Part shown: positions 1 to 64,000 of the stretch, piece after piece
How positions within the stretch are numbered: the stretch's first letter is position 1
Layout: each line of letters starts with the position of its first letter
Assembly (NCBI GenBank): GCA_016177845.1
Contig: JACOUO010000011.1
Location: 512,326 to 576,325 of the forward strand
From: Deltaproteobacteria bacterium
GTDB lineage: Bacteria > Desulfobacterota > GWC2-55-46
Length of the DNA: 64,000 nt
Direction: 5' to 3'
Translations under genes and position numbers: made by a program
Notes under the pieces: model-generated
Databases searched by the model: none
The model's input: only the letters and a program-made list of their open reading frames with translations
What the model was told of the DNA's origin: nothing

Positions 1-338
1 GCTATGAGCCTGCCGTTCACCAGTATTTCCATTGGTTCGCCTGCAAGCTTTTCAAGCTCTACAACAGAGCCCTGCCCGAGCTGAAGGAGGTCTTTCACGA
101 TCATCTTCGACCTGCCGATCTCAACCGCTATCGTTACCGGAATATCGAGTATCATGTCGAGGTTGCCGACAGACCCTGAGCTTTCGGCCCTGAGGGAACT
201 GAAGCTCGCGGGCCTTGAATTATCAGGCACGCTTGTCTTTGGAGCTGATTTCTGTGAAGTGGTCTGCTCCTCTGAAAAAGCCTCGCTCCACTGGTCGTCA
301 ATTGATTTATTTGTTGATGATTCCATTTCAGTGCTCAT
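1..338 (-). CDS. fliN: Flagellar motor switch protein FliN, partial (C-terminal part runs off the window edge)
   Basis: Manual minus-strand translation from the ATG at 338 gives MSTEMESSTNKSIDDQW...LDMILDIPVTIAVEIGRSKMIVKDLLQLGQGSVVELEKLAGEPMEILVNGRLIA, a typical FliN/SpoA motif. It sits immediately downstream of fliM, following the conserved fliL-M-N order. It is absent from the ORF track because no stop codon falls inside the window. Confidence 0.75.
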   Translation of the reverse strand, partial: MSTEMESSTNKSIDDQWSEAFSEEQTTSQKSAPKTSVPDNSRPASFSSLRAESSGSVGNLDMILDIPVTIAVEIGRSKMIVKDLLQLGQGSVVELEKLAGEPMEILVNGRLI

Positions 339-344
339 TGGCGC

Positions 345-1334
345 TTATCTCCTTTCAGTTATTGCTGATAAAATCTGCAATGCGTAGTGATTGTCTACCT
401 GGCCCGGCTTGGCAGTGAATTTTGAGATTCCTTCTACTTTCATCTCAAGCGGTTCTCTTGCCTTTCTGTTCAGCTGGATGACATCGCCTGCTTTAAGATT
501 GAGAAGCTCCGAAACATTTATCTGCGCCGTGCCTATCTCGCTTGATACCGTAAGCGGCACATAACCGAACTGTTCCCTGAAAAGTCCGCTCCAGTCCTTG
601 TCCTCTTCGTCTGCCTCTACCGCCTGCCCTCCGTAGAGCTTTTCCTTTATCGGCTCAAGAGTAGAATAAGGAAGGCAGAAGAAAAACCTATTTGATGCGG
701 ACTCGACTTCCATCCTGAAGGTGGAGACTATCACAGGCTCTGAATTGCCTACGATGTGTACGAACTGAGGGTTCATCTCCGACCTTGTCAGTTTGAATTC
801 AAGCGGGTGAACCGCCTTCCATACCTCGTTCATCTCATGGAAAATCACATCAACCACTTTTTTGATTACAGCCTGCTCTACATTGGTGAAATCCCTGCCC
901 TCTATCCTTGTATGGAACCTGCCGTCGCCTCCGAAGTAGCTGTCAACCAAAATAAATACAAGGCTCGGGTCTATAACAAGCATCCCCTGTCCCCTGAGTG
1001 GGAGAGGCTGGAAGACATTAAGGCTTGACGGGACCTGAAGATTTCTAAGGAACTCTTCGTATTTCATGGTCTTCACGCCTTCCGGGCTTACATCAACTGC
1101 TTTACGGAGGAGATTGAAAAGCGAGCTTCTCAGTGAGCGGCTGAACTTTTCATTGATCATATCAAGGGTCGGCATCTTGCCCCTGACTGTCCTCTCCTGC
1201 TTGGAGAAGTCATAGGGCTTTAAGGCTTCATCGATTATCTCTTCCTGCTTTTCAGCCTCTGTTTTGATATCGCCGTTGGACAGGCCCTTTAAGAGCGCGT
1301 CGACTTCAACCTGTGAAAGAATCTGTTCTGCCAT
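345..1334 (-). CDS. fliM: Flagellar motor switch protein FliM
   Basis: 329-aa ORF whose N-terminus MAEQILSQVEVDALL is typical of FliM. It sits between fliL and fliN. Confidence 0.9.
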   Translation of the reverse strand: MAEQILSQVEVDALLKGLSNGDIKTEAEKQEEIIDEALKPYDFSKQERTVRGKMPTLDMINEKFSRSLRSSLFNLLRKAVDVSPEGVKTMKYEEFLRNLQVPSSLNVFQPLPLRGQGMLVIDPSLVFILVDSYFGGDGRFHTRIEGRDFTNVEQAVIKKVVDVIFHEMNEVWKAVHPLEFKLTRSEMNPQFVHIVGNSEPVIVSTFRMEVESASNRFFFCLPYSTLEPIKEKLYGGQAVEADEEDKDWSGLFREQFGYVPLTVSSEIGTAQINVSELLNLKAGDVIQLNRKAREPLEMKVEGISKFTAKPGQVDNHYALQILSAITERR

Positions 1335-1364
1335 CTATCTTCTCCTGGCTCCGTAAGTGCCGGC

Positions 1365-1886
1365 CTACTGTATTACGAACTCTGTAAAAAAGGCTGTCTT
1401 GACCTTTGTCTTTGTAAGGAACTGATTGACCCTTGAGATTATCTCGTCCCTCATCTGATATTTCCCTTCAACAGTGCCTATATCAGAATAGCTTTTGCTG
1501 CTCAGAAGTATTATGAGAGAGTCCCTTATCTGCGGGGCCTGATTTATAAGCTCGGATGTTGATGAATTCGGCGGCAGCTCAAGATTGACCGTAAGTTTCA
1601 GGTATCTTGTGCCCGAGTTATCCTGAAGATTTACGATAAAAGGCTCAAGGCTGAATATCGAGCCCGCAGCCGGAGTCTTAGCGTCCCCATGCCCGCCTTC
1701 TGCCGCGGGTTCCTCGGCCTCAGCTGCTGCCTCGCCGTGCGGGGCTGAAGACTTCTTCATAAATAAGAAGCCCCCGACTCCAAGCCCTATCAGAACCACA
1801 GCTATGATTCCGATGAGGAGCCCTTTTTTCTTTTTGGGCGGCTGCGGAGCTTCTTCCTTTTTTGTATCTTTCTCTTCTGCTGCCAT
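1365..1886 (-). CDS. fliL: Flagellar basal-body-associated protein FliL
   Basis: 173 aa with a Lys-rich N-terminus, one transmembrane helix and the FliL-like motif LEPFIVNLQD...RYLKLTVNLEL. An AAGGAGG ribosome-binding site lies 7 nt upstream of the ATG. Confidence 0.8.
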   Translation of the reverse strand: MAAEEKDTKKEEAPQPPKKKKGLLIGIIAVVLIGLGVGGFLFMKKSSAPHGEAAAEAEEPAAEGGHGDAKTPAAGSIFSLEPFIVNLQDNSGTRYLKLTVNLELPPNSSTSELINQAPQIRDSLIILLSSKSYSDIGTVEGKYQMRDEIISRVNQFLTKTKVKTAFFTEFVIQ

Positions 1887-1949
1887 ATTGCTTCCTCCTT
1901 AAGATGCCTTTAAACCCATATGGATTAGTTTGGGTTGCAACCTAAGTTT

Positions 1950-1964
1950 GCAATAGCCGTGCCA
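1950..1964 (-). promoter_or_regulatory. Sigma-54 (-24/-12) promoter for fliLMN
   Basis: The minus strand reads cTGGCACggctaTTGCa, matching the TGGCAC-N5-TTGC consensus exactly. It lies about 50 nt upstream of the fliL ATG and about 290 nt downstream of the flgE stop. Confidence 0.55.
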
Positions 1965-2173
1965 GAGATAAAAAGCTTTAAAAAAGCCAGCTAACTATCT
2001 GAATAAATTATGAAAATCAAAAACTACTCAGACACTTGTTCAGGAAAGCAGACACTTGAACTTGATTAAAGTCAAAGGTTTGGATGTAAGGGCGTCATTA
2101 ATATGACTGTAAAAAGGAAGAACGGGGCCGGCAATGCTGCGCCAAGCCCCGTTCAGGAGGAGGTTAGTTCAGA

Positions 2174-3835
2174 TTAACGCTTAAGCTGTGAAAGTTCGGC
2201 AAGAAGCTCATCTGTTGTAGTGATTACCTTTGAGTTAGCCTGGAAGCCTCTCTGGGCAGTGATCATATCAACAAATTCCTGGGCAAGGTCGACATTTGAA
2301 AGCTCAAGGGTGCTTGCCTGTACCAGGCCCCTTCCTGAGCTGCCGGGCGCGCCGATCAAGGGCTGGCCTGAGTCATATGTTTCCTTGTAGAGGTTCATGC
2401 CCGCGCTTGACAGACCTACCGGGCTTGCGAAGTCAGCCAAAAGGACTTGACCGAGCGTAAGGTCCTTTCCGTTTGAGAAAATACCGCTGATAACGCCGTC
2501 CTGGTCAACCCCCATCCTCTGAAGAGTGCCTGATGAGTAACCGTCCTGCGTAAGGGCTGAGATGCCTGAAGTTGTTCCGTACTGTGTTGTGCCGTCAGTG
2601 CCTGTGCCTGCCTGTGCGATACTGTTGCCGAAATCGAATGAGATTATCTGGCTCTGAAGCGCGCCTCCGGTAAAATTAAATCCGCCGTAAGGGTATGTAA
2701 CTCCTGTTTCAGAGTAAAGCGCTCCGCTTGTATTAAAGGATATCGTGCCTTTAGCCTGTATCTCGGTTGCTCCGCTTGTGGTGTCAGTGCCGTCGACTAC
2801 GGCGTACCAGTCCCAGTTATTTCCTACAGAGCCGAGGGAATCCTTCCTGAAGTACAAGGTCACAACATGGTCATTTCCAAGTGAGTCATATACTGTGACA
2901 GGGGTTGAGAAATTCGATGTATCTCCCGCTTTTCCAAGGAAAAAATCACCTGCTGCCACATCGCTTGCATTGCTTGAGCCTGCGGCTATGGCCCCTGAGC
3001 TTACTGCGTTATGCCCGAGAATGGTTGATGCGGTTGAAAGCGGGCTGCTCCAGTCAAGAACAAGCGTTCCGGCGTTGCCGGTGTTATTGGTTACGGAGAA
3101 AAGACCTGTCTGGTCGTCATAACTTACATCATAGGTATCAGTGTTGCCGTTCCTGGCTTCAAGCGCTGACTTAATCGAGGCGGCTATGGAACTTCCTGAA
3201 TATGCGCTGCCTGAAGAAAGGCCTCCGTCAGAGACGAGGCTTGCGTTGAACCATGTCGTGCCGCCGTCTACGCTGAAGTTAATGGCGTCATTTGTCCCTG
3301 ATGTAATAACAAAGCCGGGAATTGAGGCATTCGAGTCAAGGCTTGCGGTAAGCGTTGCGTTTGTTGTGGCATTGGGGGCTATTGTCTTGGTTGTAAGCTG
3401 AAGGTCCTGAACCGTATTCTGGAGGGCCCCTGCGGAATTTGCCATGTAACCCTGAAGCCTTAAGCCTTCGGGATTTGTGATATAGCCGTCCTTGTCTGTT
3501 GTAAACTGGCCTGCCCTTGAATAATATGTTGAATTAAGGACCGGGTCTTTTACCATGTAAAAGCCGCTTCCGCTTATTGCCATGTCAAGGGAGTTACCTG
3601 TTGTCTCAAAGGCCCCCTGGCTGAATATCTTCTGTATGCTGCTCATCTTTACGCCGAGGCCTATCTGATTGGTGCCTGTGCCGCCTGAGAGGGTCTGGCT
3701 CAAGACATCATCAAATATTACCCTGCTGCCTTTAAATCCTACCGTGTTCACATTCGCTATATTGTTGCCTACTACCGAGAGCTTTGACATATTGGCGTTA
3801 AGGCCGCTGATACCTGTGTATAAAGATGACTGCAT
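2174..3835 (-). CDS. flgE: Flagellar hook protein FlgE
   Basis: 553 aa. The N-terminus MQSSLYTGISGLNANMSKLSVVGNNIANVNTVGFK and the C-terminus ...DLAQEFVDMITAQRGFQANSKVITTTDELLAELSQLKR are the conserved rod/hook terminal domains. Confidence 0.9.
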   Translation of the reverse strand: MQSSLYTGISGLNANMSKLSVVGNNIANVNTVGFKGSRVIFDDVLSQTLSGGTGTNQIGLGVKMSSIQKIFSQGAFETTGNSLDMAISGSGFYMVKDPVLNSTYYSRAGQFTTDKDGYITNPEGLRLQGYMANSAGALQNTVQDLQLTTKTIAPNATTNATLTASLDSNASIPGFVITSGTNDAINFSVDGGTTWFNASLVSDGGLSSGSAYSGSSIAASIKSALEARNGNTDTYDVSYDDQTGLFSVTNNTGNAGTLVLDWSSPLSTASTILGHNAVSSGAIAAGSSNASDVAAGDFFLGKAGDTSNFSTPVTVYDSLGNDHVVTLYFRKDSLGSVGNNWDWYAVVDGTDTTSGATEIQAKGTISFNTSGALYSETGVTYPYGGFNFTGGALQSQIISFDFGNSIAQAGTGTDGTTQYGTTSGISALTQDGYSSGTLQRMGVDQDGVISGIFSNGKDLTLGQVLLADFASPVGLSSAGMNLYKETYDSGQPLIGAPGSSGRGLVQASTLELSNVDLAQEFVDMITAQRGFQANSKVITTTDELLAELSQLKR

Positions 3836-3857
3836 GAGATTATATCCTCCTCTATCC

Positions 3858-4505
3858 TTAATAGATTTCTTTTATTTTATCCTGTGTGATTGTCGAGCCG
3901 CCTACAAGTAAGCTGGCTGAGCCTGAATCAAAGCTCACGCTTGAGGCTGTGCCCCTTATGTAGGTCGTTGTATCTACCGCATTATTTACGGAATCTTTTG
4001 CGTTCACGCTGAATGTGTACCTGCCGTTTGCCGCCGGATTACCGCTGAAATCCTTTCCGTCCCATGCTGCCTCATAGTCCCCTTTTTTGCTTGAACCGAG
4101 GTCGATTGAATTTACAAGCTTACCCTTCGGGTCATATACTGATATGGAAAGCGAATCCGCGTCTTCCGCGACCGTGAAAGGCAGATTTACGGGACTGCCT
4201 GAGTAATCAAACTCATTGCCCTCTGCTTTTATGTTCCTGCCTATAAGGTTGGCTGTTGAGTAATTCTGCAGGGAAGTTATGCTTCCTGTAGCTGATTCCA
4301 TTGTAGTATTAAGATTTGTTATGCCTTCAAGCGAACTGAACTGGGCCAACTGAGCTACAAACTGGGTATTATCAGTAGGCTCAAGAGGGTCCTGGTTCTC
4401 AAGCTGGGCTACGAGGAGCTTAAGAAAATCGTCTTTGCCCATGGTCTGGCTTGAGGCCGAACTTGTCAAAGCGCTTGAAGTTGTCGAATTTACGCTGTCT
4501 ATCAT
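3858..4505 (-). CDS. flgD: Flagellar hook capping/assembly protein FlgD
   Basis: 215 aa containing the FlgD motif DFLKLLVAQLENQDPLEPTDNTQFVAQLAQFSSLEG. It lies between fliK and flgE. Confidence 0.8.
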   Translation of the reverse strand: MIDSVNSTTSSALTSSASSQTMGKDDFLKLLVAQLENQDPLEPTDNTQFVAQLAQFSSLEGITNLNTTMESATGSITSLQNYSTANLIGRNIKAEGNEFDYSGSPVNLPFTVAEDADSLSISVYDPKGKLVNSIDLGSSKKGDYEAAWDGKDFSGNPAANGRYTFSVNAKDSVNNAVDTTTYIRGTASSVSFDSGSASLLVGGSTITQDKIKEIY

Positions 4506-4525
4506 CAGATGAACTCCTTTCAGGC

Positions 4526-5962
4526 TTAAATGAAAATGTCCACGCCGTTTTGCAGGCTGCGGTTTACTCCGTACTGCCTTATGTTCTCAGGCTCAATGCC
4601 CGCCTCTTCCTTACCGTAATTGAAAGCGGCCTGTCCTTTAAAGTTCCCTGCCCTCTCCCATTCATTGCCTGATGACCTGTTGTCAGACATCTGAAAGCCC
4701 TGCTGGTTTACTTCGACCGTGTATTTCTCAAGGTTCATCCCGTTCTGGGTGAATATTTCCTTGACCTTCGCAGAGTCAGCCTCAAGAATGGATTTTACTG
4801 AGGCGTTATCGACCATAATCTCGGCCTTTACGATATTCTCCTCAACATTCATCTTTATGCGAAGCTCTCCAAGATGTTCAGGGTGTAGGCTTAACTTCAC
4901 TTCCTTGCCGCTCTGGGCAAGGCTCATCTTAAGCCCCTTGTCAAACTTCTCATATACCTCTGTGCTGACCTCATTTGAATGAATTGCCTGAGACTTAGGC
5001 TGCACTGCTGTAACGGTCTTTTCACCATTGGTATTATTGACTGCGGAAAACGCATCTTTAGGCATTGCGTCAGATGTTTTGGGCTCTGATTTTATCTCTG
5101 TATCGCTGACACTGAATTCAGGCGCCTTCTCATTCATTTTCACGGACTGCTCTGCCTGGGTGGCTGCATTTTCGCCCTGATCAAAAGAAGTCTCTGAATC
5201 TTTATTTTCAGGTGCGCCTGCTATCTTTTTCTCCACAGGCTCTGTTGAAAATTCTTTTGTTTTTACTTCTGTTTCAGTTCCTTTTTTAGAATTGTTTTCA
5301 ACTTTTATCTCAGGCAATTCGACAGCCTGCTCTGAGGCCAACACACTATTTCCAGTTTCTTTAAGCGCTTTGTCTTCACCAGATAAATCTGCTGTAGAAA
5401 GTTCTGTTTTTGTATTCAGGCTAAAGCCTGTTACTTCAGGAATTGGAAACCCTGTAATATCCTCCTGAGGCATATTGGCGGGAGCCTTTAAATCGTTCTC
5501 AGGTTTCATATCAACTCCCTTGAGATCTCCCAAAGGTGTCCTGGAAATTTTTATACTATTATCAATCTGATTTACCGGAGGCAGGAACAGGATAAGGGCG
5601 TTTGCGGTTTCACCTTCGTCGCCTTTTTTATCCTCTGCCTCTGTTCCTGAATCTGCATTAAGCTTTTGCTCTGCCTCAGTCTCTCCCGCAGTCATTTCAG
5701 TCAGAAGAGTGCCTTCGAGAACTGCCTGATTCGTCTTTGTGCCCTGTTTAACTTCATCTTCTGCCGCGGCAGCCTTAAGCGCAATCTCAATGGTTATGCC
5801 GGTTTTCATGCCAGCTTCGGATATCGCATTCCCGATAACATCGGAGAACTTCTCATCAGTGTTGTTTTTAACATTGTTCTCTGAGGTTTTGGCCTCTTTA
5901 GCAGTCTGCGGTTTTGCCGGTTCGAAAAAACTCACTTCCATATCCACCTTCTTTAAAATCAT
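4526..5962 (-). CDS. fliK: Flagellar hook-length control protein FliK (low-complexity, acidic)
   Basis: 478 aa with a Glu/Lys/Thr-rich central region. The conserved C-terminal Flg_hook-like domain reads LSLHPEHLGELRIKMNVEENIVKAEIMVDNASVKSILEADSAKVKEIF. It is located upstream of flgD-flgE. The true start may be the internal M at 5941, which has an AAGGTGG ribosome-binding site. Confidence 0.7.
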   Translation of the reverse strand: MILKKVDMEVSFFEPAKPQTAKEAKTSENNVKNNTDEKFSDVIGNAISEAGMKTGITIEIALKAAAAEDEVKQGTKTNQAVLEGTLLTEMTAGETEAEQKLNADSGTEAEDKKGDEGETANALILFLPPVNQIDNSIKISRTPLGDLKGVDMKPENDLKAPANMPQEDITGFPIPEVTGFSLNTKTELSTADLSGEDKALKETGNSVLASEQAVELPEIKVENNSKKGTETEVKTKEFSTEPVEKKIAGAPENKDSETSFDQGENAATQAEQSVKMNEKAPEFSVSDTEIKSEPKTSDAMPKDAFSAVNNTNGEKTVTAVQPKSQAIHSNEVSTEVYEKFDKGLKMSLAQSGKEVKLSLHPEHLGELRIKMNVEENIVKAEIMVDNASVKSILEADSAKVKEIFTQNGMNLEKYTVEVNQQGFQMSDNRSSGNEWERAGNFKGQAAFNYGKEEAGIEPENIRQYGVNRSLQNGVDIFI

Positions 5963-5987
5963 GTAATACTGTCAGGCATATTAAATA

Positions 5988-6002
5988 GCAATACCCGTGC
6001 CA
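5988..6002 (-). promoter_or_regulatory. Sigma-54 (-24/-12) promoter for fliK-flgD-flgE
   Basis: The minus strand reads cTGGCACgggtaTTGCt, a perfect TGGCAC-N5-TTGC match, 26-40 nt upstream of the fliK start. Confidence 0.55.
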
Positions 6003-6262
6003 AGTCTCCTATTTTGAAATATCTTATATAATCAACTACTTACAAACACCATCATAGACAGAGTGATTCATGGTGTCTTTTCAAGGAAGGCAAAATTTTC
6101 CCCTTCAGAGAAGTTTTTTCCCGTTCTCAGAAATACGGCAGTAACGGTTCAATTTACGGGTGAAGAGCCGAAATAAAATACGGGAATAATTCATCCCCGA
6201 AGAATGCGCTTTGGAAACAAGATTATTTTAAAACTGCTTATTTTGGGGTTTGATAAGGAGGC

Positions 6263-6287
6263 GCAGGGCGCTGGCGGGGCGCCCTGC
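6263..6287. terminator. GC-rich perfect hairpin (9-bp stem, 7-nt loop) downstream of the ylxF-like gene; possible terminator or RNA-stability element
   Basis: gcagggcgc-tggcggg-gcgccctgc. On the minus strand it lacks a following U-tract. On the plus strand it is followed by ttgctttgt. Confidence 0.3.
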
Positions 6288-6325
6288 TTGCTTTGTGGCG
6301 GGTACTGCTGGAGGTAGAGCAACTA

Positions 6326-6868
6326 TCAATTCTTTATCTTCAGGGACTTGCTGAGCTTTACTGATTTATCAAGTTCAACAAGGCCGAGTATCTTTGCTGC
6401 CTTCTTTTCGCTCAGAGATGAGAGGATAAGCACTGCCATATCCTCATCGAGTTTTTCTATCCTTGTTGCCGCCTCTTCAGGGGCCATTGTTCCGTAAATC
6501 TTTACTATCCTCTTGACCCTCTCGTCATTGACTTCGTCAATCTTCTTTGTAAAAGCCTCTATCCTGCCGTGGATTGAATTAAGCTCCGCTATTCTGGAGT
6601 CTATATCGCTCTTTATCACAAGAAGCCTTTCTTCCTTGACCCTCAGTTCCTCTTCCTTTGCGTCAAGCTCCTTCTGCCTTCTGTTTAAAGCAGCAATAAG
6701 GCCTTTCTCGTTTTCAGCCTGCGTATCAGATACCGGCGGCTTTACCTTTACCTCAGCCGGTGTTTCAGCCAAAACAGACTTGGCCTTGAACACATCCCAG
6801 CCAAATGTGAACCATATGGCTATAAGAATCATCTTTACCGCGAAAAGGATTAAAAGCTTGGTTCTCAT
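6326..6868 (-). CDS. Flagellar protein with an MgtE-N-like domain (YlxF/FlbB-like)
   Basis: 180 aa with an N-terminal transmembrane helix and a coiled-coil region, then a C-terminal segment resembling the MgtE intracellular N domain (VKRIVKIYGTMAPEEAATRIEKLDEDMAVLILSSLSEKKAAKIL). Its position after fliJ mirrors the Bacillus fliI-fliJ-ylxF order. Confidence 0.5.
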   Translation of the reverse strand: MRTKLLILFAVKMILIAIWFTFGWDVFKAKSVLAETPAEVKVKPPVSDTQAENEKGLIAALNRRQKELDAKEEELRVKEERLLVIKSDIDSRIAELNSIHGRIEAFTKKIDEVNDERVKRIVKIYGTMAPEEAATRIEKLDEDMAVLILSSLSEKKAAKILGLVELDKSVKLSKSLKIKN

Positions 6869-7311
6869 ACTCCGCTCCGTTTAAACCTGCTTGTCACAAG
6901 GTCGTCGTTTGTCTTCTGCTCTTCCTTGTTAAGTGCGTGGTTATAAATATCGAGGTGTTTTTCCTTTATTACTTCTATAACCTTGGTGCTTTTTGTTGAT
7001 TCAAGAAGCTCTGACCTCTTTTTTTCAAAAGCGGCCCTGACGCTGTTTATGATAATCCCCTGTTGGTCAATATGCCTTTTAAGCCCTGCTATATAATCAT
7101 AATAAAGGTGAAGGTCTTTGACCTCCTCGGACCTTTCTTTCATATCATCGATCTCGTTGCAGGATTTCCTGTGTAAATCCTTAAGGGCCTGTAGCTTTGT
7201 TTCCTCTTCTTCGAGCTTCTTTGAGGCCTCTCCGAATTCCTTCTGACAAAGTTCCTGAAGCCTCTGCCTGTACTCATATAACGGTTCAAGTTTGAAAACG
7301 AATTTATTCAT
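6865..7311 (-). CDS. fliJ: Flagellar export chaperone FliJ
   Basis: 148-aa coiled-coil protein immediately downstream of fliI. Its stop overlaps the start of the next gene. Confidence 0.6.
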   Translation of the reverse strand: MNKFVFKLEPLYEYRQRLQELCQKEFGEASKKLEEEETKLQALKDLHRKSCNEIDDMKERSEEVKDLHLYYDYIAGLKRHIDQQGIIINSVRAAFEKKRSELLESTKSTKVIEVIKEKHLDIYNHALNKEEQKTNDDLVTSRFKRSGV

Positions 7312-7317
7312 ACGGCC

Positions 7318-8643
7318 TTAAACGGGAAGCCCGAAAAGCTGCTGCAGGCTGTCTTCGTAATTTACTCCTTCAGTCACATCCTGTCTTAAAAAACTGTTCA
7401 CCTTATCGATTACCTTTATGGCGTGGTCGACCCTGGGGTCGCTGCCTTCCTTGTAAGCTCCTATGCTGACGATATCATACGCCTTCTTGTATGTTGCAAG
7501 CACTGACCTCAGCTTCATCGCGAACTGCCTGTGCTCAGGCGTCACGATGTCTATCATCACCCTGCTTACGCTTGTGAGTATGTCTATGGCAGGGTAATGG
7601 CCCTGAGCCGCCAAATCCCTTGTAAGCACAATGTGCCCGTCGATTATTGAGCGGACGCAGTCCGCAACAGGGTCGTTCACATCATCGCCTTCAGCGAGTA
7701 TCGTATAAAACCCGGTAATGCTTCCGCTCCCGCTCGAAGTCCCTGCCCTTTCAAGCAGCCTTGGGAGCATCGCAAATACAGAGGGCGGATAACCCTTTGT
7801 CGCGGGAGGCTCTCCTACAGCGAGCCCCACTTCCCTCTGCGCCATCGCAAATCTTGAAATGGAGTCCATCATCAAAAGCACATCACAGCCTATATCCCTG
7901 AAATACTCGGCAATGGCGGTAGCCATCAAGGACGCCCTCATTCTGATAAGCGGGGGCTGGTCTGAAGTTGCCACTATCAGGACAGACCTTTTAAGTCCCT
8001 CTTCGCCAAGGTCTTTCTCTATGAATTCCTTTACTTCCCTGCCGCGCTCTCCGATAAGCGCAATGACATTGACATCGGCTTCAGTGTTCCTTGCCATCAT
8101 GCCCATGAGCACGCTTTTGCCCACGCCGCTGCCTGCGAAGATGCCGACCCTCTGCCCCTTACCGACTGAAAGAACAGAGTTGATTGCCTTTATGCCTACA
8201 TTCAACGGCTTCTCTATCCTCTTGCGTGACAAAGGGCTTGGAGGCGCCGCGTAAAGCGGATATTCCTTTTCCACTTCAACAGGCCCGAGCCCGTCCATAG
8301 GGTTGCCAAGCCCGTCAAGCGTGCGTCCGAGCAGTTTTCTGCCCACTCCCACAGCCGCGCTATTTCTTTTGGCTACAATTTTGCTTCCCGGCCCTATGCC
8401 CCTTACTTCGCCAAGCGGCATAAGCAGTATCTTGTCATCGGCAAACCCCACCACTTCGCACTGAATGGGACTGCCGTTATCCTTCGGGTACACATGGCAG
8501 AACTCTCCGACTGATGCGCCTGGGCCTAAGCCTTCCATAACAAGGCCTACTATCCTTGTTATCCTGCCGTTCACCTTCAGCGGATTGCACTGCTCAACTG
8601 CCTTTGTGTATTTATTTAAAGATACGGCAAGCTCTCTATGCAT
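7318..8643 (-). CDS. fliI: Flagellum-specific ATP synthase FliI
   Basis: 441 aa with Walker A GSGVGKSVL and a Walker B motif. It is an F1/T3SS-type ATPase with the N-terminal FliI domain. Confidence 0.95.
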   Translation of the reverse strand: MHRELAVSLNKYTKAVEQCNPLKVNGRITRIVGLVMEGLGPGASVGEFCHVYPKDNGSPIQCEVVGFADDKILLMPLGEVRGIGPGSKIVAKRNSAAVGVGRKLLGRTLDGLGNPMDGLGPVEVEKEYPLYAAPPSPLSRKRIEKPLNVGIKAINSVLSVGKGQRVGIFAGSGVGKSVLMGMMARNTEADVNVIALIGERGREVKEFIEKDLGEEGLKRSVLIVATSDQPPLIRMRASLMATAIAEYFRDIGCDVLLMMDSISRFAMAQREVGLAVGEPPATKGYPPSVFAMLPRLLERAGTSSGSGSITGFYTILAEGDDVNDPVADCVRSIIDGHIVLTRDLAAQGHYPAIDILTSVSRVMIDIVTPEHRQFAMKLRSVLATYKKAYDIVSIGAYKEGSDPRVDHAIKVIDKVNSFLRQDVTEGVNYEDSLQQLFGLPV

Positions 8644-9274
8644 TTCTGAGCCTTCCCTCTACCTCTTCCATCATCGATGTGATGGTAGCGTCTATCTCGC
8701 CGTAATTCGTATCTATGAGGCAGCCGCCTCTGGAAAGATTATCATTCTCTTCGATGGTTATTCCTTTAAGCCCGTCAACATGCTTGAGCAGCTCTGCCTT
8801 GTGCTGCTGAAGTATCTCAAAGTCCTTCGGGTTCACCTTAACGGTTATCTCCCCTCCTCCGACAACTGCCTTAAGAGCGGTCCTGACACAATCAAGCACT
8901 AACTCTTGCCTCTGTTCGGTCTCGTTCTGGATAACTTTTTTCGCAATCGCAAGGCTAAGCTCAACAATTTCTTTCTCTGAGCTTTTATAAAGCGTCTCCT
9001 TAAAAGAACCGAGCTCGCTTATTATATTGGAAAGGCCGCTGAAGAGCGCCTCTGCCTTTTGCCTGCCGAACTCAAAGCCTGCCTTCTCACCTGCGCTGAA
9101 ACCTGTTTCATAGGCGAGCCTCTCGATTGCCTCGATATCGGTGCCTACCTTTTCAGGCTGGGTTTCCATCTCGATATCCTCTTCGATTACAAATGCCTCG
9201 CCGAGGCTTTCCAATATAAACGGTTCGGCATTGACTGAAACGGTTGTATGCTTAAATATTCTAGATAAGGACAT
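8636..9274 (-). CDS. fliH: Flagellar assembly protein FliH
   Basis: 212 aa with an acidic N-terminus. It lies between fliG and fliI and overlaps fliI by 8 nt. Confidence 0.7.
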   Translation of the reverse strand: MSLSRIFKHTTVSVNAEPFILESLGEAFVIEEDIEMETQPEKVGTDIEAIERLAYETGFSAGEKAGFEFGRQKAEALFSGLSNIISELGSFKETLYKSSEKEIVELSLAIAKKVIQNETEQRQELVLDCVRTALKAVVGGGEITVKVNPKDFEILQQHKAELLKHVDGLKGITIEENDNLSRGGCLIDTNYGEIDATITSMMEEVEGRLRNA

Positions 9275-10259
9275 CGCCTTTACCTGACCTTACGAGCTTG
9301 CCTTCCTGCTCGAGCCTTCTCGCTATTTTTATTATTTCCTGCTGTGCCTTTTCCACATCGCTGAGCTTTACGGGGCCTTTTGTCTCCATGTCCTCTCTGA
9401 GCATCTCTGAGGCCCTCTCCGACATGTTCTTCAGGAACTTCTCTCTTATGCCTTCCTCCGCGCCCTTGAGAGCGAAACCAAGGACATCTCCGCTGAGCTC
9501 TTTTATTATAAGCTGCAGGCCCTTGTCGTCTATGCCCATAAGGTCTGAGAATACGAACATTTTCTCCTGTATCTTTATCGCGAGGTCCGGGCTCGCCCTT
9601 TCAATTACATCCATGATATCGCCTTCAAGCTTGGACTCTATCTGGTTGAGTATTTCAGCGGCAGCTTTTACCCCTTCTACTGTCGAGCCCTGTCCGTTCT
9701 CTGCGCTTATCATCTGGTCGCTTAAAAGAAGTTCAAGATCTTTTACCGCAGCCTGCGGTATCCGTTTAAGGGTTGCCACCCTGAGCATTACTTCTCCCCT
9801 GACCCGTTCTTCAGGAAGGGACATGAGCACCTGAGCCGCCCTTTCAGGGTCGAGGTGCACGAGTATGAGCGCGATTATCTGCGGATGCTCTGATTTTACG
9901 ATGTTCGCTATAATAGCGGGGTCCATCCATTTAAGGCTGTCGATTCCGCCTTTGCCGCCCATCTCCCTTGTTATCTGGTCGATTATCTGCTGCGCCCTTT
10001 CAGGACCAAGTGTTTTTGTAATGACATTCCTGGCAAATTCAATGCCTTCTACCATCAGTTCTCCGTTCTTCATGTTCTCGACGAACTCACCGACGACCTG
10101 TTTGCCCACGGAGAGCGGAACTGACTCTTTCCTGACAATGGTGCCTCCGAGCAGATGCATCTCGGCAGGCGACATGAACTTACATACCTCGCTTGCCAGC
10201 TCCTCACCGATATTCATCAATAATATGGCTGCCTTGTCTATTCCTGTTATCTTAGCCAT
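9261..10259 (-). CDS. fliG: Flagellar motor switch protein FliG
   Basis: 332 aa containing conserved FliG segments (e.g. MAKITGIDKAAILLMNIGEELASEV and the C-terminal motor-interaction domain). Confidence 0.9.
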   Translation of the reverse strand: MAKITGIDKAAILLMNIGEELASEVCKFMSPAEMHLLGGTIVRKESVPLSVGKQVVGEFVENMKNGELMVEGIEFARNVITKTLGPERAQQIIDQITREMGGKGGIDSLKWMDPAIIANIVKSEHPQIIALILVHLDPERAAQVLMSLPEERVRGEVMLRVATLKRIPQAAVKDLELLLSDQMISAENGQGSTVEGVKAAAEILNQIESKLEGDIMDVIERASPDLAIKIQEKMFVFSDLMGIDDKGLQLIIKELSGDVLGFALKGAEEGIREKFLKNMSERASEMLREDMETKGPVKLSDVEKAQQEIIKIARRLEQEGKLVRSGKGDVLI

Positions 10260-10265
10260 TGATAT

Positions 10266-11846
10266 TTATCTCTCCTTGATCCAGCCTTTAAGCACCATCG
10301 CAACCTGCTGAGGGTTATCTTTCACAGCCCTCTTTATCTTCTCAAGGCCGTCATCCATGGAGCCTGCCTCAAGCGCAAGCTCTGCGCCTGCGGGCAGACT
10401 TGCCTGAAGTCCCTCTGGCAGAGCATTCTGGTCAGCCGTCTTCTCGCTTTCAGTGAGCTTCTTTGTAATGGGCCTGAGTACGAAGAATATAGCAAGAATA
10501 GCTATAAGAAGAATGCTTGAATATTTTATAATCGAAGGCACCATGTAAGGCGGAATGACAGGGGCCTTTTCAGCCTCCATGCCTGCTTCAGTGTAGTCAG
10601 ACTCAAAAGGAGTGCTTACGACGGTGATAACATCTCCCCTTTGCTGGTCAAAGCCGACTGCGCCTTTTACCATGTCACTGAATTTTGAAATCTCTTCTTC
10701 TGTACGAGCGTTGTACTTCCTCACCTCTTTGCCGTCAGCGCCCTTCGTAGTCTCATAGCTCCCGTCAAGCAGCACGCTTACGGTAAGCCTCTTGATTCCG
10801 CCTAAGGGTTCGACGACATGGCTTGTCACCTTGTTAATTTCGTAATTAATGACCTCATCAGACCTCTGCGACTGCGCAGGCGTTGCGTTAGCCGCAGCAT
10901 TATTCTTGCTCTCGGGAAGATTTGAAAGCACTCCCGGCACGCCCATTACCATTGAGCCGCCGATTGTCTTTTCCCTGTTCCTGTGCTCGCTCCTTATGAC
11001 CTGGCTGTCAGGGTCATAAGTCTCTTCGGTCCTCTCCACATGCTTTGAATCTACATCGACCGCAACCCTTGCCACGACATTATCGACGCCTACTGCCTTC
11101 TCAAGCATTGACTGAAGCCTTGTTTCAAGGTCTTTCTCTATGGACCTCTTGTATTCAAGCTGGGATGATGTGAGCTTGAGGGCATCATCGCCCTCTGAAG
11201 GCTTTGTCCACATCCGCCCGGCAGTATCCACAACCGCGATATCTTCGGGATTGAGATTCTCAGAGCTGTTCGCTACCAGATGCACTATGGAGCTTACCTG
11301 ACCGGGATTAAGCGTTTTACCCTGCTTGAGTTTCACGATGACAGAAGCTGTTGCCTTTTTCTGGTCATCGAGGAAAACCCCTTTTTCAGGCAGTGACAGA
11401 TGGACTCTCGCGTTCTCTATCTCTTTTATCTGCGAGATGGTCCTTGCAAGCTCTCCCTGAAGCGCCCTCTTGTAATTTATCTTCTGAACATAATCCGTTA
11501 CCCCAAAGCTTGTCTTATCAAATATCTCAAAGCCGATACCGCCGCCCTGCGGCAGGCCTTCGCCTGCAAGCTGCATCCTTGTCTCATGCACCTTGTCAGC
11601 GGGAATCGTGATTTTCGAGCCGTCAACTTTGTAAGGTATCTTTTTCTCTTTAAGCTTTTCTATGACCTGCCCGGCGTCTTCCTCTGAAAGCTGTGAGTAA
11701 AGCGTCTGATATTCCGGCCCTTTGTTCCAAAGGAGGAGTACGACCAATGCGGCAATCACAAAAGCGACTACGCCCAGAAGCCCTGCTGTCTTAGCGGGGC
11801 CAAGCTTTTTAAAATGCTCCTGTATGTTTGCAAAGCTCAAAGCCAT
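10266..11846 (-). CDS. fliF: Flagellar MS-ring protein FliF
   Basis: 526 aa with an N-terminal transmembrane helix, an internal transmembrane helix near the C-terminus, and conserved FliF/YscJ-like periplasmic regions. Confidence 0.9.
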   Translation of the reverse strand: MALSFANIQEHFKKLGPAKTAGLLGVVAFVIAALVVLLLWNKGPEYQTLYSQLSEEDAGQVIEKLKEKKIPYKVDGSKITIPADKVHETRMQLAGEGLPQGGGIGFEIFDKTSFGVTDYVQKINYKRALQGELARTISQIKEIENARVHLSLPEKGVFLDDQKKATASVIVKLKQGKTLNPGQVSSIVHLVANSSENLNPEDIAVVDTAGRMWTKPSEGDDALKLTSSQLEYKRSIEKDLETRLQSMLEKAVGVDNVVARVAVDVDSKHVERTEETYDPDSQVIRSEHRNREKTIGGSMVMGVPGVLSNLPESKNNAAANATPAQSQRSDEVINYEINKVTSHVVEPLGGIKRLTVSVLLDGSYETTKGADGKEVRKYNARTEEEISKFSDMVKGAVGFDQQRGDVITVVSTPFESDYTEAGMEAEKAPVIPPYMVPSIIKYSSILLIAILAIFFVLRPITKKLTESEKTADQNALPEGLQASLPAGAELALEAGSMDDGLEKIKRAVKDNPQQVAMVLKGWIKER

Positions 11847-11849
11847 GGA

Positions 11850-12152
11850 TTATACCTGTGTCCTCATGATTTCTTCGTATGCCTGCACAAGCTTGTTCCT
11901 GACCTGCACCATCATGTTAAATGACAGGTTAGCCTTCTCTACCGCTATCATTGTGTCATGTATATTGGTCACTTCCCCTTTTGCAAGGCCTTGCATTGCC
12001 TGGTCAGCCTCTGTCTGGAGATTATTCACTTTCTCTATCGAATCCTTCAGCACAGTGCTGAATGTGTCGTTGCCGCCAATGGGATTTAAGTTATCCTTAA
12101 CGGAATTAAGCGCTGCCTTGGCAGCTAATCCAGCACCTTTGATTGACTCCAT
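11850..12152 (-). CDS. fliE: Flagellar hook-basal body protein FliE
   Basis: 100 aa. The C-terminal motif NMMVQVRNKLVQAYEEIMRTQV is typical of FliE. Confidence 0.8.
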   Translation of the reverse strand: MESIKGAGLAAKAALNSVKDNLNPIGGNDTFSTVLKDSIEKVNNLQTEADQAMQGLAKGEVTNIHDTMIAVEKANLSFNMMVQVRNKLVQAYEEIMRTQV

Positions 12153-12186
12153 TTTTCAAGCCCTCCTGAATCGTTTCTGAATAATT

Positions 12187-12615
12187 CTATTGGCCTATCT
12201 CAAGCGCCTTTAAAGCCATGTCCCTTGTCGACTTGAAAGCCGTAACATTAGCCTCATAGCTTCGCGAGGCCGCTATCATATTGACCATCTCTTCAGCCAC
12301 ATTCACATTCGGATAAGCCACATAGCCCTTTGCGTCAGCATCAGGATGAGTCGGCTCATAGGAGTATTTAAGCGGCCTCTGGTCATCAATAATGCCGGTG
12401 ACCTTTACTCCGATGTTATAGTTATTGAGGCTGGTCTTAAGCATGCTATCAAAGCCGTTTGCGTTCTGGGACTCAAATACGATGTCCTTTCTCCTGTACG
12501 CTCCGCCGTCCGCCGTCCTTGTGGTTTCAACATTGGCGAGGTTTGAGGCCACTACATTCATCCTGAGCCTCTGCGCCTCCATCCCTGACGCGCTTACTGA
12601 AAAAATATCGAACAT
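12187..12615 (-). CDS. flgC: Flagellar basal-body rod protein FlgC
   Basis: 142 aa. Contains the N-terminal MFDIFSVSASGMEAQRLRMNVVASNLANV and the C-terminal rod domain. Confidence 0.9.
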   Translation of the reverse strand: MFDIFSVSASGMEAQRLRMNVVASNLANVETTRTADGGAYRRKDIVFESQNANGFDSMLKTSLNNYNIGVKVTGIIDDQRPLKYSYEPTHPDADAKGYVAYPNVNVAEEMVNMIAASRSYEANVTAFKSTRDMALKALEIGQ

Positions 12616-12618
12616 GGA

Positions 12619-13035
12619 TTATCTGCCCCCTTCCTTGATGGCTGTCATCAAGAGGTTAAATTTGGTTTTAAGCATCTTTGCCGAAATATTATAATTGAGG
12701 GAATTTTCCGAAAGCCTCACCATCTCGCCTTCAATGCCTACCGAATTCTTGTCATAACTTACAATCTCAGTTGCCCTGTCGCCTATGAGCGGATTCCCGG
12801 CAATACCGTTGCCTATGGGTATGTGCCTGGGGCTGGTGCTTACAAGCACCGTATCAGCAGTGCCGCTCTCCCTTTTTTTAAGCTCGTTCTCAAAATTCAG
12901 GTCCACGGCCCGGTAGCCCGGTGTCTCCTGATTGGCTATGTTTGACGCAAGGAGTTTTTGTCTCGAAGCCCTCAGGTCAAGAGCGTTCCCAAGGAGTGAC
13001 ATTGTATTGTCGAATAAACCGCCGGCCATGAGCAT
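12619..13035 (-). CDS. flgB: Flagellar basal-body rod protein FlgB
   Basis: 138 aa. Contains SLLGNALDLRASRQKLLASNIANQETPGYRA. The likely start is the M at 13029, which has better ribosome-binding-site spacing. Confidence 0.85.
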   Translation of the reverse strand: MLMAGGLFDNTMSLLGNALDLRASRQKLLASNIANQETPGYRAVDLNFENELKKRESGTADTVLVSTSPRHIPIGNGIAGNPLIGDRATEIVSYDKNSVGIEGEMVRLSENSLNYNISAKMLKTKFNLLMTAIKEGGR

Positions 13036-13068
13036 TTTCCTTTCTTAAAGAAATATGACTAAAAGAAT

Positions 13069-13084
13069 TGCAATAAATGTACCA
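13069..13084 (-). promoter_or_regulatory. Sigma-54 (-24/-12) promoter for the flgBC-fliEFGHIJ-ylxF operon
   Basis: The minus strand reads cTGGTACatttaTTGCAa (GG-N10-GC spacing, one mismatch in the -24 box). It lies about 30-45 nt upstream of the flgB start. Confidence 0.5.
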
Positions 13085-13151
13085 AGATTTAAAATTATTT
13101 TACAAATACGGAAATGAATTAAAAAAATGGAAACACCGGGCAAAATCTTCC

Positions 13152-14498
13152 CTAACCGGGCAGATTTTGCCCATATTCCTTAAGTTTATTGCGCAGTGTC
13201 CGGACTGATATGCCCAGAAGCTCCGCAGCCCTTGTCCTGTTCCCTGAAACATCATCCAGAGTTTTGCAGATCAAATCCTTCTCCATTGCCCAGAGCGTCA
13301 TATTATTGGCTGATTCGTTGACAGGTGACGGTGTTTTTGTCTCTTCCGTGTCTTCCCAATCAGTGCATATCTGAAGATGCTCAAGCTCAAGTGTTTTTCC
13401 CTGGCTTATCAGTACCGCCCTCTCAAGCGTATTTTCCATCTCCCTGATATTGCCACGCCACTCGCACTCGGTTATGTAATCAAGCGCCTCCTTTGAAATT
13501 CCTTCAAGGTGCCTTGAATATTTGCGATTAAATTTGTTCATGAAATATTCGGCAAGATAGACGATGTCCTCTCCCCTGTCCCTTAAAGGCAGAAGCGTGA
13601 GAGGAAAAATATTGAGCCTGTAGAAAAGGTCTTCCCTGAACCTTCCTTCCCTGACCTCTTTTCTCATGTCCCTGTTCGTTGTAGCTATTATCCTGATATC
13701 AAGCGGCACCGGATTTTTTCCGCCGAGCCTTTCGACCTCTTTTTCCTGTATTACCCTTAAGAGCTTCGCCTGAAGTTTAAGGTCCATCTCGCTTATCTCA
13801 TCAAGGAGTATTGTGCCTGTGTTTGCCTGCTCGAATTTGCCCTGCCTCTGCGTAAGCGCACCCGTGAATGAACCCTTCTCATGCCCGAAAAGCTCGCTTT
13901 CGAGCAGCCCATCCGGGATTGAAGCGCAGTTTACCGCAACAAAAGGCTTATCCGCCCTTGTGCTGTTATTGTGTATGAACCTTGCCAGAAGCTCCTTGCC
14001 TGTCCCGCTCTCTCCTGCTATCAATACAGTCGCGTCGCTTGTAGCGGCAACAGAGGCCATGGACATAAGCCTTCTCATCGAAGGGTCTCTGGTTATCATC
14101 TGCTTGCCCTTTGCGTCAACGCAGCTCTCAGTCGCCTGTGACTGTTTAAACGCCTTCTCTACAGTTGTCTCCAGAGATTCAAGGGAGAAAGGTTTCAGAA
14201 CAAAATCCATTGCCCCTTCTTTTACAGCCTCTACCGCCTTTTGAATCGTGCCGAACGCGGTGATAAGGAGGACCGGAACATGCGGGGATTTCCTCTTTAC
14301 TTCCTTAAGCACATCCATGCCGCCGGCTCCCGGCATCTGCATGTCGCTTATGACCATTCCGTAGTTGTGTTCGCGTATCCTGGTAATGCCATCCCTGCCG
14401 TCCTCGGCAAGCTCAACCGTATAGCCCTTGCGTTCAAGAGCCTCGCTTATGGCAAACCTCATATCCGCTTCATCATCAACTACGAGGATGCTCCTCAT
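13152..14498 (-). CDS. Sigma-54-dependent NtrC-family response regulator (FlrC/FleR-like flagellar activator)
   Basis: 448 aa with a receiver domain (VVDDE...ISDMQMPG), an AAA+ sigma-54 interaction domain (GESGTGKE, GAFTGA-like motif) and a C-terminal Fis-type HTH. It overlaps the upstream kinase gene by 4 nt. Confidence 0.85.
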   Translation of the reverse strand: MRSILVVDDEADMRFAISEALERKGYTVELAEDGRDGITRIREHNYGMVISDMQMPGAGGMDVLKEVKRKSPHVPVLLITAFGTIQKAVEAVKEGAMDFVLKPFSLESLETTVEKAFKQSQATESCVDAKGKQMITRDPSMRRLMSMASVAATSDATVLIAGESGTGKELLARFIHNNSTRADKPFVAVNCASIPDGLLESELFGHEKGSFTGALTQRQGKFEQANTGTILLDEISEMDLKLQAKLLRVIQEKEVERLGGKNPVPLDIRIIATTNRDMRKEVREGRFREDLFYRLNIFPLTLLPLRDRGEDIVYLAEYFMNKFNRKYSRHLEGISKEALDYITECEWRGNIREMENTLERAVLISQGKTLELEHLQICTDWEDTEETKTPSPVNESANNMTLWAMEKDLICKTLDDVSGNRTRAAELLGISVRTLRNKLKEYGQNLPG

Positions 14499-15328
14499 AT
14501 CCTGTACTCCTTCTCTGCTTGAATAGGCAGGCCTATAAGGAATGTAGTTCCCGCATTCCTTACGGATGCTACATCTATGTAGCCTTTATGGGAGTTTATG
14601 ACATTTGAGACAATGGAAAGGCCAAGCCCTGTCCCCCTGTCCTTTGTTGAGAAGAACGGGTCAAATATCCTGTCTATATGCTCCTGGTCTATTCCGCTGC
14701 CCGTATCCTTAACCTCTACCTCCACTGAATTGGAAGAGCCGTTTACCCTTGTCCTTACACTCAGAGTCCCGACCTCTCCGATTGCGTCAAAGGCATTAAG
14801 GAAAAGGTTTATGAACATCTGCCTCAGCTGTGCCTCATCGCCCATTATCAATGTGTTGCCTTCGAATTCGATTATGACATCTACCCCTTCCTTGTCATGG
14901 CCTCTGGCAAGCAGGAGAGAATCCTCGATGACTTCGGTGAGGTTTGTCTTCTGAAGCCTTGAGCCCGGGGAATTGGCGAAGAGAAGCATGTTGGTAAGTA
15001 TGTTATCAAGGGTCTTTACCCCTTTAGTGATCCGTTCTGCCAGCCTCTTTTTTGCGCCATCCGTTTCAAGCTCCCTTTCAAGGATACTTGCGATAAGCGA
15101 CATCGAACCGAGAGGGTTTCTTATCTCATGGGCTATCTTTGCCGCCATCTCGCCCATTGCGGCAAGCCGCCTGTTCCTCTCCATTGCCCTGTTCTTTTCC
15201 GCCAGCTCTTCGTTAAGCTCTTCTATCTTGTTCTCCAGCTTTGCGTACTGCCCTTCAAGCTTGCGGGAAGCGTCTTTAAAGATATTGAATGCATCATTCA
15301 AAAGCTCGACTTGTGTGTTCACTACCAT
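14495..15328 (-). CDS. Soluble sensor histidine kinase (FlrB/FleS-like), partner of the downstream regulator
   Basis: 277 aa with a coiled-coil N-terminus, a HisKA H-box (IAHEIRNPL) and a HATPase_c domain (DTGSGI, GTGLGL). No transmembrane segments. Confidence 0.8.
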   Translation of the reverse strand: MVVNTQVELLNDAFNIFKDASRKLEGQYAKLENKIEELNEELAEKNRAMERNRRLAAMGEMAAKIAHEIRNPLGSMSLIASILERELETDGAKKRLAERITKGVKTLDNILTNMLLFANSPGSRLQKTNLTEVIEDSLLLARGHDKEGVDVIIEFEGNTLIMGDEAQLRQMFINLFLNAFDAIGEVGTLSVRTRVNGSSNSVEVEVKDTGSGIDQEHIDRIFDPFFSTKDRGTGLGLSIVSNVINSHKGYIDVASVRNAGTTFLIGLPIQAEKEYRI

Positions 15329-15344
15329 CTTCGACCACTCCCTT

Positions 15345-17411
15345 TTAAAGATTGTTCGCCGATTCCTTGAATATCGGGCCGGCCCAATTGCCGTACTCGT
15401 TGTTTAAAGCCTTAAGCTCTTCCACAGCGCCTTTATTTTCGTCCTTTTTGTTCAATTTCGAATAGCTCTGGGCAATGCGGTAGATAGCCCAGGATTTGTC
15501 CTGGCTTTTTTCCTCTTTAATCAATGAGGCCGCCTTTCTGTATCCTGCGATTGCCTTATCGTAATTCTTCAGCTCAAAATCCAGGTCAGCCATTTTTAAA
15601 TAGGCATTTACGCAGCGCTCGAAATTACCGCCATCTTCAAAGGTCTTTCCTGCCTTTTCATAAATAGACAGCGCATCCTTGAGCCTGCCTAGCTTCACAA
15701 AAGAAGAGGCCTTGACCATCATGTCTTCCGGGTCTGAGAGCAGGGCCTTTGATTCAGCGACTTTCCTGTTTTCGCCCCTCATGTACGCTATCCTGATAAA
15801 GATTTCATTCACCTCAGGCAAATGGGCGCTTTTAGGAAAGCGTGCAGCAAAATTACGGTAGAGCCTTTCAGTAGCCTCGAAATCCCTTTGCGCGATATAA
15901 ACCTTGCCAAGCGAGAACATGGCCTCTTCAGCAGTATTCCCGCTGCTTATCTTTATTGCGTTGTCAAAGCTTGAGACAGCTTCGGCAAAGAGCCCTAAAG
16001 CTACATATGCCTTGCCAGACCTCAGATAGGTCTCTCCCTTTTTACCGAATGGAATACTCTCCCCGAAGATATTCATTACCTTTATAACCCCGTAATAGTC
16101 ACCGGCATTGTAAAGTGATTCCGTCCATTGGAATACAAGGTCGTATGTGATTGAGCGCAATGTTGCCCGGATCGGGCTTGTGGGATATCTTTTGTCAAAG
16201 GCGGCCATATCAGCCAGGGCCTCATTGAATTTGCCGAGCTTCATGCGCGTAAGCACAAGACCTATATTGGCTATCTCTGTGCCCGCATAATCCCCCTCGG
16301 TAATCCTCTCGTAGATATCTTCTGCCTTGGTGAGCGAGTCAATATCGCTGTTCAATGTAAGGGCATCCGCCAGAGAAAACCCTGCCATTGCCCATTCTTC
16401 GCCTTTGAGCTTCTCATTCTGTTTTACTTTGGTATATACGGCAACAGCTTCATTGATTCTGCCTTCAGCAAGATAGGCATCGCCTATCTTCAGGGCGAAA
16501 AGCCTTGAGAGGAACTCGCTCTTGGCGTACTTGAAGCGCATATTCTCAAATATGGTGCGGGCCTCGTCAAAATGCCCCTTGATGATATACATGTCACCAA
16601 GGCTTAAACGGTTGAGGGAATCAGAATATTCGGCACCCTTGGCATTCTCGCTGTAGAGCTTCCATGCCTCTTCGGTCTCACCCTTTACAAGAAGAGTATT
16701 TGCAAGCCATACCGCGGAGCCCGGAAAACCTGCCTGAAGATTGGTCTGGAATAATCTTTTTGCCTCATCGAGCTTTCCCTGATAGAACAATATCTTAGCC
16801 TTCTCGAATAAGGCGGCTGATACAATAAAGCCCTCTTTTTTCTCTCTTGCTATCCTTGAAAAATATCCGAGCGCTTCAGGGTGAAAGCCTTTTTTTTCAT
16901 ACTCGGAGCCAAGCAGGAAATATCCGAGCTGATTGTAAGGGCCTTCCGGATGAAACTTTAAAAGGTTCTCAAGCTCTTTTATCTTCGCTGTCTTATCGCT
17001 TGCAGCTATTTTGGCTATGTTTTTGATTATCTCTGAGTTTGTGTTATCTCCTGTAGAGGCAAGGACGGAGGCTACTCTGCCCATATCGTTTATAATCGAG
17101 GCTCTTTCGGTTGAAGCAAGGTTCAGCTCATTTTGAAATACACGCCATTTAAGCGTCTCATTGGCGTTGAGCTCCTCCTTGAGGATAGCCATTGCCTTTT
17201 TCCTGTATGTCGATCTCCAGCTGTCATTGAATGCTACCCTCTTCTGGAGCATGACTTTTTCTGTTTCTTTCTGAAGCTCTTGAGAAGTGAGCTCAGGTGA
17301 TTTTGGTTTCACCTGAGCTTTTTGGGGATGGCTATGCGAAGAAGCGGGCTTTGCCGCTAAAGAGGGCTGTATAAGAAGTAACATCCATATGATTGCAATT
17401 AAAAACTTCAT
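15345..17411 (-). CDS. Secreted TPR-repeat protein, first gene of the TPR-kinase-regulator operon
   Basis: Numerous TPR-like repeats. A signal-peptide-like start MKFLIAIIWMLLLIQPSLAA lies at 17411. The track ORF extends to 17474, but that extension overlaps a sigma-54 promoter, so the shorter start is preferred. Confidence 0.6.
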   Translation of the reverse strand: MKFLIAIIWMLLLIQPSLAAKPASSHSHPQKAQVKPKSPELTSQELQKETEKVMLQKRVAFNDSWRSTYRKKAMAILKEELNANETLKWRVFQNELNLASTERASIINDMGRVASVLASTGDNTNSEIIKNIAKIAASDKTAKIKELENLLKFHPEGPYNQLGYFLLGSEYEKKGFHPEALGYFSRIAREKKEGFIVSAALFEKAKILFYQGKLDEAKRLFQTNLQAGFPGSAVWLANTLLVKGETEEAWKLYSENAKGAEYSDSLNRLSLGDMYIIKGHFDEARTIFENMRFKYAKSEFLSRLFALKIGDAYLAEGRINEAVAVYTKVKQNEKLKGEEWAMAGFSLADALTLNSDIDSLTKAEDIYERITEGDYAGTEIANIGLVLTRMKLGKFNEALADMAAFDKRYPTSPIRATLRSITYDLVFQWTESLYNAGDYYGVIKVMNIFGESIPFGKKGETYLRSGKAYVALGLFAEAVSSFDNAIKISSGNTAEEAMFSLGKVYIAQRDFEATERLYRNFAARFPKSAHLPEVNEIFIRIAYMRGENRKVAESKALLSDPEDMMVKASSFVKLGRLKDALSIYEKAGKTFEDGGNFERCVNAYLKMADLDFELKNYDKAIAGYRKAASLIKEEKSQDKSWAIYRIAQSYSKLNKKDENKGAVEELKALNNEYGNWAGPIFKESANNL

Positions 17412-17467
17412 TGTTGAGTATCTGTCCCAGGTGTTTTTATAAAAAAATAACACGGACATGATACATA

Positions 17468-17482
17468 GCAACAACTATGCCA
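17468..17482 (-). promoter_or_regulatory. Sigma-54-type promoter for the TPR-kinase-regulator operon
   Basis: The minus strand reads cTTGGCATagttgTTGCt (TGGCAT-N5-TTGC). It lies about 57 nt upstream of the signal-peptide ATG at 17411. Confidence 0.45.
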
Positions 17483-17644
17483 AGATGTGAACAGACAGAG
17501 ATTTATGGGATTTGAAAAAGATAAAAACTTAATTAATTCGAATAGTTAGAGGAAATAGTTCTGATAAGATTTGACTGTGGATAAAATCACGCCACTTAGA
17601 TCAAAAGGCTTTTATGACAGGTAAAAACCAACTGAATGTCAAGA

Positions 17645-19067
17645 TTATGACCCTGCCAATTCAGTCTGTTCAGAGGCCTCGGTAGCCTCTGCAGGGTCAA
17701 GGAGACCCTTTCTCTTCATCTTCTCAATAAGGGTAGTCCTGTTAAGCCCAAGGTACTCCGCTGCCTTCTTTTTGACCCCATTTACCTGATTGAGAGCATT
17801 GATTATGAGGTCCTTTTCAAAATTATCCACAGCGCTGTTGAAATCAACGCCTTCCGGAGGAAGACTGAAATTTACAGGCACGGCAACAAGCTCTGTCTTG
17901 GTCTGCCTTATCTTCTCAGGCAGATCTTTGGGCGTGATATAGCTGTCCTCGTCCTTTAATACTACAAGGCGCTCCACAAGGTTTTCAAGTTCCCTGATAT
18001 TGCCTGGCCAATCATAGGCCTCAAACATCCTGACGGTCTCAGAGGTTATTCCCTTGACCGTTTTCTTCTTTCTTGTGGTTATCTTTTCAATGAAATGCTC
18101 AAGAAGTGCCGGGATATCCTCTTTCCTGCTCCTGAGGGGCGGAAGATGGATGGGGATTACATTAAGGCGATAATAAAGGTCATTCCTGAACTTCTTTTCC
18201 TCGACTGCCTTTTCAAGGTCCTGATTTGTAGCCGCAACTACCCTGACATCGACCTTTATGGAATTCCTGCCGCCTACCCTCTCAAATTCCTTCTCCTGCA
18301 GGACCCTCAATATCTTGACCTGAAGCCCCGGGCTCATATCCCCGATCTCATCAAGAAATACAGTGCCGTTATTGGCTGCCTCGAACCTGCCTATCTTTGT
18401 TGCTATGGCCCCTGTAAAAGCTCCCTTTTCATAGCCGAAAAGCTCGCTTTCAAGCAGATCCTCGGGTATTGCACCGCAGTTGATGGGGACAAATGGCTTA
18501 CTGTTGCGCGTACTTCCGTAATGCAGGGCCCTTGCCACAAGCTCCTTGCCTGTCCCGCTTTCCCCAAGTATCAGGACGGTTGAGTCTGTATCAGCAATTT
18601 TGTCAATTATATCGCGTATTTTCTGGATTTCTAAGCTTGTTCCGAGGATGGCTGTGGTGCAGTTCTTCTTTATTTCGTTCTTAAGCTTGTTATTTTCCTG
18701 CTTAAGACTGAATACCTCGTTGGCTTTTTCAATGGTTACAAGAAGTTCATCTTTTCCAAAGGGTTTTTTCAGATAGGTAAAAGCGCCTACCCTCATGGCC
18801 TCAACAGCTGTCTCAACAGTAGCGTAGCCGGTAAGTATTATGCAGGCGGTATTTGGAGAGATGGCCTTTACATTGCGGATGACTTCTATACCGCTCATGC
18901 CCGGGAGCCTTAAATCAGTGAGCACGACACTAAAGTCATTCTTCTTCGCGGCATTTATTCCTTCTTCGCCGTTTGCCGCTGTTACAACTTTATAGCCGTT
19001 CATCTCAAGTATTTCGCTTAAGTTCTCACGAATATACTCTTCATCCTCAACTAAAAGGATATGCCGC
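17645..19067 (-). CDS. Sigma-54-dependent NtrC-family response regulator (second flagellar/sigma-54 activator)
   Basis: Receiver domain (LLVEDEE...VLTDLRLPG), AAA+ sigma-54 interaction domain (GESGTGKE, GAFTGA, ESELFGYEKGAFTGA) and a C-terminal HTH. The start is moved to the M of MGERHILLVEDEE at 19067, which has an AGGAGA ribosome-binding site 7 nt upstream. The longer track ORF overlaps the promoter -10 box. Confidence 0.85.
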
Positions 19068-19121
19068 TCTCCCATAAAAAAATCTCCTAAGTTGCTGTCA
19101 TAAAGGGGGTTTCGCTCGTGC

Positions 19122-19150
19122 ATTATACCGAATGCCTATAGGCATGTCAA
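19122..19150 (-). promoter_or_regulatory. Consensus sigma-70 promoter for the second response-regulator gene
   Basis: The minus strand reads TTGACA-(17 nt)-TATAAT. The spacer contains the 12-bp palindrome tgcctataggca, a possible operator. Confidence 0.5.
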
Positions 19151-19260
19151 TAATTTGAACATTAAAACACAAAAGCTTATATCAGATGGAAGGATATTTG
19201 ACAAAAAAACGGGCAGTGGTATATTGAAGTTGTAAATATCCCTAAACAGAGGTGTTTTGG

Positions 19261-20397
19261 ATGAATAAGGCGGTTGTAGATATAAATGATGTAATGAGGA
19301 AGATATATACCGTAAACCTTGGGGTCAAAAGCAATGAAAAGGTCCTGGTTTTTACGGACATAATAAAAGACGGTGAGAGAATACTGGAGGGAGATGCCAG
19401 AAGGAGGCTTGAACTTCAGGAGCTTGCCAAAGACCTGGCAGAGATAGGAGAGGAATTCTGCTCTACGGAGTACCTTGAATTCCCCTCTGTGATGGGCCAC
19501 GGCAAGGAGCCGCCTCAGATGGTCTGGGAAGCATGCTTCGGGAAAAAGGTCACGGATGAGCTGACCAAAAAAGGCGTGCTTAAAAAGATAATGGACAAGG
19601 CAGCAAGCCCAGAGGACCTGAAAACGGCAGAGGATATTATCGTAAAAGGGGCTAAATCCCCTGACGCTATAATCGCCCTTTCAAACTTCTCAACCTCCCA
19701 TACAAGGTTCAGGGATTTCCTTACAAGGTGCATGGGTGTGCGCTATGCCAGCATGCCCCTTTTTGAAAAGTCGATGCTCTCAGGGGCAATGACTGCTGAC
19801 TGGAACGAGGTAAAGGAGCGCACCTTAAGGCTTGTGAAAAAGATGTCCGGCGCTGACATGGTCTATATAACCACGCCTAACGGCACATCCATCTCTTTTT
19901 CTATGCAGGGACGCGACCCCTTGCCTGATACAGGCATAATCACAGAGAAGGGGTCTTTCAGCAATCTTCCCGCAGGGGAAGGTTTTCTTGCCCCTCTTGA
20001 AGGAACTGCCGAGGGCGTACTTGTGCTTGAGTGGGCGCCTACAAAAAAACTCCACAGGCCCATAAGCCTTATCGTAAAAGGAGGCCGTGTCGTTGACATT
20101 GACGGCGAGGACGAGTTTGCCCATGACCTGAGGGAAAAGCTCTCGGTAAATCCGCTTATCGGCAATATCGCAGAGCTTGGGATTGGCACGAATGAAAAGG
20201 CGGAACGGCCTGATAATATCTTAGAGACTGAAAAGATACTTGGCACTATCCATATCGCGCTCGGAGACAACTCCTCGTTCGGAGGGAAGGTAGCGGTCCC
20301 ATTCCATCAGGACTTCATATTCTTCAAACCAACGCTTGAGGTCATAAGAGGCGAGCAGAAGATAGAAGTGATAATTGAGGGAGAGCCGAGATTCTAA
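19261..20397 (+). CDS. Aminopeptidase (M29/AmpS-like thermophilic metalloprotease family)
   Basis: About 378 aa. The motif pattern resembles M29 aminopeptidases, but this is tentative. The start is set to the ATG at 19261, which has an AGAGG ribosome-binding site; the track uses a GTG at 19252. Confidence 0.55.
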   Translation: MNKAVVDINDVMRKIYTVNLGVKSNEKVLVFTDIIKDGERILEGDARRRLELQELAKDLAEIGEEFCSTEYLEFPSVMGHGKEPPQMVWEACFGKKVTDELTKKGVLKKIMDKAASPEDLKTAEDIIVKGAKSPDAIIALSNFSTSHTRFRDFLTRCMGVRYASMPLFEKSMLSGAMTADWNEVKERTLRLVKKMSGADMVYITTPNGTSISFSMQGRDPLPDTGIITEKGSFSNLPAGEGFLAPLEGTAEGVLVLEWAPTKKLHRPISLIVKGGRVVDIDGEDEFAHDLREKLSVNPLIGNIAELGIGTNEKAERPDNILETEKILGTIHIALGDNSSFGGKVAVPFHQDFIFFKPTLEVIRGEQKIEVIIEGEPRF

Positions 20398-20404
20398 AAC
20401 GCTC

Positions 20405-20447
20405 AAAAAAAAGCGGCTCAGGCAAACGCCTGAGCCGCTTTTTTTTA
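20405..20447. terminator. Bidirectional rho-independent terminator between the convergent aminopeptidase and nupC genes
   Basis: aaaaaaa-agcggctcaggc-aaac-gcctgagccgct-tttttttt. It has a 12-bp perfect stem, with an A-tract on one side and a T-tract on the other. Confidence 0.8.
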
Positions 20448-20463
20448 TTCCTTCCTTCTTTCC

Positions 20464-21663
20464 TTAAATCAGTATCCCTGCAATGGTAGCTGTCATGAAG
20501 CTTGCGATGGTAGCGGCGATGAGCGCCTTTATGCACAGGCTTGCCACTTCCTTTTTCCTGTTCGGGGCTATTGTGCTGATTCCGCCAATCAATACTGCTA
20601 CATTGATGAAATTGGAAAAACCGCAAAGCGCATAAGTAGCAATGGTTATCGAACGGGGAGCAAGCGTACCATCAGCAATAAAAGTCTGCATCTTTTGATA
20701 TGCGAGAAATTCCGTGAAGATGGTCTTGATGCCAAGGAGCTGGCCGACCTTGAGGCAGTCTTCCCACGGCACACCCATTATAAAAGCAAAGGGAGTGAAG
20801 AAATACCCCATTATCAATTCAAAGGATGTATTGGCATAGCCTAAGACATGGTTGAGCATGCCAAGAAGAGCTATGAATGAGATGAGCATTGCTGCGACGG
20901 TAGCCGCAAGCTTTAGCCCGTCATGCGCCCCGTTTGCGGCAGCCTCAAACACATTCACATTATCTCCCTTAAGGGACGGCACTGAATCCGTTCCCGTCAT
21001 CGGCTGTTCTGTCTCAGGCATAAAGAGTTTGGACATGACGATTGCCGCGGGCGCGCTCATTACCGAAGCGGCAAGCAGGTGCCCCGCGCTTGCACCGAAG
21101 CTCACATAGACAGCCATGATGCTGCCGGCTATCGTTGACATGAACCCTACCATTACAGTAAACATCTCCGAACGGGTCAGCCTGTCCATATAATCCTTGA
21201 TACCGAAAGTAGCTTCAATGCCCATAAAGACGAACATGGCTGCCATGAGAGCCTCAGCACCTGAGGCCTTCATTGTCCATTCCATTATCCTTGCCATCAA
21301 GCGGATTATCTGCTGGATGATATTAAGGTGGGTAAGCACTCCCATCAAAGCGGATGTGAAGATGATAACGGGCATGACCTTGAAGGCTACTATCGCCCCG
21401 ACATGGTGATCGCTTACAAGGGTGCCGAAAAGGAATTTGGCGCCGAGGTCTGAAAAGTCCAGCAACCCTACCATCGCGACCCTTGCGAAATCAAAAACAA
21501 TCAACCCGGGCTGAGTCTTTAAGATAAGAACTGCGAATATCAACTGGAGAGCAACGCCCCAACCTACCAAACGCCAGCTTATTGCCTTTCTGTTATTGCA
21601 AAGCGCCCATCCGATAGCGATAAAAACCAAAAGTCCGACAACACTTACGGCTCTTTCCAACAT
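20464..21663 (-). CDS. nupC: NupC-family concentrative nucleoside transporter
   Basis: 399-aa polytopic membrane protein whose N- and C-terminal regions are typical of CNT/NupC. Confidence 0.75.
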   Translation of the reverse strand: MLERAVSVVGLLVFIAIGWALCNNRKAISWRLVGWGVALQLIFAVLILKTQPGLIVFDFARVAMVGLLDFSDLGAKFLFGTLVSDHHVGAIVAFKVMPVIIFTSALMGVLTHLNIIQQIIRLMARIMEWTMKASGAEALMAAMFVFMGIEATFGIKDYMDRLTRSEMFTVMVGFMSTIAGSIMAVYVSFGASAGHLLAASVMSAPAAIVMSKLFMPETEQPMTGTDSVPSLKGDNVNVFEAAANGAHDGLKLAATVAAMLISFIALLGMLNHVLGYANTSFELIMGYFFTPFAFIMGVPWEDCLKVGQLLGIKTIFTEFLAYQKMQTFIADGTLAPRSITIATYALCGFSNFINVAVLIGGISTIAPNRKKEVASLCIKALIAATIASFMTATIAGILI

Positions 21664-21670
21664 TTAAGCA

Positions 21671-22090
21671 TTACTCCCCTATTATTTTTACAAGTACCCT
21701 TTTCTTTCTTCTGCCGTCAAATTCTCCGTAAAATATCTGCTCCCATGTGCCGAGGTCAAGCCTGCCGTTTGTAATGGCTACCACAACTTCCCTGCCCATG
21801 ACCTGCCTTTTCAGGTGAGCATCCCCGTTGTCTTCGCCCGTGTCATTATGCCTGTATTGTGAAACAGGCTCATGGGGAGCAAGCCCCTCAAGCCACACAT
21901 CAAAATCATGGTGCAGGCCAGATTCGTCATCGTTTATAAAAACAGAGGAGGTGATGTGCATGGAATTTACAAGCACAAGGCCTTCCTTTACCCCGCTTTC
22001 AGCTACAAGAGAGCTGACCTCAGGGGTGATGTTCACAAAACCTCTCCTGCCCGGAACATTCATAAAGAGCTCTTTACGAAAGGATTTCAT
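21671..22090 (-). CDS. yjbQ: YjbQ/UPF0047 family protein (secondary thiamine-phosphate synthase-like)
   Basis: 139 aa containing GFVNITPEV...[39 protein letters not shown], characteristic of UPF0047. Confidence 0.75.
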
Positions 22091-22110
22091 TGGCGCTCCT
22101 TCTGTTTTCT

Positions 22111-23289
22111 TTATAGCAGTTTACTTTCCTTATGCCTCTTTGCAATTTCTTCGGCAAGGTTTTCAAGAGCCTTAAGGTCATTTTCCTTTGGCATTCCCTT
22201 TGCCAAAACCGGCGCGAGCATCTCGACCTTTAGCGTGCCTATTGTTGATGTAATCTGCTCTACAACCTTTCCGCCCCATCCCTGAGAGCCTATGATGGAG
22301 GCGAACCTGACCTTGGGCTTTAGGGCATTGGCCAGAAATGCCGCTGCTATCACATTCGGGTGCGCCCCCGTAAGCACGGTGGGAGAGCCGAATATAAGGG
22401 TTGCCGCATCGACAAGCGACATGGCAAATTTACCGCTGTCCATGACAGAGGTATTAAACCTCTCGACATTGACTCCCCTTTGGGAGAGCGCGTCGGTCAG
22501 ATGGTTGACCATTGCCTCGGTGCTTCCGTGCATTGAGGCATATACGATTACGGCATTATTTGCCAGGTCTTCTGATATCCACTTCGCATGGGACTTCATG
22601 ATGCCCTCTGCGTTTTTATGCACAGGGCCGTGGCTCGGGGCAATGATGTCTATATCGTATTTCTCAAGCCTGTCCATGTGCTTGCGGATGATATTCCTGA
22701 AGGGCATCATCACTTCAGCGTAATACCTTTTTGCTGCCTCGCAGGCCTTCTCCTCATCCTCGACAAATACGCCTGAGAACGACAGATGAGAACCGAACAG
22801 GTCGCAGCTGAATAAAACCTTATCCTCACGGATATAGGTGGAGAAGGTCTCAGGCCAGTGCACCCAAGGGGTGTAGATGACCTCTATAGTTTTATCGCCT
22901 AAAGAAAGCGTCTCCCCGTCAGCTACCGTTATAATGGACTCGGCAGGTATCTTAAGGAGGTCTAACAGCAGCTCCCTGCCCTTCGGGCTTGTGACTACCT
23001 TGGCATTTTTATATCTTTCAAGGACTTGAGGGATGGAACCGGAATGGTCCTGTTCAGCGTGGTGTGAGATTATATAATCAATCTCATCTACCCCGGCGAG
23101 GGTAGAGAGTAACATATCAGTCTTGGTTGGGTCAACAGTATCGAACAGGGCTGTTTTTTTGCTTCCCTTTACAAGATAAGCGTTGTAGCTTGTCCCGTCA
23201 GGAAGAGGTATCAGGGCGTCAAAAAGCCTCCTGTCCCAATCAACCGCGCCGACCCAGTATATACCTTCTTTTATTTTTTTCTTCTCCAT
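22111..23289 (-). CDS. Flavodiiron protein (FprA/rubredoxin:oxygen or NO reductase type)
   Basis: 392 aa. Contains a metallo-beta-lactamase-like domain with the diiron motif HHAEQDH, followed by a C-terminal flavodoxin-like domain. Confidence 0.8.
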
Positions 23290-23323
23290 ATCCTACCTCA
23301 CACATCTTAAGATTAACGCGCGC

Positions 23324-24445
23324 CTAAAGGGCGCGCTTAAATACCAGCATCCCAAGCGCTATCGTCACGCAGGCGAATGCCGCCAGAAAGATTATATCGC
23401 CCCCAACAGCGCTGATACCCGCCCCCTTAAAGAGGATGGACCTGAGCGCATGGACAGAATAAGTCTCAGGGTTTACCTTGGCAAATGCCTTAAGCCAGCC
23501 CGGAAAGCTTTCTATGGGATAAATTGCCCCGCTTGGAAAGAAAAAGATGACATTCAAAAACCCTCCGAGCACTCCTACTATCCTGGGGTGGTTTATCCTG
23601 CCCATTATCATGAACATCAGCCCCTGCAGGCCAAGGGTTGATAGCATTATCACAAGCAGGATTGAGATGATATCCTGCAGATGAAGCATCTGCCAGAGAT
23701 AAATGCCTGAGATTAAAGAGCTTAGGAACAGGACCAGTACCGCAAGTATAGTCGTAATCAAAAGCCCGCTTCCGACCAATCCCATCACTATATCCATCTT
23801 GGTAAGAGGCGTCAGAAAATAGCTCTCCTCCACGCCAAGGAACTTATCCATGACCATGTTGAAAGCGCCTGTTGTCATTGCCCCTAAAAATATCGCCATG
23901 ATGACGACCCCGGGGATAAGGGTCTGGTCATAATCTATCTTTTTATACAGCTCAACACTCCTTAAGTAGGTCTTTGTGCGCTCTTCGCGCACCGATATAT
24001 AATCAGCCCTCAATTCAGGAATAGCCCTTGAGATGGCAGCTGATATCGTATTTGCGGATATTGTCTCCGCGTTATCAAGGAACAGTCCGAGCTCGGAGCC
24101 TGTCTGCCGTATGACATTCCTGCTGAAGTCCGGCGGTATTACAAGGACCGCCTTAAAGACCCCTTCCCTTAAGCCCTGCATGGCAAAGCCCTGGTCTGAT
24201 ATCATCTGTGCATTGATAGTCTTTGGCCCTGCCTCCAATGACCTAAGAAGCTCAAGCACCTTTTCAGAATACGGGCCTCTATCAAGGTCAACGACCGCAA
24301 GCGGCAGGTTTTTAAGCTCGCCCTGAAAAGAATTGCCGAGTATCACAAGATAGATGATGGGCATAAGAAGACTCATGGCAACCACAAGCGGGTTCCTTAT
24401 GAACTTCCTTAAATCCCTCTCAAGTATGGCGTAGAAGCGGTCCAT
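23324..24445 (-). CDS. ABC-2 type transporter permease
   Basis: 373 aa with 6 predicted transmembrane helices. It is in an operon with the upstream ATP-binding subunit and the HlyD-family protein. Confidence 0.75.
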   Translation of the reverse strand: MDRFYAILERDLRKFIRNPLVVAMSLLMPIIYLVILGNSFQGELKNLPLAVVDLDRGPYSEKVLELLRSLEAGPKTINAQMISDQGFAMQGLREGVFKAVLVIPPDFSRNVIRQTGSELGLFLDNAETISANTISAAISRAIPELRADYISVREERTKTYLRSVELYKKIDYDQTLIPGVVIMAIFLGAMTTGAFNMVMDKFLGVEESYFLTPLTKMDIVMGLVGSGLLITTILAVLVLFLSSLISGIYLWQMLHLQDIISILLVIMLSTLGLQGLMFMIMGRINHPRIVGVLGGFLNVIFFFPSGAIYPIESFPGWLKAFAKVNPETYSVHALRSILFKGAGISAVGGDIIFLAAFACVTIALGMLVFKRAL

Positions 24446-24446
24446 G

Positions 24447-25448
24447 CTACTTGCCCCACTTGGAAGGCACTCCTGCGCCTAAAAGGAAGCTTACCTTCTT
24501 TGCCTCTTCTTCCCTTATCGGCCTTCCGGTAAAATGGATAAAAACATCTTCAAGCGATAACTGCTTAAGAAGCGCCTTATTGATATTGGCGCCCATTTTG
24601 TTCAGGCCTTCTATGAGGACAGGGATTGCCTGCGCCCCGTTATCAGAACCTATTATCAGTGCGTCATCCCTGTTCACGCATGATTTTACGGTAGGAACGG
24701 TCTTGACCCATTCGATTGCCTTTTCTAAATCCACACCGCTTATTGTAAGCTCTACAATATCTTTTTCAGGCACCTGTTTTTTAAGCCCTTCGACCGAATC
24801 GAGAGCCACAATTTTTCCGTGGTCTATGATAGCGACATGGTCGCAGAGGGTTTCAGCCTCTTCCATGTAGTGCGTTGTCAAGAGTATCGTAAGCTTGTCC
24901 ATCTTCCTGAATTTTTCAAGCAGTTCCCAGACAACATGCCTTGACTGGGGGTCAAGTCCGATAGTAGGCTCATCGAGTATGAGTATCGAAGGTTTATGCA
25001 CAAGTCCTCTGGCTATCTCAAGCCTTCTTCTCATGCCTCCGGAATAAGTCGCAACAAGGTCTTTTGCCCTTTCCCTCAAGCCCACCATCTCAAGGAGCTC
25101 GTATATCCTTTCCTGCCTCTCTTTTTTTGGCATGCCGTAGAACCTTGCATAGATATCCATGGTCTCGATGCCCGTAAGGTCAAGGTCGCTGGTCATTGCC
25201 TGAGGCACTACGCCGATTAAGTTCCGCACCTTTGCCCTGTCTTTGACCACATCAAGGCCGAGGATTCCGGCCTTACCATTTGTGGGGCGCAGCAGCGTCG
25301 TAAGTATCCTTATAAGCGTAGTCTTTCCCGCGCCGTTCGGCCCCAAAAGGCCGAAGAAATCCCCTTCGGGGATTGATAAAGAGACCCCGCCAAGCGCGGC
25401 CAGTTCTCCGTATTTCTTTGTAAGTTCTATTGTCTCAATGGCTGCCAT
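24447..25448 (-). CDS. ABC transporter ATP-binding protein
   Basis: Walker A GPNGAGKTT, ABC signature YSGGMRRRL and Walker B ILILDEPT. Confidence 0.9.
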   Translation of the reverse strand: MAAIETIELTKKYGELAALGGVSLSIPEGDFFGLLGPNGAGKTTLIRILTTLLRPTNGKAGILGLDVVKDRAKVRNLIGVVPQAMTSDLDLTGIETMDIYARFYGMPKKERQERIYELLEMVGLRERAKDLVATYSGGMRRRLEIARGLVHKPSILILDEPTIGLDPQSRHVVWELLEKFRKMDKLTILLTTHYMEEAETLCDHVAIIDHGKIVALDSVEGLKKQVPEKDIVELTISGVDLEKAIEWVKTVPTVKSCVNRDDALIIGSDNGAQAIPVLIEGLNKMGANINKALLKQLSLEDVFIHFTGRPIREEEAKKVSFLLGAGVPSKWGK

Positions 25449-25456
25449 AATTTTTT

Positions 25457-26500
25457 TTATTTAAAATGGATCCTCACGGTTACGGTCATGCCCGGCTTTA
25501 ACGCGCCCTGCGCGTTCTCAATGCCTGCCTTGACCCTGAAGGTCTTTATGTCAGACCTTCCCCTTGTCACATCCCTCTGAGTAGCAAAACCGCCGACCTC
25601 GCTGACCTCAATCACCTTTGCCTCAAAAAAAACCTTTTCAGAGCCCATCGGAATTATTTCTGCCCTGCTTCCAAGCTTTATCCTTTGTATCTGCGTCTCT
25701 TCTATGTCAACCCTTGCCCAGATATTTTTCAGGTCATCAATGGTATAGATCGATGCGCCGGGGTTCACATACTCACCCGCTTCAAATGCCTTATAGACCA
25801 CAACACCTGAAATAGGTGAAGCTATCTCGGTATCATCAAGCTGCGCCAGAAGCACATTTACCTGTGCCTGCGCCTGGGCTTTTTTGGCCTCTCCGAGCGA
25901 TATTCTTGCCCTTGCCGCTTTTATATTCACCGCAGAGTTACGCAGATTTGCCTCTGCGGCCCGCCTGCGGGCTGCTGCGGCCTCAAGCTGGGCATTATTT
26001 GAATCAAATGCGGCCTGCGCGGCGTCAAGGTCCTTTTTAGCTATGAAGCCGTCCTTAAACAGGCCCTTAGCCCTTTCAAGGTTCTCCCTCGCCTCTCCCT
26101 GTATCGCCCTTACTCTCTCCACCTCGGCCTGCGAAGCCTCCACATCATATTTGGCGGCCTCGTTCTGGACCTTAGCATTCTCAAGGCTTACCCTTGCCTC
26201 GTTGACCGACTGTTCAGCCCCGACAACCGCTGCCCTTGCTTCTTCAATGCGCGCCTTAAGCTCATTATTATCAATGCGGACGCTAATTGCCCCTGCCTCA
26301 ATGGCGTCACCTTCCCTGCAGCAGAGCCACTGTATCCTGCCAGCTATTTTAGAGGTCAACTCCACCTCGGTAGCTTCTATGATGCCTGTTGATTCGATGT
26401 AATCAAATTCCTTTGTCTTTTTGAAAAACACTGAATAAATGCCTGCGGCAATAAATATCAGAATAACGGATGCAGCAAGCGGTTTGATGATTTTTTTCAT
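25457..26500 (-). CDS. HlyD-family membrane-fusion (periplasmic adaptor) protein
   Basis: 347 aa. Has an N-terminal transmembrane helix, a long Ala/Gln-rich coiled coil and beta-barrel/lipoyl-like domains. Confidence 0.8.
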   Translation of the reverse strand: MKKIIKPLAASVILIFIAAGIYSVFFKKTKEFDYIESTGIIEATEVELTSKIAGRIQWLCCREGDAIEAGAISVRIDNNELKARIEEARAAVVGAEQSVNEARVSLENAKVQNEAAKYDVEASQAEVERVRAIQGEARENLERAKGLFKDGFIAKKDLDAAQAAFDSNNAQLEAAAARRRAAEANLRNSAVNIKAARARISLGEAKKAQAQAQVNVLLAQLDDTEIASPISGVVVYKAFEAGEYVNPGASIYTIDDLKNIWARVDIEETQIQRIKLGSRAEIIPMGSEKVFFEAKVIEVSEVGGFATQRDVTRGRSDIKTFRVKAGIENAQGALKPGMTVTVRIHFK

Positions 26501-26674
26501 CAGTAGAGCCCCTTATGAGAAGTCACGATACGAATCTGAGCATAGCAAAATAGAATTTCTTTTACAAACCCGTATCATAGATTATATAAGAGAAGCTGAA
26601 TACAGGGAAGACTTCAGAGAAAAAAATGCAGGAAAGCCGGTTTTTTTGAAGGGATTATTTTTAATTGGGCAATA

Positions 26675-26704
26675 AAAAAGGGCGGGGTTTTACCCGCCCT
26701 TTTC
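26675..26704. terminator. Bidirectional rho-independent terminator
   Basis: aaaaaa-gggcggg-gtttta-cccgccc-tttt. It lies directly downstream of the minus-strand hypothetical gene whose stop is at 26721. Confidence 0.7.
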
Positions 26705-26720
26705 ACATATAACTTCAATA

Positions 26721-27152
26721 TTACTCAGTGACCATTTTAGTGCTTGCCACTATCATTCCGCCTATCTCGATCTTGCCGTCCTGGGCCTCAGCTATTGACT
26801 GCTGGTCCCAGTCTTTCCCGTCCTGCCTCCAGATGCCGTTTACCACCAGCTCCTGTCCTTCGCCGAACAGTTCAAAAGGAGGTTTTTTGGTTTTATATCT
26901 CGGCACAAAAAGTATGCTTGATATGCGGGATTCTTCAAAGACAATGGGCTTGCAGGCAATAACAAACCAGTACTGGTAAAGCTTGGCGAGCTTTTTCTCC
27001 CTGCCCGGCCCCTGTACTATGATCGGGAGATCCGGCTCAGGATCAACCTCACGGAAACCGTCAAGACCTTCAACAAAATTCCCGATTATTATATTTGTCT
27101 TATCGCCGGCATCAAAACCGCGCGGCTCCCCAACTTCAATTTTTATCTTCAT
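26721..27152 (-). CDS. Hypothetical protein (143 aa, no recognisable motif)
   Basis: Clean ORF with a terminator immediately downstream. No transmembrane or signal features. Confidence 0.5.
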   Translation of the reverse strand: MKIKIEVGEPRGFDAGDKTNIIIGNFVEGLDGFREVDPEPDLPIIVQGPGREKKLAKLYQYWFVIACKPIVFEESRISSILFVPRYKTKKPPFELFGEGQELVVNGIWRQDGKDWDQQSIAEAQDGKIEIGGMIVASTKMVTE

Positions 27153-27227
27153 GAAAAACCCCTATCCGATGTTTTATATATGATATCAACATACATCGGG
27201 CTTATAAAGTAAAAAATAAGGGTAGTT

Positions 27228-27905
27228 TCAACCTGCAAGACCGGACATCGCCCTTTGGACCTTAACAAAATAGCCGTCATCAGATGGGCCGCTGCCCCTG
27301 TAATATCTTAAAATACCCTCTTTGTAACCCCACTTCGCTATATTATACGAGAGTATGAAACAGCCTGCCTTTATATTGGTATCAATCGAGAAGAGGTCGT
27401 CTTTTATGCCAAGTTCCTGCCTCCAAAGCGGCATTACCTGCATAAGCCCCCTCGCCCCTCTCGGGCTTACAGCCTTCAATTTCCCGTGCGACTCAACTTT
27501 AATTACAGCAACTATCAAGCTCGGCGAAAGGTTATACAGTTCACTGTAATTGACTATTGCCCTGCCTATTTGATAGATTTCCTGCGTCGTCAGGTCAGGG
27601 TTCACTGAGGCCAGATGGCTTCCCCATAAGAGGGCTTCCTCCATATTTCGGAGAGCGTCCACCCTAAGGTTTTTGGCATTTTCCAACTGCTCATCAAGGG
27701 TCTTGAGCCTCTCCGAAATCTCCTGCCTTTCAGGGGAGCTCTTTATCAGGCTGCATGAGCTTAACAAAAAGAAAGCAAGGCCAAGGCATAAAACAGCGCC
27801 CAGCCTGCAATAGCCCTCTTTAAGGGATTTCAGGCTAAGGCAGCCGTCAATGCCCTTCTTCTTTTCGTCGGTCTTAGAATAAAGAGATAATTCTTTTTTA
27901 TTCAC
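27228..27905 (-). CDS. Lytic transglycosylase (SLT domain) lipoprotein/secreted protein
   Basis: 225 aa. Has a hydrophobic N-terminus with the Cys-containing LLSSCSL, and an SLT-like catalytic region (ESHGKLKAVSPRGARGLMQVMP). It uses a GTG start. Confidence 0.7.
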   Translation of the reverse strand: MNKKELSLYSKTDEKKKGIDGCLSLKSLKEGYCRLGAVLCLGLAFFLLSSCSLIKSSPERQEISERLKTLDEQLENAKNLRVDALRNMEEALLWGSHLASVNPDLTTQEIYQIGRAIVNYSELYNLSPSLIVAVIKVESHGKLKAVSPRGARGLMQVMPLWRQELGIKDDLFSIDTNIKAGCFILSYNIAKWGYKEGILRYYRGSGPSDDGYFVKVQRAMSGLAG

Positions 27906-28066
27906 AGTTTAACCAACTCTCCCGAGCATATCCTTGTCAGCCAGATGAATGTACCGTCAATAGGATGCTGCTTATATTCTTTCCCGCAATCCTCGCAAAC
28001 GCAAGTACCTTCAGCCCTAAGGTATTTAGAAGATTCTTTTATGATTTTTTGTAAGTCCAGCTCCAT
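27902..28066 (-). CDS. Possible small zinc-ribbon-like protein (54 aa) translationally coupled to the transglycosylase
   Basis: Manual translation gives MELDLQKIIKESSKYLRAEGTCVCEDCGKEYKQHPIDGTFIWLTRICSGELVKL. Its stop TGA overlaps the GTG start of the next gene (GTGA). It is shorter than the ORF-track cutoff. The ribosome-binding site is weak (GGGGA immediately adjacent to the ATG). Confidence 0.3.
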   Translation of the reverse strand: MELDLQKIIKESSKYLRAEGTCVCEDCGKEYKQHPIDGTFIWLTRICSGELVKL

Positions 28067-28380
28067 TCCCCGATTCTTTCAACGCGAACACTTAGCGTAA
28101 GTATCTATTTTTTTGAATAAAAAATATGAAAAAGAAAAACAGGACGGCTCAGGCATAATCAAGCTCTAAGGAGCTCAGGGCGCTTTATTAAGGGCGCGCA
28201 GGCTCCATTCTGGTATTTTTTTAGAGGGCGCTCTTTGCGATAGAATAAGTATAATGCAGAAAAAAAATTCTGCAGGGATTTGGGCAAAAAAAAATTGGAG
28301 GGCATGGAAATAACAGGTAAAAGGATTTGGCAATATTCCTGAATTTATAATAGAATTAGTTTAGAGGTAGGGTACTTATA

Positions 28381-29022
28381 ATGGAAAAACCGTCATCAAC
28401 AGAACTGGCCAGAAACAAAAATGAATCCGGCAGTCTGCTAAAAGACCTGATTCTGTTTATCAAATCTTCATCGCGTTCGTATGATGAAGGCTACTTTGGA
28501 GAGGCGCACAGGCTTGCCGTGGCCATACGCTCAATAGTGCATGGCTCACCCGGAACACTTTCAATACTTGAAGAACTGGGCTTAACAGACCTGTTCTTTT
28601 ATGATAATTGCCCGAATTACAGGCCTGAGATACATATGCCGTTCAGCGGGCTCGCGCTTGCAGGAATGGCAAAAGACGACCCGGAATATGTGCCCAGGCT
28701 TGGACAGAACCCTAATGTCAAGACAAACAAGGTCACATATGAGCAGTGGTGGAATAAAAAGGTAATAGTCGATGAGGAATTCAATATCGATCTTACCAGA
28801 GAAGGCGTAATAGAGGCGGTGGCAAATACTTTCAGCAAGGAGCAGGTGGACCCTAAGCTGAATGATTTTTACAATGAGACGATACTTAAGTGCGGGCTTG
28901 GGTGGGTTGATGAGAAGGCAGCGCTTCAGCTCTCAATGATACCCATTGAGTTTGCAAGCGTGAGGCAAATAGCCTATGAGCTTATAAAGGCTCTGGAAGA
29001 GCAGATACCCCAGTATTGCTGA
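28381..29022 (+). CDS. Hypothetical protein (213 aa), no recognisable domain
   Basis: Clean ORF preceded by an approximately 300-bp AT-rich, homopolymer-rich region. It is convergent with the pilB-like gene. Confidence 0.5.
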   Translation: MEKPSSTELARNKNESGSLLKDLILFIKSSSRSYDEGYFGEAHRLAVAIRSIVHGSPGTLSILEELGLTDLFFYDNCPNYRPEIHMPFSGLALAGMAKDDPEYVPRLGQNPNVKTNKVTYEQWWNKKVIVDEEFNIDLTREGVIEAVANTFSKEQVDPKLNDFYNETILKCGLGWVDEKAALQLSMIPIEFASVRQIAYELIKALEEQIPQYC

Positions 29023-29038
29023 CCGGGATGCAAGCCCT

Positions 29039-30751
29039 TCAACCGCATGTTACCCTGTTTACCTCTTTGAGCGTCGTTTTTCCGTTTAAGGCATTATCAA
29101 TGGCCTTAAGCCTTAAAGAGTTCATGCTGCTTTCAGTCACTTTCCTTTTAAGATTCGATATATTATTGGCGGCTATAGCCTCCCTTATCTCTTCGTCCAG
29201 TTCAAGAAGCTCGATTATCGCCTTTCTCCCGCGGTAGCCTGTATTGCTGCACTTCCTGCAGCCCTTTCCCTCATAGAAGGTCTTACCTGAATACTCCTTT
29301 TTATCGAGCCCCGCTTCAATAAGCTCTGCCTCGGTTATCTTAAGAGGAGCCTTGCATTCATCACAGATAATCCTTATGAGCCTCTGTGAAAGTATGCAGT
29401 TAAGCGATGAGGCAAAATTATACGGGTCAACCCCCATATGTATGAACCTTCCGATGGCATCAAAGATATTATTGGCCCGTGCTGTCGTAAAGAGGGCATG
29501 GCCGCTTATGGCGGTATTTACTGCAAGCTGGGCTGTTTCAGGGTCGCGTATCTCCCCTACCATTATCTTATCAGGGTCATGCCTTAAAATGGAATTAAGC
29601 CCGCTTGCAAATGTAATCCCCTTCTTGTCATCCACATGTACCTGAACCGCGCCTTTAAGCTCATACTCCACAGGGTCTTCGATTGTAAGTATCTTATGCT
29701 CGCCGCTGTTTATCTCGGAAAGCGCTGCGTAAAGGGTTGTAGTCTTTCCGCTTCCGGCGGGCCCTGTCACCAAAGTCATTCCATACGGCTCCCAGACCTG
29801 CCTTCTGAATACAGCCAGTTCATCATCATTAAAGCCCAAAAGGTCCAGCCTGAACTCATTGGAATCCCCCGTAATATGACCTTTATCAAGTATCCTTACT
29901 ACGGCATCCTCTCCGTTTAACGCAGGGATGATAGATACCCTGAAGTCAATATTTTTATCCCTGAGCCTTAGTTTAAACCTTCCGTTCTGAGGTATTTTCT
30001 TCTCAGCTATGTCAAGCTCGCCTATCACCTTAAGTCTTGAGATTATCACCTGCTGAAATCTCTTCTCAACAGGCTCAACCATCCTGTGCAGCACTCCGTC
30101 TATCCTGTATTTGACTATAAGCCCGTCACGCGCTGATTCGAGGTGAATGTCGCTCGCCCTCTTTGAGACAGCATCATAGATTATCTTGTCAATGAGCCTT
30201 GCCGCAGGGCTTGAGCCTTCGGTTATCTTCTCAAGGGCGACTTCCTCCTGCTCTTCAGCCTCCCTCAAGACCTCCAGCCGCAGGTTCTCCGCAGTCTCTT
30301 CCATTCTTTCAAATCTGCTGCTTTGCACAAGCAGCCTTTCAATGGCGCTTTCAGGGGCGACTATAACTGTGCCTGGTGTCTGCCCCTTCTCCTCTATTAT
30401 CCTGCCGATGCTGTCGAGAGCCATTATGTTGGTGGGGTCTGAGGTTGCTATATAAGATACACCCTTCCTCTTTACGGGAACTACCCTTGATTTATGGAGC
30501 AGTTCAACCGGAATAAGCCTTAGCACCGCTTGATCGACCTCGGTTTCATCAGGCTTCATCACTTCCAGCCCGTATTGCTCGGCTATCCCTATGGCGAATT
30601 GGTTCTCATCTATAAAGCCGAGCCGCATGCAGGATTCTCCGAACCTGACTGAACTCTGCCTCGAATACTTCAGGGCCTCATATATCTGCTCAGGCTTGAT
30701 AAAATTTTTCTCAAGGAGAATATCGCCTAATTTATTCAGACCAAATATCAT
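29039..30751 (-). CDS. Type II secretion/type IV pilus assembly ATPase (GspE/PilB family)
   Basis: 570 aa. Has an N-terminal GSPII_E_N-like domain, Walker A GPAGSGKTT and a tetracysteine motif (CDECK...CRKCSNTG). Confidence 0.85.
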   Translation of the reverse strand: MIFGLNKLGDILLEKNFIKPEQIYEALKYSRQSSVRFGESCMRLGFIDENQFAIGIAEQYGLEVMKPDETEVDQAVLRLIPVELLHKSRVVPVKRKGVSYIATSDPTNIMALDSIGRIIEEKGQTPGTVIVAPESAIERLLVQSSRFERMEETAENLRLEVLREAEEQEEVALEKITEGSSPAARLIDKIIYDAVSKRASDIHLESARDGLIVKYRIDGVLHRMVEPVEKRFQQVIISRLKVIGELDIAEKKIPQNGRFKLRLRDKNIDFRVSIIPALNGEDAVVRILDKGHITGDSNEFRLDLLGFNDDELAVFRRQVWEPYGMTLVTGPAGSGKTTTLYAALSEINSGEHKILTIEDPVEYELKGAVQVHVDDKKGITFASGLNSILRHDPDKIMVGEIRDPETAQLAVNTAISGHALFTTARANNIFDAIGRFIHMGVDPYNFASSLNCILSQRLIRIICDECKAPLKITEAELIEAGLDKKEYSGKTFYEGKGCRKCSNTGYRGRKAIIELLELDEEIREAIAANNISNLKRKVTESSMNSLRLKAIDNALNGKTTLKEVNRVTCG

Positions 30752-30872
30752 GTCATTACCTTCCGAATGTCATTATATATCTTTTCGGCATAATTCAATA
30801 TTCTATTAGAATTAATTACTTTTTGCAATGTGGTTGATAATATTGAGTTTTTTAGGATTAAATTGATAGGGG

Positions 30873-30906
30873 AATAAAAAAGCCAACCGGGAAACCCTGA
30901 TTGGCT
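30873..30906 (-). terminator. Rho-independent terminator downstream of tRNA-Gly
   Basis: On the minus strand: AAAAAATCAA-agccaa-tcagggtttcccgg-ttggct-TTTTTATT. Confidence 0.45.
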
Positions 30907-30917
30907 TTGATTTTTTA

Positions 30918-30991
30918 TGGAGCGGGCGATGGGAATCGAACCCACGTCTAAAGCTTGGGAAGCTTTCATTCTACCATTGAACTACGCCCGC
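30918..30991 (-). tRNA. tRNA-Gly (anticodon CCC)
   Basis: The reverse complement reads GCGGGCGTAGTTCAATGGTAGAATGAAAGCTTCCCAAGCTTTAGACGTGGGTTCGATTCCCATCGCCCGCTCCA. This shows a cloverleaf, a 7-nt anticodon loop TTCCCAA, and an encoded CCA end. Confidence 0.9.
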
Positions 30992-31082
30992 AAGTTAGAT
31001 AATAAAATACCTAAAAAAAAATATTAGTCAAGTCCAAATGTAACCCTAAACACAATAGCAAAGGGAAGTTAATTCATTTTTG

Positions 31083-32768
31083 CTAGAGTATTAATTCTTC
31101 AATTTCAATAGGTGTAAACTCTTTATCTTTTGGAAGTTTTCCAAGAATTTGATTAACAAATTTAAATATTGGCATCGATTTACTTCTTTCCATATTCTTT
31201 GCAAACTCAAATGCTGATAAAGGTTTTCCTTTACTTTGGTCGTATATATAATTATGAGCTTGTTCAAAATTCCTTATGTGTACATATCTATGCGACAGCC
31301 CCGAACTGAAATTGTTCGCCAATACAACTCTATCCCATATTGATTGATTTAATTCCCAAGCACTATTCTTTCGAGGCGAACCATCTTTATTAAAAATAGT
31401 TTTTCCAGTAGAATCTTCTAAATAACGATCATCGCCATCATGGATTATATGTTGGCGAATTCGAAAGTGAGTAAGAATTTCCTGAAAAAATGGAATATTA
31501 TTTTTCGACCCTGTATTAAGAACAAATATGTCGGCAGTTGGTTCAATTTCCTCTAATAGCTCACGGACTACAATCGCCTCTGTATCGCCTTCTACCAAAA
31601 TAACATCATCAGAGAAAAATATTTCACACAGATGAGGATTAAACCTATTATTCATTTGAACCATTTTCTTACGCTCATCATTTATACCAAAAAGATTATC
31701 TCCGGCTTGGTAAACTGATATCCTGCGCGCCTCTCTTTGCAATCTAGCTAATGATGTATGGGGTTTGGAAAGATCTATAAGAGCAGGACTATGGGAAGCA
31801 CAAAGCACTTGAAATGGAGATTTATAACAAAGATTATATAAAGAGTTTTTAAGAAGAGAAATTGTTTTTGGATGTAAATAAATTTCAGGTTCTTCAAATA
31901 AAATAATAAAATCTTTACGAGCATCCTCAATGGTTTCTTTTACTAAGCCAAGAAAATTGAACATAGCCTGCCTTATTACTCCGCTACCTTGAGACAGTAT
32001 ATCTTGCTCAATCTCATTAAAATGTCCGTCTTTAATTGTTACTGCATATTCTTTTTCAAGTGACTTTAACAAATCAAATTTATCTTCATCAACGGGTTTG
32101 ATTGACATTTCTAATTCTGGAAATATTTTTTTAAAATTTTCATTTGCTTGATCTTCTATTTTTTTCAGCTTATCTGAAGAAACCAAATTTTCTTTAAGTT
32201 CTTTATATCTTTGCTGAAAATTTTTGCAAAAATTTTCTTCTTCATCCGAAAGTTTTTTAAGAACTGTTTTCTTTATTGTCTCACTAACAAATTTTGATAG
32301 ATCCTCTAGATTGGGCATTGCTGGAATTACAATAGGAGTTGGTGCGTGTTTTTTAAAATGTGACTCAAATCCTCCAAATCCATCTTCCAAAAAACGATTT
32401 ATAGTTGGATCATATGTACTTTTTTGACCTTCCGAATCAGTATCAACCCAAACTTTATTAAATTTAATTAAACCAGTACTATTTACCCATTTATTTAAAC
32501 CTTTTTCTTCGAATTCTTTTTCATCTCCGGTTTCTTTTTGAAAAATTGCCTCAATTTCAATAGGATTTTTCTTTGAGTATCCATGAAAATCATTTAAAGT
32601 TGCTTTCTGTTTTGGTTTAACTAGGTATTCATATGCTGTAAGTACTGTAGATTTACAAGCATTATTTTTACCAATAAGAAAAATGATATCTGAATTTAAA
32701 AATGAAATGGATACAGAAGTTGCGCCAATTCCTCGAAAATTCTTTACAGCAATTTCAACAAGCCTCAT
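31083..32768 (-). CDS. OLD-family ATP-dependent nuclease (N-terminal ABC/AAA_15-type ATPase plus C-terminal Toprim); candidate anti-phage defence protein
   Basis: 561 aa. P-loop LIGKNNACKST near the N-terminus. C-terminal Toprim signatures are LVEGDTE (Glu) and IIHDGDD (DxD). GC content is about 33% against about 50% in flanking genes. It is adjacent to tRNA-Gly. Confidence 0.8.
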   Translation of the reverse strand: MRLVEIAVKNFRGIGATSVSISFLNSDIIFLIGKNNACKSTVLTAYEYLVKPKQKATLNDFHGYSKKNPIEIEAIFQKETGDEKEFEEKGLNKWVNSTGLIKFNKVWVDTDSEGQKSTYDPTINRFLEDGFGGFESHFKKHAPTPIVIPAMPNLEDLSKFVSETIKKTVLKKLSDEEENFCKNFQQRYKELKENLVSSDKLKKIEDQANENFKKIFPELEMSIKPVDEDKFDLLKSLEKEYAVTIKDGHFNEIEQDILSQGSGVIRQAMFNFLGLVKETIEDARKDFIILFEEPEIYLHPKTISLLKNSLYNLCYKSPFQVLCASHSPALIDLSKPHTSLARLQREARRISVYQAGDNLFGINDERKKMVQMNNRFNPHLCEIFFSDDVILVEGDTEAIVVRELLEEIEPTADIFVLNTGSKNNIPFFQEILTHFRIRQHIIHDGDDRYLEDSTGKTIFNKDGSPRKNSAWELNQSIWDRVVLANNFSSGLSHRYVHIRNFEQAHNYIYDQSKGKPLSAFEFAKNMERSKSMPIFKFVNQILGKLPKDKEFTPIEIEELIL

Positions 32769-32899
32769 AAGATTTGCCCTTCTCTAATTTAATTATAAGT
32801 AAAAAATGAATGAAAATATTAATAACATCTTGAAGACAAAAAACAAAGTTAAAATTTATGAGCGACTAAGAATTTTCATAATTCCTTTATCCCCCTGCC

Positions 32900-32928
32900 T
32901 TGCGCGGTTATATGCCCTCTGATATACT
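32900..32928 (+). promoter_or_regulatory. Putative sigma-70 promoter for the 8-gene plus-strand operon
   Basis: TTGCGC-(17 nt)-TATACT, about 45 nt upstream of the aldehyde dehydrogenase ATG. A GGAGG ribosome-binding site precedes the ATG. Confidence 0.35.
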
Positions 32929-32973
32929 TTTTGGGGTATTCATATCAAAAAAATACAATCACAGGAGGGGTTT

Positions 32974-34464
32974 ATGGCGGTCATTAAGAACCTGATAAAC
33001 GGCAAATGGGTGGAGTCCGCATCAGGCAAGACCCTTAATAGCATCAACCCCGCGAATATAGATGAGGTTGTCGGAGTAGTGCCTGCCTCTTCCCGGCCTG
33101 ATGTGGATAAGGCGGTCGAGGCCGCACGGAACGCCTTTGAGAAATGGCGGCTAACCCCAGCCCCCAAAAGAGGCGAAATCCTCTTCAGGGCGGCTGAACT
33201 CATATCAAAGAACAAGGAAGAGCTTGGAAGGCTCGTTACAAGAGAGATGGGCAAGGTACTGCCCGAAGGGCTTGGCGATGTGCAGGAAGCAATCGACATG
33301 GCCTACTACATGGCAGGCGAAGGCAGGAGGCTTTCAGGTGAGACCGTACCTTCCGAACTGCCCTTTAAAGACTGCAAATCTGTCCGTGTTCCTATCGGCG
33401 TATTCGCCCTTATCACCCCCTGGAACTTCCCCACGGCAATTCCCGCGTGGAAGCTCTTTCCAGCCCTCATCAGCGGCAATACCGTAGTTTTCAAGCCTTC
33501 AAGCTATACCCCTGTAGCAGCAACAAGGCTTGTAGAACTGATAGTAGAGGCAGGCATCCCCGAAGGCGTATTGAACCTTATCCACGGGGCAGGAGAAGAG
33601 ATAGGAGAGTACCTTGCCACCCATCCGGGAATAGACGGGGTATCTTTCACAGGCTCAACAGCCGTGGGAGAAAAACTGGCCAAACTCTGCGGAGGGCTTG
33701 ATAAAGAGATATCATGCGAGATGGGCGGCAAAAACCCGATAATCGTCATGGAAGACGCAAAGCTTGACCTTGCCGTTGAGGGCGCAATCTGGGGAGGGTT
33801 TGGCACTACAGGGCAGAGGTGCACAGCCGCAAGCAGGCTCATAGTGCATGAAAAAATACATGATAAATTCCTTGAGATGTTCATCTCAGCCGCAAAGGGC
33901 TTAAAGCTTGGTGACGGGCTTAAGAGCGATACAAAGGTCGGCCCTGTGATAAATGAATCACAGATGAAGAAAGTCCTTGGCTATATCGAAATAGGCAAAA
34001 AAGAAGGCGCAAAGCTCACCCTCGGAGGAAGCGCCCGAACAGAAGGCGGATTAAAGAAAGGCTACTTTATCGAGCCTACCATCTTTACCGAGGTAAAGCC
34101 AAAGATGAGGGTAGCGCAGGAAGAGATATTCGGCCCGGTTGTCTCCATCATAAAGGCAAGAGACATATCAGATGCGATAAATATTGCCAATGGTATCCCG
34201 TACGGGCTCTCATCATCCATATATGCCCAGGATGTGAACTATACCGCTATCGCCGAAAGGGACCTTGACGCAGGCATCGTCTACATCAACGCCCCGACCA
34301 TAGGCGCAGAGATACAGCTCCCCTTCGGAGGGACGAAAAAGAGCGGGCTTGGGCGGAAAGAGGCAGGAGGAAGGGGCGGAGCCCTTGATATGTTCACAAA
34401 ATGGAAGGTAATCTACAGGGACTACAGCGGAAGGCTTCAAAAAGCGCAGATAGATAAAGAGTGA
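32974..34464 (+). CDS. NAD(P)-dependent aldehyde dehydrogenase (ALDH superfamily; semialdehyde or P5C dehydrogenase-like)
   Basis: 496 aa. Contains the catalytic Cys in GQRCTA, the Glu in EMGGKNP and a Rossmann motif GSTAVG. Confidence 0.9.
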   Translation: MAVIKNLINGKWVESASGKTLNSINPANIDEVVGVVPASSRPDVDKAVEAARNAFEKWRLTPAPKRGEILFRAAELISKNKEELGRLVTREMGKVLPEGLGDVQEAIDMAYYMAGEGRRLSGETVPSELPFKDCKSVRVPIGVFALITPWNFPTAIPAWKLFPALISGNTVVFKPSSYTPVAATRLVELIVEAGIPEGVLNLIHGAGEEIGEYLATHPGIDGVSFTGSTAVGEKLAKLCGGLDKEISCEMGGKNPIIVMEDAKLDLAVEGAIWGGFGTTGQRCTAASRLIVHEKIHDKFLEMFISAAKGLKLGDGLKSDTKVGPVINESQMKKVLGYIEIGKKEGAKLTLGGSARTEGGLKKGYFIEPTIFTEVKPKMRVAQEEIFGPVVSIIKARDISDAINIANGIPYGLSSSIYAQDVNYTAIAERDLDAGIVYINAPTIGAEIQLPFGGTKKSGLGRKEAGGRGGALDMFTKWKVIYRDYSGRLQKAQIDKE

Positions 34465-34575
34465 GCCATTATGAAATTCAAGGGGATTTTTCAGAAAACT
34501 TAAAACTTAAGCTGTAACTTTAGGGCTCTTTTTGTTATAATCCGCCTCAATCATATTTTCGCAAAGGAGGGTATT

Positions 34576-35082
34576 ATGGACCCAGTGCATTTTTCAGGGA
34601 AAGAGGTCCTTGAGATGGCCGTAAAGATCGAAGAGAACGGGCTTGTATTTTATACCGAAGCAAGCAAGGAAACACGGTCAATAGAGATAAAAGCTCTCTT
34701 CAAAATGCTTGCCGAAGAAGAAGGCCAGCATATAAAAGTATTTAAAAGACTTAGAGACCTTCTGGATGACGAAGAGTCAGCTACAGAAGCTTTTGACCCT
34801 TACTTAGCCCAGGCTTCAGACTACCTTAAGGCAATGGCGGATACAGAGGTATTCCCTGACCCTAAAAAAGAAGGCAAACGCCTCGCGACAACTGTATACG
34901 ATGAGAACGATGCGCTTGATGTGGCAATCGGCCTGGAAAAGGACTCATTGCTTTTCTATTACGAGCTCCAGAGGATGATAAACCAGAAGGATAAGCAAAT
35001 AGTCGAAGAGCTTATCAATCAGGAAAAGGAACACTTAAAGAAGCTCACCGGGCTGCAGCAGAAGATGTTCGGTTCAAATTAA
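34576..35082 (+). CDS. Ferritin-like diiron protein (rubrerythrin-like domain without a rubredoxin domain)
   Basis: 168 aa with two E-x(n)-EExxH-type motifs (EENGLVFYTEA...EEEGQHIK and EKDSLLFYYEL...QEKEHLKK), indicating a four-helix-bundle diiron site. Confidence 0.6.
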   Translation: MDPVHFSGKEVLEMAVKIEENGLVFYTEASKETRSIEIKALFKMLAEEEGQHIKVFKRLRDLLDDEESATEAFDPYLAQASDYLKAMADTEVFPDPKKEGKRLATTVYDENDALDVAIGLEKDSLLFYYELQRMINQKDKQIVEELINQEKEHLKKLTGLQQKMFGSN

Positions 35083-35108
35083 GAGAGAGATGAAAGGAGT
35101 CTTTTGGT

Positions 35109-35360
35109 ATGACGACACAGTATGTAAAGACTTATTCCTGCCCTACATGTTCAGGACTTGCAAGCGGAAGGGGGCACCTTTGCCACCCGAGCACGGAGAA
35201 CCTTCCATTCACCTGCGAATTCTGCGGTAAATCAGTCAACGACCCGAGGCATGTCTGCCCGACAATGGTGGACAAGCTTGAATATATCTGCAAGAAATGC
35301 GGCAGGCTCTCAATCTATGACACGCAGTTATGCGAGCCAGCTCCCATTGACGAGGAATAA
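35109..35360 (+). CDS. Small Cys-rich metal-binding protein (three CxxCG motifs; rubredoxin/zinc-ribbon-like)
   Basis: 83 aa: CPTCSG, CEFCGK and CKKCGR, plus HLCH, HVCP and LCEP. It is 26 nt downstream of the ferritin-like gene and is preceded by a GGAG ribosome-binding site. Confidence 0.5.
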   Translation: MTTQYVKTYSCPTCSGLASGRGHLCHPSTENLPFTCEFCGKSVNDPRHVCPTMVDKLEYICKKCGRLSIYDTQLCEPAPIDEE

Positions 35361-35429
35361 CGCCTCCCGGTGCTGATGGTTTTCTGGTCGGAGATAAAAA
35401 AAACCTTTGTTGCCGCAACCGGAAACTGA

Positions 35430-36704
35430 ATGAATGACGACATTATAAATAGAGCCCGAAAATATATTGCCCCTGCCCTTGTCTTCCACACTGAAATCGT
35501 TGCTAAAAGTTCAAACGGTATCTATGTGGAAGACATAGGCGGCAAGGTATATATGGACTTTTCCGCTGGGCTTGCCACTGCCAATGCAGGCCATTGCCCG
35601 TCTGAAGTAACCGAGGCGGCCAAGGCACAGATGGATAAGCTCATCCATTCAGGCTGCATTTTTTATTATGAATCTGAAGTAAACCTTGCAGAAAAGCTCG
35701 CCCGCATAACACCGGAAGGCATTGAAATGTTCTTTTTCTCAAACAGCGGGGCCGAAGCAGTCGAAGGGGCGGTAAAGCTTGCGAGATATGCAACAGGTAG
35801 ACAAGGCATCATAGCATTTACAGGCAGCTTCCACGGCAGGACAATGGGCGCATTAAGCCTTACTGCCTCAAGCTCAAAGTACAGGAAAAATTATCATTCG
35901 CTTCTGCCAAGCGTCTATCATGCTCCCTACCCTTACTGCTACAGGTGCCATATGGGGCAGAGCAGGATAGATTGCAAGACAGAATGCTTTGATTATCTTG
36001 AAAGGATACTCAGGTACCAGATATCTCCGCAGGAGGTAGCCTGCATTATTATTGAACCTGTTCTCGGCGAAGGCGGTTATATTGTACCTCCCGCTGATTT
36101 TATGGTAAAACTTAGAGACCTTTGCACAAAAGAAGGCATATTATTGATAGCTGATGAGGTGCAGAGCGGATTCGGCAGGACAGGAAAATGGTTCGCCATA
36201 GAACACTGCGGCATTGCCCCTGATATTATGACAATGGCAAAGGGGATAGCCTCAGGCTTTCCCTTAAGCGCGGTAGGCGCGCGTAAAGATATAATGTCCA
36301 AGTGGGCTCCGGGCGCGCACGGCACTACATTCGGGGGAAACCCTGTCTCATGCGCCGCAGCCTGCGCAACGATTGACAAGATAGAAAAAGAGTCCCTGCT
36401 TGATAACGCGATTAATGTAGGGCTGTACGCAATCAACCGCCTGCGTACTATTGCGGAGAACCACACCGCGATCGGGGATGTGCGCGGCCTTGGCCTGATG
36501 ATAGGGGTTGAGCTCATTAAACCGGACGGCAGTCCCGATAAGGAATTACTGGAACGAGTCATGAAAAGATGTTTAGAAAATGGGCTTATAATAATTGAGT
36601 GCGGGATTGACAAGAACATTGCCCGCATTATGCCTCCGCTGACCACAACCGAGTCTGAGATGAAAAAGGCCCTCGATATTTTTGAGGAGGCGCTTGTTGA
36701 TTAG
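35430..36704 (+). CDS. Class-III PLP-dependent aminotransferase (GABA/ornithine/acetylornithine aminotransferase-like)
   Basis: 424 aa. PLP-lysine region DIMTMAKGIASGFPLSAVG, plus GSFHGRT and DEVQSGFGRTG motifs. Confidence 0.85.
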   Translation: MNDDIINRARKYIAPALVFHTEIVAKSSNGIYVEDIGGKVYMDFSAGLATANAGHCPSEVTEAAKAQMDKLIHSGCIFYYESEVNLAEKLARITPEGIEMFFFSNSGAEAVEGAVKLARYATGRQGIIAFTGSFHGRTMGALSLTASSSKYRKNYHSLLPSVYHAPYPYCYRCHMGQSRIDCKTECFDYLERILRYQISPQEVACIIIEPVLGEGGYIVPPADFMVKLRDLCTKEGILLIADEVQSGFGRTGKWFAIEHCGIAPDIMTMAKGIASGFPLSAVGARKDIMSKWAPGAHGTTFGGNPVSCAAACATIDKIEKESLLDNAINVGLYAINRLRTIAENHTAIGDVRGLGLMIGVELIKPDGSPDKELLERVMKRCLENGLIIIECGIDKNIARIMPPLTTTESEMKKALDIFEEALVD

Positions 36705-38877
36705 GTTTCAAAAGGCTTTTGCCGTCCTGATATCCATCGCAGTCCTGATTATCTTTTCCATCCAGCTTGATTATCTCTTCGCAGGAAGGATTCCCCAGTC
36801 AGAGAGCCTGGTCGCTGTCGCGAGGTTTTTCAGCCTCGTTGGCAACGGTCTATTTCTAATTTCTGTATGCGCCATAATTTTCGGGATAGGATACCGGCGC
36901 AGGAATATGGAAATAAAAGAGGCAGGTATAAGAGGAATACTCTCCGTCATTGTCGGAGGGGTTGCCGTACATATTCTCAAGGCAGCCTTTGAACGCCCCC
37001 GCATCGAGCACGGAAGCGATGCCATATTCCACTTCCTTCAGAACCCGTCTTTTTTCGACCTTACAGGAAAGTATAATTCTTTTCCGTCAGGCCACACGAC
37101 AGTAACTTTTGCGGTTGCTTATGTATTATCAAAGAAGTTCCCACGCCTGATGCCCCTCTTTTATCTTATAGCGTTATTGGTAGCGGCTTCCCGTGTCTAT
37201 CTCGGCTCGCATTACCCCACTGACACCCTGATAGGCGCTTTCCTCGGAATCTCGGTAGGGTATCTCCTTATGACAAGGGAGCGGATAGCAGAGAAATGGC
37301 TCATAGCAGGTCTTGCCGTTCTTATCATATCCGTTTCATTTTTCAAGACCGGCGGCTTCCTTCTCTTTGATGTTGATGAAGCGGTCTTTTCAGAGGCGTC
37401 AAGGGAGATGGTAGAGACAGGCGACCTTATAACGCCCACATACAATTACGAACCGAGATATGATAAGCCCATTCTCATATACTGGTTCATGTCCGCGGCG
37501 TTTACCTTCTTCGGCATCACCGAATTCGCCGCAAGGTTTACCTCAGGGCTATTCGGCACGCTCCTCGTGCTGATGACATTTTTCTTCATAAGGCGCAACA
37601 AAGGCAACGGCGCAGCTCTATTCGTCTCGCTCGCGCTCCTGTTAAACCTTGAATACTTCGTCTATACGCACTCCGCAGTGACGGATATGACCCTTGCCTT
37701 TTTCATCACGGCATCCGTTTACTCGTTCTATCTGGCTATACGGGAAAATAAGCGGTTATGGTATATGTCGTTCTGGGCAGCTTCAGCCTTGGCCGTGCTT
37801 ACAAAGGGCGTTATCGGCATACTCTTCCCTGTTGTAATAGGGTTTTTATTCCTGTTCCTTTCCAAAAAGCTCTCAAGGGCAAAGGACTTTTTAAAACCGT
37901 CGTACATCGCTCAGTTCCTTTTGATATCAGTGCCCTGGTTTGCGGCTGAATTCTATGTGAACGGCTGGGAGTTCTTCAACGCATTTATCATAAAGCACCA
38001 CTTCCAGAGATATTCGGAAGTCATCTCAAGCCACAGCGGCCCGTTCTACTACTACATCATCGTCCTATTGATAGGCTTTTTCCCGTGGGTCTCAATGCTC
38101 CCCACAGGCATATACAAAGGCTACAAGGAAAAAAGCTCAAAAGACTCTGACGGCCTGTATCTCCTGACATCCATATGGTTTGTCTTTGTGCTCATATTCT
38201 TCTCAATCGCAAAGACAAAACTGCCTAACTACATATTCCCTCTCTATCCTCCCGCGGCGATAATGGCAGGTCTTGTCATAGCGGAGATAGCCGGCAAGAG
38301 CCCGGAGAGGAAAAAGAACGGAATATACATAATGATGATACTTGCTGGCATCATTGCCAATGCCATCTTCGTATTGCCGTTCATTGAGATGAAGGCTCAG
38401 ATACCGTTTAACCCCATCTTCTTCTTTGAGCTCGGCCTGATATTCTTCATTATCGCTGTGCTTGCGCTTGTAGCCATTTTCAGGCCAATGCCCGCCATGC
38501 TCGGCATCGCGGGCATGTCAGCCGTACTTATTATTTTCCTTAGATTGTACGCGCTCCCCCCTGTAAATATCTTTTTCCAGAAGACGCTCTATACTTATTC
38601 CACCTACGCCCGCAACCTGGGCAAGGACGGGGTCTTGGCGACTTATGAGATAAACAAACCTTCCATTGCGTTCTACTCACAGCGAAAGGTCATAAAAATA
38701 GAGCAGAGGGATGCCTGCAACATAAAAGAGTTCGCCAAAAAACAAAAATTCCTCCTTATCACAAGCCCGTCAAGATACAACGAGGTCAAAGACTACGAAG
38801 GGCTTAAAGTGATAGACTCTACAAAAGAATACATGCTCCTTGGCACCGAAGGCCTGCCTCCATTCCAGGCCCGCTGA
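36682..38877 (+). CDS. Fusion membrane protein: N-terminal PAP2 phosphatase plus C-terminal ArnT/PMT-like GT-C glycosyltransferase
   Basis: 731 aa. PAP2 motifs are KAAFERPR (KxxxxxxRP), FPSGHT (PSGH) and SRVYLGSHYPTD (SRxxxxxHxxxD). The downstream region has the ArnT-like DEAVFSEASREM and YDKPILIYW motifs and more than 10 transmembrane helices. It overlaps the preceding gene by 23 nt. Confidence 0.75.
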   Translation: MRRRLLIRFQKAFAVLISIAVLIIFSIQLDYLFAGRIPQSESLVAVARFFSLVGNGLFLISVCAIIFGIGYRRRNMEIKEAGIRGILSVIVGGVAVHILKAAFERPRIEHGSDAIFHFLQNPSFFDLTGKYNSFPSGHTTVTFAVAYVLSKKFPRLMPLFYLIALLVAASRVYLGSHYPTDTLIGAFLGISVGYLLMTRERIAEKWLIAGLAVLIISVSFFKTGGFLLFDVDEAVFSEASREMVETGDLITPTYNYEPRYDKPILIYWFMSAAFTFFGITEFAARFTSGLFGTLLVLMTFFFIRRNKGNGAALFVSLALLLNLEYFVYTHSAVTDMTLAFFITASVYSFYLAIRENKRLWYMSFWAASALAVLTKGVIGILFPVVIGFLFLFLSKKLSRAKDFLKPSYIAQFLLISVPWFAAEFYVNGWEFFNAFIIKHHFQRYSEVISSHSGPFYYYIIVLLIGFFPWVSMLPTGIYKGYKEKSSKDSDGLYLLTSIWFVFVLIFFSIAKTKLPNYIFPLYPPAAIMAGLVIAEIAGKSPERKKNGIYIMMILAGIIANAIFVLPFIEMKAQIPFNPIFFFELGLIFFIIAVLALVAIFRPMPAMLGIAGMSAVLIIFLRLYALPPVNIFFQKTLYTYSTYARNLGKDGVLATYEINKPSIAFYSQRKVIKIEQRDACNIKEFAKKQKFLLITSPSRYNEVKDYEGLKVIDSTKEYMLLGTEGLPPFQAR

Positions 38878-38948
38878 CTTGATTTTTCCGTCTTACCTGT
38901 ATATCCTTTAAAAGTCAGGGCAGAGTTGATAGCCCTCAGCTAAAACCT

Positions 38949-40262
38949 ATGAAGAAAAAAGCGATCATAATGGGTGCGGCAGGACGGGATTTTCACAACT
39001 TCAACACCTATTTCAGGCACAACGAAGATTACGAAATCACCGCTTTCACCGCAACCCAGATACCATTCATAAGTAACAGGACATATCCTCCAAGCCTTTC
39101 AGGCCCGCTTTATCCTGACGGCATCCCCATACACCCCGAAGAAGAATTAGCTGGACTTATAAAATCACAGAACATTGACGAAGTAATATTTTCATACAGC
39201 GATGTTTCGCATGATTATGTCATGCACAGGGCGTCTCTTGTGACCGCGCTCGGGGCCGACTTCGTCCTCCTTGGGTTTGAAAAAACAATGCTCAAATCAA
39301 GTAAGCCTGTCATATCGGTCTGCGCGGTAAGAACAGGCTGCGGCAAGAGCGGCGTTACAAGATACATTGGAAAGCTATTGAAAGAGCTTGGCAGAAAGCC
39401 TGTTGCCATAAGACACCCAATGCCTTACGGTGACCTTGAAAAACAGGCTGTACAACGCTTCTCCAAACCCCAGGATTTAACAGAGGCAAACTGCACGATT
39501 GAAGAGATGGAAGAATATGAGCCCCTTATCAATGCGGGCATTACCGTATATGCGGGAGTGGATTACGAAAAGATATTGAGAAGGGCTGAACAAGAGGCAG
39601 AGATAATAATATGGGACGGCGGCAATAATGACCTGCCCTTTATAAGGCCTGACCTCTCACTTGTGGTAGCTGACCCGTTAAGGACAGGCCATGAGCTTTC
39701 ATACTATCACGGAGAAGCAAATTTAAGAAGAGCGGATTGCGTAATCATAAATAAGGCAAACTCCGCAAAGTGTGATGATATTGAACAGCTGAAAAAGAAT
39801 ATAAGGTCGGTCAACACAACCGCTCAAATAATACTTACAGCCTCTTCGGTTGATGTTGAGGAGCCGATAAAAGGCAAAAGGGTACTCGTCATAGAGGACG
39901 GCCCTACCCTCACCCACGGCGGTATGGATTACGGCGCAGGCATCATAGCCGCAAGGCTCTACGGGGCAGAGCCCGTTGATGCGAGCCCTTATGCGGTAGG
40001 CACTATCAAAGATACGCTTTCGCGTTATCCCCATATAAAAAACCTTCTTCCTGCAATGGGCTACTCGCCAACACAAATGCGCGAGCTTGAAGAGAGTATA
40101 AACAGGACTCCCTGCGACATGGTCCTTATTGCCACTCCAATCGACCTTGCCAAACTTATCAACATCAAAAAACCTTTTACAAGGGTGCATTACGGGATAG
40201 CTGAGATTGAAACCCCAGGGCTTAAAGGCGTTATAACACAATTCCTTAAGAGGACAGCGTGA
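38949..40262 (+). CDS. P-loop protein of the COG2403/cyclic-2,3-diphosphoglycerate-synthetase-like family (tentative)
   Basis: 437 aa with a Walker-A-like TGCGKSGVT. The family assignment is from memory only. It overlaps the following gene by 4 nt. Confidence 0.45.
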   Translation: MKKKAIIMGAAGRDFHNFNTYFRHNEDYEITAFTATQIPFISNRTYPPSLSGPLYPDGIPIHPEEELAGLIKSQNIDEVIFSYSDVSHDYVMHRASLVTALGADFVLLGFEKTMLKSSKPVISVCAVRTGCGKSGVTRYIGKLLKELGRKPVAIRHPMPYGDLEKQAVQRFSKPQDLTEANCTIEEMEEYEPLINAGITVYAGVDYEKILRRAEQEAEIIIWDGGNNDLPFIRPDLSLVVADPLRTGHELSYYHGEANLRRADCVIINKANSAKCDDIEQLKKNIRSVNTTAQIILTASSVDVEEPIKGKRVLVIEDGPTLTHGGMDYGAGIIAARLYGAEPVDASPYAVGTIKDTLSRYPHIKNLLPAMGYSPTQMRELEESINRTPCDMVLIATPIDLAKLINIKKPFTRVHYGIAEIETPGLKGVITQFLKRTA

Positions 40263-41107
40263 GGAGACTGCTCGCCTTTTTCGCTAAAAGGTATATAGCA
40301 GGCATAGAGATAAAAAATGCCATTGAGGCCGCGCGCAGGCTCAACAGCCTCGGCATACTTGCTACAATAGATAACCTTGGCGAAAATGTATCCGATATCC
40401 ATAAGGCAAAACTTTCGGTACGGGAGTATCACAGGCTGCTTGAAGAGATAGACAAGGCAAAGGTCAAATCAACAGTATCGCTTAAACTGACCCACCTTGG
40501 GCTTGATATCTCAGAAGACCTTGCAAGGGCAAATGCCGAGTCAATACTCAGAAAGGCAATGCAGTACGGCAATTCAGTCTGCCTCGATATGGAGGGCTCA
40601 GGATATACCAAAAGGACAATCGATATATGCCTCTCATTAAGGAAAGATTATCCTAATGTGAGCATCGCCATACAGAGCTATCTTAAAAGAAGCGCAGCTG
40701 ACATAACGCTCCTCAATAAAAATAGTATTAGCGTAAGGCTTGTCAAAGGCGCTTACAAAGAACCGCCTGAAATAGCATTTGCGGATAAGAAAGATGTGGA
40801 TGCGAATTATGAGGCTCTGATGAAAGAACTTCTCCTGCACGGAAACAGGCCTGCCATAGCAACGCATGATGAGAGGCTGATAAATGAGGCTATCAGGTTT
40901 GCCAATGACAACGCAATCGGAAAAGAAAGCTTCGAGTTCCAGATGCTCCTTGGGATAAAAAGAGGGCTGCAGAAAAGGCTTGCTGACGAAAGTTTTAAGA
41001 TGCGGGTATATGTGCCTTACGGGGCTGAATGGCTCCCTTATACCCTTCGAAGGTTTAGGGAGCGCAAGGAAAATATCTATTTTGTATTAAAGAATATCTT
41101 TGACTAA
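40259..41107 (+). CDS. Monofunctional proline dehydrogenase (PutA PRODH-domain family)
   Basis: 282 aa with a TIM-barrel PRODH-like sequence (LSLKLTHLGL, VCLDMEGSGYT, VRLVKGAY, IATHDERLI). Its start overlaps the stop of the upstream gene. Confidence 0.7.
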   Translation: MRRLLAFFAKRYIAGIEIKNAIEAARRLNSLGILATIDNLGENVSDIHKAKLSVREYHRLLEEIDKAKVKSTVSLKLTHLGLDISEDLARANAESILRKAMQYGNSVCLDMEGSGYTKRTIDICLSLRKDYPNVSIAIQSYLKRSAADITLLNKNSISVRLVKGAYKEPPEIAFADKKDVDANYEALMKELLLHGNRPAIATHDERLINEAIRFANDNAIGKESFEFQMLLGIKRGLQKRLADESFKMRVYVPYGAEWLPYTLRRFRERKENIYFVLKNIFD

Positions 41108-41118
41108 AACAAAAAAAA

Positions 41119-41628
41119 TTATTTCTTGTCAGTCGGGTAAGGAAGTGCGCACTCGGACGGGCTGCCTTTTATCTTTTCAATGGTATGGCATAGCGCAGGC
41201 ATTACTACCGCAAGGTTCTCCCTTACTGCCCTCGGGCTTCCCGGAAGATTTATGATAAGGGATTCGCCCCTGATTCCGCACACAGCCCTTGATATCATGG
41301 CGTTCGGTGTTTTCTTAAGGCTCTCCGCCCTCATCGCCTCTGACATGCCCGGCAGTTCCCTCTCTATCACTGCCTTTGTAGCCTCAGGCGTTACATCCCT
41401 TGGGGTTACGCCTGTGCCGCCTGTAGTAAGTATCAGGTCGAGCTTCTTAATATCGGCATACTCGATGAGCTTTTCCCTTATTACAGAGGTCTCATCAGGG
41501 ATTACCTCATAGGCCTTGACCTGAGCGGGAAGCTCAATTATCATGCGCTCGATTTCCTTGCCGCTTAAATCCTCCCTCTCGCCCCTTGAGCCCTTATCGC
41601 TCATTGTAAGTATGCCTACTGTTATCAT
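41119..41628 (-). CDS. mog: Molybdopterin adenylyltransferase/MoaB-MogA family protein
   Basis: 169 aa containing MSDKGSRGEREDLSGK and the GGTGVTPRDVTPEA motif (GGTG). Confidence 0.8.
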   Translation of the reverse strand: MITVGILTMSDKGSRGEREDLSGKEIERMIIELPAQVKAYEVIPDETSVIREKLIEYADIKKLDLILTTGGTGVTPRDVTPEATKAVIERELPGMSEAMRAESLKKTPNAMISRAVCGIRGESLIINLPGSPRAVRENLAVVMPALCHTIEKIKGSPSECALPYPTDKK

Positions 41629-41649
41629 CTTATTCTTTCCCGTTTGGTT

Positions 41650-42081
41650 TTATGGTGTCTCGGAGACCCAGACATCCCCTGTCTTTGTAGTCTCCCGTTT
41701 CCAGATAGGCGTAGTGCGTTTAAGCTCTGTTATCGCCCATTCACAGGCCATGAAAGCATCATTACGGTGGGCTGAAGCAGCCACAATCAAAACGATATCC
41801 TCTCCGACATCGATATTGCCTATCCTGTGTACAATGCCCATCTCAATGATATTGAAGTTCTTAAGCGCCCTCTCTCGGATGTCTTTAAGCTTGTTCTCAG
41901 CCATCCCGGGATAGTGCTCAAAATCAAGCCCTGATATCTCAAAGCCTTTTGAGTTGTCCCTTCCGGTACCGAGGAATGTCACTACCGCGCCTATGCCCTT
42001 CGAGGCCTTCTTTACATTTTCCATCTCAGCTTCTATTGAAAAATTCTCTCTTTGTATTCTTACAAGTTCCGGCATTTTCAT
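41650..42081 (-). CDS. moaE: Molybdopterin synthase catalytic subunit MoaE
   Basis: 143 aa with MoaE-like conserved regions. It is adjacent to moaD. Confidence 0.8.
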   Translation of the reverse strand: MKMPELVRIQRENFSIEAEMENVKKASKGIGAVVTFLGTGRDNSKGFEISGLDFEHYPGMAENKLKDIRERALKNFNIIEMGIVHRIGNIDVGEDIVLIVAASAHRNDAFMACEWAITELKRTTPIWKRETTKTGDVWVSETP

Positions 42082-42125
42082 CTACCTTATTTTAATTTGA
42101 CTGAAAGCTGACGCTCAAAGAAAGA

Positions 42126-42374
42126 CTAACCGCCTGAGAACGGCGGAAGAAGCCCAATCTCATCTCCGTCCTTGATGACGGTGTTTTTGTCGGCGAATTC
42201 CTGATTTACGGAAATGAATACCGAACGGCTGGCGAATACGCCCTCAAGAGCCGGGAAATCTTTTTTCAGCATCCCCTTAAGCTCTTCAAGAGTAATCGTG
42301 CCCTCGATATTATACTGCTTGGCCTCTGCTTTTGTAAGGTTCTTAAGCATGGCGAAAAATTTTACTGATATCAT
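42126..42374 (-). CDS. moaD: Molybdopterin synthase sulfur-carrier subunit MoaD
   Basis: 82 aa, ThiS/MoaD fold, with a C-terminal Gly-Gly (..PPFSGG). Confidence 0.7.
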   Translation of the reverse strand: MISVKFFAMLKNLTKAEAKQYNIEGTITLEELKGMLKKDFPALEGVFASRSVFISVNQEFADKNTVIKDGDEIGLLPPFSGG

Positions 42375-42376
42375 TT

Positions 42377-44710
42377 TCAGTTGCTCAATTCCGCGCCAAA
42401 GTTTTTATTCAGGTCGAGCTTGACCCTGCTTGACGCCTTAGAGAAAAGCTCTGCGAATGAGTCCCCTTCATTCGGGAATGAAGCATAGCCGTAAAGTATA
42501 TCGGCCTTGCCTTCTCCGAAGGCCTTGCGGAAGTCCTCGTCATTCGCTATCACCTCGGTTATCGAGCCGAGGAGCCTTGAAATTTTTTCATTCGTATCAA
42601 GGAACAGGAAGCCGAAGGTCTCTTCATTAAGCCTTACCACGACATCAAAGTTCCTTGTCCTTTTCCTGATGTAGCCTATGAGTTTTGTCTCGAACTCAGC
42701 CTTCCTGTTCCTGAAGGCATCCTTGAGCCCTGCTATCCTTACGGTAGCAAGCACAAGGCTCTTATCCATTCTGCGCGCCCTGTTAAGCTCCTGCTCAACC
42801 CTCTGCTCAAAGAGATGGAGCGGCGTCTGCCCTGTCTCAAGCTTCCTCTCAGGCTTCTGCTCTGCCCTGGAGTTAAGCATTATGACATTGGCAAGCGCCT
42901 TTTCGGCATAGACCGCGAACCTTGTGAATGTATCGGCGTCAGCCCTGGAAAAAGCGCATGGGTAAACGGTAGCTTCATTCGATTTATTGAATAATGTAAG
43001 TACGGCTATGATGTTGTTCTCAACCCTTAGCGGCAGCGAAAGCACTGACCTGATATAAGGGCTTGCCTCTTCGGAAAATTCCCTCACGACAGCCGTCTTT
43101 TTCCTCAAGACCTCCATTACGGTCTCTTTCTCAATGGGGAGGAAATATTCCCTTATCTTTTTATCGTCAAGCCCGTAGGTAGACACTGTCTGAAAGCGTT
43201 TTGAGCCTGCCTGCTGTATCCTTAAGAGAGAGCCTTCGGCCCCGAGTATCGCGGCAGGGGTGGTTGAAATGATGGTAACAAGCCTTTTGGGGTCTTTTAT
43301 CGATATCATCTCAAGGCCTGCTTCATCTACAGCGAACATCTTCCTTGACCTGAGCTTTTCTTTTTCATGCTTATTCTGCTTATAGACGCTCTCAGCTATC
43401 AAGGTCCTTATGTCTTTGAGGAATGACTCATGGTAAACGGATAGCCCGTGTGAAGAGACCACATGGCCGTTAAGCGTGCCGACAAGCGTATTATTTGATA
43501 CCATCGGCAGTGTAAGATATACCCTCTTGGTCGCGCCGTGCTCAGTCCTGTCAACAAGGAACACATCATCCATTGAATCCATTGTCGCGCCTTCCATGCC
43601 CTCGCCTGCCCTGAGGCTCAGCAGCCCAAGACCCTTGGCGTCCTTTATGCTTGAAGCCTGCAGGAAGAGCCTGTTCCTGTCGTCATCATAGATGTATATG
43701 AAACAGGTCAGCCCCGGCACTATTTCGGAAAGCCTTCTGGCTACGACATTAAGCCTCTTATCAAGCGGAGAGGCGGAGGACATGACAGTATCCACCTCTT
43801 TCCAGAATGTGAACTTGGCAGCATCGACCCTCAGGCGTTCGTATTCATTCGACCGCTGGATAACCTCGGCTGCCAGTGAGGCCAGACTTGTGAGGAAGTT
43901 CAGGTCGTCATTTGTAAACACATGGGCTGATTCGCTTGAGCTTACATTTATTACGCCGATGACCTCCCCGTTTACAAGCAGGGGCACGCACATGGAGTTC
44001 TTGACATCGCTCCTGTCCATGGGGCGGGTGAACTCATCTCCCTTTGCCTTGCCTGATATGAGCATGGGCTTGCCTTCTTTGGCAACTTTACCGGAGATGC
44101 CGTCGCCAAGCGGGACCCTTATCTTTCTTATGACCTCTTCATCCATGCCCTTTGCTATCTCAACCCTCAGCGTGCCTTCTTCGGCTGACAGGAGCATGAT
44201 GGAGCCGCGCTCCGCGTGGGTGTATTCGGTAGCAAGTTTTAAAATTACGGAAAGGAGCTCTTTACGGTCTATTGTGAGGCGCACCGCATCGACTATCTCG
44301 CGGAAGGATGAAAGGAGCGTAAACTGCTCATGCCCTTTATCCACGGCGCCTTCTTTGGGGGCTGAGGCCCTTACTCCCCAGATAAGCCTTGTGCTCAGAG
44401 GGCCTAACTTTTCTATGTCCCTGAACTCAGGGCTTTCGAGGAATTTCTCTGTAGCCTGGTCCTGAAGCGCGTTTATGATTATATCAAGGCCCTGCTGTTT
44501 TTTAATTTCGTTAAGGTCGTGGATGATTTTGATATCGAGGTTTTTGGCAAGGCGGTAGCCGAGCTCATTGAGCTTAAAGAGCATGGCATCCCTGTTCGTA
44601 TCGGCAATCATGCAGATACGGCTCTTCCCGTCATTGAGGAGTATGGGCAGGAGCTTGAGCCCTTCCTTGTTGGCGCCGATGATGGCTATGTTCTTAAGGT
44701 CGTTTGGCAT
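42377..44710 (-). CDS. Multi-GAF-domain signalling protein with a C-terminal degenerate GGDEF-like domain
   Basis: 777 aa containing several GAF-like modules. The C-terminal RLNEETFGF replaces the R[YH]GGEEF motif, so it is probably catalytically inactive. Confidence 0.55.
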   Translation of the reverse strand: MPNDLKNIAIIGANKEGLKLLPILLNDGKSRICMIADTNRDAMLFKLNELGYRLAKNLDIKIIHDLNEIKKQQGLDIIINALQDQATEKFLESPEFRDIEKLGPLSTRLIWGVRASAPKEGAVDKGHEQFTLLSSFREIVDAVRLTIDRKELLSVILKLATEYTHAERGSIMLLSAEEGTLRVEIAKGMDEEVIRKIRVPLGDGISGKVAKEGKPMLISGKAKGDEFTRPMDRSDVKNSMCVPLLVNGEVIGVINVSSSESAHVFTNDDLNFLTSLASLAAEVIQRSNEYERLRVDAAKFTFWKEVDTVMSSASPLDKRLNVVARRLSEIVPGLTCFIYIYDDDRNRLFLQASSIKDAKGLGLLSLRAGEGMEGATMDSMDDVFLVDRTEHGATKRVYLTLPMVSNNTLVGTLNGHVVSSHGLSVYHESFLKDIRTLIAESVYKQNKHEKEKLRSRKMFAVDEAGLEMISIKDPKRLVTIISTTPAAILGAEGSLLRIQQAGSKRFQTVSTYGLDDKKIREYFLPIEKETVMEVLRKKTAVVREFSEEASPYIRSVLSLPLRVENNIIAVLTLFNKSNEATVYPCAFSRADADTFTRFAVYAEKALANVIMLNSRAEQKPERKLETGQTPLHLFEQRVEQELNRARRMDKSLVLATVRIAGLKDAFRNRKAEFETKLIGYIRKRTRNFDVVVRLNEETFGFLFLDTNEKISRLLGSITEVIANDEDFRKAFGEGKADILYGYASFPNEGDSFAELFSKASSRVKLDLNKNFGAELSN

Positions 44711-44722
44711 AGCTTTTTAAGG

Positions 44723-45130
44723 TCAGATCTTCTCCAGAATGCCAAGCTCAAGAAGCCTGTTGATAAGCCTTATTGATTCAAGGTCTCCGACATATTCACC
44801 GGCTTCCCCGCCTTTTCCCCTTGAAGCCTCATCAAGCCTTCTTAAACCTTCAAGTATCAATGCCTCGGCAGGCTGGTTTATGGATTTATCCGGCGGATTG
44901 GCGTCAGGCTCTACTTCGAACTCCCCGTCTTTCCACGCGAGTAAACTGAAAAAAGCCTCAGGGCCGGTAAATTCCCTGTAAGAGGCATGAACGATATTTC
45001 CGTTCTTGATATAGACCCTGCCGTAACCCATCTCCGAGCCGAGGTGAATAGCTACAGTCTTTCTCTCGGCATTGAAGATCTGGATTATATCGACAAGCCC
45101 CATATCCTTAAGCCTGCCTTTTACTCCCAC
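44723..45130 (-). CDS. DUF4388 (PATAN-like) domain protein
   Basis: 135 aa. The N-terminal GRLKDMGLVDIIQIFNAERKTVAIHL is typical of DUF4388. It is 12 nt upstream of the GAF protein. Confidence 0.5.
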   Translation of the reverse strand: MGVKGRLKDMGLVDIIQIFNAERKTVAIHLGSEMGYGRVYIKNGNIVHASYREFTGPEAFFSLLAWKDGEFEVEPDANPPDKSINQPAEALILEGLRRLDEASRGKGGEAGEYVGDLESIRLINRLLELGILEKI

Positions 45131-45306
45131 AGAAGCCTCCGCAAACCATTTTGTGTGGGGCTGACTCGCACCACATCACATTACATTTCGGCTTATTTTA
45201 CAATAAATTAACTTTTTTTTCCATATAGATGAATATTCATGGCGAGCGCACTCCACGAAGCCTGCTGCGGGAGCTTCAATAATTTACGCTGTCCAGGGCT
45301 AAAAAG

Positions 45307-46563
45307 CTACTCCCTGACCTGCCCTTCGCCGAAGATTATGAACTTCTGAGTGGTCAATTCCTCAAGCCCCATAGGGCCGAAGGCGTGTATTTTGGTTGTG
45401 GAGATGCCTATTTCAGCTCCAAGCCCAAGCTGGAATCCGTCAGAGAAGCGGGTTGAAGCGTTTACAAGGACGGTTGAAGAATTTACCTCCCTGATGAATC
45501 TCTGTGAGTTGGCGTAATCCTTTGTAATGATGGACTCTGTGTGGAGCGAGCCGTACTTTGCAATATGGTCGATTGCCTCATCGAGCGTATCCACAACCTT
45601 TACAGCAAGTACCAGGTCAAGATATTCGGCAGACCAGTCCTCTTCGATGGCAGCCTTTATATCCGGCAGGACCTTTCTTGTCCTCTCGCAGCCCCTTAGC
45701 TCTACTCCTGCCTCTTTGTATTTCTTATACATTCCGGGCAGGAACTCATCAGCTATGTTCTTATGGACAAGGAGTGTTTCCATTGCATTGCACACACCCG
45801 GCCTCTGCACCTTGGAATTAAAGCAAATCCTCTCTGCCATCTCAGTATCCGCTGACTCGTCCACAAATACATGGCAGACGCCCTTATAATGTTTTATGAC
45901 GGGTATCTTTGAATTCTCGACCACGAATCTTATAAGGCCCTCTCCCCCCCTTGGGATGATAAGGTCGATGTAGTCCTCAAGCTTAAGCATCTCCTGCACA
46001 GCTTCGCGCTCTACTGTCGGGATTACCTGTATTGCGTTTGCCGGCACGCCTGCTTCCACGCATGCGTCATTCAATACCTTTGCTATCGCGGTATTTGAAT
46101 GTATGGCTTCGCTGCCGCCCCTCAGGATAACGGCATTGCCTGATTTAAGGCAAAGCCCTGCGGCATCCGCGGTTACATTGGGCCTTGATTCATATATAAT
46201 GCCGATAACGCCGATTGGGATGCGCATCTTGCCGACCATGAGGTTATTCGGCCTCTTCCACATCTTGGTGACTTCACCAACAGGGTCAGGCAGCGCAACT
46301 ACTTCACGCAGTCCGTTTGCCATTGTCGAGATGACCTTGTCAGTAAGCGTGAGCCTGTCTATCATCGCCTTTGTAAGGCCTTTTTTTTCGGCAGCCTCGG
46401 TGTCCTTCCTGTTCTCTTCCTTAAGGAATGGGGCATTTGCCTCAAGCCCCTCAGCCATCTTAATGAGGGCTTTATTCTTTACACCTGTGCCAAGCCTTGC
46501 AACTCCAAGGGAGGCCTGCCTGGCGGCTTGGGCTATTTTCAGGATATCCTCTTTCACAGACAT
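45307..46563 (-). CDS. proA: Gamma-glutamyl phosphate reductase
   Basis: 418 aa, ALDH-fold ProA with a conserved catalytic Cys region. It is directly downstream of proB. Confidence 0.9.
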
Positions 46564-46616
46564 AAGAAACTCCTTGGAAAATTTTCAGAAACTATTTGAA
46601 AAATAAAGAAAATCAG

Positions 46617-47744
46617 CTAAAGCACGACAAGGTTATCCCTGTGGATAACTTCATCGTACACTTTATATCCGAGTACACCTTCAAGCTCTGCGGTCTTAAG
46701 TCCTTTTATCTTTTCAATCTCGGCAGAGCTGTAATTAGCAACCCCTCTGGCAAATTCCATCCCCAGCATGTCAACGCAGTGGACGACCTCGCCAGCCTCG
46801 AAAAGACCGTCAACATCCTTAATGCCTGAAGGCAGCAGGCTTTTGCCTCCCTTAAGGAGAGCCTCCTTTGCGCCTTCGTCAACAAAGACCCTTCCTGAGG
46901 GCCTTGTTGAGAATGCTATCCAGTGCTTTCTGCTTGTAAGCCTGTCCTCTTTGGGAAGGAAAAGCGTGCCTGCGTCCTCGCCTTTGAGTATCTTAGCTAT
47001 TATATCGGGTGTGTTGCCGTTGGCTATGATGGTAGGTATGCCAAAGTGTGCGGCCTTGCGTGCGGCCTCGCACTTTGACCTTATGCCGCCTGTGCCGAGG
47101 CTGTTGGTCCCGCTTGTCAGTCCGTCAAATTTAAAGCAGTCAATATCCTCTACAAGGGGCACCTTTTTAGCCGTTGGGTCTTTTTTGGGATCTTTGTCAA
47201 AAAGCCCTTCTATATCTGAGAGGATGAGAAGAAGGTCTGCTTCAACAAGGTTTGTTGAAAGGGCTGAGAGCGCGTCATTATCGCCGAACTTTATCTCTTC
47301 AACCGCAACCGTGTCGTTCTCGTTGATAATTGGGGTAATCCCGAGCCTTAAGAGCGTAAGGAGGGTATTTCTGGCATTAAGAAAGCGATTTCTGCTCCCA
47401 AGGTCATCATGTGTCAATAATACCTGTGCGACCTTGTCGCCGATTTCGGAGAAAGCGGCATCATAGAAAGACATGAGTGAGCCCTGCCCCACTGCGGCAA
47501 CCGCCTGCCTCTCAGGTATGCTTACAGGCTTTTCCTTAAGCCCCAGCTTCCTGATCCCCAGAGCAATGGCGCCTGAGCTTACGACTACAGCCTCTTTGCC
47601 TTCCTTTTTAAGCCCGTGTATTTCATCGGCAAGACGGGAGAATATGGTGCGGCCAAGCACAGGCTCACCGGCAACAACCGCGCTCCCGACCTTTACCACA
47701 ATCCTTTTCGCCTTTTTAATTATCTTTTTTCTAAGGTCTTTCAT
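46617..47744 (-). CDS. proB: Glutamate 5-kinase
   Basis: 375 aa with an amino-acid kinase domain (VVKVGSAV...) and a C-terminal PUA domain. Confidence 0.9.
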   Translation of the reverse strand: MKDLRKKIIKKAKRIVVKVGSAVVAGEPVLGRTIFSRLADEIHGLKKEGKEAVVVSSGAIALGIRKLGLKEKPVSIPERQAVAAVGQGSLMSFYDAAFSEIGDKVAQVLLTHDDLGSRNRFLNARNTLLTLLRLGITPIINENDTVAVEEIKFGDNDALSALSTNLVEADLLLILSDIEGLFDKDPKKDPTAKKVPLVEDIDCFKFDGLTSGTNSLGTGGIRSKCEAARKAAHFGIPTIIANGNTPDIIAKILKGEDAGTLFLPKEDRLTSRKHWIAFSTRPSGRVFVDEGAKEALLKGGKSLLPSGIKDVDGLFEAGEVVHCVDMLGMEFARGVANYSSAEIEKIKGLKTAELEGVLGYKVYDEVIHRDNLVVL

Positions 47745-47771
47745 CTTAATTAAAAAAATTAAATTAAAAAC

Positions 47772-48797
<1,026 letters not shown>

Positions 48798-48952
48798 TTA
48801 CCTTTAAATTAATTTTATAAGTATTCGAAATTCTTGCCCTTTGTATATAAAGATACACCTAAGCGGTGATTCAATCCATAAAAAAAGGGCGGTTACGGAA
48901 AGGCCAACCAAGCCTCTCCTCTCCGCCCTTATCATTTATCTGATTTTATATT

Positions 48953-49204
48953 TTACTGCGGCAGAATGTTTACGAACTTCTTCTGACCTTTTTCTTCAAA
49001 CTGGACAACGCCTGTGACCTTGGCAAAAAGTGTGAAATCCCTGCCCAGACCTACATTAGTGCCCGGCCATATTTTTGTGCCAAGCTGTCTTACTAAGATA
49101 GAGCCGCCTGAGACCAGCTGGCCTGAAAACCTCTTCACGCCTCTTCTCTGGCCATTACTGTCTCTACCGTTTCTGGAACTGCCGCCTGCTTTCTTATGTG
49201 CCAT
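48953..49204 (-). CDS. rpmA: 50S ribosomal protein L27
   Basis: 83 aa beginning [29 protein letters not shown]. Confidence 0.9.
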
Positions 49205-49256
49205 TTTTTAAAGATCCTCCCTGCTATTGACTCAAAAATTGTATTTTAAAATTAAA

Positions 49257-49568
49257 TTATGCCTTGATTTCTGTGATCTTGAGGCTTGTAAAGAGCTGCC
49301 TGTGGCCCTGCTTCTTTGTATAGCCTTTCCTTCTCTTCTTCTTGAATATCAGGACTTTTTTGTCCTTACCATGCTCAATTATTTCGGCTACCACTTTTGC
49401 CCCATCCACTACAGGTGTGCCTACTTTTAAAGTATCGCCTTCGCCTACTGCGAGAACATCGGAGAGTTCTACACTTGTTCCTACCTCACCCGCAAGTTTC
49501 TCAACATTGACGACATCACCCTGTGAAACCCTATACTGTTTTCCGCCTGTTTTTATGACTGCGTACAT
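49257..49568 (-). CDS. rplU: 50S ribosomal protein L21
   Basis: 103 aa beginning [25 protein letters not shown]. Confidence 0.9.
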
Positions 49569-49616
49569 CTCTTTTTGTCCTCCGAGTATATTGAATGTTA
49601 AATATTACTGGTTTTA

Positions 49617-50876
49617 ATGAGCGTTGTCAAGAAGTTTGTAAAGAAAAAACACCATCTTGCAAACCCGGCAAAAACCGATAGAATCTTGAAGATGAACAAT
49701 GAAAAGCCCTTTTTTCTCGGTCTGAGCAGAAATGTCTTTTTTACCGGCCTTGTAAGCCTGTTCATGGACATTTCATCCGAAATGGTCTATCCCCTTGTCC
49801 CCCTTTTCCTTACCGGCGTCCTGGGCACAACAAAGACAACCGTCGGCATAATCGAAGGCATAGCAGAGGCAACCGCCTCGATACTCAAGGTCTTTTCCGG
49901 CTATATGTCGGACAGGCTCGGCAAACGAAAGCTTCTGATGACTATCGGGTACGGCATCTCCGCCGTAAGCAGGCCGATTATAGCATACTCAGGCACCTGG
50001 TTTGAAGTCCTGACCGCAAGATTTATAGACAGGTTCGGAAAAGGCATAAGAACATCCCCAAGGGATGCCATTATAGCAGACTCAACCGAGGTCGGCAGCC
50101 TCGGGCTTGCCTACGGGTTCCACCGTTCAATGGATACTGTAGGCGCGATAATCGGCCCGGCAGTTGCGTTTGTTCTCCTGTTATTTTTTGTAGATAATCT
50201 GAGGCTCGTCTTTCTCGTATCCACAATCCCTGCCATCATAGCTGTAGCCCTGATAATCTTTTTCATTACAGAGAGGAAAAAGACGAAAGAGGAGCTTGCG
50301 CACCTGCCAAAGCTCAATATCAGGCAGTTTAACGGCCCTTTCAGGAGCTATATGGTCGTTATAGGGCTCTTTTCATTGGGTAATTTCGCTGACGCATTTC
50401 TCGTGCTGCAGGCTCAGAACCTCGGCGTAAGCAAAGAGCTTATCCCCATAATCTATCTTGTCTATAATATAATCTACGCAATTTCATCAGTCCTGCTTGG
50501 CGCTCTCGCGGATAAGGTCGGCATCAAAAATGTCATACTGGCAAGTTTTGTATTCTTCTCACTTATCTACCTTGGCGTATCTCAGGCGACTTCCGCACTC
50601 CATATCTGGATACTGTTCCCTGTTTACGGGATTTATAAAGGCATGACCGAGGGCACGCAAAAGGCTTACCTTGCCTTCCTCTCCCCTAAAGAGCACAAGG
50701 CAACAGCCTTTGGAATATACTACACGGTAAGCGGGCTTATGCTCTTGCCTGCAAGCATTATCGCGGGATATTTATGGGATAATATCGGACCAGGAACGAC
50801 ATTTTTGTACGGAAGCGCGATGTCGATAATAGCGGCAATAATATTTGCGGCAGCAGGAAAAAGAGATAAAGGGTAA
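49617..50876 (+). CDS. MFS transporter
   Basis: 419 aa with 12 predicted transmembrane helices and an MFS-like loop motif (SDRLGKRK). The start position is uncertain. Confidence 0.7.
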   Translation: MSVVKKFVKKKHHLANPAKTDRILKMNNEKPFFLGLSRNVFFTGLVSLFMDISSEMVYPLVPLFLTGVLGTTKTTVGIIEGIAEATASILKVFSGYMSDRLGKRKLLMTIGYGISAVSRPIIAYSGTWFEVLTARFIDRFGKGIRTSPRDAIIADSTEVGSLGLAYGFHRSMDTVGAIIGPAVAFVLLLFFVDNLRLVFLVSTIPAIIAVALIIFFITERKKTKEELAHLPKLNIRQFNGPFRSYMVVIGLFSLGNFADAFLVLQAQNLGVSKELIPIIYLVYNIIYAISSVLLGALADKVGIKNVILASFVFFSLIYLGVSQATSALHIWILFPVYGIYKGMTEGTQKAYLAFLSPKEHKATAFGIYYTVSGLMLLPASIIAGYLWDNIGPGTTFLYGSAMSIIAAIIFAAAGKRDKG

Positions 50877-50892
50877 AAAAAGGAGTCGGGAG

Positions 50893-51768
50893 TTACTCCA
50901 GGGTGGGCTGCTTACTGAAGCTTAAGCTCGTGCCAAGCTGAGTGAGCTTGCCTCTGACATCGCCGAAAAAGACGAGGTCTTTTACAAGCACCTGTGTCGG
51001 GAGCAGGTCATCGGTAAAGATTATATCAACATCCCCTGACTGTGAGCCGAAAAGCTCTTTGTCTATCTGCACATTGGCAAGATAATCCGCGGACGCAGGC
51101 CTGTCCCTGAACCTCTTGTTCAGTTCTTCCTGTGTTGCGACACTGACCTTTATCTCAGGCACATGGTCTTCCTTAGGGAAATAGAACATCCTATATTCCC
51201 TGCCCTCCTTTATAGGACCGTAAACGCCAAACCTGAAGTTATAAAATGCAGCAAGAGGGCCATCGCAATAGATTCCCGGAGGAAGCTTGACCTCTTTGGA
51301 GTGCTCTTCCTTGCCATTTATCCAGCTCTTCCACTTCATCACCCTTTTGTCATAGTCGAGGACGGTTACACTCTTTTTTACTTTTCCGTCAATCTCCACT
51401 ATCTTCTCAAATGACTGGGTAACAAACCTTCTGCCTCCTTCGGCAAGCCTCAGGTGAGCCACATAGGAATCCTTCCTGTTTTTCATGACTTTTCCGACAA
51501 AGCCTGTAGTTTTGGCATTAAGAGTGGCTATGTAGTCGCCGTTTTCGCCTTTTCTTAAGCTTACCTTGCCTGTGGCGACATCATCGAAAAACCAGAACCC
51601 GATTGTATAGGTAAGCTCTTCATTGAGGAAAGCGTCAGCGATGGTGGAAGATTTTACTGTGGCAGGCTCAAGCGGGAATTCCTTTATAGCCTCTGACCTG
51701 ACATAGCCGGGGGTAAGTGAAAAAAGTGCGACTAAAGCAAAAATAAAGAGGAATCTGCTGAACTTCAT
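50893..51768 (-). CDS. Secreted hypothetical protein (signal peptide; possibly DUF3108-like)
   Basis: 291 aa. The N-terminus MKFSRFLFIFALVALFSLT is signal-like. No catalytic motifs recognised. Confidence 0.5.
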   Translation of the reverse strand: MKFSRFLFIFALVALFSLTPGYVRSEAIKEFPLEPATVKSSTIADAFLNEELTYTIGFWFFDDVATGKVSLRKGENGDYIATLNAKTTGFVGKVMKNRKDSYVAHLRLAEGGRRFVTQSFEKIVEIDGKVKKSVTVLDYDKRVMKWKSWINGKEEHSKEVKLPPGIYCDGPLAAFYNFRFGVYGPIKEGREYRMFYFPKEDHVPEIKVSVATQEELNKRFRDRPASADYLANVQIDKELFGSQSGDVDIIFTDDLLPTQVLVKDLVFFGDVRGKLTQLGTSLSFSKQPTLE

Positions 51769-52027
51769 AATTTAAGTTTAATCAAATAGCCGAAAAAATC
51801 AAGTACAATCGTAAGTTAGCCAAATCGCGCCGCACTGTAAAAATACTTTCAATTGCGGCTTGGGCATCTTCCTGTATACTTAGAAAAACGGCCTGAATAA
51901 TCACGAAGGGGGTGGTGATATTTTGTCCGTAATAGCGTATCAGTTGAGTAATCGTCCCAGGCCTGGGAGACATAATAACAGCCGCTCAAATCAAACCGTT
52001 CAACCAAAGCAAAAGGAGGTATGCACC

Positions 52028-52498
52028 ATGAGGAGATCAGCAATCTTTTCCGCATTCGTATTATCATTTTTCCTGTCAGTGTTCACCATCAACGCAGGCA
52101 CAGCTTCAGCAGCCGCAGCCGATGACGCACAGAAACAGCAGTCAAAGGCCGTTAAGCAGACACAGCAGGCCATAGATAATTTAAGGTCAGCTATCAACAG
52201 CTATGAACAGGCCCAGAAGTCAGCAGGCGCGGAAGATGAGCATTTAAGGGAAGCAGTAAATAACGCAAAGTCAGCCCTCGACAATGCCGAAAAATCAATG
52301 GAGCACGCCAGAATGTTCCAGAGCGGCGCAAAGGGCACAACAGGCAGGACCCCTTCAACACCCGCACCCTCCACACCTTCTGAGCGCGGTACATCAGGCG
52401 GCATGAGCGGCGGCACATCAGGCTCAATGGGCGGTGGCGCGACATCAGGCGGAGCGACATCGGGTGGCGCAACAAGCGGTTCAGCAGGCAGCAGGTAA
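52028..52498 (+). CDS. Secreted protein with an alpha-helical N-terminal region and a Gly/Ser/Thr-rich repetitive C-terminal tail
   Basis: The start is set at MRRSAIFSAFVLSFF (AAGGAGG ribosome-binding site 7 nt upstream, signal peptide). The C-terminal tail (GGATSGGATSGGATSG) is encoded by tandem 15-nt repeats. Confidence 0.45.
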   Translation: MRRSAIFSAFVLSFFLSVFTINAGTASAAAADDAQKQQSKAVKQTQQAIDNLRSAINSYEQAQKSAGAEDEHLREAVNNAKSALDNAEKSMEHARMFQSGAKGTTGRTPSTPAPSTPSERGTSGGMSGGTSGSMGGGATSGGATSGGATSGSAGSR

Positions 52499-52521
52499 TC
52501 CTTACAATTACCATCCCCTAC

Positions 52522-52559
52522 AAAAAAGGGCGGAAGCATTGTGCTTCCGTCCTTTTTTT
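52522..52559. terminator. Bidirectional rho-independent terminator between the convergent Gly/Ser/Thr-rich gene and selA
   Basis: aaaaaa-gggcggaagc-attgt-gcttccgtcc-ttttttt. The stem has one mismatch. Confidence 0.6.
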
Positions 52560-53985
52560 ATTTGAACTCAGGCACTACTTCCGAAGGATTTTCCACAGTC
52601 CTCATATCCAACAGGAATTTCTCTTTCTTTATCCTTCCAAGTATGGGCGGAGAGTTTCTAAGAAAAAGCCTCATGATATCTTCAGGCTTGAGGTCTTTAT
52701 GGGTAATTGAAATAACTTTTGTAGGGATATTATGCCCGGGCAGCGCCCCGCCCCCGACAACAGACTCGCTATCCTCTATAACTATCTCAAAGCCTTCAAG
52801 CTTTATACTTAAAAGCTCCTTTGCCTTATTTGCCACAACCTCTATTTCGGCAATAGGCCTAACCATATATTTAAGGGTGGGAAGCCTTTCGGGAAGCGTA
52901 TCTTTGTTGAGATAGAGCTTAAGCGTTGCCTCAAGAGCAGACAGTGTAAGCTTATCAGCTCTTAAAGCCCTTTTAAGCGGGTTCTTTTTTATCTTGTCGA
53001 TAAATTCCTTTTTACCGACAATCAGGCCTGACTGCGGCCCCCCAAGGAGCTTATCCCCGCTGAATGTGATTACATCAGCCCCTGTCTCAACCCTCTCCCT
53101 TACAACAGGCTCTTTTGGAAGGCCGTACTCGGAGAGGTCTATCAAAGACCCTGCGCCCAGATCTTCCACGACAGGGATATTATGCGCCTTTCCTATTGCT
53201 ACGAGCTCATCGAGCTTAACCTCAGAGGTAAAGCCGACTACATTATAATTGCTTGTATGCGCCTTGAATATCAGGGCGGTATTCTCATTTATGGCCTCTA
53301 TGTAATCCTTAGGGTGGGTCCTGTTTGTAGTGCCGACCTCCCTTAATATGCAGCCGCTTTTCTTTATTATCTCAGGCAGCCTGAACGAGCCGCCTATCTC
53401 GATAAGCTCTCCCCTTGAGATGATTACCTCTTTGCCTTCGGCAAGGGTATTAAGCGTAATAAGGACGGCTGCGGCATTGTTATTGACCACGCATGAGCCT
53501 TGCGCCGAGGTAAGCCTTTTGACAAGACCATCTATGTGGCTGTCCCTCTCGCCCCGTTCGTTCTTCTCAAGGTCAAACTCAAGGTTAACATTACCTTCCG
53601 CAGTTAAGATAATTGAAGAGATAGCGTCTTTACTTAAGACAGCCCTGCCGATATTGGTGTGCAATATCGTGCCGGTAGCATTTATTACCTTTACTATCGA
53701 AGGCTTAAGCATGCTTCTAACCTCCTCAAAAGTAAGCTCGATCAAGGCAGAGGCGCAGACATCTTTCCGTCTGCCTGAGATTATCTCGCCCCTTGCCTTA
53801 TCTATTGCCCGCCTTAGTGCAGCAGTGACAAGGGGAGCGGAGTAGACAGCGGAGGCGTTCTTAAGCTCAAGGCTCTTTAAAAGCTCATCTACAGAGGGGA
53901 TTTCCCTTAAAAGGTTGTTTTTCATATCAGCAATATTACCTGAGAGTAAAAAACCGGTCAAGGAAGAGAACAGGATTCCTTTCAT
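52558..53985 (-). CDS. selA: L-seryl-tRNA(Sec) selenium transferase
   Basis: 475 aa. The PLP-lysine motif FSGDKLLGGPQSG and the N-terminal domain are typical of SelA. Confidence 0.85.
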   Translation of the reverse strand: MKGILFSSLTGFLLSGNIADMKNNLLREIPSVDELLKSLELKNASAVYSAPLVTAALRRAIDKARGEIISGRRKDVCASALIELTFEEVRSMLKPSIVKVINATGTILHTNIGRAVLSKDAISSIILTAEGNVNLEFDLEKNERGERDSHIDGLVKRLTSAQGSCVVNNNAAAVLITLNTLAEGKEVIISRGELIEIGGSFRLPEIIKKSGCILREVGTTNRTHPKDYIEAINENTALIFKAHTSNYNVVGFTSEVKLDELVAIGKAHNIPVVEDLGAGSLIDLSEYGLPKEPVVRERVETGADVITFSGDKLLGGPQSGLIVGKKEFIDKIKKNPLKRALRADKLTLSALEATLKLYLNKDTLPERLPTLKYMVRPIAEIEVVANKAKELLSIKLEGFEIVIEDSESVVGGGALPGHNIPTKVISITHKDLKPEDIMRLFLRNSPPILGRIKKEKFLLDMRTVENPSEVVPEFK

Positions 53986-54073
53986 AAGAGCGGGATTTTT
54001 TTAAAAAATATTTACACGGTTCCAAGACAATAGTATATTAAAATATAAATAAAATAACCAAAGAGCGAAATAG

Positions 54074-54724
54074 ATGGTACCTGTCATATCAATAGTAGGC
54101 AAATCAGGAAGCGGCAAGACCACTCTCCTTGAAAAGGTCATCAAAGAGCTTGTAAAAAAGGGCTACTCCGTTGGCATCCTTAAGCACGACGCGCACGGCT
54201 TTGAGATAGACCACGAGGGCAAGGACTCATGGAGGCACAAGAAGGCAGGCGCAATGACGGTTGCCCTCTCCTCCCCTGAAAAGTTTGCGGTAATAAAGGA
54301 TGTCAAAAAGGAATGGGTGCCTGAAAGGATTATATATTCATACCTTTCAGATGCTGATGTGGTGATAACAGAGGGCTTTAAGACCTACTGGTTCCCAAAG
54401 ATAGAGGTATTGAGGAAGGCCCACTCAACAAAGCCTGTATGCGCCGGGCATAAGGAACTCTTAGCCTATGCGACCGATGTAAAAATCAAGACAAAACTGC
54501 CCCTTTTCGATATAAACGACTACAAAGGCATTGCCCGTTTTATCGAGAAAGAGATTATAAAGAAGCACGATAAAAAAGAAATCTCCCTTATGGTAAACGG
54601 CAAGCCTATTGTCTTAAAGCCGTTTATCGAGAATTTCATAAAGGACAGCGTCCTTGGCATGATAGGAAGCCTTAAGGACTGCTCTGATGCCAACGAAATA
54701 GAGCTCAGGATAAGGAAAAAATGA
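54074..54724 (+). CDS. mobB: Molybdopterin-guanine dinucleotide biosynthesis adapter protein MobB (with a C-terminal extension)
   Basis: The P-loop VISIVGKSGSGKTTLLEK and the GILKHDAHGF motif indicate MobB. At 216 aa it is longer than canonical MobB. Confidence 0.8.
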   Translation: MVPVISIVGKSGSGKTTLLEKVIKELVKKGYSVGILKHDAHGFEIDHEGKDSWRHKKAGAMTVALSSPEKFAVIKDVKKEWVPERIIYSYLSDADVVITEGFKTYWFPKIEVLRKAHSTKPVCAGHKELLAYATDVKIKTKLPLFDINDYKGIARFIEKEIIKKHDKKEISLMVNGKPIVLKPFIENFIKDSVLGMIGSLKDCSDANEIELRIRKK

Positions 54725-55290
54725 CCGGTGCGGTTCTTGCTGGCGGCAAATCAAGGCGCATGGGCTTTAACAAGGCCCTTATAAAAATAGACGACCGTAC
54801 CATCATTGAAAAGAATGTAGGGCTCCTTAAAAAAGAGTTCGATGAAGTCTTTATAGTAGCCAACGAAGTACTCCTTTACGAACACCTCTCAACCCTCATA
54901 TATTCAGACCTCATAAAAGGCGCGGGAAGCCTCGGCGGCGTATTTACCGCCCTTTTTCACGCAAAGAGCGACTACGCCTTCGTGGTTGCCTGCGATATGC
55001 CGTTCCTGAGCCCCGAAGCAATCAAAAAGATGATAAAATCAGCAGATGGGAGCGACTGCATCGTGCCCTTTATAGGCGGAAAGCTCCACCCCATGCACAC
55101 GCTCTACTCCAAAAAATGCCTCAAACCCATAAAGACCATGATAGAGGAAGGCAATTTAAGGATTACCGACCTTTTTGAAAAGGTGCGGGTTAAAAGGCTT
55201 ACTGAGGAGCATTTTAAAGGCATACCAATAATAGAGTCCGTGGAAAATGTAAACACACAGGACGACCTTACAAGGATAGGACACAAATAA
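54721..55290 (+). CDS. mobA: Molybdenum cofactor guanylyltransferase MobA
   Basis: 189 aa. Contains the motif GAVLAGGKSRRMGFNKAL. It overlaps mobB by 4 nt. Confidence 0.8.
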   Translation: MTGAVLAGGKSRRMGFNKALIKIDDRTIIEKNVGLLKKEFDEVFIVANEVLLYEHLSTLIYSDLIKGAGSLGGVFTALFHAKSDYAFVVACDMPFLSPEAIKKMIKSADGSDCIVPFIGGKLHPMHTLYSKKCLKPIKTMIEEGNLRITDLFEKVRVKRLTEEHFKGIPIIESVENVNTQDDLTRIGHK

Positions 55291-55294
55291 CAAA

Positions 55295-56089
55295 GTGGAA
55301 AAAAAAGCTGAACTGGAAAAACTGATAAACCTGATGGAAAGGCTAAGGGCCCCGAACGGCTGTCCGTGGGATAAGGAGCAGACCCTTGAGTCACTCATCC
55401 CCTTCATCATAGAAGAGGCCTATGAGGTAATCTCAGCCATAGATTCCAAAGACCCCTCCCATATTAAGGAAGAGCTTGGAGACCTCTTGTTTCAGGTTAT
55501 CTTCGCAAGCCAGATAACAAAGGAGAAGAACGAGTTCGATATAGCCGATGTAATCGACACCTCCTTTACCAAGATGGTCAGAAGGCACCCCCATGTGTTC
55601 GGCGATGTAAAGGCGGAAACCCCTGAAGAGGTACTAAAGCACTGGGCTGAAATAAAAAAGGAAGAGAAGAAAGAGGCAGGCAAAAAGGAAGAAGGCTACC
55701 TCTCAGGCATACCTGAGGTGCTGCCCGCGCTCCTTAGGGCGCATAAAGTAAGCCAGAAGGCTGCAAAGGTCGGCTTTGACTGGAAGGATGTCAGCGAAGT
55801 GCTGGCAAAGATGGAAGAAGAGATGAACGAGTTCAGGCAGGCTGTGCTGGCTAAAAACACCGAAGAGATGGAAGAGGAGCTTGGGGACTTTCTCTTCACC
55901 GTTGTCAATATCGGAAGGTTCCTTGAGGTCAACCCAGAGAACGCCCTGAGAAAGACCATCGGAAAGTTCATAAACCGCTTCCATTATATAGAGAAGAGAT
56001 TAGATGAGAAAGGCATGGATCTTTCGACTACGCCGATAGAGGAAATGGAGCGTCTCTGGCAGGAATCAAAGGTGAATGAAAAAAGGTAA
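55295..56089 (+). CDS. mazG: Nucleoside triphosphate pyrophosphohydrolase MazG
   Basis: 264 aa with two MazG EExxE-type domains (RAPNGCPWDKEQTLESL; EELGDLLFQV; EELGDFLFTV). Confidence 0.85.
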   Translation: MEKKAELEKLINLMERLRAPNGCPWDKEQTLESLIPFIIEEAYEVISAIDSKDPSHIKEELGDLLFQVIFASQITKEKNEFDIADVIDTSFTKMVRRHPHVFGDVKAETPEEVLKHWAEIKKEEKKEAGKKEEGYLSGIPEVLPALLRAHKVSQKAAKVGFDWKDVSEVLAKMEEEMNEFRQAVLAKNTEEMEEELGDFLFTVVNIGRFLEVNPENALRKTIGKFINRFHYIEKRLDEKGMDLSTTPIEEMERLWQESKVNEKR

Positions 56090-56265
56090 GTAAACCAGCC
56101 CCTTGAAAGACCTTTCCCCACAAGCTGTGGATAACTTGTTGAAAACCTATCAAATGCAAAATTATGGTAATCTTAAAATATGGGCTTTCCGCAGGTTGCT
56201 TAATTTTTAGGCAGGTGATTTCTGAAATAAAACGATAAGTTAGGCCATTTTAGAACTGTTTTCAT

Positions 56266-57846
56266 TTAGGCTGTTTTTTGCCTGCGTTTTTTCAAAATTC
56301 CTTTTAAAAACGCGACCTCAGGTGATTTCAGGAGCTTTGCTACCGTAACAAAGGTCACCACGCCTATCAACAGGCACAGGGCAATAACGCCTGATTTGGT
56401 TGCCGCCCCCATCCCCTCAAAGCCTGTCCAACGGATGACAAGATAGGTCACTATTCCCATTACGGCAGAAGCCGCACCCGACTTTAAAGCTGAAGAGAAT
56501 ATCTCACTGCCCCCGAACCTGCCGAACCTCTTCTTAAGGATAAGAAAGAGAACTATCATATTTATGGCAGAGGAAAGCGAAGTGGCAAGCGCAAGGCCTC
56601 CGTGCCCCATGGGGCCTGTGAGGGCAAAGCAGAATATCACATTGAATATGAATGAGACGAGCGCCACATAGACAGGTGTTGCAGTATCCTTTATCGAATA
56701 AAATACAGATGTGAGTATCCTTGAGATAGATACGGGGATAAGGCCGATGGCGTAATAATAGAGGGCTACGGCAGTGCCGTATGTAGCCTCATTACCGAAC
56801 TCGCCCCTCTTAAACAAGACCTCGATTATCGGGTAACTAAGGACAAAGAGGCCGATAGTAGCAGGTATTGTGACAAAGTTGACAATCCTTAAGGCAAATG
56901 TAAGGGAGCCCCTAAAGCCGTCCCAGTCTTTTTTGGCAACATGCTCAGATAAACTCGGAAGCACTGCTGTGCCTACTGCAACTCCAAAGACCCCCAGGGG
57001 AAGCTCCATGAGCCTGCCTGCGTAATATAGGTATGAAACGCTGCCCTCTGCCAATTGAGAGGAAAACCACAGGGTAACAAAGATATTAAGCTGATATACG
57101 CCTACCCCAAAGGCCGCAGGCCCCATGAGCGTAAAAATCTTCATTATGGCAGGGTCTTTGAAGTTAAAGCGAATGCCTGGCATCATGCCGTATCTTTTAA
57201 GGTAGGGCAGCTGCAGGCCGAACTGCAGGACGCCTCCTATCAAGACCCCTATGGCAAGCGCATAGACAGGGGTATTGAGGAACGGGGCCACCCCAAAAAC
57301 GCAGGCGATAATGGCAAGGTTGAAGAAAACAGGGGCAAGCGCAGGCGCAGTAAAGTGCTTGAGCGAATTCAGCACTCCCATGGCAATGGCCATAAGCCCG
57401 ATAAAGACCATGTAGGGGAACATCAATTGGGTAAGGTTTACGGTAGCTTCAAACTTCTGCGGGTCTGAGGCAAAGCCCGGGGACATGAAAAGGACAATTT
57501 CCCTTGAGAATACCATCCCAAGGATAGTCATTATTATAAGTATTATGGCAAAAAGGGTAAAAACGCTTGAGACAAGTCCCCTGATGCTCTCTTTTGAACG
57601 GAGATTAAGCTCCTCAGTAAAGATAGGGATAAATGATGAGGTAAGCGCGCCCTCGCCTACAAGCCTTCTGAAGAGGTTTGCAATCCTGAATGCCATGAAA
57701 AAGGCATCGGCAAACATCCCCGCGCCAAAGACAAAGGCAACAGCCGCGTCCCTTATATAACCAAGGATCCTGCTTAAGATGGTTGCGGAGCCTACGATGG
57801 AGGCAGCCCCTGTTATGCGTCTTTCATGCGAATTTTTAGCGGACAT
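56266..57846 (-). CDS. murJ: Lipid II flippase MurJ/MviN
   Basis: 526 aa with 14 transmembrane helices. The N-terminal ATILSRILGYIRDAAVAFVFGAG is typical of MurJ. Confidence 0.85.
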   Translation of the reverse strand: MSAKNSHERRITGAASIVGSATILSRILGYIRDAAVAFVFGAGMFADAFFMAFRIANLFRRLVGEGALTSSFIPIFTEELNLRSKESIRGLVSSVFTLFAIILIIMTILGMVFSREIVLFMSPGFASDPQKFEATVNLTQLMFPYMVFIGLMAIAMGVLNSLKHFTAPALAPVFFNLAIIACVFGVAPFLNTPVYALAIGVLIGGVLQFGLQLPYLKRYGMMPGIRFNFKDPAIMKIFTLMGPAAFGVGVYQLNIFVTLWFSSQLAEGSVSYLYYAGRLMELPLGVFGVAVGTAVLPSLSEHVAKKDWDGFRGSLTFALRIVNFVTIPATIGLFVLSYPIIEVLFKRGEFGNEATYGTAVALYYYAIGLIPVSISRILTSVFYSIKDTATPVYVALVSFIFNVIFCFALTGPMGHGGLALATSLSSAINMIVLFLILKKRFGRFGGSEIFSSALKSGAASAVMGIVTYLVIRWTGFEGMGAATKSGVIALCLLIGVVTFVTVAKLLKSPEVAFLKGILKKRRQKTA

Positions 57847-57914
57847 AATCTGAGGGTCTTAATGGGGCGTATATAAAAGTAAAGTACCTTTCCGAAAATC
57901 CCATACCAAAAGAC

Positions 57915-57943
57915 TTGACAAACCTATCAAAAAAGAATAATAT
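57915..57943 (+). promoter_or_regulatory. Sigma-70 promoter for rpsT
   Basis: TTGACA-(17 nt)-TAATAT, about 95 nt upstream of the rpsT ATG. Confidence 0.5.
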
Positions 57944-58036
57944 CATCTTTTATTTTATAAGCGCACGGCATTTTTATGCCGTCCAACAAAGTAAATAATC
58001 TATCACAATTTGAATATTAAATGGAGGTAAAAGATT

Positions 58037-58303
58037 TTGGCTAACCATAAGTCAGCTATAAAGAGACACAAACAGAGTGAAAAAAGGAGGCTTCGCAACG
58101 CTTCCACAAAATCAACCTTAAGGTCAGCAATAAAGAAGGTAACAGAAGCAACAGCGGCAGGCAAGGCTGATGAAGCTACAGCAACTCTTAAAGAAGCGGT
58201 AACACTTCTTGACCGTGCTGTTTCAAAAGGCGTTCTCCACAGGAACAATGCCTCAAGGAAGATCTCACGCCTTACAGTTAAAGTAAGCGCGGCAGGCAAA
58301 TAA
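58037..58303 (+). CDS. rpsT: 30S ribosomal protein S20
   Basis: 88 aa beginning MANHKSAIKRHKQSEKRRLRNAS. Confidence 0.9.
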   Translation: MANHKSAIKRHKQSEKRRLRNASTKSTLRSAIKKVTEATAAGKADEATATLKEAVTLLDRAVSKGVLHRNNASRKISRLTVKVSAAGK

Positions 58304-58328
58304 GCCGTCCTTTATAGATATCAATTCA

Positions 58329-58363
58329 AAAGCCCCTTGGTCTATAACCATGGGGCTTTTTTT
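58329..58363 (+). terminator. Rho-independent terminator of rpsT
   Basis: aagcccc-ttggtctataaccat-ggggctt followed by ttttttt. Confidence 0.6.
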
Positions 58364-58380
58364 ATTTCCTGCAGTCCCCT

Positions 58381-59337
58381 CTATTTACCGCAAAGCTCTA
58401 TGATAAGCTTTGAGAATACTATCTGCTCTGGAAGACGGCCTGTTTTAAGGTCGGTATCAGCCCTGTAGAGTTTCTCCATTGCTGTCATAAGTTCAGGTTC
58501 GGTAAACTGTCTGCCCGCCCTTACAAAATTATCCACCACAAAAGGCGGAACACCGAGCGCGGACGGGTATTGCCTTGGGTCAGCCTTTTTCCTCTGAAGG
58601 GCCTTAAGCTTAAGAAGTATCCTCATCTGTCTTGAAATAGCCCCAAGCACCTTTATAAGAGGCTCCCGTGAGATCTTATCGTATATCTTAAGCGCCCTCT
58701 TCAAATCCTTTGCCGCTATGGCGTCAGACAGGCCGAATATCGTCTCTTCCTTGCAATCTATCCCCGCATCCTCTACATCGCTGTCCTTTACCTCAGGGGC
58801 ATTGCCTACAAAGAGTATTATCTTATCAAGCTCGCCTTTTATGTCCCTTAGCCTGTTGCCTGCTGTTGCAAGGAGCCTCTGGGCAGCGGTATCGGAAATC
58901 GTTTTGCCCTGCGCCTTTGCGTCATTTTTTATCCATGCCAGCAGTTCTCTCTCGCTTAAGGTATTACAAGGCTTAAGGTAGCCTTTCTCAGTGAGGGTCT
59001 TGAAGAACGGAGAGTTGCGCTCCACTTTGGCGGCATCGGATACAAATACAAGACAGGTGGAAGACGAAGGATTTTTTATGTACTGGTGAAGGGGCTCAAG
59101 CTGGGCAGCCTTTATGGATTCAGCGCCTTTTACAAGCACAAGCCTTGTATCGGCAAACGCAGGCATGGTGGAGGCAGCGGATATTACTTCCCCGGCATCA
59201 AGGGACTTTGCCTCAAATGCCTGGTAATTCATCGAGGCGAAAGGGCCTGTGAGGGCCTCCTTCTTTATGCCTTCAAGCGCCTCCTGAACAAGATAATCAT
59301 CGGAGCCGAATATATAATAGACAGGTTTTAATGCCAT
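58381..59337 (-). CDS. holA: DNA polymerase III delta subunit
   Basis: 318 aa. It sits in the conserved leuS-lptE-holA context, with an N-terminal clamp-loader-like fold and no P-loop. Confidence 0.75.
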   Translation of the reverse strand: MALKPVYYIFGSDDYLVQEALEGIKKEALTGPFASMNYQAFEAKSLDAGEVISAASTMPAFADTRLVLVKGAESIKAAQLEPLHQYIKNPSSSTCLVFVSDAAKVERNSPFFKTLTEKGYLKPCNTLSERELLAWIKNDAKAQGKTISDTAAQRLLATAGNRLRDIKGELDKIILFVGNAPEVKDSDVEDAGIDCKEETIFGLSDAIAAKDLKRALKIYDKISREPLIKVLGAISRQMRILLKLKALQRKKADPRQYPSALGVPPFVVDNFVRAGRQFTEPELMTAMEKLYRADTDLKTGRLPEQIVFSKLIIELCGK

Positions 59338-59408
59338 ATTTTTTTGAAAAATGCCTGATTAAGGGACGATAAAGGGGTAAATCAATTCGGGGTTGCCCTG
59401 CTCCGGGT

Positions 59409-59921
59409 TTAAAACCTCTCCAACATGCGTTCCTTTGTTGCCCTTGCGGTGTCCTTTGAAAGCTTTCTTAGAGCCGCTGTCTCCGCGTCCCTTGTCGCCG
59501 AGACATCGTTTATGTTTACGGTAAAGTCCTCATAATCAGTAATATTTTCTTCTATCCAGTACATCCTTCCAGTCTCTTTGTCAAATAAGCGGACATCGAT
59601 GACGACCGTAAGCCTGTATTCCTGGTTCACATCGCTTTTCGTAAAGGATACAGGGTTTAAGGCGTATGACTTGATTGTGCCCTGAAGCAGGAACTCGCTC
59701 TCGTTCAAGACCTCAACGGTAGTAATAAACTCATTTACAAAAGCCGATGTGATAGTAGCCTCAATATCAGGCTTGGAGGTCGTATTGGTGAATACCGGTA
59801 TTGAAAGCTCTTTGATGCCGCCGGGCATTGCTCCGCCTTTGCCGGCCACATGATAACCGCAACCGCTGACAACAGCGGCGAAGAAAACGGCAACAAGCAG
59901 CATTAAAGGGTTCTTCAACAT
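59409..59921 (-). CDS. lptE: LPS-assembly lipoprotein LptE
   Basis: 170 aa with the lipoprotein signal VVSGCGYHV. It is immediately downstream of leuS. Confidence 0.7.
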   Translation of the reverse strand: MLKNPLMLLVAVFFAAVVSGCGYHVAGKGGAMPGGIKELSIPVFTNTTSKPDIEATITSAFVNEFITTVEVLNESEFLLQGTIKSYALNPVSFTKSDVNQEYRLTVVIDVRLFDKETGRMYWIEENITDYEDFTVNINDVSATRDAETAALRKLSKDTARATKERMLERF

Positions 59922-62500
59922 CAGGCAACCACCATATTAACAATCTTATTCGGGACATAGACAAACTTCTTTACCTCTTTGCCCTTTGTCCACTCTACCG
60001 CTTTTTCATCCTTCATCACAAGCTCTTTTACAGCATCTTCGCCTGAGCCAGCGGGCACGCTTATCTTGCTCCTGACCTTGCCGTTTATCTGGATAACGAT
60101 AGTGACCTCTTCTTTAACGAGTGCGCCTTCATTGACTGCAGGCCAAGGCGTCCTGAAAACAGGCGTATCATGCCCAAGCTTTCTCCAAAGCTCTTCGGAG
60201 ATATGGGGCGCGAACGGGGCAATAAGGAGGACAACCGCCTCAACTGCTTCCCTGAATACCTTTGCGTCTATTTCCGAGTTCCTGTTCTGGAACTGGTACA
60301 GGGCATTTACAAGCTCCATTATCGAGCTTATGGCAGTATTGAAATGGAACCTCTCGCCGATATCCTGCGTCACCTTGCTTATTGTCTTATGCGTGACATG
60401 GTGGATATCTTTAGGCGCGCCCTCAAGGGAGCCGTCTTTCGAAGCATTATACGGTGCAGTCCTGTTAAGCTCTTCAAGGTTTTCTACGACAAGCCTCCAG
60501 ACCCTTCCAAGGAACCTGGATGCGCCTTCGACACCCTCCTCGTTCCAGTCGAGGTCTTTCTCAGGAGGGGCGGCAAAGAGCGAGAACAGCCTTGTGGTAT
60601 CCGCGCCGTATCTGCTTATTATCTTATCAGGGTCAACGACATTCTTTTTTGACTTGGACATCTTCTCAACCGCGCCGATTATAGCGGCCTTGCCGCACAT
60701 CACGCATTTGCCGTCCTTCACCTCTTCAGGGTACAGATAGCCGTGCTCAGGGCATTTTACGATTTCCTTGCAGACCATTCCCTGGGTAAGGAGGTTTTTA
60801 AACGGCTCATCAAAGTCATGCAGCCCAAGGTCTCTCAAGGCCTTGGTAAAAAACCTTGAATACAGAAGATGAAGTACTGCGTGCTCAATGCCGCCTATGT
60901 ACTGGTCAACAGGCATCCAGTATCTTGCCTCGTTCTTATCAAACGGGAGTCTGTCATTCTTAGGGGAAATATATCTGAGGAAGTACCACGAAGAGTCAAC
61001 AAAGGTATCCATGGTATCTGTCTCACGCCTTGCGGAAGAACCGCAGTTCGGGCATTTCACATTGGCAAAGTCAGCGGCTGAGGCAAGGGGTGACAAGCCT
61101 TTTCCGGTAAGCACGACATTTTCCGGCAGTATTACGGGAAGCTGGTCATCAGGCACCGGCACTGTGCCGCACTTGTCGCAATATATCATGGGTATGGGGC
61201 AGCCCCAGTATCTCTGCCTTGAGATACCCCAGTCCCTGAGCTTGTAATTGATTGACCTTTTGCCTGCCTTTTTCTCTTCAAGGTGGTCTATGATGGCATC
61301 CATAGCCGCCGTATTAGGGAGGCCGTCAAAAATCCCTGAATTTGCCATTATGCCTTCATCGACATATGCCTTATCCATTGAAGCAGGGTCAAGCTCTACA
61401 TCAGCCGGGTTTATGACCACTTTTATCGGAAGCCCGTAGACCTTTGCGAACTCAAAGTCCCTCTGGTCGTGGGCAGGCACTGCCATGACCGCGCCTGTAC
61501 CGTACTCCATCAGTACGAAATTGGCAACATATACAGGCACCTTATCTCCGGTAAGCGGATTAATGCAATAAGTTCCCGTAAATACGCCCTCTTTTACAAT
61601 GTCCTCTGGGTTTATCCTCTGGTTCTTTGATTCGCCTTTGACCTTTGCTACAAACTTCTCAACCTCTTCCCTTCTGTCGGGAGTGGTTATCTTTTCTATT
61701 GCAGGATGTCCCGCAGCAAGGCTCATGAATGTTACGCCAAAAAGGGTATCAGGCCTTGTCGTGAATATCTTTATTGATTCATCAGAGCCTTCGAGCCTGA
61801 AATAAACCTCCGCGCCAGTGCTCTTGCCAATCCAGTTCCTCTGCATGATAAGGACCTTTTCAGGCCAGCCCGGCATCCTGTTAGTGCAGTCAAGCAGTTC
61901 CTCGGCGTATTCGGTAATCTTGAAAAACCACTGCTCAAGCTCTTTTATCTCAACTACTGAATCGCACCTCCAGCAAAGCCCGTCCTCGACCTGTTCATTT
62001 GCCAGAACAGTTGAACAGCCGGGACACCAGTTGACAGAAGAGCGTTTCTTATAGGCAAGCCCTTTCTCGTAGAGCTTGAGGAATAGCCATTGGTTCCATC
62101 TATAATATTCAGGGGAGCAGGTAGCGACCTCCCTGTCCCAGTCGTAGCTCAGGCCCATGCGCATGAGCTGTTTTTTCATATTCTCTATATTTTCATATGT
62201 CCATTTGGCAGGATGGATTCCGTGCTGGATGGCTGCGTTCTCAGCGGGAAGGCCGAAGGAATCCCATCCCATGGGATGAAGGACATTCTTGCCCCTCATC
62301 ATCAGGAACCTTGATATTACATCCCCGATGGAATAGTTCCTGACATGGCCCATGTGTATCTTGCCTGACGGGTAGGGGAACATCTCAAGGACATAGTACT
62401 TTTCCTTTTCAACGGTATCCTTTGTGCTGAATGCCTTGTCCTTTTCCCATACGGACTGCCACTGGGACTCGATAGCCTTATGATCGTATTTCTCAGTCAT
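59921..62500 (-). CDS. leuS: Leucyl-tRNA synthetase
   Basis: 859 aa. Contains the HIGH motif (HMGHVRNY), the KMSKS motif (KMSKSKKN) and a CP1 editing domain. Confidence 0.95.
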
Positions 62501-62615
62501 TTATCCCCTCTTTGAAGAAGAAAATTTCAATTAGCCCAATTGGATTTTTTACCATTAAACAGACAATTTTTCAAACAAAAAAGGGGATTTGCAAGGGATA
62601 GAGGTGAGTTGGAAA

Positions 62616-63032
62616 TTATTTGAGGTGGCATTCAAGGCACAGGCGGCTCCCTGTGTTATCCATCACAAGCATGGGATCAGGCGCAGGCGGGGAATTTTGC
62701 CTGATGAGTGAAAGGAGCTGATGGTTTGTCTGGGAATAAGGCACATGGCATGTACCGCAGCCTATTGTGTTGGAGTAGAGCTTAATACTTGGCAAAAGGG
62801 AGCTGGCGGGCCTTAAGCCTTTGTTGGTGGCGGCAATGGCAGCATAATCAACTCCTATTGGGTGGTCGCAGTCAGGCAAAGAGCAAACGCTTAAGGTAAT
62901 ATCGCTTGCTATCGCGGCATCGTGGCAGCTCATGCATTCTATTGTCTCCATATCAAGCGCGCCTGCTTCAGAGAATGCGCCAATAAACATATAAACACAG
63001 ACAGTCATCAGAAGAAGTTTACACTTTTTCAT
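62616..63032 (-). CDS. Small periplasmic triheme c-type cytochrome
   Basis: 138 aa with a signal peptide and three CxxCH motifs (CMSCH, CGTCH, CLECH). Confidence 0.7.
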   Translation of the reverse strand: MKKCKLLLMTVCVYMFIGAFSEAGALDMETIECMSCHDAAIASDITLSVCSLPDCDHPIGVDYAAIAATNKGLRPASSLLPSIKLYSNTIGCGTCHVPYSQTNHQLLSLIRQNSPPAPDPMLVMDNTGSRLCLECHLK

Positions 63033-63153
63033 GTCCTCTCCGAACCTGCCTTTTGAGGTATTCAGAAAATTATTCAGAGCTTAACAGCAAAGGCGATTAT
63101 GTCAAGTTGAAGGATTTCCGTTTATTCTACAAACAATTACAAACACGAAAAAC

Positions 63154-63738
63154 TTGGCTTTAATTATTTTCGGCTATCTGCTAATATTGCTTTGGAGGTA
63201 CTTTATGAGGCGGATAATATTACTCGTACTGCTTGTTTTTATGATTACGGGATGCTCAGGGAAAAACGGCAGCAAAGAAGCTGAACAGCTTAACCTTGAG
63301 CCTAAGGTCGGGGCAGCGGCAACTGATTTCCTATACAGGGACATGGATGAGAAGCCCTTCAGATTATCAGGGAAGAAAGGCTCGGTCGTGCTCCTGTATT
63401 TCTGGAGGATGAAGTGCGAAGACTGCAAGGACGCTATGAAGTCCCTTGAAGAGCTTCACCTTAAATATAAGGACAACGGGCTTATCGTAGCAGCAGTAGG
63501 GGCTGACACGATGCACAGCTCTCCGATAAACGATGTCCGGGAATTTCTTTCAAGGAACAAATTTACCTTTATTGCCATGCGTGATGATGAAGGCTTTGTT
63601 TCAGAGGCTTTCGGGGTCATACAGGCCCCTGTGGCCTATGTGATAGACAAAAACGGCGTGATAGCCGCCATTGTAAAAGGAAAAACAGACTGGATGAGCG
63701 CAGAGAACACAAAGCTCATCGAATCTCTCCTGAAATAA
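63154..63738 (+). CDS. TlpA/ResA-like thiol-disulfide oxidoreductase lipoprotein (thioredoxin fold)
   Basis: 194 aa. Has the lipobox LVFMITGCSG and a thioredoxin-like redox motif FWRMKCEDC (CxxC). Confidence 0.7.
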   Translation: MALIIFGYLLILLWRYFMRRIILLVLLVFMITGCSGKNGSKEAEQLNLEPKVGAAATDFLYRDMDEKPFRLSGKKGSVVLLYFWRMKCEDCKDAMKSLEELHLKYKDNGLIVAAVGADTMHSSPINDVREFLSRNKFTFIAMRDDEGFVSEAFGVIQAPVAYVIDKNGVIAAIVKGKTDWMSAENTKLIESLLK

Positions 63739-63808
63739 CCTTCACACACCAAGCCCTGCCTGAAAAGGCAGGGCTTTTTATATTTCCAACGGAGGAGATT
63801 AAATACCG

Positions 63809-64000
63809 ATGATAGAAGCCATTAGAAAGAGAAGGTCTGTAAGGGCATTTCTGAAAAAAGCGGTTGAAGAGGAAAAGCTTAAGGAAATACTGCGCTCAGC
63901 CATGTTTGCGCCCACATCATGGGGCACAAAGGCATGGGAGTTCATAATCGTAAAAGAACCTGACACAAAAAAAATGCTTTCAGAGGCAACCGCACACGCA
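63809..64000 (+). CDS. Nitroreductase-family protein, partial (N-terminus only)
   Basis: A GGAGGAG ribosome-binding site is followed by MIEAIRKRRSVRAFLKK..., the typical nitroreductase RRSxR start. It is truncated by the window end. Confidence 0.55.
   Translation, partial: MIEAIRKRRSVRAFLKKAVEEEKLKEILRSAMFAPTSWGTKAWEFIIVKEPDTKKMLSEATAHA

Follow-up and report, generated by a model that had tools for sequence, protein, structure and literature searches.

A solitary class 1 OLD-family gene with a non-canonical P-loop as a probable horizontally acquired one-gene defence cassette in an uncultured deltaproteobacterial lineage

Results

Gene content and composition of the locus

The window (the whole stretch of DNA analysed here, 64 kb) originates from an uncultured deltaproteobacterial genome and harbors an OLD-family gene that sits between a tRNA-Gly(CCC) gene and a housekeeping gene encoding an aldehyde dehydrogenase (ALDH). 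The OLD gene, annotated as a class 1 OLD-family ATPase-Toprim nuclease, is located on the reverse strand (31083..32768) and consists of an open reading frame of 561 amino acids with an ATG start. The tRNA gene (30918..30991, reverse strand; ARAGORN, Rfam tRNA model with 71.9 bits) follows 91 nt downstream on the same strand and precedes the gene of a T2SSE/MshEN ATPase, while the ALDH gene is found upstream. Together with an SLT transglycosylase, a rubrerythrin and an aminotransferase, these neighbours form a set of housekeeping genes.

The composition of the OLD gene differs strongly from this background. Its GC content is 0.311 and its GC3 is 0.189, compared to 0.46-0.52 and 0.51-0.59, respectively, for the flanking genes; the initial annotation, made from the sequence of the window, had estimated about 33% versus about 50%. 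Both composition and k-mer usage, the latter suggested there as a check, mark the gene as strongly atypical: among segments of 1686 nt within the 64 kb, the OLD region has the lowest GC content (0.308 versus a mean of 0.470, sd 0.030) and ranks first in tetranucleotide atypicality (KL 0.225 versus a mean of 0.039, sd 0.023). The islet is therefore a compositional outlier far beyond chance, constituting the 2 kb of most atypical composition in the 64 kb.

The noncoding DNA around the gene contains several recognisable elements. The AT-rich upstream region (32769..32916, reverse strand, GC 0.24-0.38), apparently carried in with the gene, includes an SD-like GAGAAGGG (32777..32784), 8 nt ahead of the ATG, as well as a perfect -10 hexamer TATAAT (32792..32797) that was read by eye and has no recognisable -35 element. 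A scan of the region upstream of the OLD gene for the sigma-70 consensus finds no site that agrees in 9 of 12 positions, and the lone TATAAT marks a putative promoter. A second promoter-like site, assigned to the tRNA gene by the consensus scan (TTGACT, 16 nt, TATTTT; 31004..31031, reverse strand), sits past the OLD stop codon and ahead of the tRNA. It overlaps a motif at positions 31026-31039 that the sister loci L004, L014 and L015 also have upstream of their tRNA. Just past the tRNA, an intrinsic-terminator-like hairpin (30873..30908, reverse strand; RNA fold with -16.4 kcal/mol, z = -3.26) is followed by the U-run UUUUUUAUU. The terminator scan of positions 30600-33100 finds no other candidate, and none between the OLD gene and the tRNA. 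At the opposite end, the conserved motif CTCTGATATACTTTTT (32917..32932, forward strand), which precedes the ALDH start by about 45 nt, represents the right-hand native boundary; L004, L006, L013, L014 and L015 match it exactly over 12-15 nt at the corresponding place.

Family assignment and domain architecture

The family of the protein is directly supported by several independent models. The PADLOC model 'Old' (PDLC02358) matches amino acids 1-504 to model positions 2-500 of 578 (2.6e-71, 239 bits), with other PADLOC models scoring lower (AriA 88 bits, GajA at most 82 bits). Four Pfam families are matched above their curated cut-offs, namely AAA_15 (3.7e-24, aa 1-331), AAA_21 (1.5e-11), DUF2813 (5.7e-14, aa 1-367) and OLD-like_TOPRIM (PF20469; 7.4e-15, aa 384-446), and phrog_4747 covers the full length of the protein (1.2e-69). 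A profile search against the PDB ranks the class 1 protein Ts OLD first (1.9e-27, 99 bits), followed by GajA (4e-14, 55 bits). The AF2 model of the 561 amino acids (pLDDT 81, pTM 0.78) has its best Foldseek match in the entry 6p74, which is aligned over the full length (571 columns, E-value 1.5e-19, TM 0.59/0.64). The combination of OLD ATPase and Toprim nuclease proposed in the initial annotation is hence recovered by PADLOC and Pfam alike. The proposed likeness to fused PARIS proteins is not: the AriAB model reaches only 2.6e-12 at aa 280-436, and DUF4435 is not among the Pfam matches.

The domain architecture, likewise directly supported, consists of two parts, all features being encoded on the reverse strand. 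The N-terminal ABC-type ATPase region (approximately aa 1-370; 31659..32768) is delimited by AAA_15 and DUF2813 and modelled with a pLDDT above 88 for aa 1-130. A helical insert at approximately aa 154-258 is probably the OLD dimerisation domain, in a domain layout that follows Ts OLD (PMC7049728); the AF2 confidence is low for the helices at aa 154-215 and the stretch up to aa 258, with pLDDT values below 50 at aa 176-258. The Walker A motif or P-loop GKNNACKST (aa 33-41; 32646..32672) contains K39, which aligns with K37 of P2 Old and is invariant in a set of 120 homologs. Walker B and D-loop are found in the stretch IILFEEPEIYLHP (aa 288-300; 31869..31907), which also aligns with IIEEPEMYLHP of Ts OLD and whose residues E292/E293 and H299 do not vary in this set either. 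The H-loop CASHSP (aa 323-328; 31785..31802) contains H326, also invariant in this set. The Toprim nuclease domain (approximately aa 384-510; 31239..31619; PF20469) is modelled with a pLDDT above 90. Its residues E393 and E397 (VEGDTE, 31578..31592) and D444-x-D446 (31431..31439) are invariant in the 120 homologs, as are E502 and K515 further downstream. The three motifs listed in the initial annotation for an open reading frame of 561 amino acids, GKNNACKST, LVEGDTE and IIHDGDD, can all be read in the translation (aa 33-41, 391-397 and 441-447).

The conservation of catalytic residues extends to the remainder of the protein. Among the 127 columns with a consensus of at least 93% in the 120 homologs, the window protein deviates in a single one, and the median per homolog is likewise 1. 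We count this as purifying selection on the window protein. Judged by its sequence, it is a full-length OLD-family ATPase-Toprim nuclease of class 1.

A cysteine in the Walker A motif

The P-loop deviates from the canonical form at position 38. The residue there is a cysteine (codon TGT, 32655..32657), which two independent Logan assemblies of this gene show as well. Among the 120 homologs, position 38 is occupied by glycine in 112, by cysteine in 3 and by threonine in 3 sequences, so the cysteine was rightly described as unusual. A second deviation is Ser262, located in a signature-like GHG motif where 111 of the 120 homologs (92%) have a histidine. In a P-loop, the loss of the second glycine of Walker A could weaken nucleotide binding.

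We note that position 38 lacks glycine in at least two distinct lineages, whose proteins are otherwise well conserved. One of these lineages is a clade of four members with either cysteine or threonine; since the four share no more than 72-77% identity among themselves, the state has been stably inherited under selection. Given this recurrence in otherwise conserved proteins, Cys38 is, at the level of sequence, no sign of decay.

Absence of partner genes

The gene has no partners at this locus. Among the flanking genes there is no helicase, integrase or other candidate partner gene, in agreement with the earlier statement that the absence of a UvrD-like partner argues against Gabija. A search of Rfam for retron or other structured RNAs near the OLD gene (E-value up to 1) finds the tRNA alone, and both intergenic pieces of the islet lack credible small partner ORFs. 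Likewise, no helicase, reverse transcriptase (RT) or AriB is found beside six homologs from five phyla, several of which lie among restriction, Abi, integrase or transposase genes. Since the partner is absent here as well as beside the six homologs, the gene is assigned to class 1.

Two multi-gene systems were considered as candidates and rejected. A Gabija system (GajA/GajB) is inconsistent with the lack of a flanking helicase and with the scores of the GajA models relative to 'Old'. A PARIS system (AriA/AriB or fused AriAB) is inconsistent with a fused model that matches weakly and in part, with the lack of a DUF4435 match, and with the lack of a second gene.

Insertion into a variable spacer

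The tRNA-ALDH spacer of the window comprises 1982 bp with a GC content of 0.308, whereas the spacers of sister species comprise 306-750 bp with a GC content of 0.40-0.55. An OLD gene beside the orthologous ALDH is found in none of 80 related species, and the synteny of ALDH, rubrerythrin and aminotransferase is conserved in sister species that lack the OLD gene. Several of these species have an 'empty' tRNA-ALDH spacer, others carry unrelated cargo at this position. The absence of the gene from 80 sister loci, together with spacers that are empty or filled differently, identifies a lineage-specific insertion into a variable hotspot. With the atypical composition, this presence/absence pattern upholds the horizontal acquisition put forward in the initial annotation.

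The boundaries of the insertion are given by two shared motifs, at positions 31026-31039 and 32917-32932, which stand in the same order in the 'empty' sister spacers. The maximal extent of the inserted DNA is therefore 1877 bp (31040..32916), the minimal extent is the open reading frame itself. Because alignment of the window spacer to the sister spacers yields two short collinear motifs and nothing more, these boundaries are intervals rather than exact junctions. A search for the empty site in JGI metagenomes, using a 27-mer from the ALDH start, gives no match; presence and absence are hence known at the level of species only.

The distribution of the family is patchy. The nearest homolog is 61% identical, the protein database contains no match at the level of an ortholog, and homologs are scattered over Bacillota, Bacteroidota, Vibrio, Aeromonas and Planctomycetota. 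The subfamily, represented by phrog_4747, extends over at least five phyla at 45-62% identity. Searches for phage or plasmid carriers of the subfamily return best identities of 37% (IMG/VR), 30% (INPHARED) and 30% (PLSDB).

The adjacent tRNA had been regarded as a second hallmark of acquisition. The tRNA-Gly(CCC) indeed adjoins the islet, but it is an ancestral neighbour outside the insert: an identical tRNA adjoins the ALDH in the sister loci L006, L013, L014 and L024, whose genomes lack the OLD gene, and the adjacency is therefore ancestral and no integration scar. The OLD gene lies toward the 5' end of the tRNA gene, where the promoter is, not at its 3' end, and the promoter motif of the tRNA is kept. 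Around the islet, a search for att-like direct repeats or for a second copy of the tRNA 3' end returns only short repeats at chance level. A tRNA-targeted integrative island was accordingly rejected, as the insert lies beyond the promoter motif on the 5' side of the tRNA, with neither an integrase nor a flanking repeat.

Relation to characterised OLD systems

The archetypal class 1 protein, P2 Old (P13520 / NP_046798), has the same two-domain architecture and is likewise encoded by a stand-alone gene. BLASTP aligns it with 24% identity over aa 1-446 (8e-28), leaving the C-terminal 115 or so amino acids of the window protein unaligned. In this alignment, K37, D299, H306 and H332 of P2 Old correspond to K39, E292, H299 and H326, and E398, E402, D453 and D455 correspond to E393, E397, D444 and D446. 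All eight residues of P2 Old are required in vivo (PMC7049728). The two proteins differ in that P2 Old has a canonical P-loop (GYNNAGKS) and an aspartate in Walker B, compared to Cys38 and Glu292 in the window protein, and in that P2 Old is borne by a prophage, whereas the window gene is chromosomal without prophage context. P2 Old is triggered by inhibition of RecBCD or by lambda origin hairpins, and its substrate is tRNA-Thr UGU (PMC12445682); neither trigger nor substrate can be transferred to the window protein by assumption.

Other OLD proteins for comparison are encoded by bacteria. Vc OLD of Vibrio cholerae (HAS2513945.1) is likewise a solitary, bacterially encoded class 1 protein, and its gene lies on acquired DNA. 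It nicks DNA and works through abortive infection, for which Walker A, Walker B and the Toprim DxD are all required (PMC12392090). It is set apart by the numbering of its motifs (K48, D313 and D468/D470 versus K39, E292 and D444/D446 in the window protein). A different V. cholerae homolog (P0057), 51% identical to the window protein, is found at a locus that differs from that of Vc OLD and lacks DarTG. [quoted passage not shown] YbjD/OldB of E. coli (DUF2813) is also a solitary chromosomal gene between unrelated genes. The gene is conserved in E. coli, its protein can do without the Toprim domain, and a Walker A mutant stays active (PMC13261556). The window gene, in contrast, was inserted recently from a foreign source, and its Toprim site is conserved in full. 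The same fold of ABC ATPase and Toprim is found in GajA (class 2), the OLD protein of retron Eco8 (class 3) and AriA/AriB of PARIS (class 4). The partners of these classes, namely the GajB helicase, RT and ncRNA, and a separate AriB, are missing at the window locus, and the respective models score far lower.

Discussion

Proposed function and alternative explanations

The gene is very probably a stand-alone class 1 OLD that was acquired horizontally as a one-gene cassette and would serve phage defence by abortive infection. Solitary class 1 OLD genes have already been described as a single-gene type of defence (PMC10568477, PMC12392090), and a defence role of class 1 OLDs is reported in several studies (PMC12392090, PMC12445682, PMC13261556, bioRxiv 10.64898/2026.07.10.737580). 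The characterised class 1 proteins are at most about 24% identical to the window protein and differ from each other in substrate and in dependence on the ATPase; we infer anti-phage function, trigger, substrate and oligomeric state by analogy. The N-terminal ABC-type ATPase would act as sensor and regulator, probably together with the helical dimerisation insert, and the C-terminal two-metal Toprim nuclease as effector. By analogy to class 1 members, the protein would be held inactive until an infection cue occurs, for which a phage protein is one candidate and phage DNA, aberrant or in replication, another. Binding or hydrolysis of ATP may then switch on the Toprim site, which would cut nucleic acid: either host tRNA, like P2 OLD, or DNA by nicking, like Vc OLD. 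Cleavage of either target would halt phage replication via abortive infection. The gene would have arrived as a one-gene cassette of approximately 1.7-1.9 kb, with its own AT-rich upstream region, and landed in the variable tRNA-Gly(CCC)-ALDH spacer, probably by recombination between the conserved flanks, a route suggested by the lack of an integrase or repeats.

Three other explanations have to be weighed. That the protein is an orphaned part of a multi-gene OLD system (GajA, AriA/AriB or a retron Eco8 effector), inactive or repurposed, is very improbable. The models of GajA, AriA and retron-Eco8 do give significant partial matches, and the structures of GajA and the Eco8 OLD come close behind Ts OLD in the fold search. 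However, the 'Old' model is ahead by about 150 bits, retron_eff_Eco8 scores 45 bits against a cut-off of 250 bits, the sequence profile favours Ts OLD over GajA, and no retron RNA family is matched. Moreover, the six homologs without helicase, RT or AriB reside in different genomes, and solitude is hence a property of the subfamily rather than a local loss. A role in housekeeping or DNA metabolism, such as repair or the cell cycle, is precedented by the archaeal OLD-family ATPase Cran1, which works in the cell cycle and not in defence (PMC12796447). Ts OLD is without an assigned role, the genes flanking the window gene are housekeeping genes, and the V. cholerae homolog is also located among metabolic genes. 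Nevertheless, we regard such a role as distinctly improbable: absence from all sister loci and of any ortholog-level match, foreign composition, and a patchy spread across phyla with homologs in Abi, restriction or integrase neighbourhoods point to an accessory conflict gene and not to a core function.

A decaying or ATP-binding-defective copy, in which Gly38Cys and His262Ser abolish the ATPase and leave a silent passenger, is improbable as well. The window protein does deviate from the prevalent residue at both positions, a consensus promoter was not found by the upstream scan, and in P2 OLD and Vc OLD function is lost when Walker A or Walker B is mutated (PMC7049728, PMC12392090). Yet the reading frame is intact, the number of deviating conserved columns equals the median of the homologs, and neither the Walker A lysine nor Walker B, the D-loop, the H-loop or any Toprim residue has been lost. 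The non-glycine state at position 38 recurs in at least two lineages, one of them the stably inherited clade of four members, and the Walker A mutant K35A of E. coli YbjD/OldB still yields anti-phage phenotypes (PMC13261556). A stand-alone defence gene with an intact effector site is the reading we prefer, and its P-loop invites a further, if unlikely, suggestion: class 1 OLDs in which cysteine or threonine replaces the glycine may be natural variants with a re-tuned ATPase switch. The recurrence in two lineages indicates that selection tolerated or favoured the substitution. The YbjD Walker A mutant keeps defence and becomes more toxic (PMC13261556), which makes re-tuning possible within the OLD family. 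In one form, weaker nucleotide binding could lower the activation threshold; in another, the thiol in the P-loop could make activation sensitive to redox or covalent modification.

Significance

The gene is a well-supported but ordinary addition to the known OLD family that changes no concept, and pipelines for the identification of defence genes would already call it. Class 1 OLD genes are reported to be rare, being found in 0.45% of genomes (PMC12392090). No more than three have been characterised, all of them different: one is a tRNase, one nicks DNA, and in the third the ATPase domain alone is sufficient. The window gene comes from a broadly distributed and so far uncharacterised subfamily (phrog_4747). 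Its locus, a variable tRNA-ALDH spacer, provides a cleanly delimited natural one-gene cassette in an uncultured deltaproteobacterial lineage, and the non-canonical P-loop offers a natural variant with which the gating of OLD nucleases by ATP binding can be studied.

A stand-alone class 1 OLD gene

The OLD-family ORF (31083..32768, minus strand) encodes a protein of 561 aa with the three motifs cited in the initial annotation, namely GKNNACKST (aa 33-41), LVEGDTE (aa 391-397) and IIHDGDD (aa 441-447). Profile searches support the family: AAA_15 (3.7e-24, aa 1-331), OLD-like_TOPRIM (7.4e-15, aa 384-446), DUF2813 (5.7e-14) and AAA_21 (1.5e-11) lie above the curated Pfam cut-offs, and the PADLOC 'Old' model covers aa 1-504 (2.6e-71, 239 bits). 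PHROGs family 4747, whose function is not annotated, covers the full length (1.2e-69). A profile of 112 homologs retrieves the class 1 OLD of Thermus scotoductus (PDB 6P74) first (1.9e-27), with GajA structures at about 4e-14. The AlphaFold2 model built from the alignment behind this profile (mean pLDDT 81, pTM 0.78) is of low confidence only at aa 176-258, where the helical dimerisation insert is expected. A fold search with the model returns 6P74 as the best PDB match (full length; E 1.5e-19, TM 0.59/0.64), ahead of GajA and the retron-Eco8 OLD. Membership in the OLD family is essentially certain.

Class 1 OLDs are defined by solitude (PMC10568477, PMC7049728). The tRNA side holds, besides the tRNA itself, genes for an SLT transglycosylase, two proteins lacking Pfam matches and a T2SSE/MshEN ATPase; on the other side follow an aldehyde dehydrogenase (ALDH), a rubrerythrin, a zinc-ribbon protein, a class III aminotransferase and a PAP2/PMT membrane protein. 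None of these is a helicase, a reverse transcriptase or AriB-like, retron RNA is likewise not found, and neither intergenic piece of the islet holds a credible small ORF. The gene is hence solitary, without a UvrD-like helicase and distinct from Gabija, as had been proposed: the best GajA model reaches 82 bits versus 239 for 'Old'. The best AriA model scores 88 bits, and the NCBIfam retron-Eco8 effector model 45 bits against a cut-off of 250. Readings of the gene as part of a Gabija, PARIS or retron-Eco8 system thus fail on the defining features of each, whereas the features by which sequence and gene context define the OLD family and class 1 are present.

An identical sequence is deposited in the protein database as 'MAG: AAA family ATPase [Deltaproteobacteria bacterium]', and hundreds of homologs at 43-62% identity come from groups that include Bacillota, Bacteroidota, Vibrio, Aeromonas and Planctomycetota. 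Gene context was inspected for six homologs on their own contigs. P0002 adjoins a DpnII/MboI-type restriction gene; P0010 is located on an island with AbiJ, HNH, AAA_15, DUF4365 and resolvase genes; P0100 (Desulfoluna) lies amid integrase, IS91, rve transposase and group II intron genes; P0057 (V. cholerae) is inserted as a single gene, with ackA on one side and an iron ABC transporter on the other; P0038 (Flavobacterium) is found with Abi_alpha, RelA/SpoT, patatin and resolvase genes; and P0013 (Metabacillus) adjoins an integrase. None of the six has a helicase, RT or AriB beside it, so that solitude characterises the subfamily. Two further homologs carry additional domains: a C5 cytosine DNA methylase domain (PF00145) in P0112 (859 aa), and a Cys-rich CxxC extension at the C-terminus of P0049 (650 aa, Vibrio rotiferianus). 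We consider the class 1 identity and a role in conflict or defence likely, with considerable confidence.

Acquisition at a variable tRNA-ALDH spacer

The low GC content ascribed to the ORF is confirmed far beyond chance. Its GC is 0.311 and GC3 0.189, compared to 0.46-0.52 and 0.51-0.59 in six surrounding genes; the lowest-GC 1686-nt windows of the whole 64 kb fall on this region (0.308; mean 0.470, sd 0.030), where tetranucleotide divergence also peaks (KL 0.225; mean 0.039, sd 0.023). Homologs of Desulfoluna (locus L087, 10001-11740) and V. cholerae (L088, 8001-9725) are likewise AT-rich, with GC 0.33-0.34 and GC3 0.23-0.25 in genomes of about 0.48 GC, and the V. cholerae copy is a one-gene insertion like that of the window.

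Using the flanking ALDH as anchor (58-85% protein identity), loci were fetched from 80 species-representative genomes, mostly groundwater 'Deltaproteobacteria' and Nitrospirota MAGs. The order ALDH, rubrerythrin, zinc ribbon, aminotransferase, PAP2/PMT is kept in many of them, and an OLD homolog is present at none of the 80 loci; the gene is not syntenic in these relatives. A scan of 21 loci for tRNAs places the tRNA-Gly(CCC) (30918..30991, minus, the same strand as the ORF) beside ALDH in 15, and its sequence in L006, L013, L014 and L024 is identical to that in the window. The tRNA-ALDH spacer measures 306-750 bp in these four (GC 0.40-0.55) versus 1982 bp (GC 0.308) in the window. Two short motifs are common to the window spacer and 'empty' sister spacers, in the same order. 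The left motif (31026-31039) lies 35-48 nt upstream of the tRNA and overlaps its promoter-like TTGACT/TATTTT. The right motif, CTCTGATATACTTTTT (32917..32932, plus), lies about 45 nt upstream of the ALDH start, has an exact 12-15 nt match in five sister species, and is probably the -10 region of the ALDH promoter or an operator; the rest of the spacers is unalignable. The foreign DNA is therefore confined to 31040..32916, that is, the OLD gene with about 40 nt downstream and 150 nt upstream.

Other sister spacers carry different cargo: a PAS-GGDEF-EAL protein (L003, 5336-7483, minus), MotA/MotB-like genes (L007, 5661-7359, plus) and a 1345-aa protein with the P-loop GDPGSGKTH (L010, 3361-7398, plus). 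The spacer is thus a variable hotspot. The L010 protein, for which no Pfam or PADLOC match is found, is possibly an unannotated STAND-like defence gene.

The initial annotation took the abutting tRNA as a hallmark of acquisition. The adjacency stands, with the tRNA 91 nt downstream of the OLD stop codon; its value as a sign of integration does not. The tRNA is an ancestral neighbour, so adjacency alone is no evidence for integrase-mediated insertion; moreover, the insert sits 5' of the tRNA, and neither an integrase in the neighbourhood nor an att-like repeat around the islet is found, so that the features of a tRNA-targeted integrative island are lacking. The simplest route would be recombination via the conserved flanks. 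No close copy is found on catalogued phages or plasmids (best identity 37% in IMG/VR, 30% in INPHARED, 30% in PLSDB). The closest phage relative, in Rhizobium phage RHph_Y3_56_1 (L094, 4001-5699, 30% identity), adjoins a phage integrase and is annotated as two adjacent CDS (ATPase 4001-5230, Toprim 5232-5699), which may reflect a split OLD or a frameshift.

A GspE/PilB-like ATPase gene (29039..30751, minus; T2SSE 2.7e-116 plus an MshEN domain) lies 3' of the tRNA; its GC is native (0.473), and it is missing from sister loci. In L024 the tRNA comes directly after the 213-aa gene. Since this gene and the OLD gene are both lineage-specific, the tRNA is flanked by such genes on both sides. In six relatives (L007, L010, L017, L025, L026, L040) the tRNA is inverted relative to ALDH, its 3' end toward the variable spacer, which suggests repeated rearrangement at the site.

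The variant Walker A

The second Gly of Walker A is strictly required by the PROSITE P-loop pattern, and replacement of the equivalent Gly in Ras (G15A) cripples nucleotide binding. The Cys at this position was rightly called unusual: the position preceding the Walker A Lys holds Gly in 112 of 120 homologs, Cys in 3 and Thr in 3, and 2 truncated entries lack it. The Cys codon is TGT, and two independent assemblies give the same protein sequence. At least two separate groups carry non-Gly forms. One consists of the window protein and P0002, whose nearest relative, P0003 (72% identical), has Gly; the other is a clean four-member clade of P0113 (Cys) and P0115, P0116 and P0119 (Thr), with mutual identity of only 72-77%. 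The Cys could be read as decay. In the signature-like GHGVIRQ motif, the window protein carries Ser in place of a His conserved to 92%; at the other 126 columns conserved to at least 93% it departs at none, the family median being one departure per sequence. These intact columns and the recurrence in separate groups speak against decay; the variant is real and rare, recurs and has been stably inherited. All six non-Gly sequences have Lys at position 34 (GK...), versus only 16 of the 120 homologs overall, which probably reflects shared ancestry. In E. coli YbjD/OldB, the Walker A substitution K35A keeps the anti-phage phenotypes and increases toxicity (PMC13261556).

Putative mechanism and expression

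Phage P2 Old is 24% identical to the window protein over aa 1-446 (8e-28). Its residues K37, D299, H306, H332, E398, E402, D453 and D455, essential by mutagenesis (PMC7049728), align with K39, E292, H299, H326, E393, E397, D444 and D446, respectively. P2 OLD is an ATP-stimulated tRNase that cuts both anticodon-stem strands of tRNA-Thr(UGU), and its triggers are a compromised RecBCD and ssDNA hairpins at the lambda origin (PMC12445682; bioRxiv 10.64898/2026.07.10.737580). Vc OLD, which nicks DNA, blocks ICP1 replication independently of RecBCD and requires Walker A, Walker B and DxD (PMC12392090); for YbjD, the ATPase domain alone suffices (PMC13261556). No catalytic residue of the ATPase or of the Toprim domain is lost in the window protein, which makes a nuclease-dependent mode likely. 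In the best-supported reading, an ABC-ATPase sensor would be coupled to a Toprim nuclease effector, and infection would be aborted.

Ahead of the OLD ATG lie a perfect TATAAT (32792..32797) and an SD-like GAGAAGGG; the scan gives no full consensus promoter upstream. No terminator lies between OLD and the tRNA, and a hairpin 3' of the tRNA (-16.4 kcal/mol), followed by a U-run, would end both transcripts.

The gene is a P2-Old-like stand-alone OLD of a widely scattered, uncharacterised subfamily, gained as a one-gene cassette. Pipelines for defence annotation would flag it already, and its sole unusual detail is the P-loop Cys.

Follow-up and report, generated by a model that had tools for sequence, protein, structure and literature searches.

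In Thermococcus kodakarensis, an arginine synthetase pathway has been described that comprises ArcE (TK2200), ArcB, and ArcC, with the ornithine omega-aminotransferase TK2101 lying downstream (Michimori, Yokooji, Atomi 2024, PMC11032458). ArcE, whose family was described in 2024, catalyzes the reaction Arg + ADP + Pi <-> citrulline + NH3 + ATP; its homologues are widespread in bacteria and archaea, have been annotated as "putative GTPase", show weak similarity to cyclic 2,3-diphosphoglycerate synthase (cDPGS), have Aquifex LpxK as their nearest structure, and sometimes adjoin arcB/arcC (PMC11032458). The ArcE literature that was found reports no characterized bacterial member. A further relevant enzyme, PH1423, appears in the literature as an ornithine delta-aminotransferase (PMC9986279). 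Among envelope enzymes, the PAP2 protein LpxT has been shown to interact physically with ArnT in P. aeruginosa (PMC13142001).

The locus considered here consists of seven open reading frames, all on the plus strand, at positions 32974-41107 of the window (the whole 64-kb stretch of DNA that was analyzed), between a divergent gene (31083-32768) and a convergent gene (41119-41628), both on the minus strand. The first, g1 (32974-34464), encodes a 496-aa aldehyde dehydrogenase (ALDH; Pfam Aldedh, E 7e-169) and is followed after 111 nt by g2 (34576-35082), which encodes a ferritin-like diiron-carboxylate protein of 168 aa (partial Pfam Rubrerythrin, E 1.6e-14). After a further 26 nt comes g3 (35109-35360), whose 83-aa product has three tandem CxxC...H-x-C units (Pfam double zinc ribbon, below cut-off), and 69 nt beyond it g4 (35430-36704), encoding a class-III (omega-) aminotransferase of 424 aa (Aminotran_3, E 5e-128). 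The membrane protein encoded by g5, a fusion of PAP2 and GT-C domains, ends at 38877 and starts either at the TTG at 36697 (726 aa), which sits 6 nt after GAGGAGG and gives an 8-nt overlap with g4, or at the TTG at 36682 (731 aa, 23-nt overlap). After 71 nt, g6 (38949-40262) encodes a P-loop enzyme of 437 aa with weak Pfam cobW/LpxK matches, and g7 (40259-41107) a monofunctional proline dehydrogenase of 282 aa (Pro_dh, E 7e-37); these two overlap by 4 nt (GTGA), which suggests translational coupling. A sequence-only reading of this DNA had announced eight genes. Seven are counted, however, as in that reading's own list, since PAP2 and GT-C form one ORF; all of its domain calls were upheld by Pfam search.

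Given these gene families, the block is best read as a route from arginine, ornithine, and proline to glutamate, into which an antioxidant-type pair and a lipid-A-remodeling enzyme have been inserted. It would then be a composite of three separable modules, kept side by side on one strand by one uncultured lineage, a reading to which we assign a probability of roughly 0.6.

That the block is real and is kept within its lineage is clear from its recurrence: all seven genes occur in the same order in at least eight complete, non-redundant contigs, and in incomplete ones, at 48-80% protein identity, a conservation well beyond chance. The contigs with the full order belong to related MAGs labelled "Deltaproteobacteria" or Thermodesulfobacteriota, and the concern that the neighborhood might recur in no related genome can be set aside. 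Three more distant loci of the g5 family that were inspected have other flanking genes and contain only reduced forms: L086 retains g1-g5, L088 retains g1-g6, and L087 has g2-g3-g5 without any amino-acid enzyme. Conversely, g5 is absent from clusters consisting of g1-g4 only (L103, L104, L110) and from two otherwise identical clusters, L124 and L126, where g1-g4 and g6-g7 are present and the aminotransferase lies 34-41 nt from g6. In a Sulfobium locus (L018), orthologues of g1, g4, and g6 follow one another directly, 7-44 nt apart, and g2, g3, and g5 are absent. About 25 loci have the g2-g3 pair lodged between g1 and g4, and the g2 promoter seems to drive g4, which hints that this pair is tied more closely to the aminotransferase than the notion of independent modules implies.

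Promoter-like elements also divide the block. The first, P1 (32900-32928, plus strand), consists of TTGCGC, a 17-nt spacer, and TATACT with a TG extension; its extended -10 element, TGATATACT (32920-32928), is found 46 nt upstream of the g1 start codon (ATG). Both strands of the 64-kb window together hold just 6 copies of TGNTATAMT, and of 23 distinct upstream regions of orthologues, 16 keep this motif together with a CTTGCC/CTTGTC -35. The internal element P2 (34512-34541, plus strand; CTGTAA, 18 nt, TATAAT with a TG extension) precedes g2; its extended -10, TGTTATAAT (34533-34541), is followed by a conserved CCGCC. Of 24 distinct g1-g2 spacers, 20 contain it, namely all those of at least 84 nt; only spacers of 30-36 nt lack it. 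A weaker candidate, P3 (38879-38907, plus strand; TTGATT, 17 nt, TATCCT), precedes g6, and about 6 of 11 distinct loci have an element resembling TTGAYT-N16-17-TATCMT immediately downstream of the g5 stop codon. Consequently, the block does not appear to be one simple operon: initiation probably takes place from at least two conserved, predicted sigma-70-type promoters, before g1, before g2, and possibly before g6. No convincing intergenic terminator was found within the block, so read-through is possible. Thus, the tightly packed single operon of the sequence-only reading is borne out only in part, and the internal promoters that it named as a threat to its view are in part found, P2 being strongly conserved and P3 a weaker prediction.

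In the first module, g6 fits the ArcE family of arginine synthetases and matches each of the five published descriptors of ArcE homologues. Its homologues are annotated as "GTPase" or "cDPG synthase". Its top match in a PDB sequence search is cDPGS (E 6.5e-11 over about 110 of 437 residues), and its AlphaFold model (pLDDT 91) matches cDPGS first (14-15% identity, TM 0.45-0.49) and LpxK (4itn/4lkv) next. The 593 genome matches span bacteria and archaea, with 57-66% identity among the best 80; an archaeal homologue used as query returned no Thermococcus entry among its best 120 matches. The commonest neighbor of the family is carbamate kinase, found at 14 of 72 genome loci and adjacent in 10 of the 14; ornithine carbamoyltransferase occurs at 4 and ArgRS at 6, and representatives of the kinase and carbamoyltransferase neighbors exceed their equivalog cut-offs. 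The Walker A (GCGKS) and Walker B (IIIWDGGNND) motifs of g6 are invariant in the family alignment. Thus, the earlier COG2403-like P-loop call was correct as to domain and is sharpened here from an accessory of unclear role to a probable ArcE, an assignment that adds an arginine input and would explain the link to an ornithine-type aminotransferase. Neither ornithine carbamoyltransferase nor carbamate kinase was found in the window or the orthologous loci, and the step from arginine to ornithine would consequently require genes elsewhere.

For g4, ornithine delta-aminotransferase activity is proposed, with GABA aminotransferase as the alternative. The protein exceeds the cut-off of the NCBIfam PRK08117 subfamily (618 bits versus 574), and its closest solved structures are GABA aminotransferases and the P. 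horikoshii structure 7vno, which we take to be PH1423; it is equally close to the GABA enzymes and to the archaeal ornithine enzyme. For g1, we propose a glutamate-5-semialdehyde/P5C dehydrogenase or another C4/C5 omega-semialdehyde dehydrogenase. Its best NCBIfam models are alpha-ketoglutaric semialdehyde dehydrogenase (553 bits) and 2,5-dioxovalerate dehydrogenase, all below equivalog cut-offs, and neither g1 nor g4 passes any substrate-specific equivalog cut-off. The structures matched by g7 include the Deinococcus and Thermus proline dehydrogenases 4h6q and 2ekg (E 1e-55 to 1e-57). It could be supposed that g4 and g1 form a GABA shunt, as GABA aminotransferase and succinate-semialdehyde dehydrogenase (SSADH), beside an independent ArcE-proline dehydrogenase pair. 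Among solved structures, PuuE/GabT GABA aminotransferases are indeed the nearest to g4, the GABA aminotransferase models give 417 bits for g4 and the SSADH model 402 bits for g1, several loci carry g1-g4 without g6-g7, and P3 would set the latter apart. However, all of these scores fall under equivalog cut-offs, and the short ArcE spacing in L124 and L126, together with the contiguous orthologues in a different phylum (L018, where the ALDH is 69% identical to g1 and adjoins ArcE), argues against independence. An ALDH 53% identical to g1 also adjoins ArcE in an Ignavibacteriaceae locus (L068). Furthermore, in three other phyla the slot next to ArcE is filled by a bona fide ornithine aminotransferase: the gene immediately 5' of ArcE in L030 encodes a canonical ornithine-oxo-acid transaminase (532 bits against TIGR01885, cut-off 378), its orthologues hold that position in L031 and L067, and another is nearby in L046. 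A GABA shunt with unrelated neighbors is thus unlikely, though it is the strongest competitor, and the earlier proposal that the aminotransferase, proline dehydrogenase, and ALDH form a route to glutamate is supported.

The second module, g2 and g3, looks like an oxidative-stress pair, probably acting in peroxide or oxygen defense, with g3, a three-site Cys/His metalloprotein, probably the electron carrier or redox partner. Like the rubrerythrin of the anaerobe defense system formed with rubredoxin, NADH:rubredoxin oxidoreductase, and superoxide reductase, g2 carries a diiron four-helix signature (two ExxH motifs, EGQH and EKEH, and paired Glu residues). However, it is rubrerythrin-like without a rubredoxin domain, and its nearest solved structure is the uncharacterized ferritin-like diiron protein TM1526 (1vjx, E 1e-18). 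Orthologues of g3 share 9 invariant Cys and 3 invariant His and are 58-75% identical to the window protein (54-79% over all tblastn matches), more than for g2 and g5. Its relatives recall the same system: they lie directly upstream of a rubredoxin-reductase-like flavoprotein (Pyr_redox_2 + Rubredoxin_C) at 9 loci and beside Fe/Mn SOD at 4, and are fused to desulfoferrodoxin (superoxide reductase) in P0477 and to HSP20 in P0377. Unlike rubredoxin, g3 has three CxxC...HxC units resembling tandem C2HC zinc fingers.

The third module, g5, exceeds the Pfam cut-offs for PAP2, PMT, and PMT_2 and joins the folds of Cupriavidus ArnT (5ezm, E 7.5e-42) and Aquifex LpxE (6ebu, E 3.5e-8). Its phosphatase motifs (PSGH and SRx5Hx3D) and the acidic DVDE loop that follows the first helix of the GT-C part are both placed facing the periplasm, and the LpxT-ArnT interaction makes such a fusion plausible; here, in contrast to P. 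aeruginosa, the parts are covalently joined and the donor, acceptor, and lipid A target are putative. The LpxE-like phosphatase-ArnT-like glycosyltransferase most likely remodels lipid A phosphates, although it scores 175 bits against the ArnT equivalog model (cut-off 567), and no arn or pmr genes lie near it. Class-III aminotransferases also aminate sugar aldehydes in aminoglycoside pathways, and g1-g4 might thus synthesize or alter an amino-sugar or amino-acid-derived group that g5 installs on lipid A or an envelope glycan. In favor of this, g5 begins ahead of the g4 stop codon not only in the window but also in L083, L085, L097, L098, and L017, and g1-g5 or g1-g6 stay together in L086 and L088 despite differing flanks. 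However, such an integrated pathway is improbable: the block contains no donor-synthesis genes (ArnC-type GT2, flippase, or sugar-nucleotide enzymes), g4 belongs with omega-amino-acid transaminases by subfamily cut-off and nearest structures, and the five loci without g5, together with L087, which has it without g1 and g4, leave the mechanistic link between amino-acid metabolism and envelope remodeling, the main interpretation of the sequence-only reading, unsupported. Nothing found here points to a new pathway between the two, and that reading's fallback of a composite stress operon still describes the whole block best. Least probable is that g6 is a cDPG synthetase or GTPase, leaving the cluster without an arginine input, since, despite the NCBI names of many homologues and the top PDB rank of cDPGS by sequence and by structure, that similarity is weak, the g6 family is itself 57-70% identical across bacteria and archaea, its neighbors are arginine/ornithine rather than glycolytic or 2-phosphoglycerate kinase genes, and the ArcE paper treats cDPGS as a distant outgroup (PMC11032458).

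The results show directly the gene content, its conservation and modularity, the conservation of the promoter motifs, homology at the level of families, and the neighborhood statistics. Taken together, they favor the composite of three modules, in which four enzymes would converge on glutamate semialdehyde/P5C. In this model, for which we infer all substrates and the direction of flux, ArcE (g6) would convert arginine to citrulline with formation of ATP, ornithine would then arise through an ornithine carbamoyltransferase whose gene lies elsewhere, g4 would turn this ornithine into glutamate semialdehyde, g7 would add P5C derived from proline to that pool, and g1 would oxidize the semialdehyde to glutamate. 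As in T. kodakarensis, ornithine would be handled by a class-III aminotransferase linking to the proline/P5C node, and g6 shares the GTPase annotation, weak cDPGS similarity, LpxK-like fold, carbamate kinase/ornithine carbamoyltransferase neighbors, and taxonomic spread of the ArcE family. However, the host here is a bacterium, arcB/arcC are unclustered, and ArcE is instead grouped with an aminotransferase, ALDH, and proline dehydrogenase, which implies a catabolic route ending in glutamate and not proline biosynthesis. The proposed order of arginine, ornithine, glutamate semialdehyde/P5C, and glutamate, with proline joining at P5C, is also that of the arcABC, arginase/roc (RocF-RocD-RocA), and Put (proline dehydrogenase and P5C dehydrogenase) systems. 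Unlike these, the first step would be catalyzed by an ATP-forming ArcE rather than by a hydrolytic arginine deiminase (ADI) or arginase, and RocA and RocD are not orthologous to g1 and g4, both of which score under the equivalog cut-offs.

The block at 32974-41107 (+) contains seven genes, all on the + strand: an aldehyde dehydrogenase (g1, 32974-34464), a rubrerythrin-like protein (g2, 34576-35082), an 83-aa Cys-rich protein (g3, 35109-35360), a class-III aminotransferase (g4, 35430-36704), a protein joining PAP2 to a PMT/ArnT-like region (g5, 36682 or 36697 to 38877), a P-loop protein (g6, 38949-40262), and a proline dehydrogenase (g7, 40259-41107). The sequence-only reading had placed an eight-gene operon here; the block stands, but no further + strand ORF of at least 60 aa is present in its spacers, and the count falls to seven. 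All of the earlier domain assignments hold with Pfam and NCBIfam. From g1 to g7, the genes are separated by 111, 26, and 69 nt, an overlap (g4/g5), 71 nt, and a 4-nt overlap (g6/g7), the last of which suggests that g7 may be translationally coupled to g6. The most likely start of g5 is TTG 36697, which lies 6 nt 3' of GAGGAGG and gives an 8-nt overlap with the g4 stop; the gene caller of the source contig also gives a protein of 726 aa. A divergent gene flanks the block on its upstream side and a convergent one on its downstream side.

The earlier proposal that the amino-acid enzymes are catabolic was right, and it has been sharpened by the recognition of g6 as a probable ArcE. ArcE, the 'arginine synthetase' TK2200, was first described in 2024 in an archaeon and catalyzes arginine + ADP + Pi <-> citrulline + NH3 + ATP (Michimori, Yokooji, and Atomi, PNAS 2024, PMC11032458). 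According to that paper, ArcE homologues were formerly labelled putative GTPases, show weak similarity to cyclic 2,3-diphosphoglycerate synthase, have Aquifex LpxK as their closest structure (LpxK 4EHY being the structural comparator of TK2200p), have arcB or arcC close by in certain genomes, and are widespread, occurring in Thermodesulfobacteria, Acidobacteria, Chloroflexi, Caldisericum, Caldithrix, Nitrospira, and Asgard archaea, among others. The g6 family is highly conserved as well as broad: a protein search gave more than 8000 homologues, the best 120 of which share 63-70% identity, and a genome search gave 593 matches, from which 80 loci of bacteria and archaea (57-66% identity) were retained. 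When ORFs were called around 72 loci of the g6 family and then clustered, the commonest neighbour was carbamate kinase (14 loci, 10 of them with the gene adjacent and on the same strand); class-III aminotransferase (8 loci), aldehyde dehydrogenase (6), arginyl-tRNA synthetase (6), and ornithine carbamoyltransferase (OTC; 4) were also found. Representatives of the carbamate kinase, OTC, and arginyl-tRNA synthetase neighbours score above the NCBIfam equivalog cut-offs. In the six loci with arginyl-tRNA synthetase (neighbour cluster 11; representative L059, Anaerolineales), that gene lies directly 5' of the ArcE homologue, an arrangement of which the parts consulted of the ArcE papers make no mention. 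An AlphaFold model of g6 (pLDDT 91), compared with the PDB by Foldseek, places the cyclic 2,3-diphosphoglycerate synthetase (cDPGS) structures 8oru and 8ork at the top and Aquifex LpxK (4itn and 4lkv, E 1e-8) next, and g6 also has a weak Pfam LpxK match. Because five concordant descriptors agree, g6 is assigned to the ArcE family with a probability of about 0.9, the comparison with TK2200 being one of descriptors rather than of alignment. The best 120 matches to an ArcE homologue of Aciduliprofundum are all MAG proteins from Thermoplasmata, Bathyarchaeota, and the like, and no Thermococcus protein is among them.

In T. kodakarensis, ArcE supplies ornithine, and the class-III ornithine omega-aminotransferase TK2101 leads from there to the proline node (PMC11032458). 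In the block, arginine would be converted to ornithine by g6 together with an OTC encoded elsewhere, and g4 would convert ornithine to glutamate semialdehyde/P5C. Proline would enter the same pool through g7, and g1 would oxidize glutamate semialdehyde/P5C to glutamate. The simplest reading would then be that arginine, ornithine, and proline all reach glutamate by way of the semialdehyde/P5C. Loci from bacteria outside the lineage of the window bear on this route. A canonical ornithine-oxo-acid transaminase (TIGR01885, 532 bits; cut-off 378) directly precedes ArcE in L030, a locus from a Thermodesulfobacteriota SAG. Orthologues of this transaminase have the same place in an acidobacterial (L031) and a Chloroflexota (L067) locus, and another lies close by in L046. 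Candidatus Sulfobium (L018) has orthologues of g1 (69%), g4 (62%), and g6 (61%) side by side, without intervening genes. Thus, ArcE is found together with an ornithine-type aminotransferase and a semialdehyde dehydrogenase in more than one phylum.

Neither g1 nor g4 passes a substrate-specific NCBIfam cut-off. For g4, TIGR01885 (RocD) is absent among the best 25 NCBIfam models, and the Sulfobium orthologue of g4 reaches 298 bits with this model, below the cut-off of 378; g4 passes the subfamily cut-off of PRK08117 (618 vs 574), and among its structure relatives, it is equally close to GABA aminotransferases and to P. horikoshii 7vno. As a P5C dehydrogenase, g1 scores below the cut-offs (PRK03137, 438/648 bits; TIGR01237, 419/660 bits), and its best-scoring models are those of alpha-ketoglutarate-semialdehyde dehydrogenase. 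As judged from its sequence, g7 is a predicted monofunctional proline dehydrogenase, probably of the Thermus/Deinococcus type, with 128 bits for Pfam Pro_dh (above the cut-off of 27), 257 bits for the ProDh_Thermus equivalog NF045947 (below the cut-off of 500), and full-length matches to 4h6q and 2ekg. Downstream of the block by 4 kb, at 45307-47744 (-), lie proA (a 418-aa Aldedh protein) and proB (AA_kinase + PUA), which adjoin obg-rpmA-rplU in an arrangement kept in the orthologous locus L084. The products of proA and proB make glutamate semialdehyde for proline synthesis; consequently, biosynthetic and catabolic genes would serve one semialdehyde node in one neighbourhood. Between proA and a group of molybdopterin genes (MoCF_biosynth, MoaE, MoaD/ThiS), a GAF-GAF-GGDEF protein, the GGDEF match being weak, and a PatA_N-domain protein are encoded at 42377-45130 (-), and this arrangement is kept in L083 and L084.

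The most conserved unit of the block, found in about 25 loci, is the quartet of g1, g2, g3, and g4, in which g2 and g3 persistently stand between the g1 dehydrogenase and the g4 aminotransferase. The 168-aa g2 matches Pfam Rubrerythrin above the cut-off and has the diiron ligands of a four-helix bundle in two ExxH motifs (EGQH and EKEH, as read in the sequence). It shares these diiron motifs with rubrerythrin but lacks the C-terminal rubredoxin-like domain, and its nearest structural match is TM1526 (1vjx), an uncharacterised protein of Thermotoga. The conservation of g3 exceeds that of g2 and g5; in alignment, it consists of three CxxC...H-x-C units, with 9 invariant Cys and 3 invariant His. 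In a metagenome scan with this alignment, 9 of 42 loci (L108, L112, L113, L115, L116, and L120-L123) carry a relative of g3 outside this cluster, directly 5' of a recurring 464-aa flavoprotein with Pyr_redox_2, Rubredoxin_C, and a LysW-type zinc ribbon. Fe/Mn superoxide dismutase lies upstream in four of these nine loci and an FNR-like reductase downstream in three, and ArsC, a cupredoxin, or a rubrerythrin-like protein was each seen near a g3 relative in a single locus. An exhaustive HMMER search gave 274 clusters for the family, mostly of 75-120 aa, with fusions to rubredoxin-desulfoferrodoxin (superoxide reductase) and to HSP20 (proteins P0477 and P0377); eukaryotic C2H2 zinc-finger arrays were also matched, which is taken as pattern similarity. 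Because the relatives of g3 adjoin or are fused to the flavoprotein, superoxide dismutase, superoxide reductase, and HSP20, g2 and g3 are read as a putative oxidative-stress-type pair. Another hypothesis, an unlikely one, makes them functional partners of g4 and g1, for example in a redox-dependent step or as a factor for protection or maturation in omega-amino-acid catabolism; it draws on the conservation of the quartet and on the apparent transcription of g4 from the g2 promoter. In its bolder form, the PAP2/ArnT fusion would put a product of this chemistry on the envelope.

The tie between amino-acid metabolism and envelope remodelling that had been suggested for this block is unsupported, as g5 and the amino-acid genes are separable across loci. 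The neighbourhood itself is conserved, and the same cluster recurs in related loci. In a tally of non-redundant loci, g1-g7 is complete in eight contigs and in the window, to which the truncated L003 and L006 are added. Shorter forms are g1-g6 (L088), g1-g5 (L086), g1-g4 with the right end determined (L103, L104, and L110), g1-g4 with g6-g7 and without g5 (L124 and L126), the three genes g1, g4, and g6 (L018), and g2-g3-g5 without any amino-acid enzyme (L087). The genes flanking L086, L087, and L088 differ; therefore, the association is not merely inherited synteny. The parts of the block are nevertheless separable, which argues against an obligatory biochemical link of g5 to the amino-acid enzymes. 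In L087, a 72-aa ORF separates g3 from g5; considered as an aminotransferase remnant, it shows no similarity and is probably spurious. In g5, the N-terminal 200 residues form a PAP2 phosphatase (Pfam PAP2, 75 bits, cut-off 27) closest to the lipid A 1-phosphatase LpxE (6ebu, E 3.5e-8). PSGH and SRx5Hx3D are intact, and the motifs read in the sequence are KAAFERP, FPSGHT, and SRVYLGSHYPTD (for KxnRP, PSGH, and SRx5Hx3D), the first with a spacing below the canonical Kx6RP. The remainder has ArnT 5ezm as its best PDB match (E 7.5e-42), with 64 bits for Pfam PMT (cut-off 22.7), 53 bits for PMT_2 (cut-off 26.1), and 175 bits for the NCBIfam ArnT model PRK13279 (cut-off 567). As read from the sequence, the predicted order of helices would leave both active sites facing the periplasm. 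Members of the fusion family are numerous, and its best 120 matches come solely from MAGs labelled Deltaproteobacteria or Thermodesulfobacteriota.

A generic promoter and terminator scan gave counts not above those of shuffles; the extended -10 elements escaped it and came to light when orthologous spacers were compared. An Rfam scan of 30000-43000 detected no riboswitch or leader, its sole match being tRNA-Gly. TGnTATA(A/C)T occurs six times in the whole 64-kb window, with one copy 46 nt 5' of g1 and another 35 nt 5' of g2. The element is kept in 16 of 23 g1-upstream regions and in 20 of 24 g1-g2 spacers, the four spacers without it being of 30-36 nt, and -35-like hexamers lie 17-18 nt 5' of the conserved motif. 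A weaker element, TTGATT-N17-TATCCT, lies 3' of the g5 stop in the window, as it does in roughly half of the loci. What had been proposed as an operon thus has a conserved promoter-like element before g2 and a candidate before g6, and no intergenic terminator was found. On this point, the single-operon reading is weakened in part, internal promoters having been named beforehand as evidence against it. Because such elements lie inside the block, it probably comprises two or three co-directional transcription units, with read-through possible, and g4 appears to be transcribed from the putative g2 promoter.

Immediately 5' of the block, tRNA-Gly(CCC) (30918-30991) adjoins a solitary OLD-family nuclease gene in a low-GC island, 30918-32768 (-) (GC 0.29-0.33 vs ~0.47). 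This gene has AAA_15 and OLD-like TOPRIM domains (PADLOC 'Old', E 3e-71), is absent at the equivalent position from the two orthologous loci checked (L083 and L084), and probably represents a defence gene gained recently at a tRNA hotspot. The region 345-19123 (-) holds a flagellar cluster (FliM, FlgE, FliK, a FliI-type ATPase, and FliF) and, after it, genes for two sigma-54 response-regulator activators and a large TPR protein. Three ORFs, 19252-20397 (+), 28381-29022 (+), and 50893-51768 (-) (381, 213, and 291 aa), have no Pfam match, and the first two have none in PADLOC. Further genes of the window encode a flavodiiron protein (ODP beta-lactamase + flavodoxin) at 22111-23289 (-), the selenocysteine synthase SelA at 52558-53985 (-), and an AhpC/TSA peroxiredoxin at 63154-63738 (+); by their predicted functions, these together point to an organism that is sensitive to oxygen and has several defences against oxidative stress.

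Members of the g6 family are named 'GTPase' or 'cyclic 2,3-diphosphoglycerate synthase' in public sources (proteins P0026, P0117, P0241, and others). The only PDB sequence relatives of g6 are indeed cDPGS, with a weak match over about 110 residues (E 6.5e-11 for 9sxb; E 4e-3 for 8oru) and a structural alignment at 14-15% identity and TM 0.45-0.49. Full-length similarity to the M. fervidus enzyme is absent, and the match is confined to residues 210-320. Given so marginal a similarity and the arginine genes that adjoin members of the family, both names are probably wrong, and the ArcE assignment thus flags a likely misnaming of many database entries.

Taken together, the cluster and its relatives provide a concrete bacterial context for ArcE, in which a putative ATP-yielding breakdown of arginine would be joined to an ornithine-type aminotransferase, a semialdehyde dehydrogenase, and proline dehydrogenase, taking arginine and proline to glutamate. 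OTC and carbamate kinase neighbours occur both in the g6 family and with ArcE homologues, whereas at the window locus, neither is present; both were sought in the window and in the orthologous loci, and neither was found. The g6 model agrees with the structural statement made for ArcE homologues, with LpxK coming next after cDPGS. A by-product is an uncharacterised small family with triple Cys/His units that is tied to superoxide dismutase, superoxide reductase, HSP20, and a rubredoxin-reductase-like enzyme. Another is g5. In P. aeruginosa, the PAP2 protein LpxT is reported to interact physically with ArnT (2026, PMC13142001); the fusion therefore has a functional precedent, and g5 is a natural covalent PAP2-ArnT fusion that parallels this physical pairing.

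Follow-up and report, generated by a model that had tools for sequence, protein, structure and literature searches.

The window (the whole 64,000-nucleotide stretch of DNA analysed here) contains a single real, conserved membrane gene that couples a lipid-phosphate phosphatase of the PAP2 family to an ArnT-like sugar transferase of the GT-C type. The initial annotation had read PAP2 and ArnT/PMT-like GT-C halves in one 731-aa frame, and this was borne out, the frame being uninterrupted. The gene, its Shine-Dalgarno sequence and its immediate neighbours are as follows.

36682..38877, + strand: whole fused open reading frame, 731 codons from the first TTG, no internal stop
36684..36690, + strand: Shine-Dalgarno sequence GAGGAGG (read directly), 6 nt 5' of TTG 36697 and within the 3' end of the upstream aminotransferase gene
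35430..36704, + strand: upstream class-III aminotransferase gene, whose stop overlaps the fusion start; adjacent by position only, with no part in the function
38949..40262, + strand: downstream gene for a 437-aa protein with distant likeness to cyclic 2,3-diphosphoglycerate synthetase (cDPGS)

The position of the Shine-Dalgarno sequence and the 726-aa length of the protein's database copy (P0002) indicate that TTG 36697 is probably the true start, giving a 726-aa product; with this start, the last 8 nt of the aminotransferase gene, its TAG included, lie within the fusion.

Of 48 clade loci, 29-37 have the fusion flanked by genes for an ALDH, a rubrerythrin-like protein, a zinc-ribbon protein, the aminotransferase, the cDPGS-like protein and proline dehydrogenase. 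The fusion's own neighbours are amino-acid catabolic genes (a proline/ornithine operon) and not LPS genes, which counts against a role in lipid A modification. In relatives without the fusion the cDPGS-like gene comes directly after the aminotransferase, and the operon is intact in three genomes that lack the fusion (G313, G321 and G222), so the link between fusion and operon is positional and a functional tie was rejected. A promoter and terminator scan of positions 32600-41700 gave counts at chance level and was uninformative.

Domain architecture and predicted topology

The domains, motifs and aligned active-site residues of the fusion are listed below, with ArnT residues in C. metallidurans numbering.

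36682..37281, + strand: PAP2 domain of the lipid-phosphate phosphatase type (aa 1-200), made of six helices, with the N-terminus predicted on the cytoplasmic side
36979..37002, + strand: PAP2 motif C1, K100-x6-R107, with I108 in the place of the motif's P
37084..37095, + strand: PAP2 motif C2, P135-S-G-H138, invariant
37189..37224, + strand: PAP2 motif C3, S170-R171-x5-H177-x3-D181, with R171, H177 and D181 invariant
37273..37284, + strand: basic turn T-R-E-R (aa 198-201), predicted cytoplasmic, between the final helix of PAP2 and the opening helix of the GT-C
37285..38619, + strand: ArnT-like GT-C transmembrane domain (aa 202-646)
37369..37380, + strand: first periplasmic loop, D230-V-D232-E233, in which D232 aligns with catalytic D55 of ArnT
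37462..37470, + strand: D261-K262-P263, aligned to ArnT E84-K85 (K85 binds the carrier-lipid phosphate)
37684..37686, + strand: D335, aligned to ArnT D158, invariant
38008..38010, + strand: R443, aligned to ArnT R270, invariant
38230..38232, + strand: Y517, aligned to ArnT Y345, invariant
38629..38874, + strand: C-terminal alpha/beta domain (aa 650-731), equivalent of the ArnT periplasmic domain

Domain searches against Pfam, as the initial annotation had proposed, placed all three expected models above their gathering cut-offs: PF01569 (PAP2) at aa 86-198 (E 6.8e-21, 74.8 bits vs 27.2), PF02366 (PMT) at aa 209-431 (E 1.6e-17, 64.3 bits vs 22.7) and PF13231 (PMT_2) at aa 261-406 (E 5.1e-14, 53.2 bits vs 26.1). 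The GT-C half therefore does match GT-C models.

The three PAP2 signature motifs claimed for the N-terminal 200 aa are all present, although the literal pattern KxxxxxxRP does not hold for the first, since R107 is followed by I108; most relatives have ERPRP here. The HMM cut-off being passed, the protein is placed in the PAP2 superfamily and its tripartite motif is counted as present despite I108. Across 18 relatives (45-64% identity), no substitution is seen at K100, R171, H177, D181 or PSGH, and at least 90% of them retain R107. The best PDB sequence match of this half is Aquifex LpxE (6EBU; E 3.8e-8, 35.5 bits, aa 49-196). Scores in NCBIfam are below the cut-offs of the LpxE equivalog NF007159 (17.3 vs 177 bits) and of two PAP2-type undecaprenyl-diphosphatase models, SepP NF047884 (51 vs 250) and YbjG-type NF008813 (35.7 vs 229). 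These two are the top matches, and their scoring above LpxE counts against action on lipid A.

In the GT-C half, the annotated DE...KPxLxYW hallmarks are read as D230-V-D232-E233 and D261-K262-P263-I-L-I-Y267-W268, the former being the invariant acidic D-x-D/E motif of PMT/ArnT-type enzymes, located after helix 202-219. Its best PDB sequence match is C. metallidurans ArnT (5EZM; E 7.7e-42, aa 203-564), and Foldseek aligned it to ArnT 5F15 over 565 columns (E 7.5e-18, TM-score 0.81 on target); the next fold matches, oligosaccharyltransferases, reach a TM-score of ~0.4. D232, D261/K262, D335, R443 and Y517 are invariant in the same 18 relatives, and their ArnT counterparts D55, E84, K85, D158, R270 and Y345 are what we take to be the catalytic or carrier-phosphate-binding residues of that enzyme. 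The ArnT equivalog NF009784 (GT83) was not reached (174.6 bits vs 567, NCBIfam), and with scores far under both the ArnT and the LpxE cut-off the fusion falls outside both of these curated families. Neither half is decaying, given mean identities of 50% (PAP2 part) and 60.5% (GT-C core).

An AF2 model (pLDDT 82, pTM 0.83) consists of six helices followed by the GT-C fold, and the short loops carry 15 K/R on the predicted cytoplasmic side vs one on the predicted periplasmic side. The PAP2 active site had been expected to face the periplasm, and the predicted topology fits a periplasmic placement of both sites. Because only a four-residue cytoplasmic turn joins the domains, the two active sites are proposed to lie next to each other, at the level of the outer leaflet.

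Fused, split and reversed forms among relatives

In about 46 of the loci L001-L048 (~46 independent assemblies) a single tblastn segment runs across the two halves, and the fusion is present in 36/61 sampled genomes of its class, 29 with one frame open across both halves and seven cut by contig ends. The possibility raised earlier, that two separate frames had been merged by a sequencing frameshift, is ruled out by these counts.

In Nitrospirota, a separate PAP2 gene follows the orthologous GT-C (37-41% identity) in 22/30 loci, in another frame, with an overlap of ~22 nt and in the opposite order to the fusion. GT-C and PAP2 are the only constant neighbours in these loci, all others varying. 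Within the phylum of the window, the nearest unfused GT-C relatives adjoin a PAP2 gene (in either order), an ArnC-like GT2 or a flippase-like gene, and this GT2 is 57% identical to the ArnC-like GT2 of the window's genome. The orthologous GT-C is obligately paired or fused with PAP2 across phyla.

A fusion in reverse order (P0165) has, at the protein level, two rather than three hydrophobic segments ahead of the K motif; with one transmembrane helix fewer, its topology stays consistent. On the GT-C tree the fused state needs two changes, but grouping every fused protein in one clade is not rejected by the AU test (p 0.357). The reversed order and missing helix of P0165, a better argument than the tree, speak for a possible second origin of the fused state.

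The window's genome encodes LpxK, taken as a sign that it makes lipid A, and carries an unfused cassette of PAP2, GT-C, ArnC-like GT2 (263.8 bits vs the ArnC cut-off of 529) and flippase-like genes among heptosyltransferase genes. No blastp match was found between the GT-C half of the fusion and this LPS-cluster GT-C at E<=1e-3; the two represent different subfamilies, and paralogy was rejected, a result that counts against the lipid A reading. The fusion co-varies with this unlinked cassette. In genus g202, the fusion, the cassette GT-C and the GT2 all occur in genome G328, where the loci are separated by 1.8 Mb, and all three are missing from G313, G321 and G338. Across the class, 31 genomes have both fusion and GT2, five have the fusion without an ArnC-like orthologue (E<=1e-40), 14 have only the GT2 and 11 have neither (Fisher p 0.016, kinship not accounted for). 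The five and the 14 discordant genomes count against the lipid A reading.

Proposed role and alternative readings

The protein is probably a bifunctional lipid A remodelling enzyme of the inner membrane, working at the periplasmic face with both active sites and using an undecaprenyl-phosphate sugar as donor. Most likely it combines in one protein a chemistry already known from two enzymes, in which a phosphate is taken off lipid A and a sugar is put on. The N-terminal six-helix PAP2 domain would hydrolyse a lipid A phosphate at position 1 or 4', and the C-terminal ArnT-like GT-C would move one sugar from the donor to lipid A, most likely onto the hydroxyl newly freed by the phosphatase, in the manner of LpxE followed by RgtF, or of LpxF followed by RgtD, in rhizobia and Aquifex. 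The donor would probably be produced by the ArnC-like GT2 of the distant LPS core cluster and flipped by the adjoining flippase-like protein. Lipid A as acceptor, the position attacked on it, the identity of the sugar and the use of one position by both reactions are what we infer here.

The initial annotation had suggested either coupled dephosphorylation and glycosylation of lipid A or carrier-lipid recycling. The architecture stands, and the first suggestion is now better supported, by the best matches to ArnT and Aquifex LpxE, the obligate pairing elsewhere, the ArnC-like and flippase-like neighbours and the cassette co-variation. The second, in which PAP2 would be a C55-PP phosphatase regenerating undecaprenyl phosphate beside a transferase that uses lipid-linked sugars, with no action on lipid A phosphates, has become weaker. 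It draws on the NCBIfam score order of the PAP2 half, on the hydrolysis of C55-PP by LpxE enzymes as well (PMC6581854) and on PAP2-DedA fusions interpreted elsewhere as sequential recycling steps (bioRxiv 10.1101/2022.02.03.479048). We nevertheless consider it unlikely, as BacA/UppP and three PAP2 genes besides the fusion are already in the genome, and the fusion is dispensable and patchy inside its genus, unlike a housekeeping step. ArnT/PMT-type GT-C enzymes take in a polyprenyl-monophosphate sugar and release the monophosphate, with no phosphatase required, so that no diphosphate is generated for recycling; the carrier-monophosphate binders K85, R270 and Y345 are conserved in the fusion.

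It also seems improbable that the GT-C half glycosylates another acceptor (a protein of the periplasm or membrane, a polysaccharide or some other lipid derived from phospholipid), with PAP2 preparing or regulating that substrate. The Pfam placement in the PMT and PMT_2 families, the score under the ArnT equivalog cut-off and the location of the gene outside LPS clusters would fit such a role, as would the 13 PMT_2-type GT-C genes of the genome, whose acceptors must be diverse. Against it, by sequence and by fold alike ArnT is by far the nearest relative of solved structure, the co-varying cassette lies among heptosyltransferase genes, and the literature searched gave no protein- or polysaccharide-directed GT-C with a required PAP2 partner, nor do we know of one.

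Very improbable is a role in donor maturation, with PAP2 dephosphorylating a phosphorylated polyprenyl-phosphate sugar for the fused GT-C as mycobacterial Rv3807c does with decaprenyl-phosphoribose 5-phosphate on the way to the lipid-linked donor of GT-C arabinosyltransferases (PMC11127046), because related GT-C genes adjoin ArnC-like GT2 genes, whose products use nucleotide sugars without a phosphorylated intermediate, a PRPP-dependent UbiA-type synthase lies beside none of the inspected loci, and the PAP2 site is predicted periplasmic, so that a phosphorylated donor would need flipping first.

The fusion, the split forms and the reverse fusion may belong to one widespread system, present in uncultured lineages labelled Thermodesulfobacteriota and in Nitrospirota, Acidobacteriota and Binatia, in which a sugar takes the very position of a removed lipid A phosphate. 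This broader proposal is tentative. Under it, the fused enzyme would pass its substrate directly from phosphatase to transferase, environmental anaerobes would have partly or fully phosphate-free lipid A, and selection for physical coupling would have produced the fusion on more than one occasion.

Comparison with known systems

Lipid A phosphates govern outer-membrane charge, cation bridging, cationic-peptide resistance and innate immune recognition. To our knowledge, a phosphate-to-sugar swap on lipid A is documented only in a few cultured groups (rhizobia, Caulobacter and Aquifex), always with separate enzymes, and no PAP2-GT-C fusion is described in the literature searched.

In Rhizobium, Mesorhizobium, Oligotropha and Aquifex, LpxE with RgtF or LpxF with RgtD, together with RgtE, swap a lipid A phosphate for galacturonic acid. 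LpxE and LpxF precede RgtF and RgtD in this modification (PMC9393093), rgtE, lpxE and rgtF have consecutive locus tags in Oligotropha (PMC7663294), and Aquifex LpxE is a proven lipid A 1-phosphatase, galacturonic acid replacing phosphate in the lipid A of A. pyrophilus (PMC6581854). As proposed for the fusion, a periplasm-facing PAP2 enzyme acts first, followed by an ArnT-like GT-C whose polyprenyl-phosphate sugar donor comes from an ArnC-like GT2, and the genes are sometimes clustered. The fusion differs in being one polypeptide, and is likened to these systems by their described logic. Its gene context and co-variation fit a putative partnership of this kind with a lipid A phosphatase and an RgtE/ArnC-like synthase of the polyprenyl-phosphate sugar.

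ArnT itself (GT83; 5EZM, 5F15), the lipid A 4-amino-4-deoxy-L-arabinose transferase, shares with the GT-C half its fold (TM-score as above), 23% identity, the C-terminal periplasmic domain and the conserved counterparts of D55, E84/K85, D158, R270 and Y345. Unlike the fusion, which has Asp in place of E84, it attaches its sugar to a phosphate and lacks a phosphatase domain.

In Xanthomonas, arnT, lpxE and eptA form a cluster in that order, and in the lpxE-eptA operon of H. pylori the phosphatase acts first and a transferase then acts at the same position (PMC8306577). The Xanthomonas order, ArnT-like then LpxE-like, is that of the split Nitrospirota pairs; in both cases the genes are separate, unlike the fusion, and EptA is not a GT-C. 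In P. aeruginosa the PAP2-family membrane protein LpxT binds ArnT (PMC13142001) and modulates lipid A modification, but as a phosphotransferase it puts a phosphate onto lipid A, and the association is non-covalent and antagonistic. PAP2-DedA proteins likewise join PAP2 to the protein that handles an adjacent step of an envelope lipid pathway (bioRxiv 10.1101/2022.02.03.479048); there the partner is a transporter (an undecaprenyl-phosphate flippase) and the substrate is the carrier lipid.

A single-chain phosphatase-transferase, if confirmed, would give lipid A engineering a compact tool and would offer a natural test case for how a substrate is handed from one membrane active site to another; it would also hint at phosphate-poor lipid A being common among uncultured sediment and groundwater bacteria. 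Carriers and non-carriers inside one genus provide a ready-made natural comparison.

The fused gene and its product

The open reading frame at 36682-38877 (plus strand) runs for 731 codons with no internal stop and joins an N-terminal PAP2 phosphatase to a C-terminal ArnT-like GT-C transferase; residues are numbered here from the first TTG of this frame. Translation probably begins at TTG 36697, judging from a Shine-Dalgarno sequence (GAGGAGG, 36684-36690) and a 726-aa database copy of the fused protein; the gene would then share 8 nt with the end of the upstream aminotransferase gene, including its stop. The PAP2 plus GT-C architecture read from the sequence in the initial annotation was confirmed with Pfam, by three matches above their gathering scores:

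aa 86-198, PAP2 (PF01569), E 6.8e-21
aa 209-431, PMT (PF02366), E 1.6e-17
aa 261-406, PMT_2 (PF13231)

The top NCBIfam model for the C-terminal two thirds is ArnT, far below its cut-off (174.6 vs 567 bits), and the N-terminal part weakly matches SepP (51 bits), YbjG-type (35.7 bits) and LpxE (17.3 bits) models. By sequence, the top solved structures are ArnT of Cupriavidus metallidurans for the GT-C part (5EZM, E 7.7e-42, aa 203-564) and Aquifex aeolicus LpxE for the PAP2 part (6EBU, E 3.8e-8, aa 49-196).

The PAP2 and GT-C motifs named in the same annotation are present, except for the literal RP of the first PAP2 motif, which reads K100-x6-R107-I108 here and has RP in most relatives. Alignment of 18 relatives shows no substitution at PAP2 residues K100, P135-S-G-H138, R171, H177 or D181, and R107 is retained in at least 90% of the sequences. 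Mapped to C. metallidurans ArnT via a HMMER alignment (PDB chain numbering is offset by 3), D232 corresponds to D55, D261/K262 to E84/K85, D335 to D158, R443 to R270 and Y517 to Y345; all are invariant, and we take the ArnT residues to have the roles assigned in the ArnT structure paper. Identity to the window protein averages 50% for the PAP2 part, 60.5% for the GT-C membrane core and 44% for the C-terminal part. Both halves look active, judging from their conserved residues.

An AlphaFold2 model built with the 18-relative alignment as input has a mean pLDDT of 82 and a pTM of 0.83. Its top Foldseek match is ArnT (5F15, E 7.5e-18, TM-score 0.81 normalised on ArnT, 565 columns), with oligosaccharyltransferases far behind at about 0.4 and PAP2 phosphatases as partial matches. 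Six PAP2 helices lead through a four-residue turn (T-R-E-R) into the first GT-C helix (202-219) and then the D230-x-D232-E233 loop, and the short loops hold 15 Lys/Arg on the predicted cytoplasmic side and one on the predicted periplasmic side. From the helix order and this Lys/Arg distribution, all three PAP2 motifs and the GT-C acidic loop are predicted to be periplasmic, the side on which the PAP2 active site had been expected.

A sequencing frameshift as the origin of the joined halves was excluded, since the same single frame recurs across relatives. A search of 5.8 billion proteins returned 878 relatives; among the matches listed, 119 of 120 carry both domains (45-64% identity) and the remaining one is a partial protein. 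A one-genome-per-species scan gave 167 relatives and 80 loci, and both halves fall within a single tblastn segment in L001-L048, the loci of the fused clade, except where a locus is truncated at a contig end. The fusion gene occurs in 36 of 61 sampled genomes of the window's class, in 29 of them with both halves in one open frame. Among 301 genomes sampled from the phylum, no full-length fused match falls outside the order and class to which the window belongs.

Split pairs and other arrangements in relatives

Of 30 Nitrospirota or Thermodesulfovibrionales loci, 22 have an orthologous GT-C gene (37-41% identity) with a distinct PAP2 gene behind it, read in a different frame. These pairs overlap by about 22 nt and run from GT-C to PAP2, the reverse of the order in the fusion. 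Their remaining neighbours vary by locus (H+-pyrophosphatase, RF1/PrmC, Lgt/LspA, two-component systems); PAP2 is the sole constant partner of the split orthologous GT-C genes. The nearest unfused relatives in the window's phylum have a PAP2 gene after GT-C in two genomes (G106, G200) and before it in a third (G205). In others, an ArnC-like GT2 gene (G048, G135) or a flippase-like gene (G026) follows GT-C, and the GT2 of G048 is 57% identical to that of the window's own genome, G000. The PAP2-then-GT-C order is present in at least 20 clusters, down to 29% identity (representatives at 50% identity).

One cluster, P0165 (733 aa), is a fusion in the reverse order, with GT-C at aa 12-526 and PAP2 at aa 612-723. 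It has two hydrophobic segments from the soluble GT-C C-terminal domain to the K motif, where the window protein has three before that motif; because one helix fewer follows the periplasmic domain, its PAP2 site would still be periplasmic. At the protein level, P0165 argues for a real second fusion event. When GT-C halves are placed on a tree, the fused clade that includes the window protein (16 rows, support 99) stands apart from a fused Acidobacteriota/Binatia pair (support 100), which requires two changes of state; a single fused clade is not rejected by the AU test (p 0.357).

In one Thermodesulfovibrionales locus (L060), the GT-C/PAP2 pair sits between lspA and lgt, and two extra, divergently transcribed PMT_2-type GT-C paralogues lie 5 kb downstream (14880-18092).

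Proposed donor supply and reaction

The window's genome (3.0 Mb, 100% complete) encodes LpxK, so the organism is predicted to make lipid A carrying a 4'-phosphate. On another contig it also contains an unfused set of genes, the cassette, within an LPS-core cluster of heptosyltransferase and GmhB-like genes (labels read from N-terminal sequences only):

C10:180398-184417, minus strand, cassette of PAP2 (189 aa), GT-C (505 aa), ArnC-like GT2 (315 aa) and flippase-like membrane protein (TIGR00374, 322 aa)

The cassette GT2 scores 263.8 bits against the ArnC model, below its cut-off; this gene and the flippase-like one occupy C10:180398-182310. The GT-C half of the fusion has no blastp match to the cassette GT-C; the two are therefore placed in different subfamilies and may serve different positions. 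The cassette is likely a second module for modifying lipid A or the core, and the probable donor source for the fusion. The genome has 13 PMT_2-type GT-C matches, of which 8 exceed the Pfam cut-off; for 3.0 Mb this is an unusually large repertoire for glycosylation in the periplasm. Several of these genes lie within about 1-10 kb of short GT2 genes of the kind that encodes polyprenyl-phosphate sugar synthases.

Of the 61 class genomes, 46 have an orthologue of the ArnC-like GT2, and its co-occurrence with the fusion gives a 2x2 table of 31/5/14/11 (Fisher p 0.016, kinship ignored). More telling than this class-wide table is a comparison within one genus, g202: the fusion, the cassette GT-C and the GT2 all occur in G328, where 1.8 Mb separates fusion and cassette, and none of the three occurs in G313 (a one-contig genome), G321 or G338. 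Joint gain or loss of unlinked loci fits a common pathway, most simply a common lipid-linked sugar donor.

The outer face of the inner membrane is where PAP2 lipid phosphatases act; ArnT-type GT-C enzymes use a sugar linked to undecaprenyl phosphate as donor and set the undecaprenyl phosphate free. In rhizobia, the 1 and 4' phosphates of lipid A are taken off by LpxE and LpxF, after which RgtF and RgtD attach galacturonic acid (PMC9393093); the locus tags of rgtE, lpxE and rgtF are consecutive in Oligotropha (PMC7663294). Galacturonic acid replaces phosphate in the lipid A of A. pyrophilus, and Aq_1706, from the same genus and the best solved relative of the fusion's PAP2 half, is a proven lipid A 1-phosphatase (PMC6581854). 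An arnT-lpxE-eptA cluster is found in Xanthomonas (PMC8306577), and ArnT of P. aeruginosa is bound by LpxT, a PAP2 protein (PMC13142001). By analogy with these precedents, the fused protein most likely acts on lipid A, from which it would remove a phosphate before glycosylating it, probably at one and the same position.

The same two reactions on an acceptor other than lipid A are possible. The monophosphate chemistry of the GT-C family speaks against carrier-lipid recycling by the fused protein, as does the BacA/UppP already encoded in the genome, which has four PAP2 genes. The ArnC-like gene context makes donor maturation of the Rv3807c kind (PMC11127046) less likely. The preferred reading, lipid A dephosphorylation and glycosylation, makes the fusion an altered form of a known two-enzyme pathway and no new type of system. 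The architecture is already present in public databases with automatic labels, among them 'phosphatase PAP2 family protein' and 'glycosyltransferase family 39 protein', and a full-text literature search found no paper describing or testing it.

Flanking genes

The fusion is flanked by genes for a class-III aminotransferase and for a protein with distant similarity to cyclic 2,3-diphosphoglycerate synthetase (cDPGS), in a string with aldehyde dehydrogenase, rubrerythrin-like, zinc-ribbon and proline dehydrogenase genes. The gene order of this amino-acid catabolic operon is preserved in 29-37 of 48 clade loci. The operon is intact in the fusion-less G313, G321 and G222, where the cDPGS-like gene directly follows the aminotransferase, so the fusion is a present-or-absent insert. 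Its association with the operon is positional, perhaps with co-regulation, and uninformative on substrate. Other genes nearby are:

29039-30751, minus strand, PilB/GspE-type secretion ATPase with an N-terminal MshEN cyclic-di-GMP-binding domain
31083-32768, minus strand, AAA_15 ATPase with an OLD-like TOPRIM domain (561 aa), weakly like the retron Eco8 effector
38949-40262, plus strand, cDPGS-like protein (437 aa), no Pfam family above threshold, matching PDB 9sxb (E 6.5e-11, aa 210-320)
41119-41628, minus strand, MoaB-like gene
42377-44710, minus strand, GAF plus GGDEF protein (777 aa)

None of the 80 related loci has a counterpart of the AAA_15 ATPase, which is thus probably an accessory anti-phage defence gene beside the conserved operon. 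The cDPGS-like protein is conserved clade-wide between the ornithine/GABA-type aminotransferase and proline dehydrogenase. The GAF plus GGDEF gene is syntenic with the operon in 17 related loci, where the MoaB-like gene joins it.
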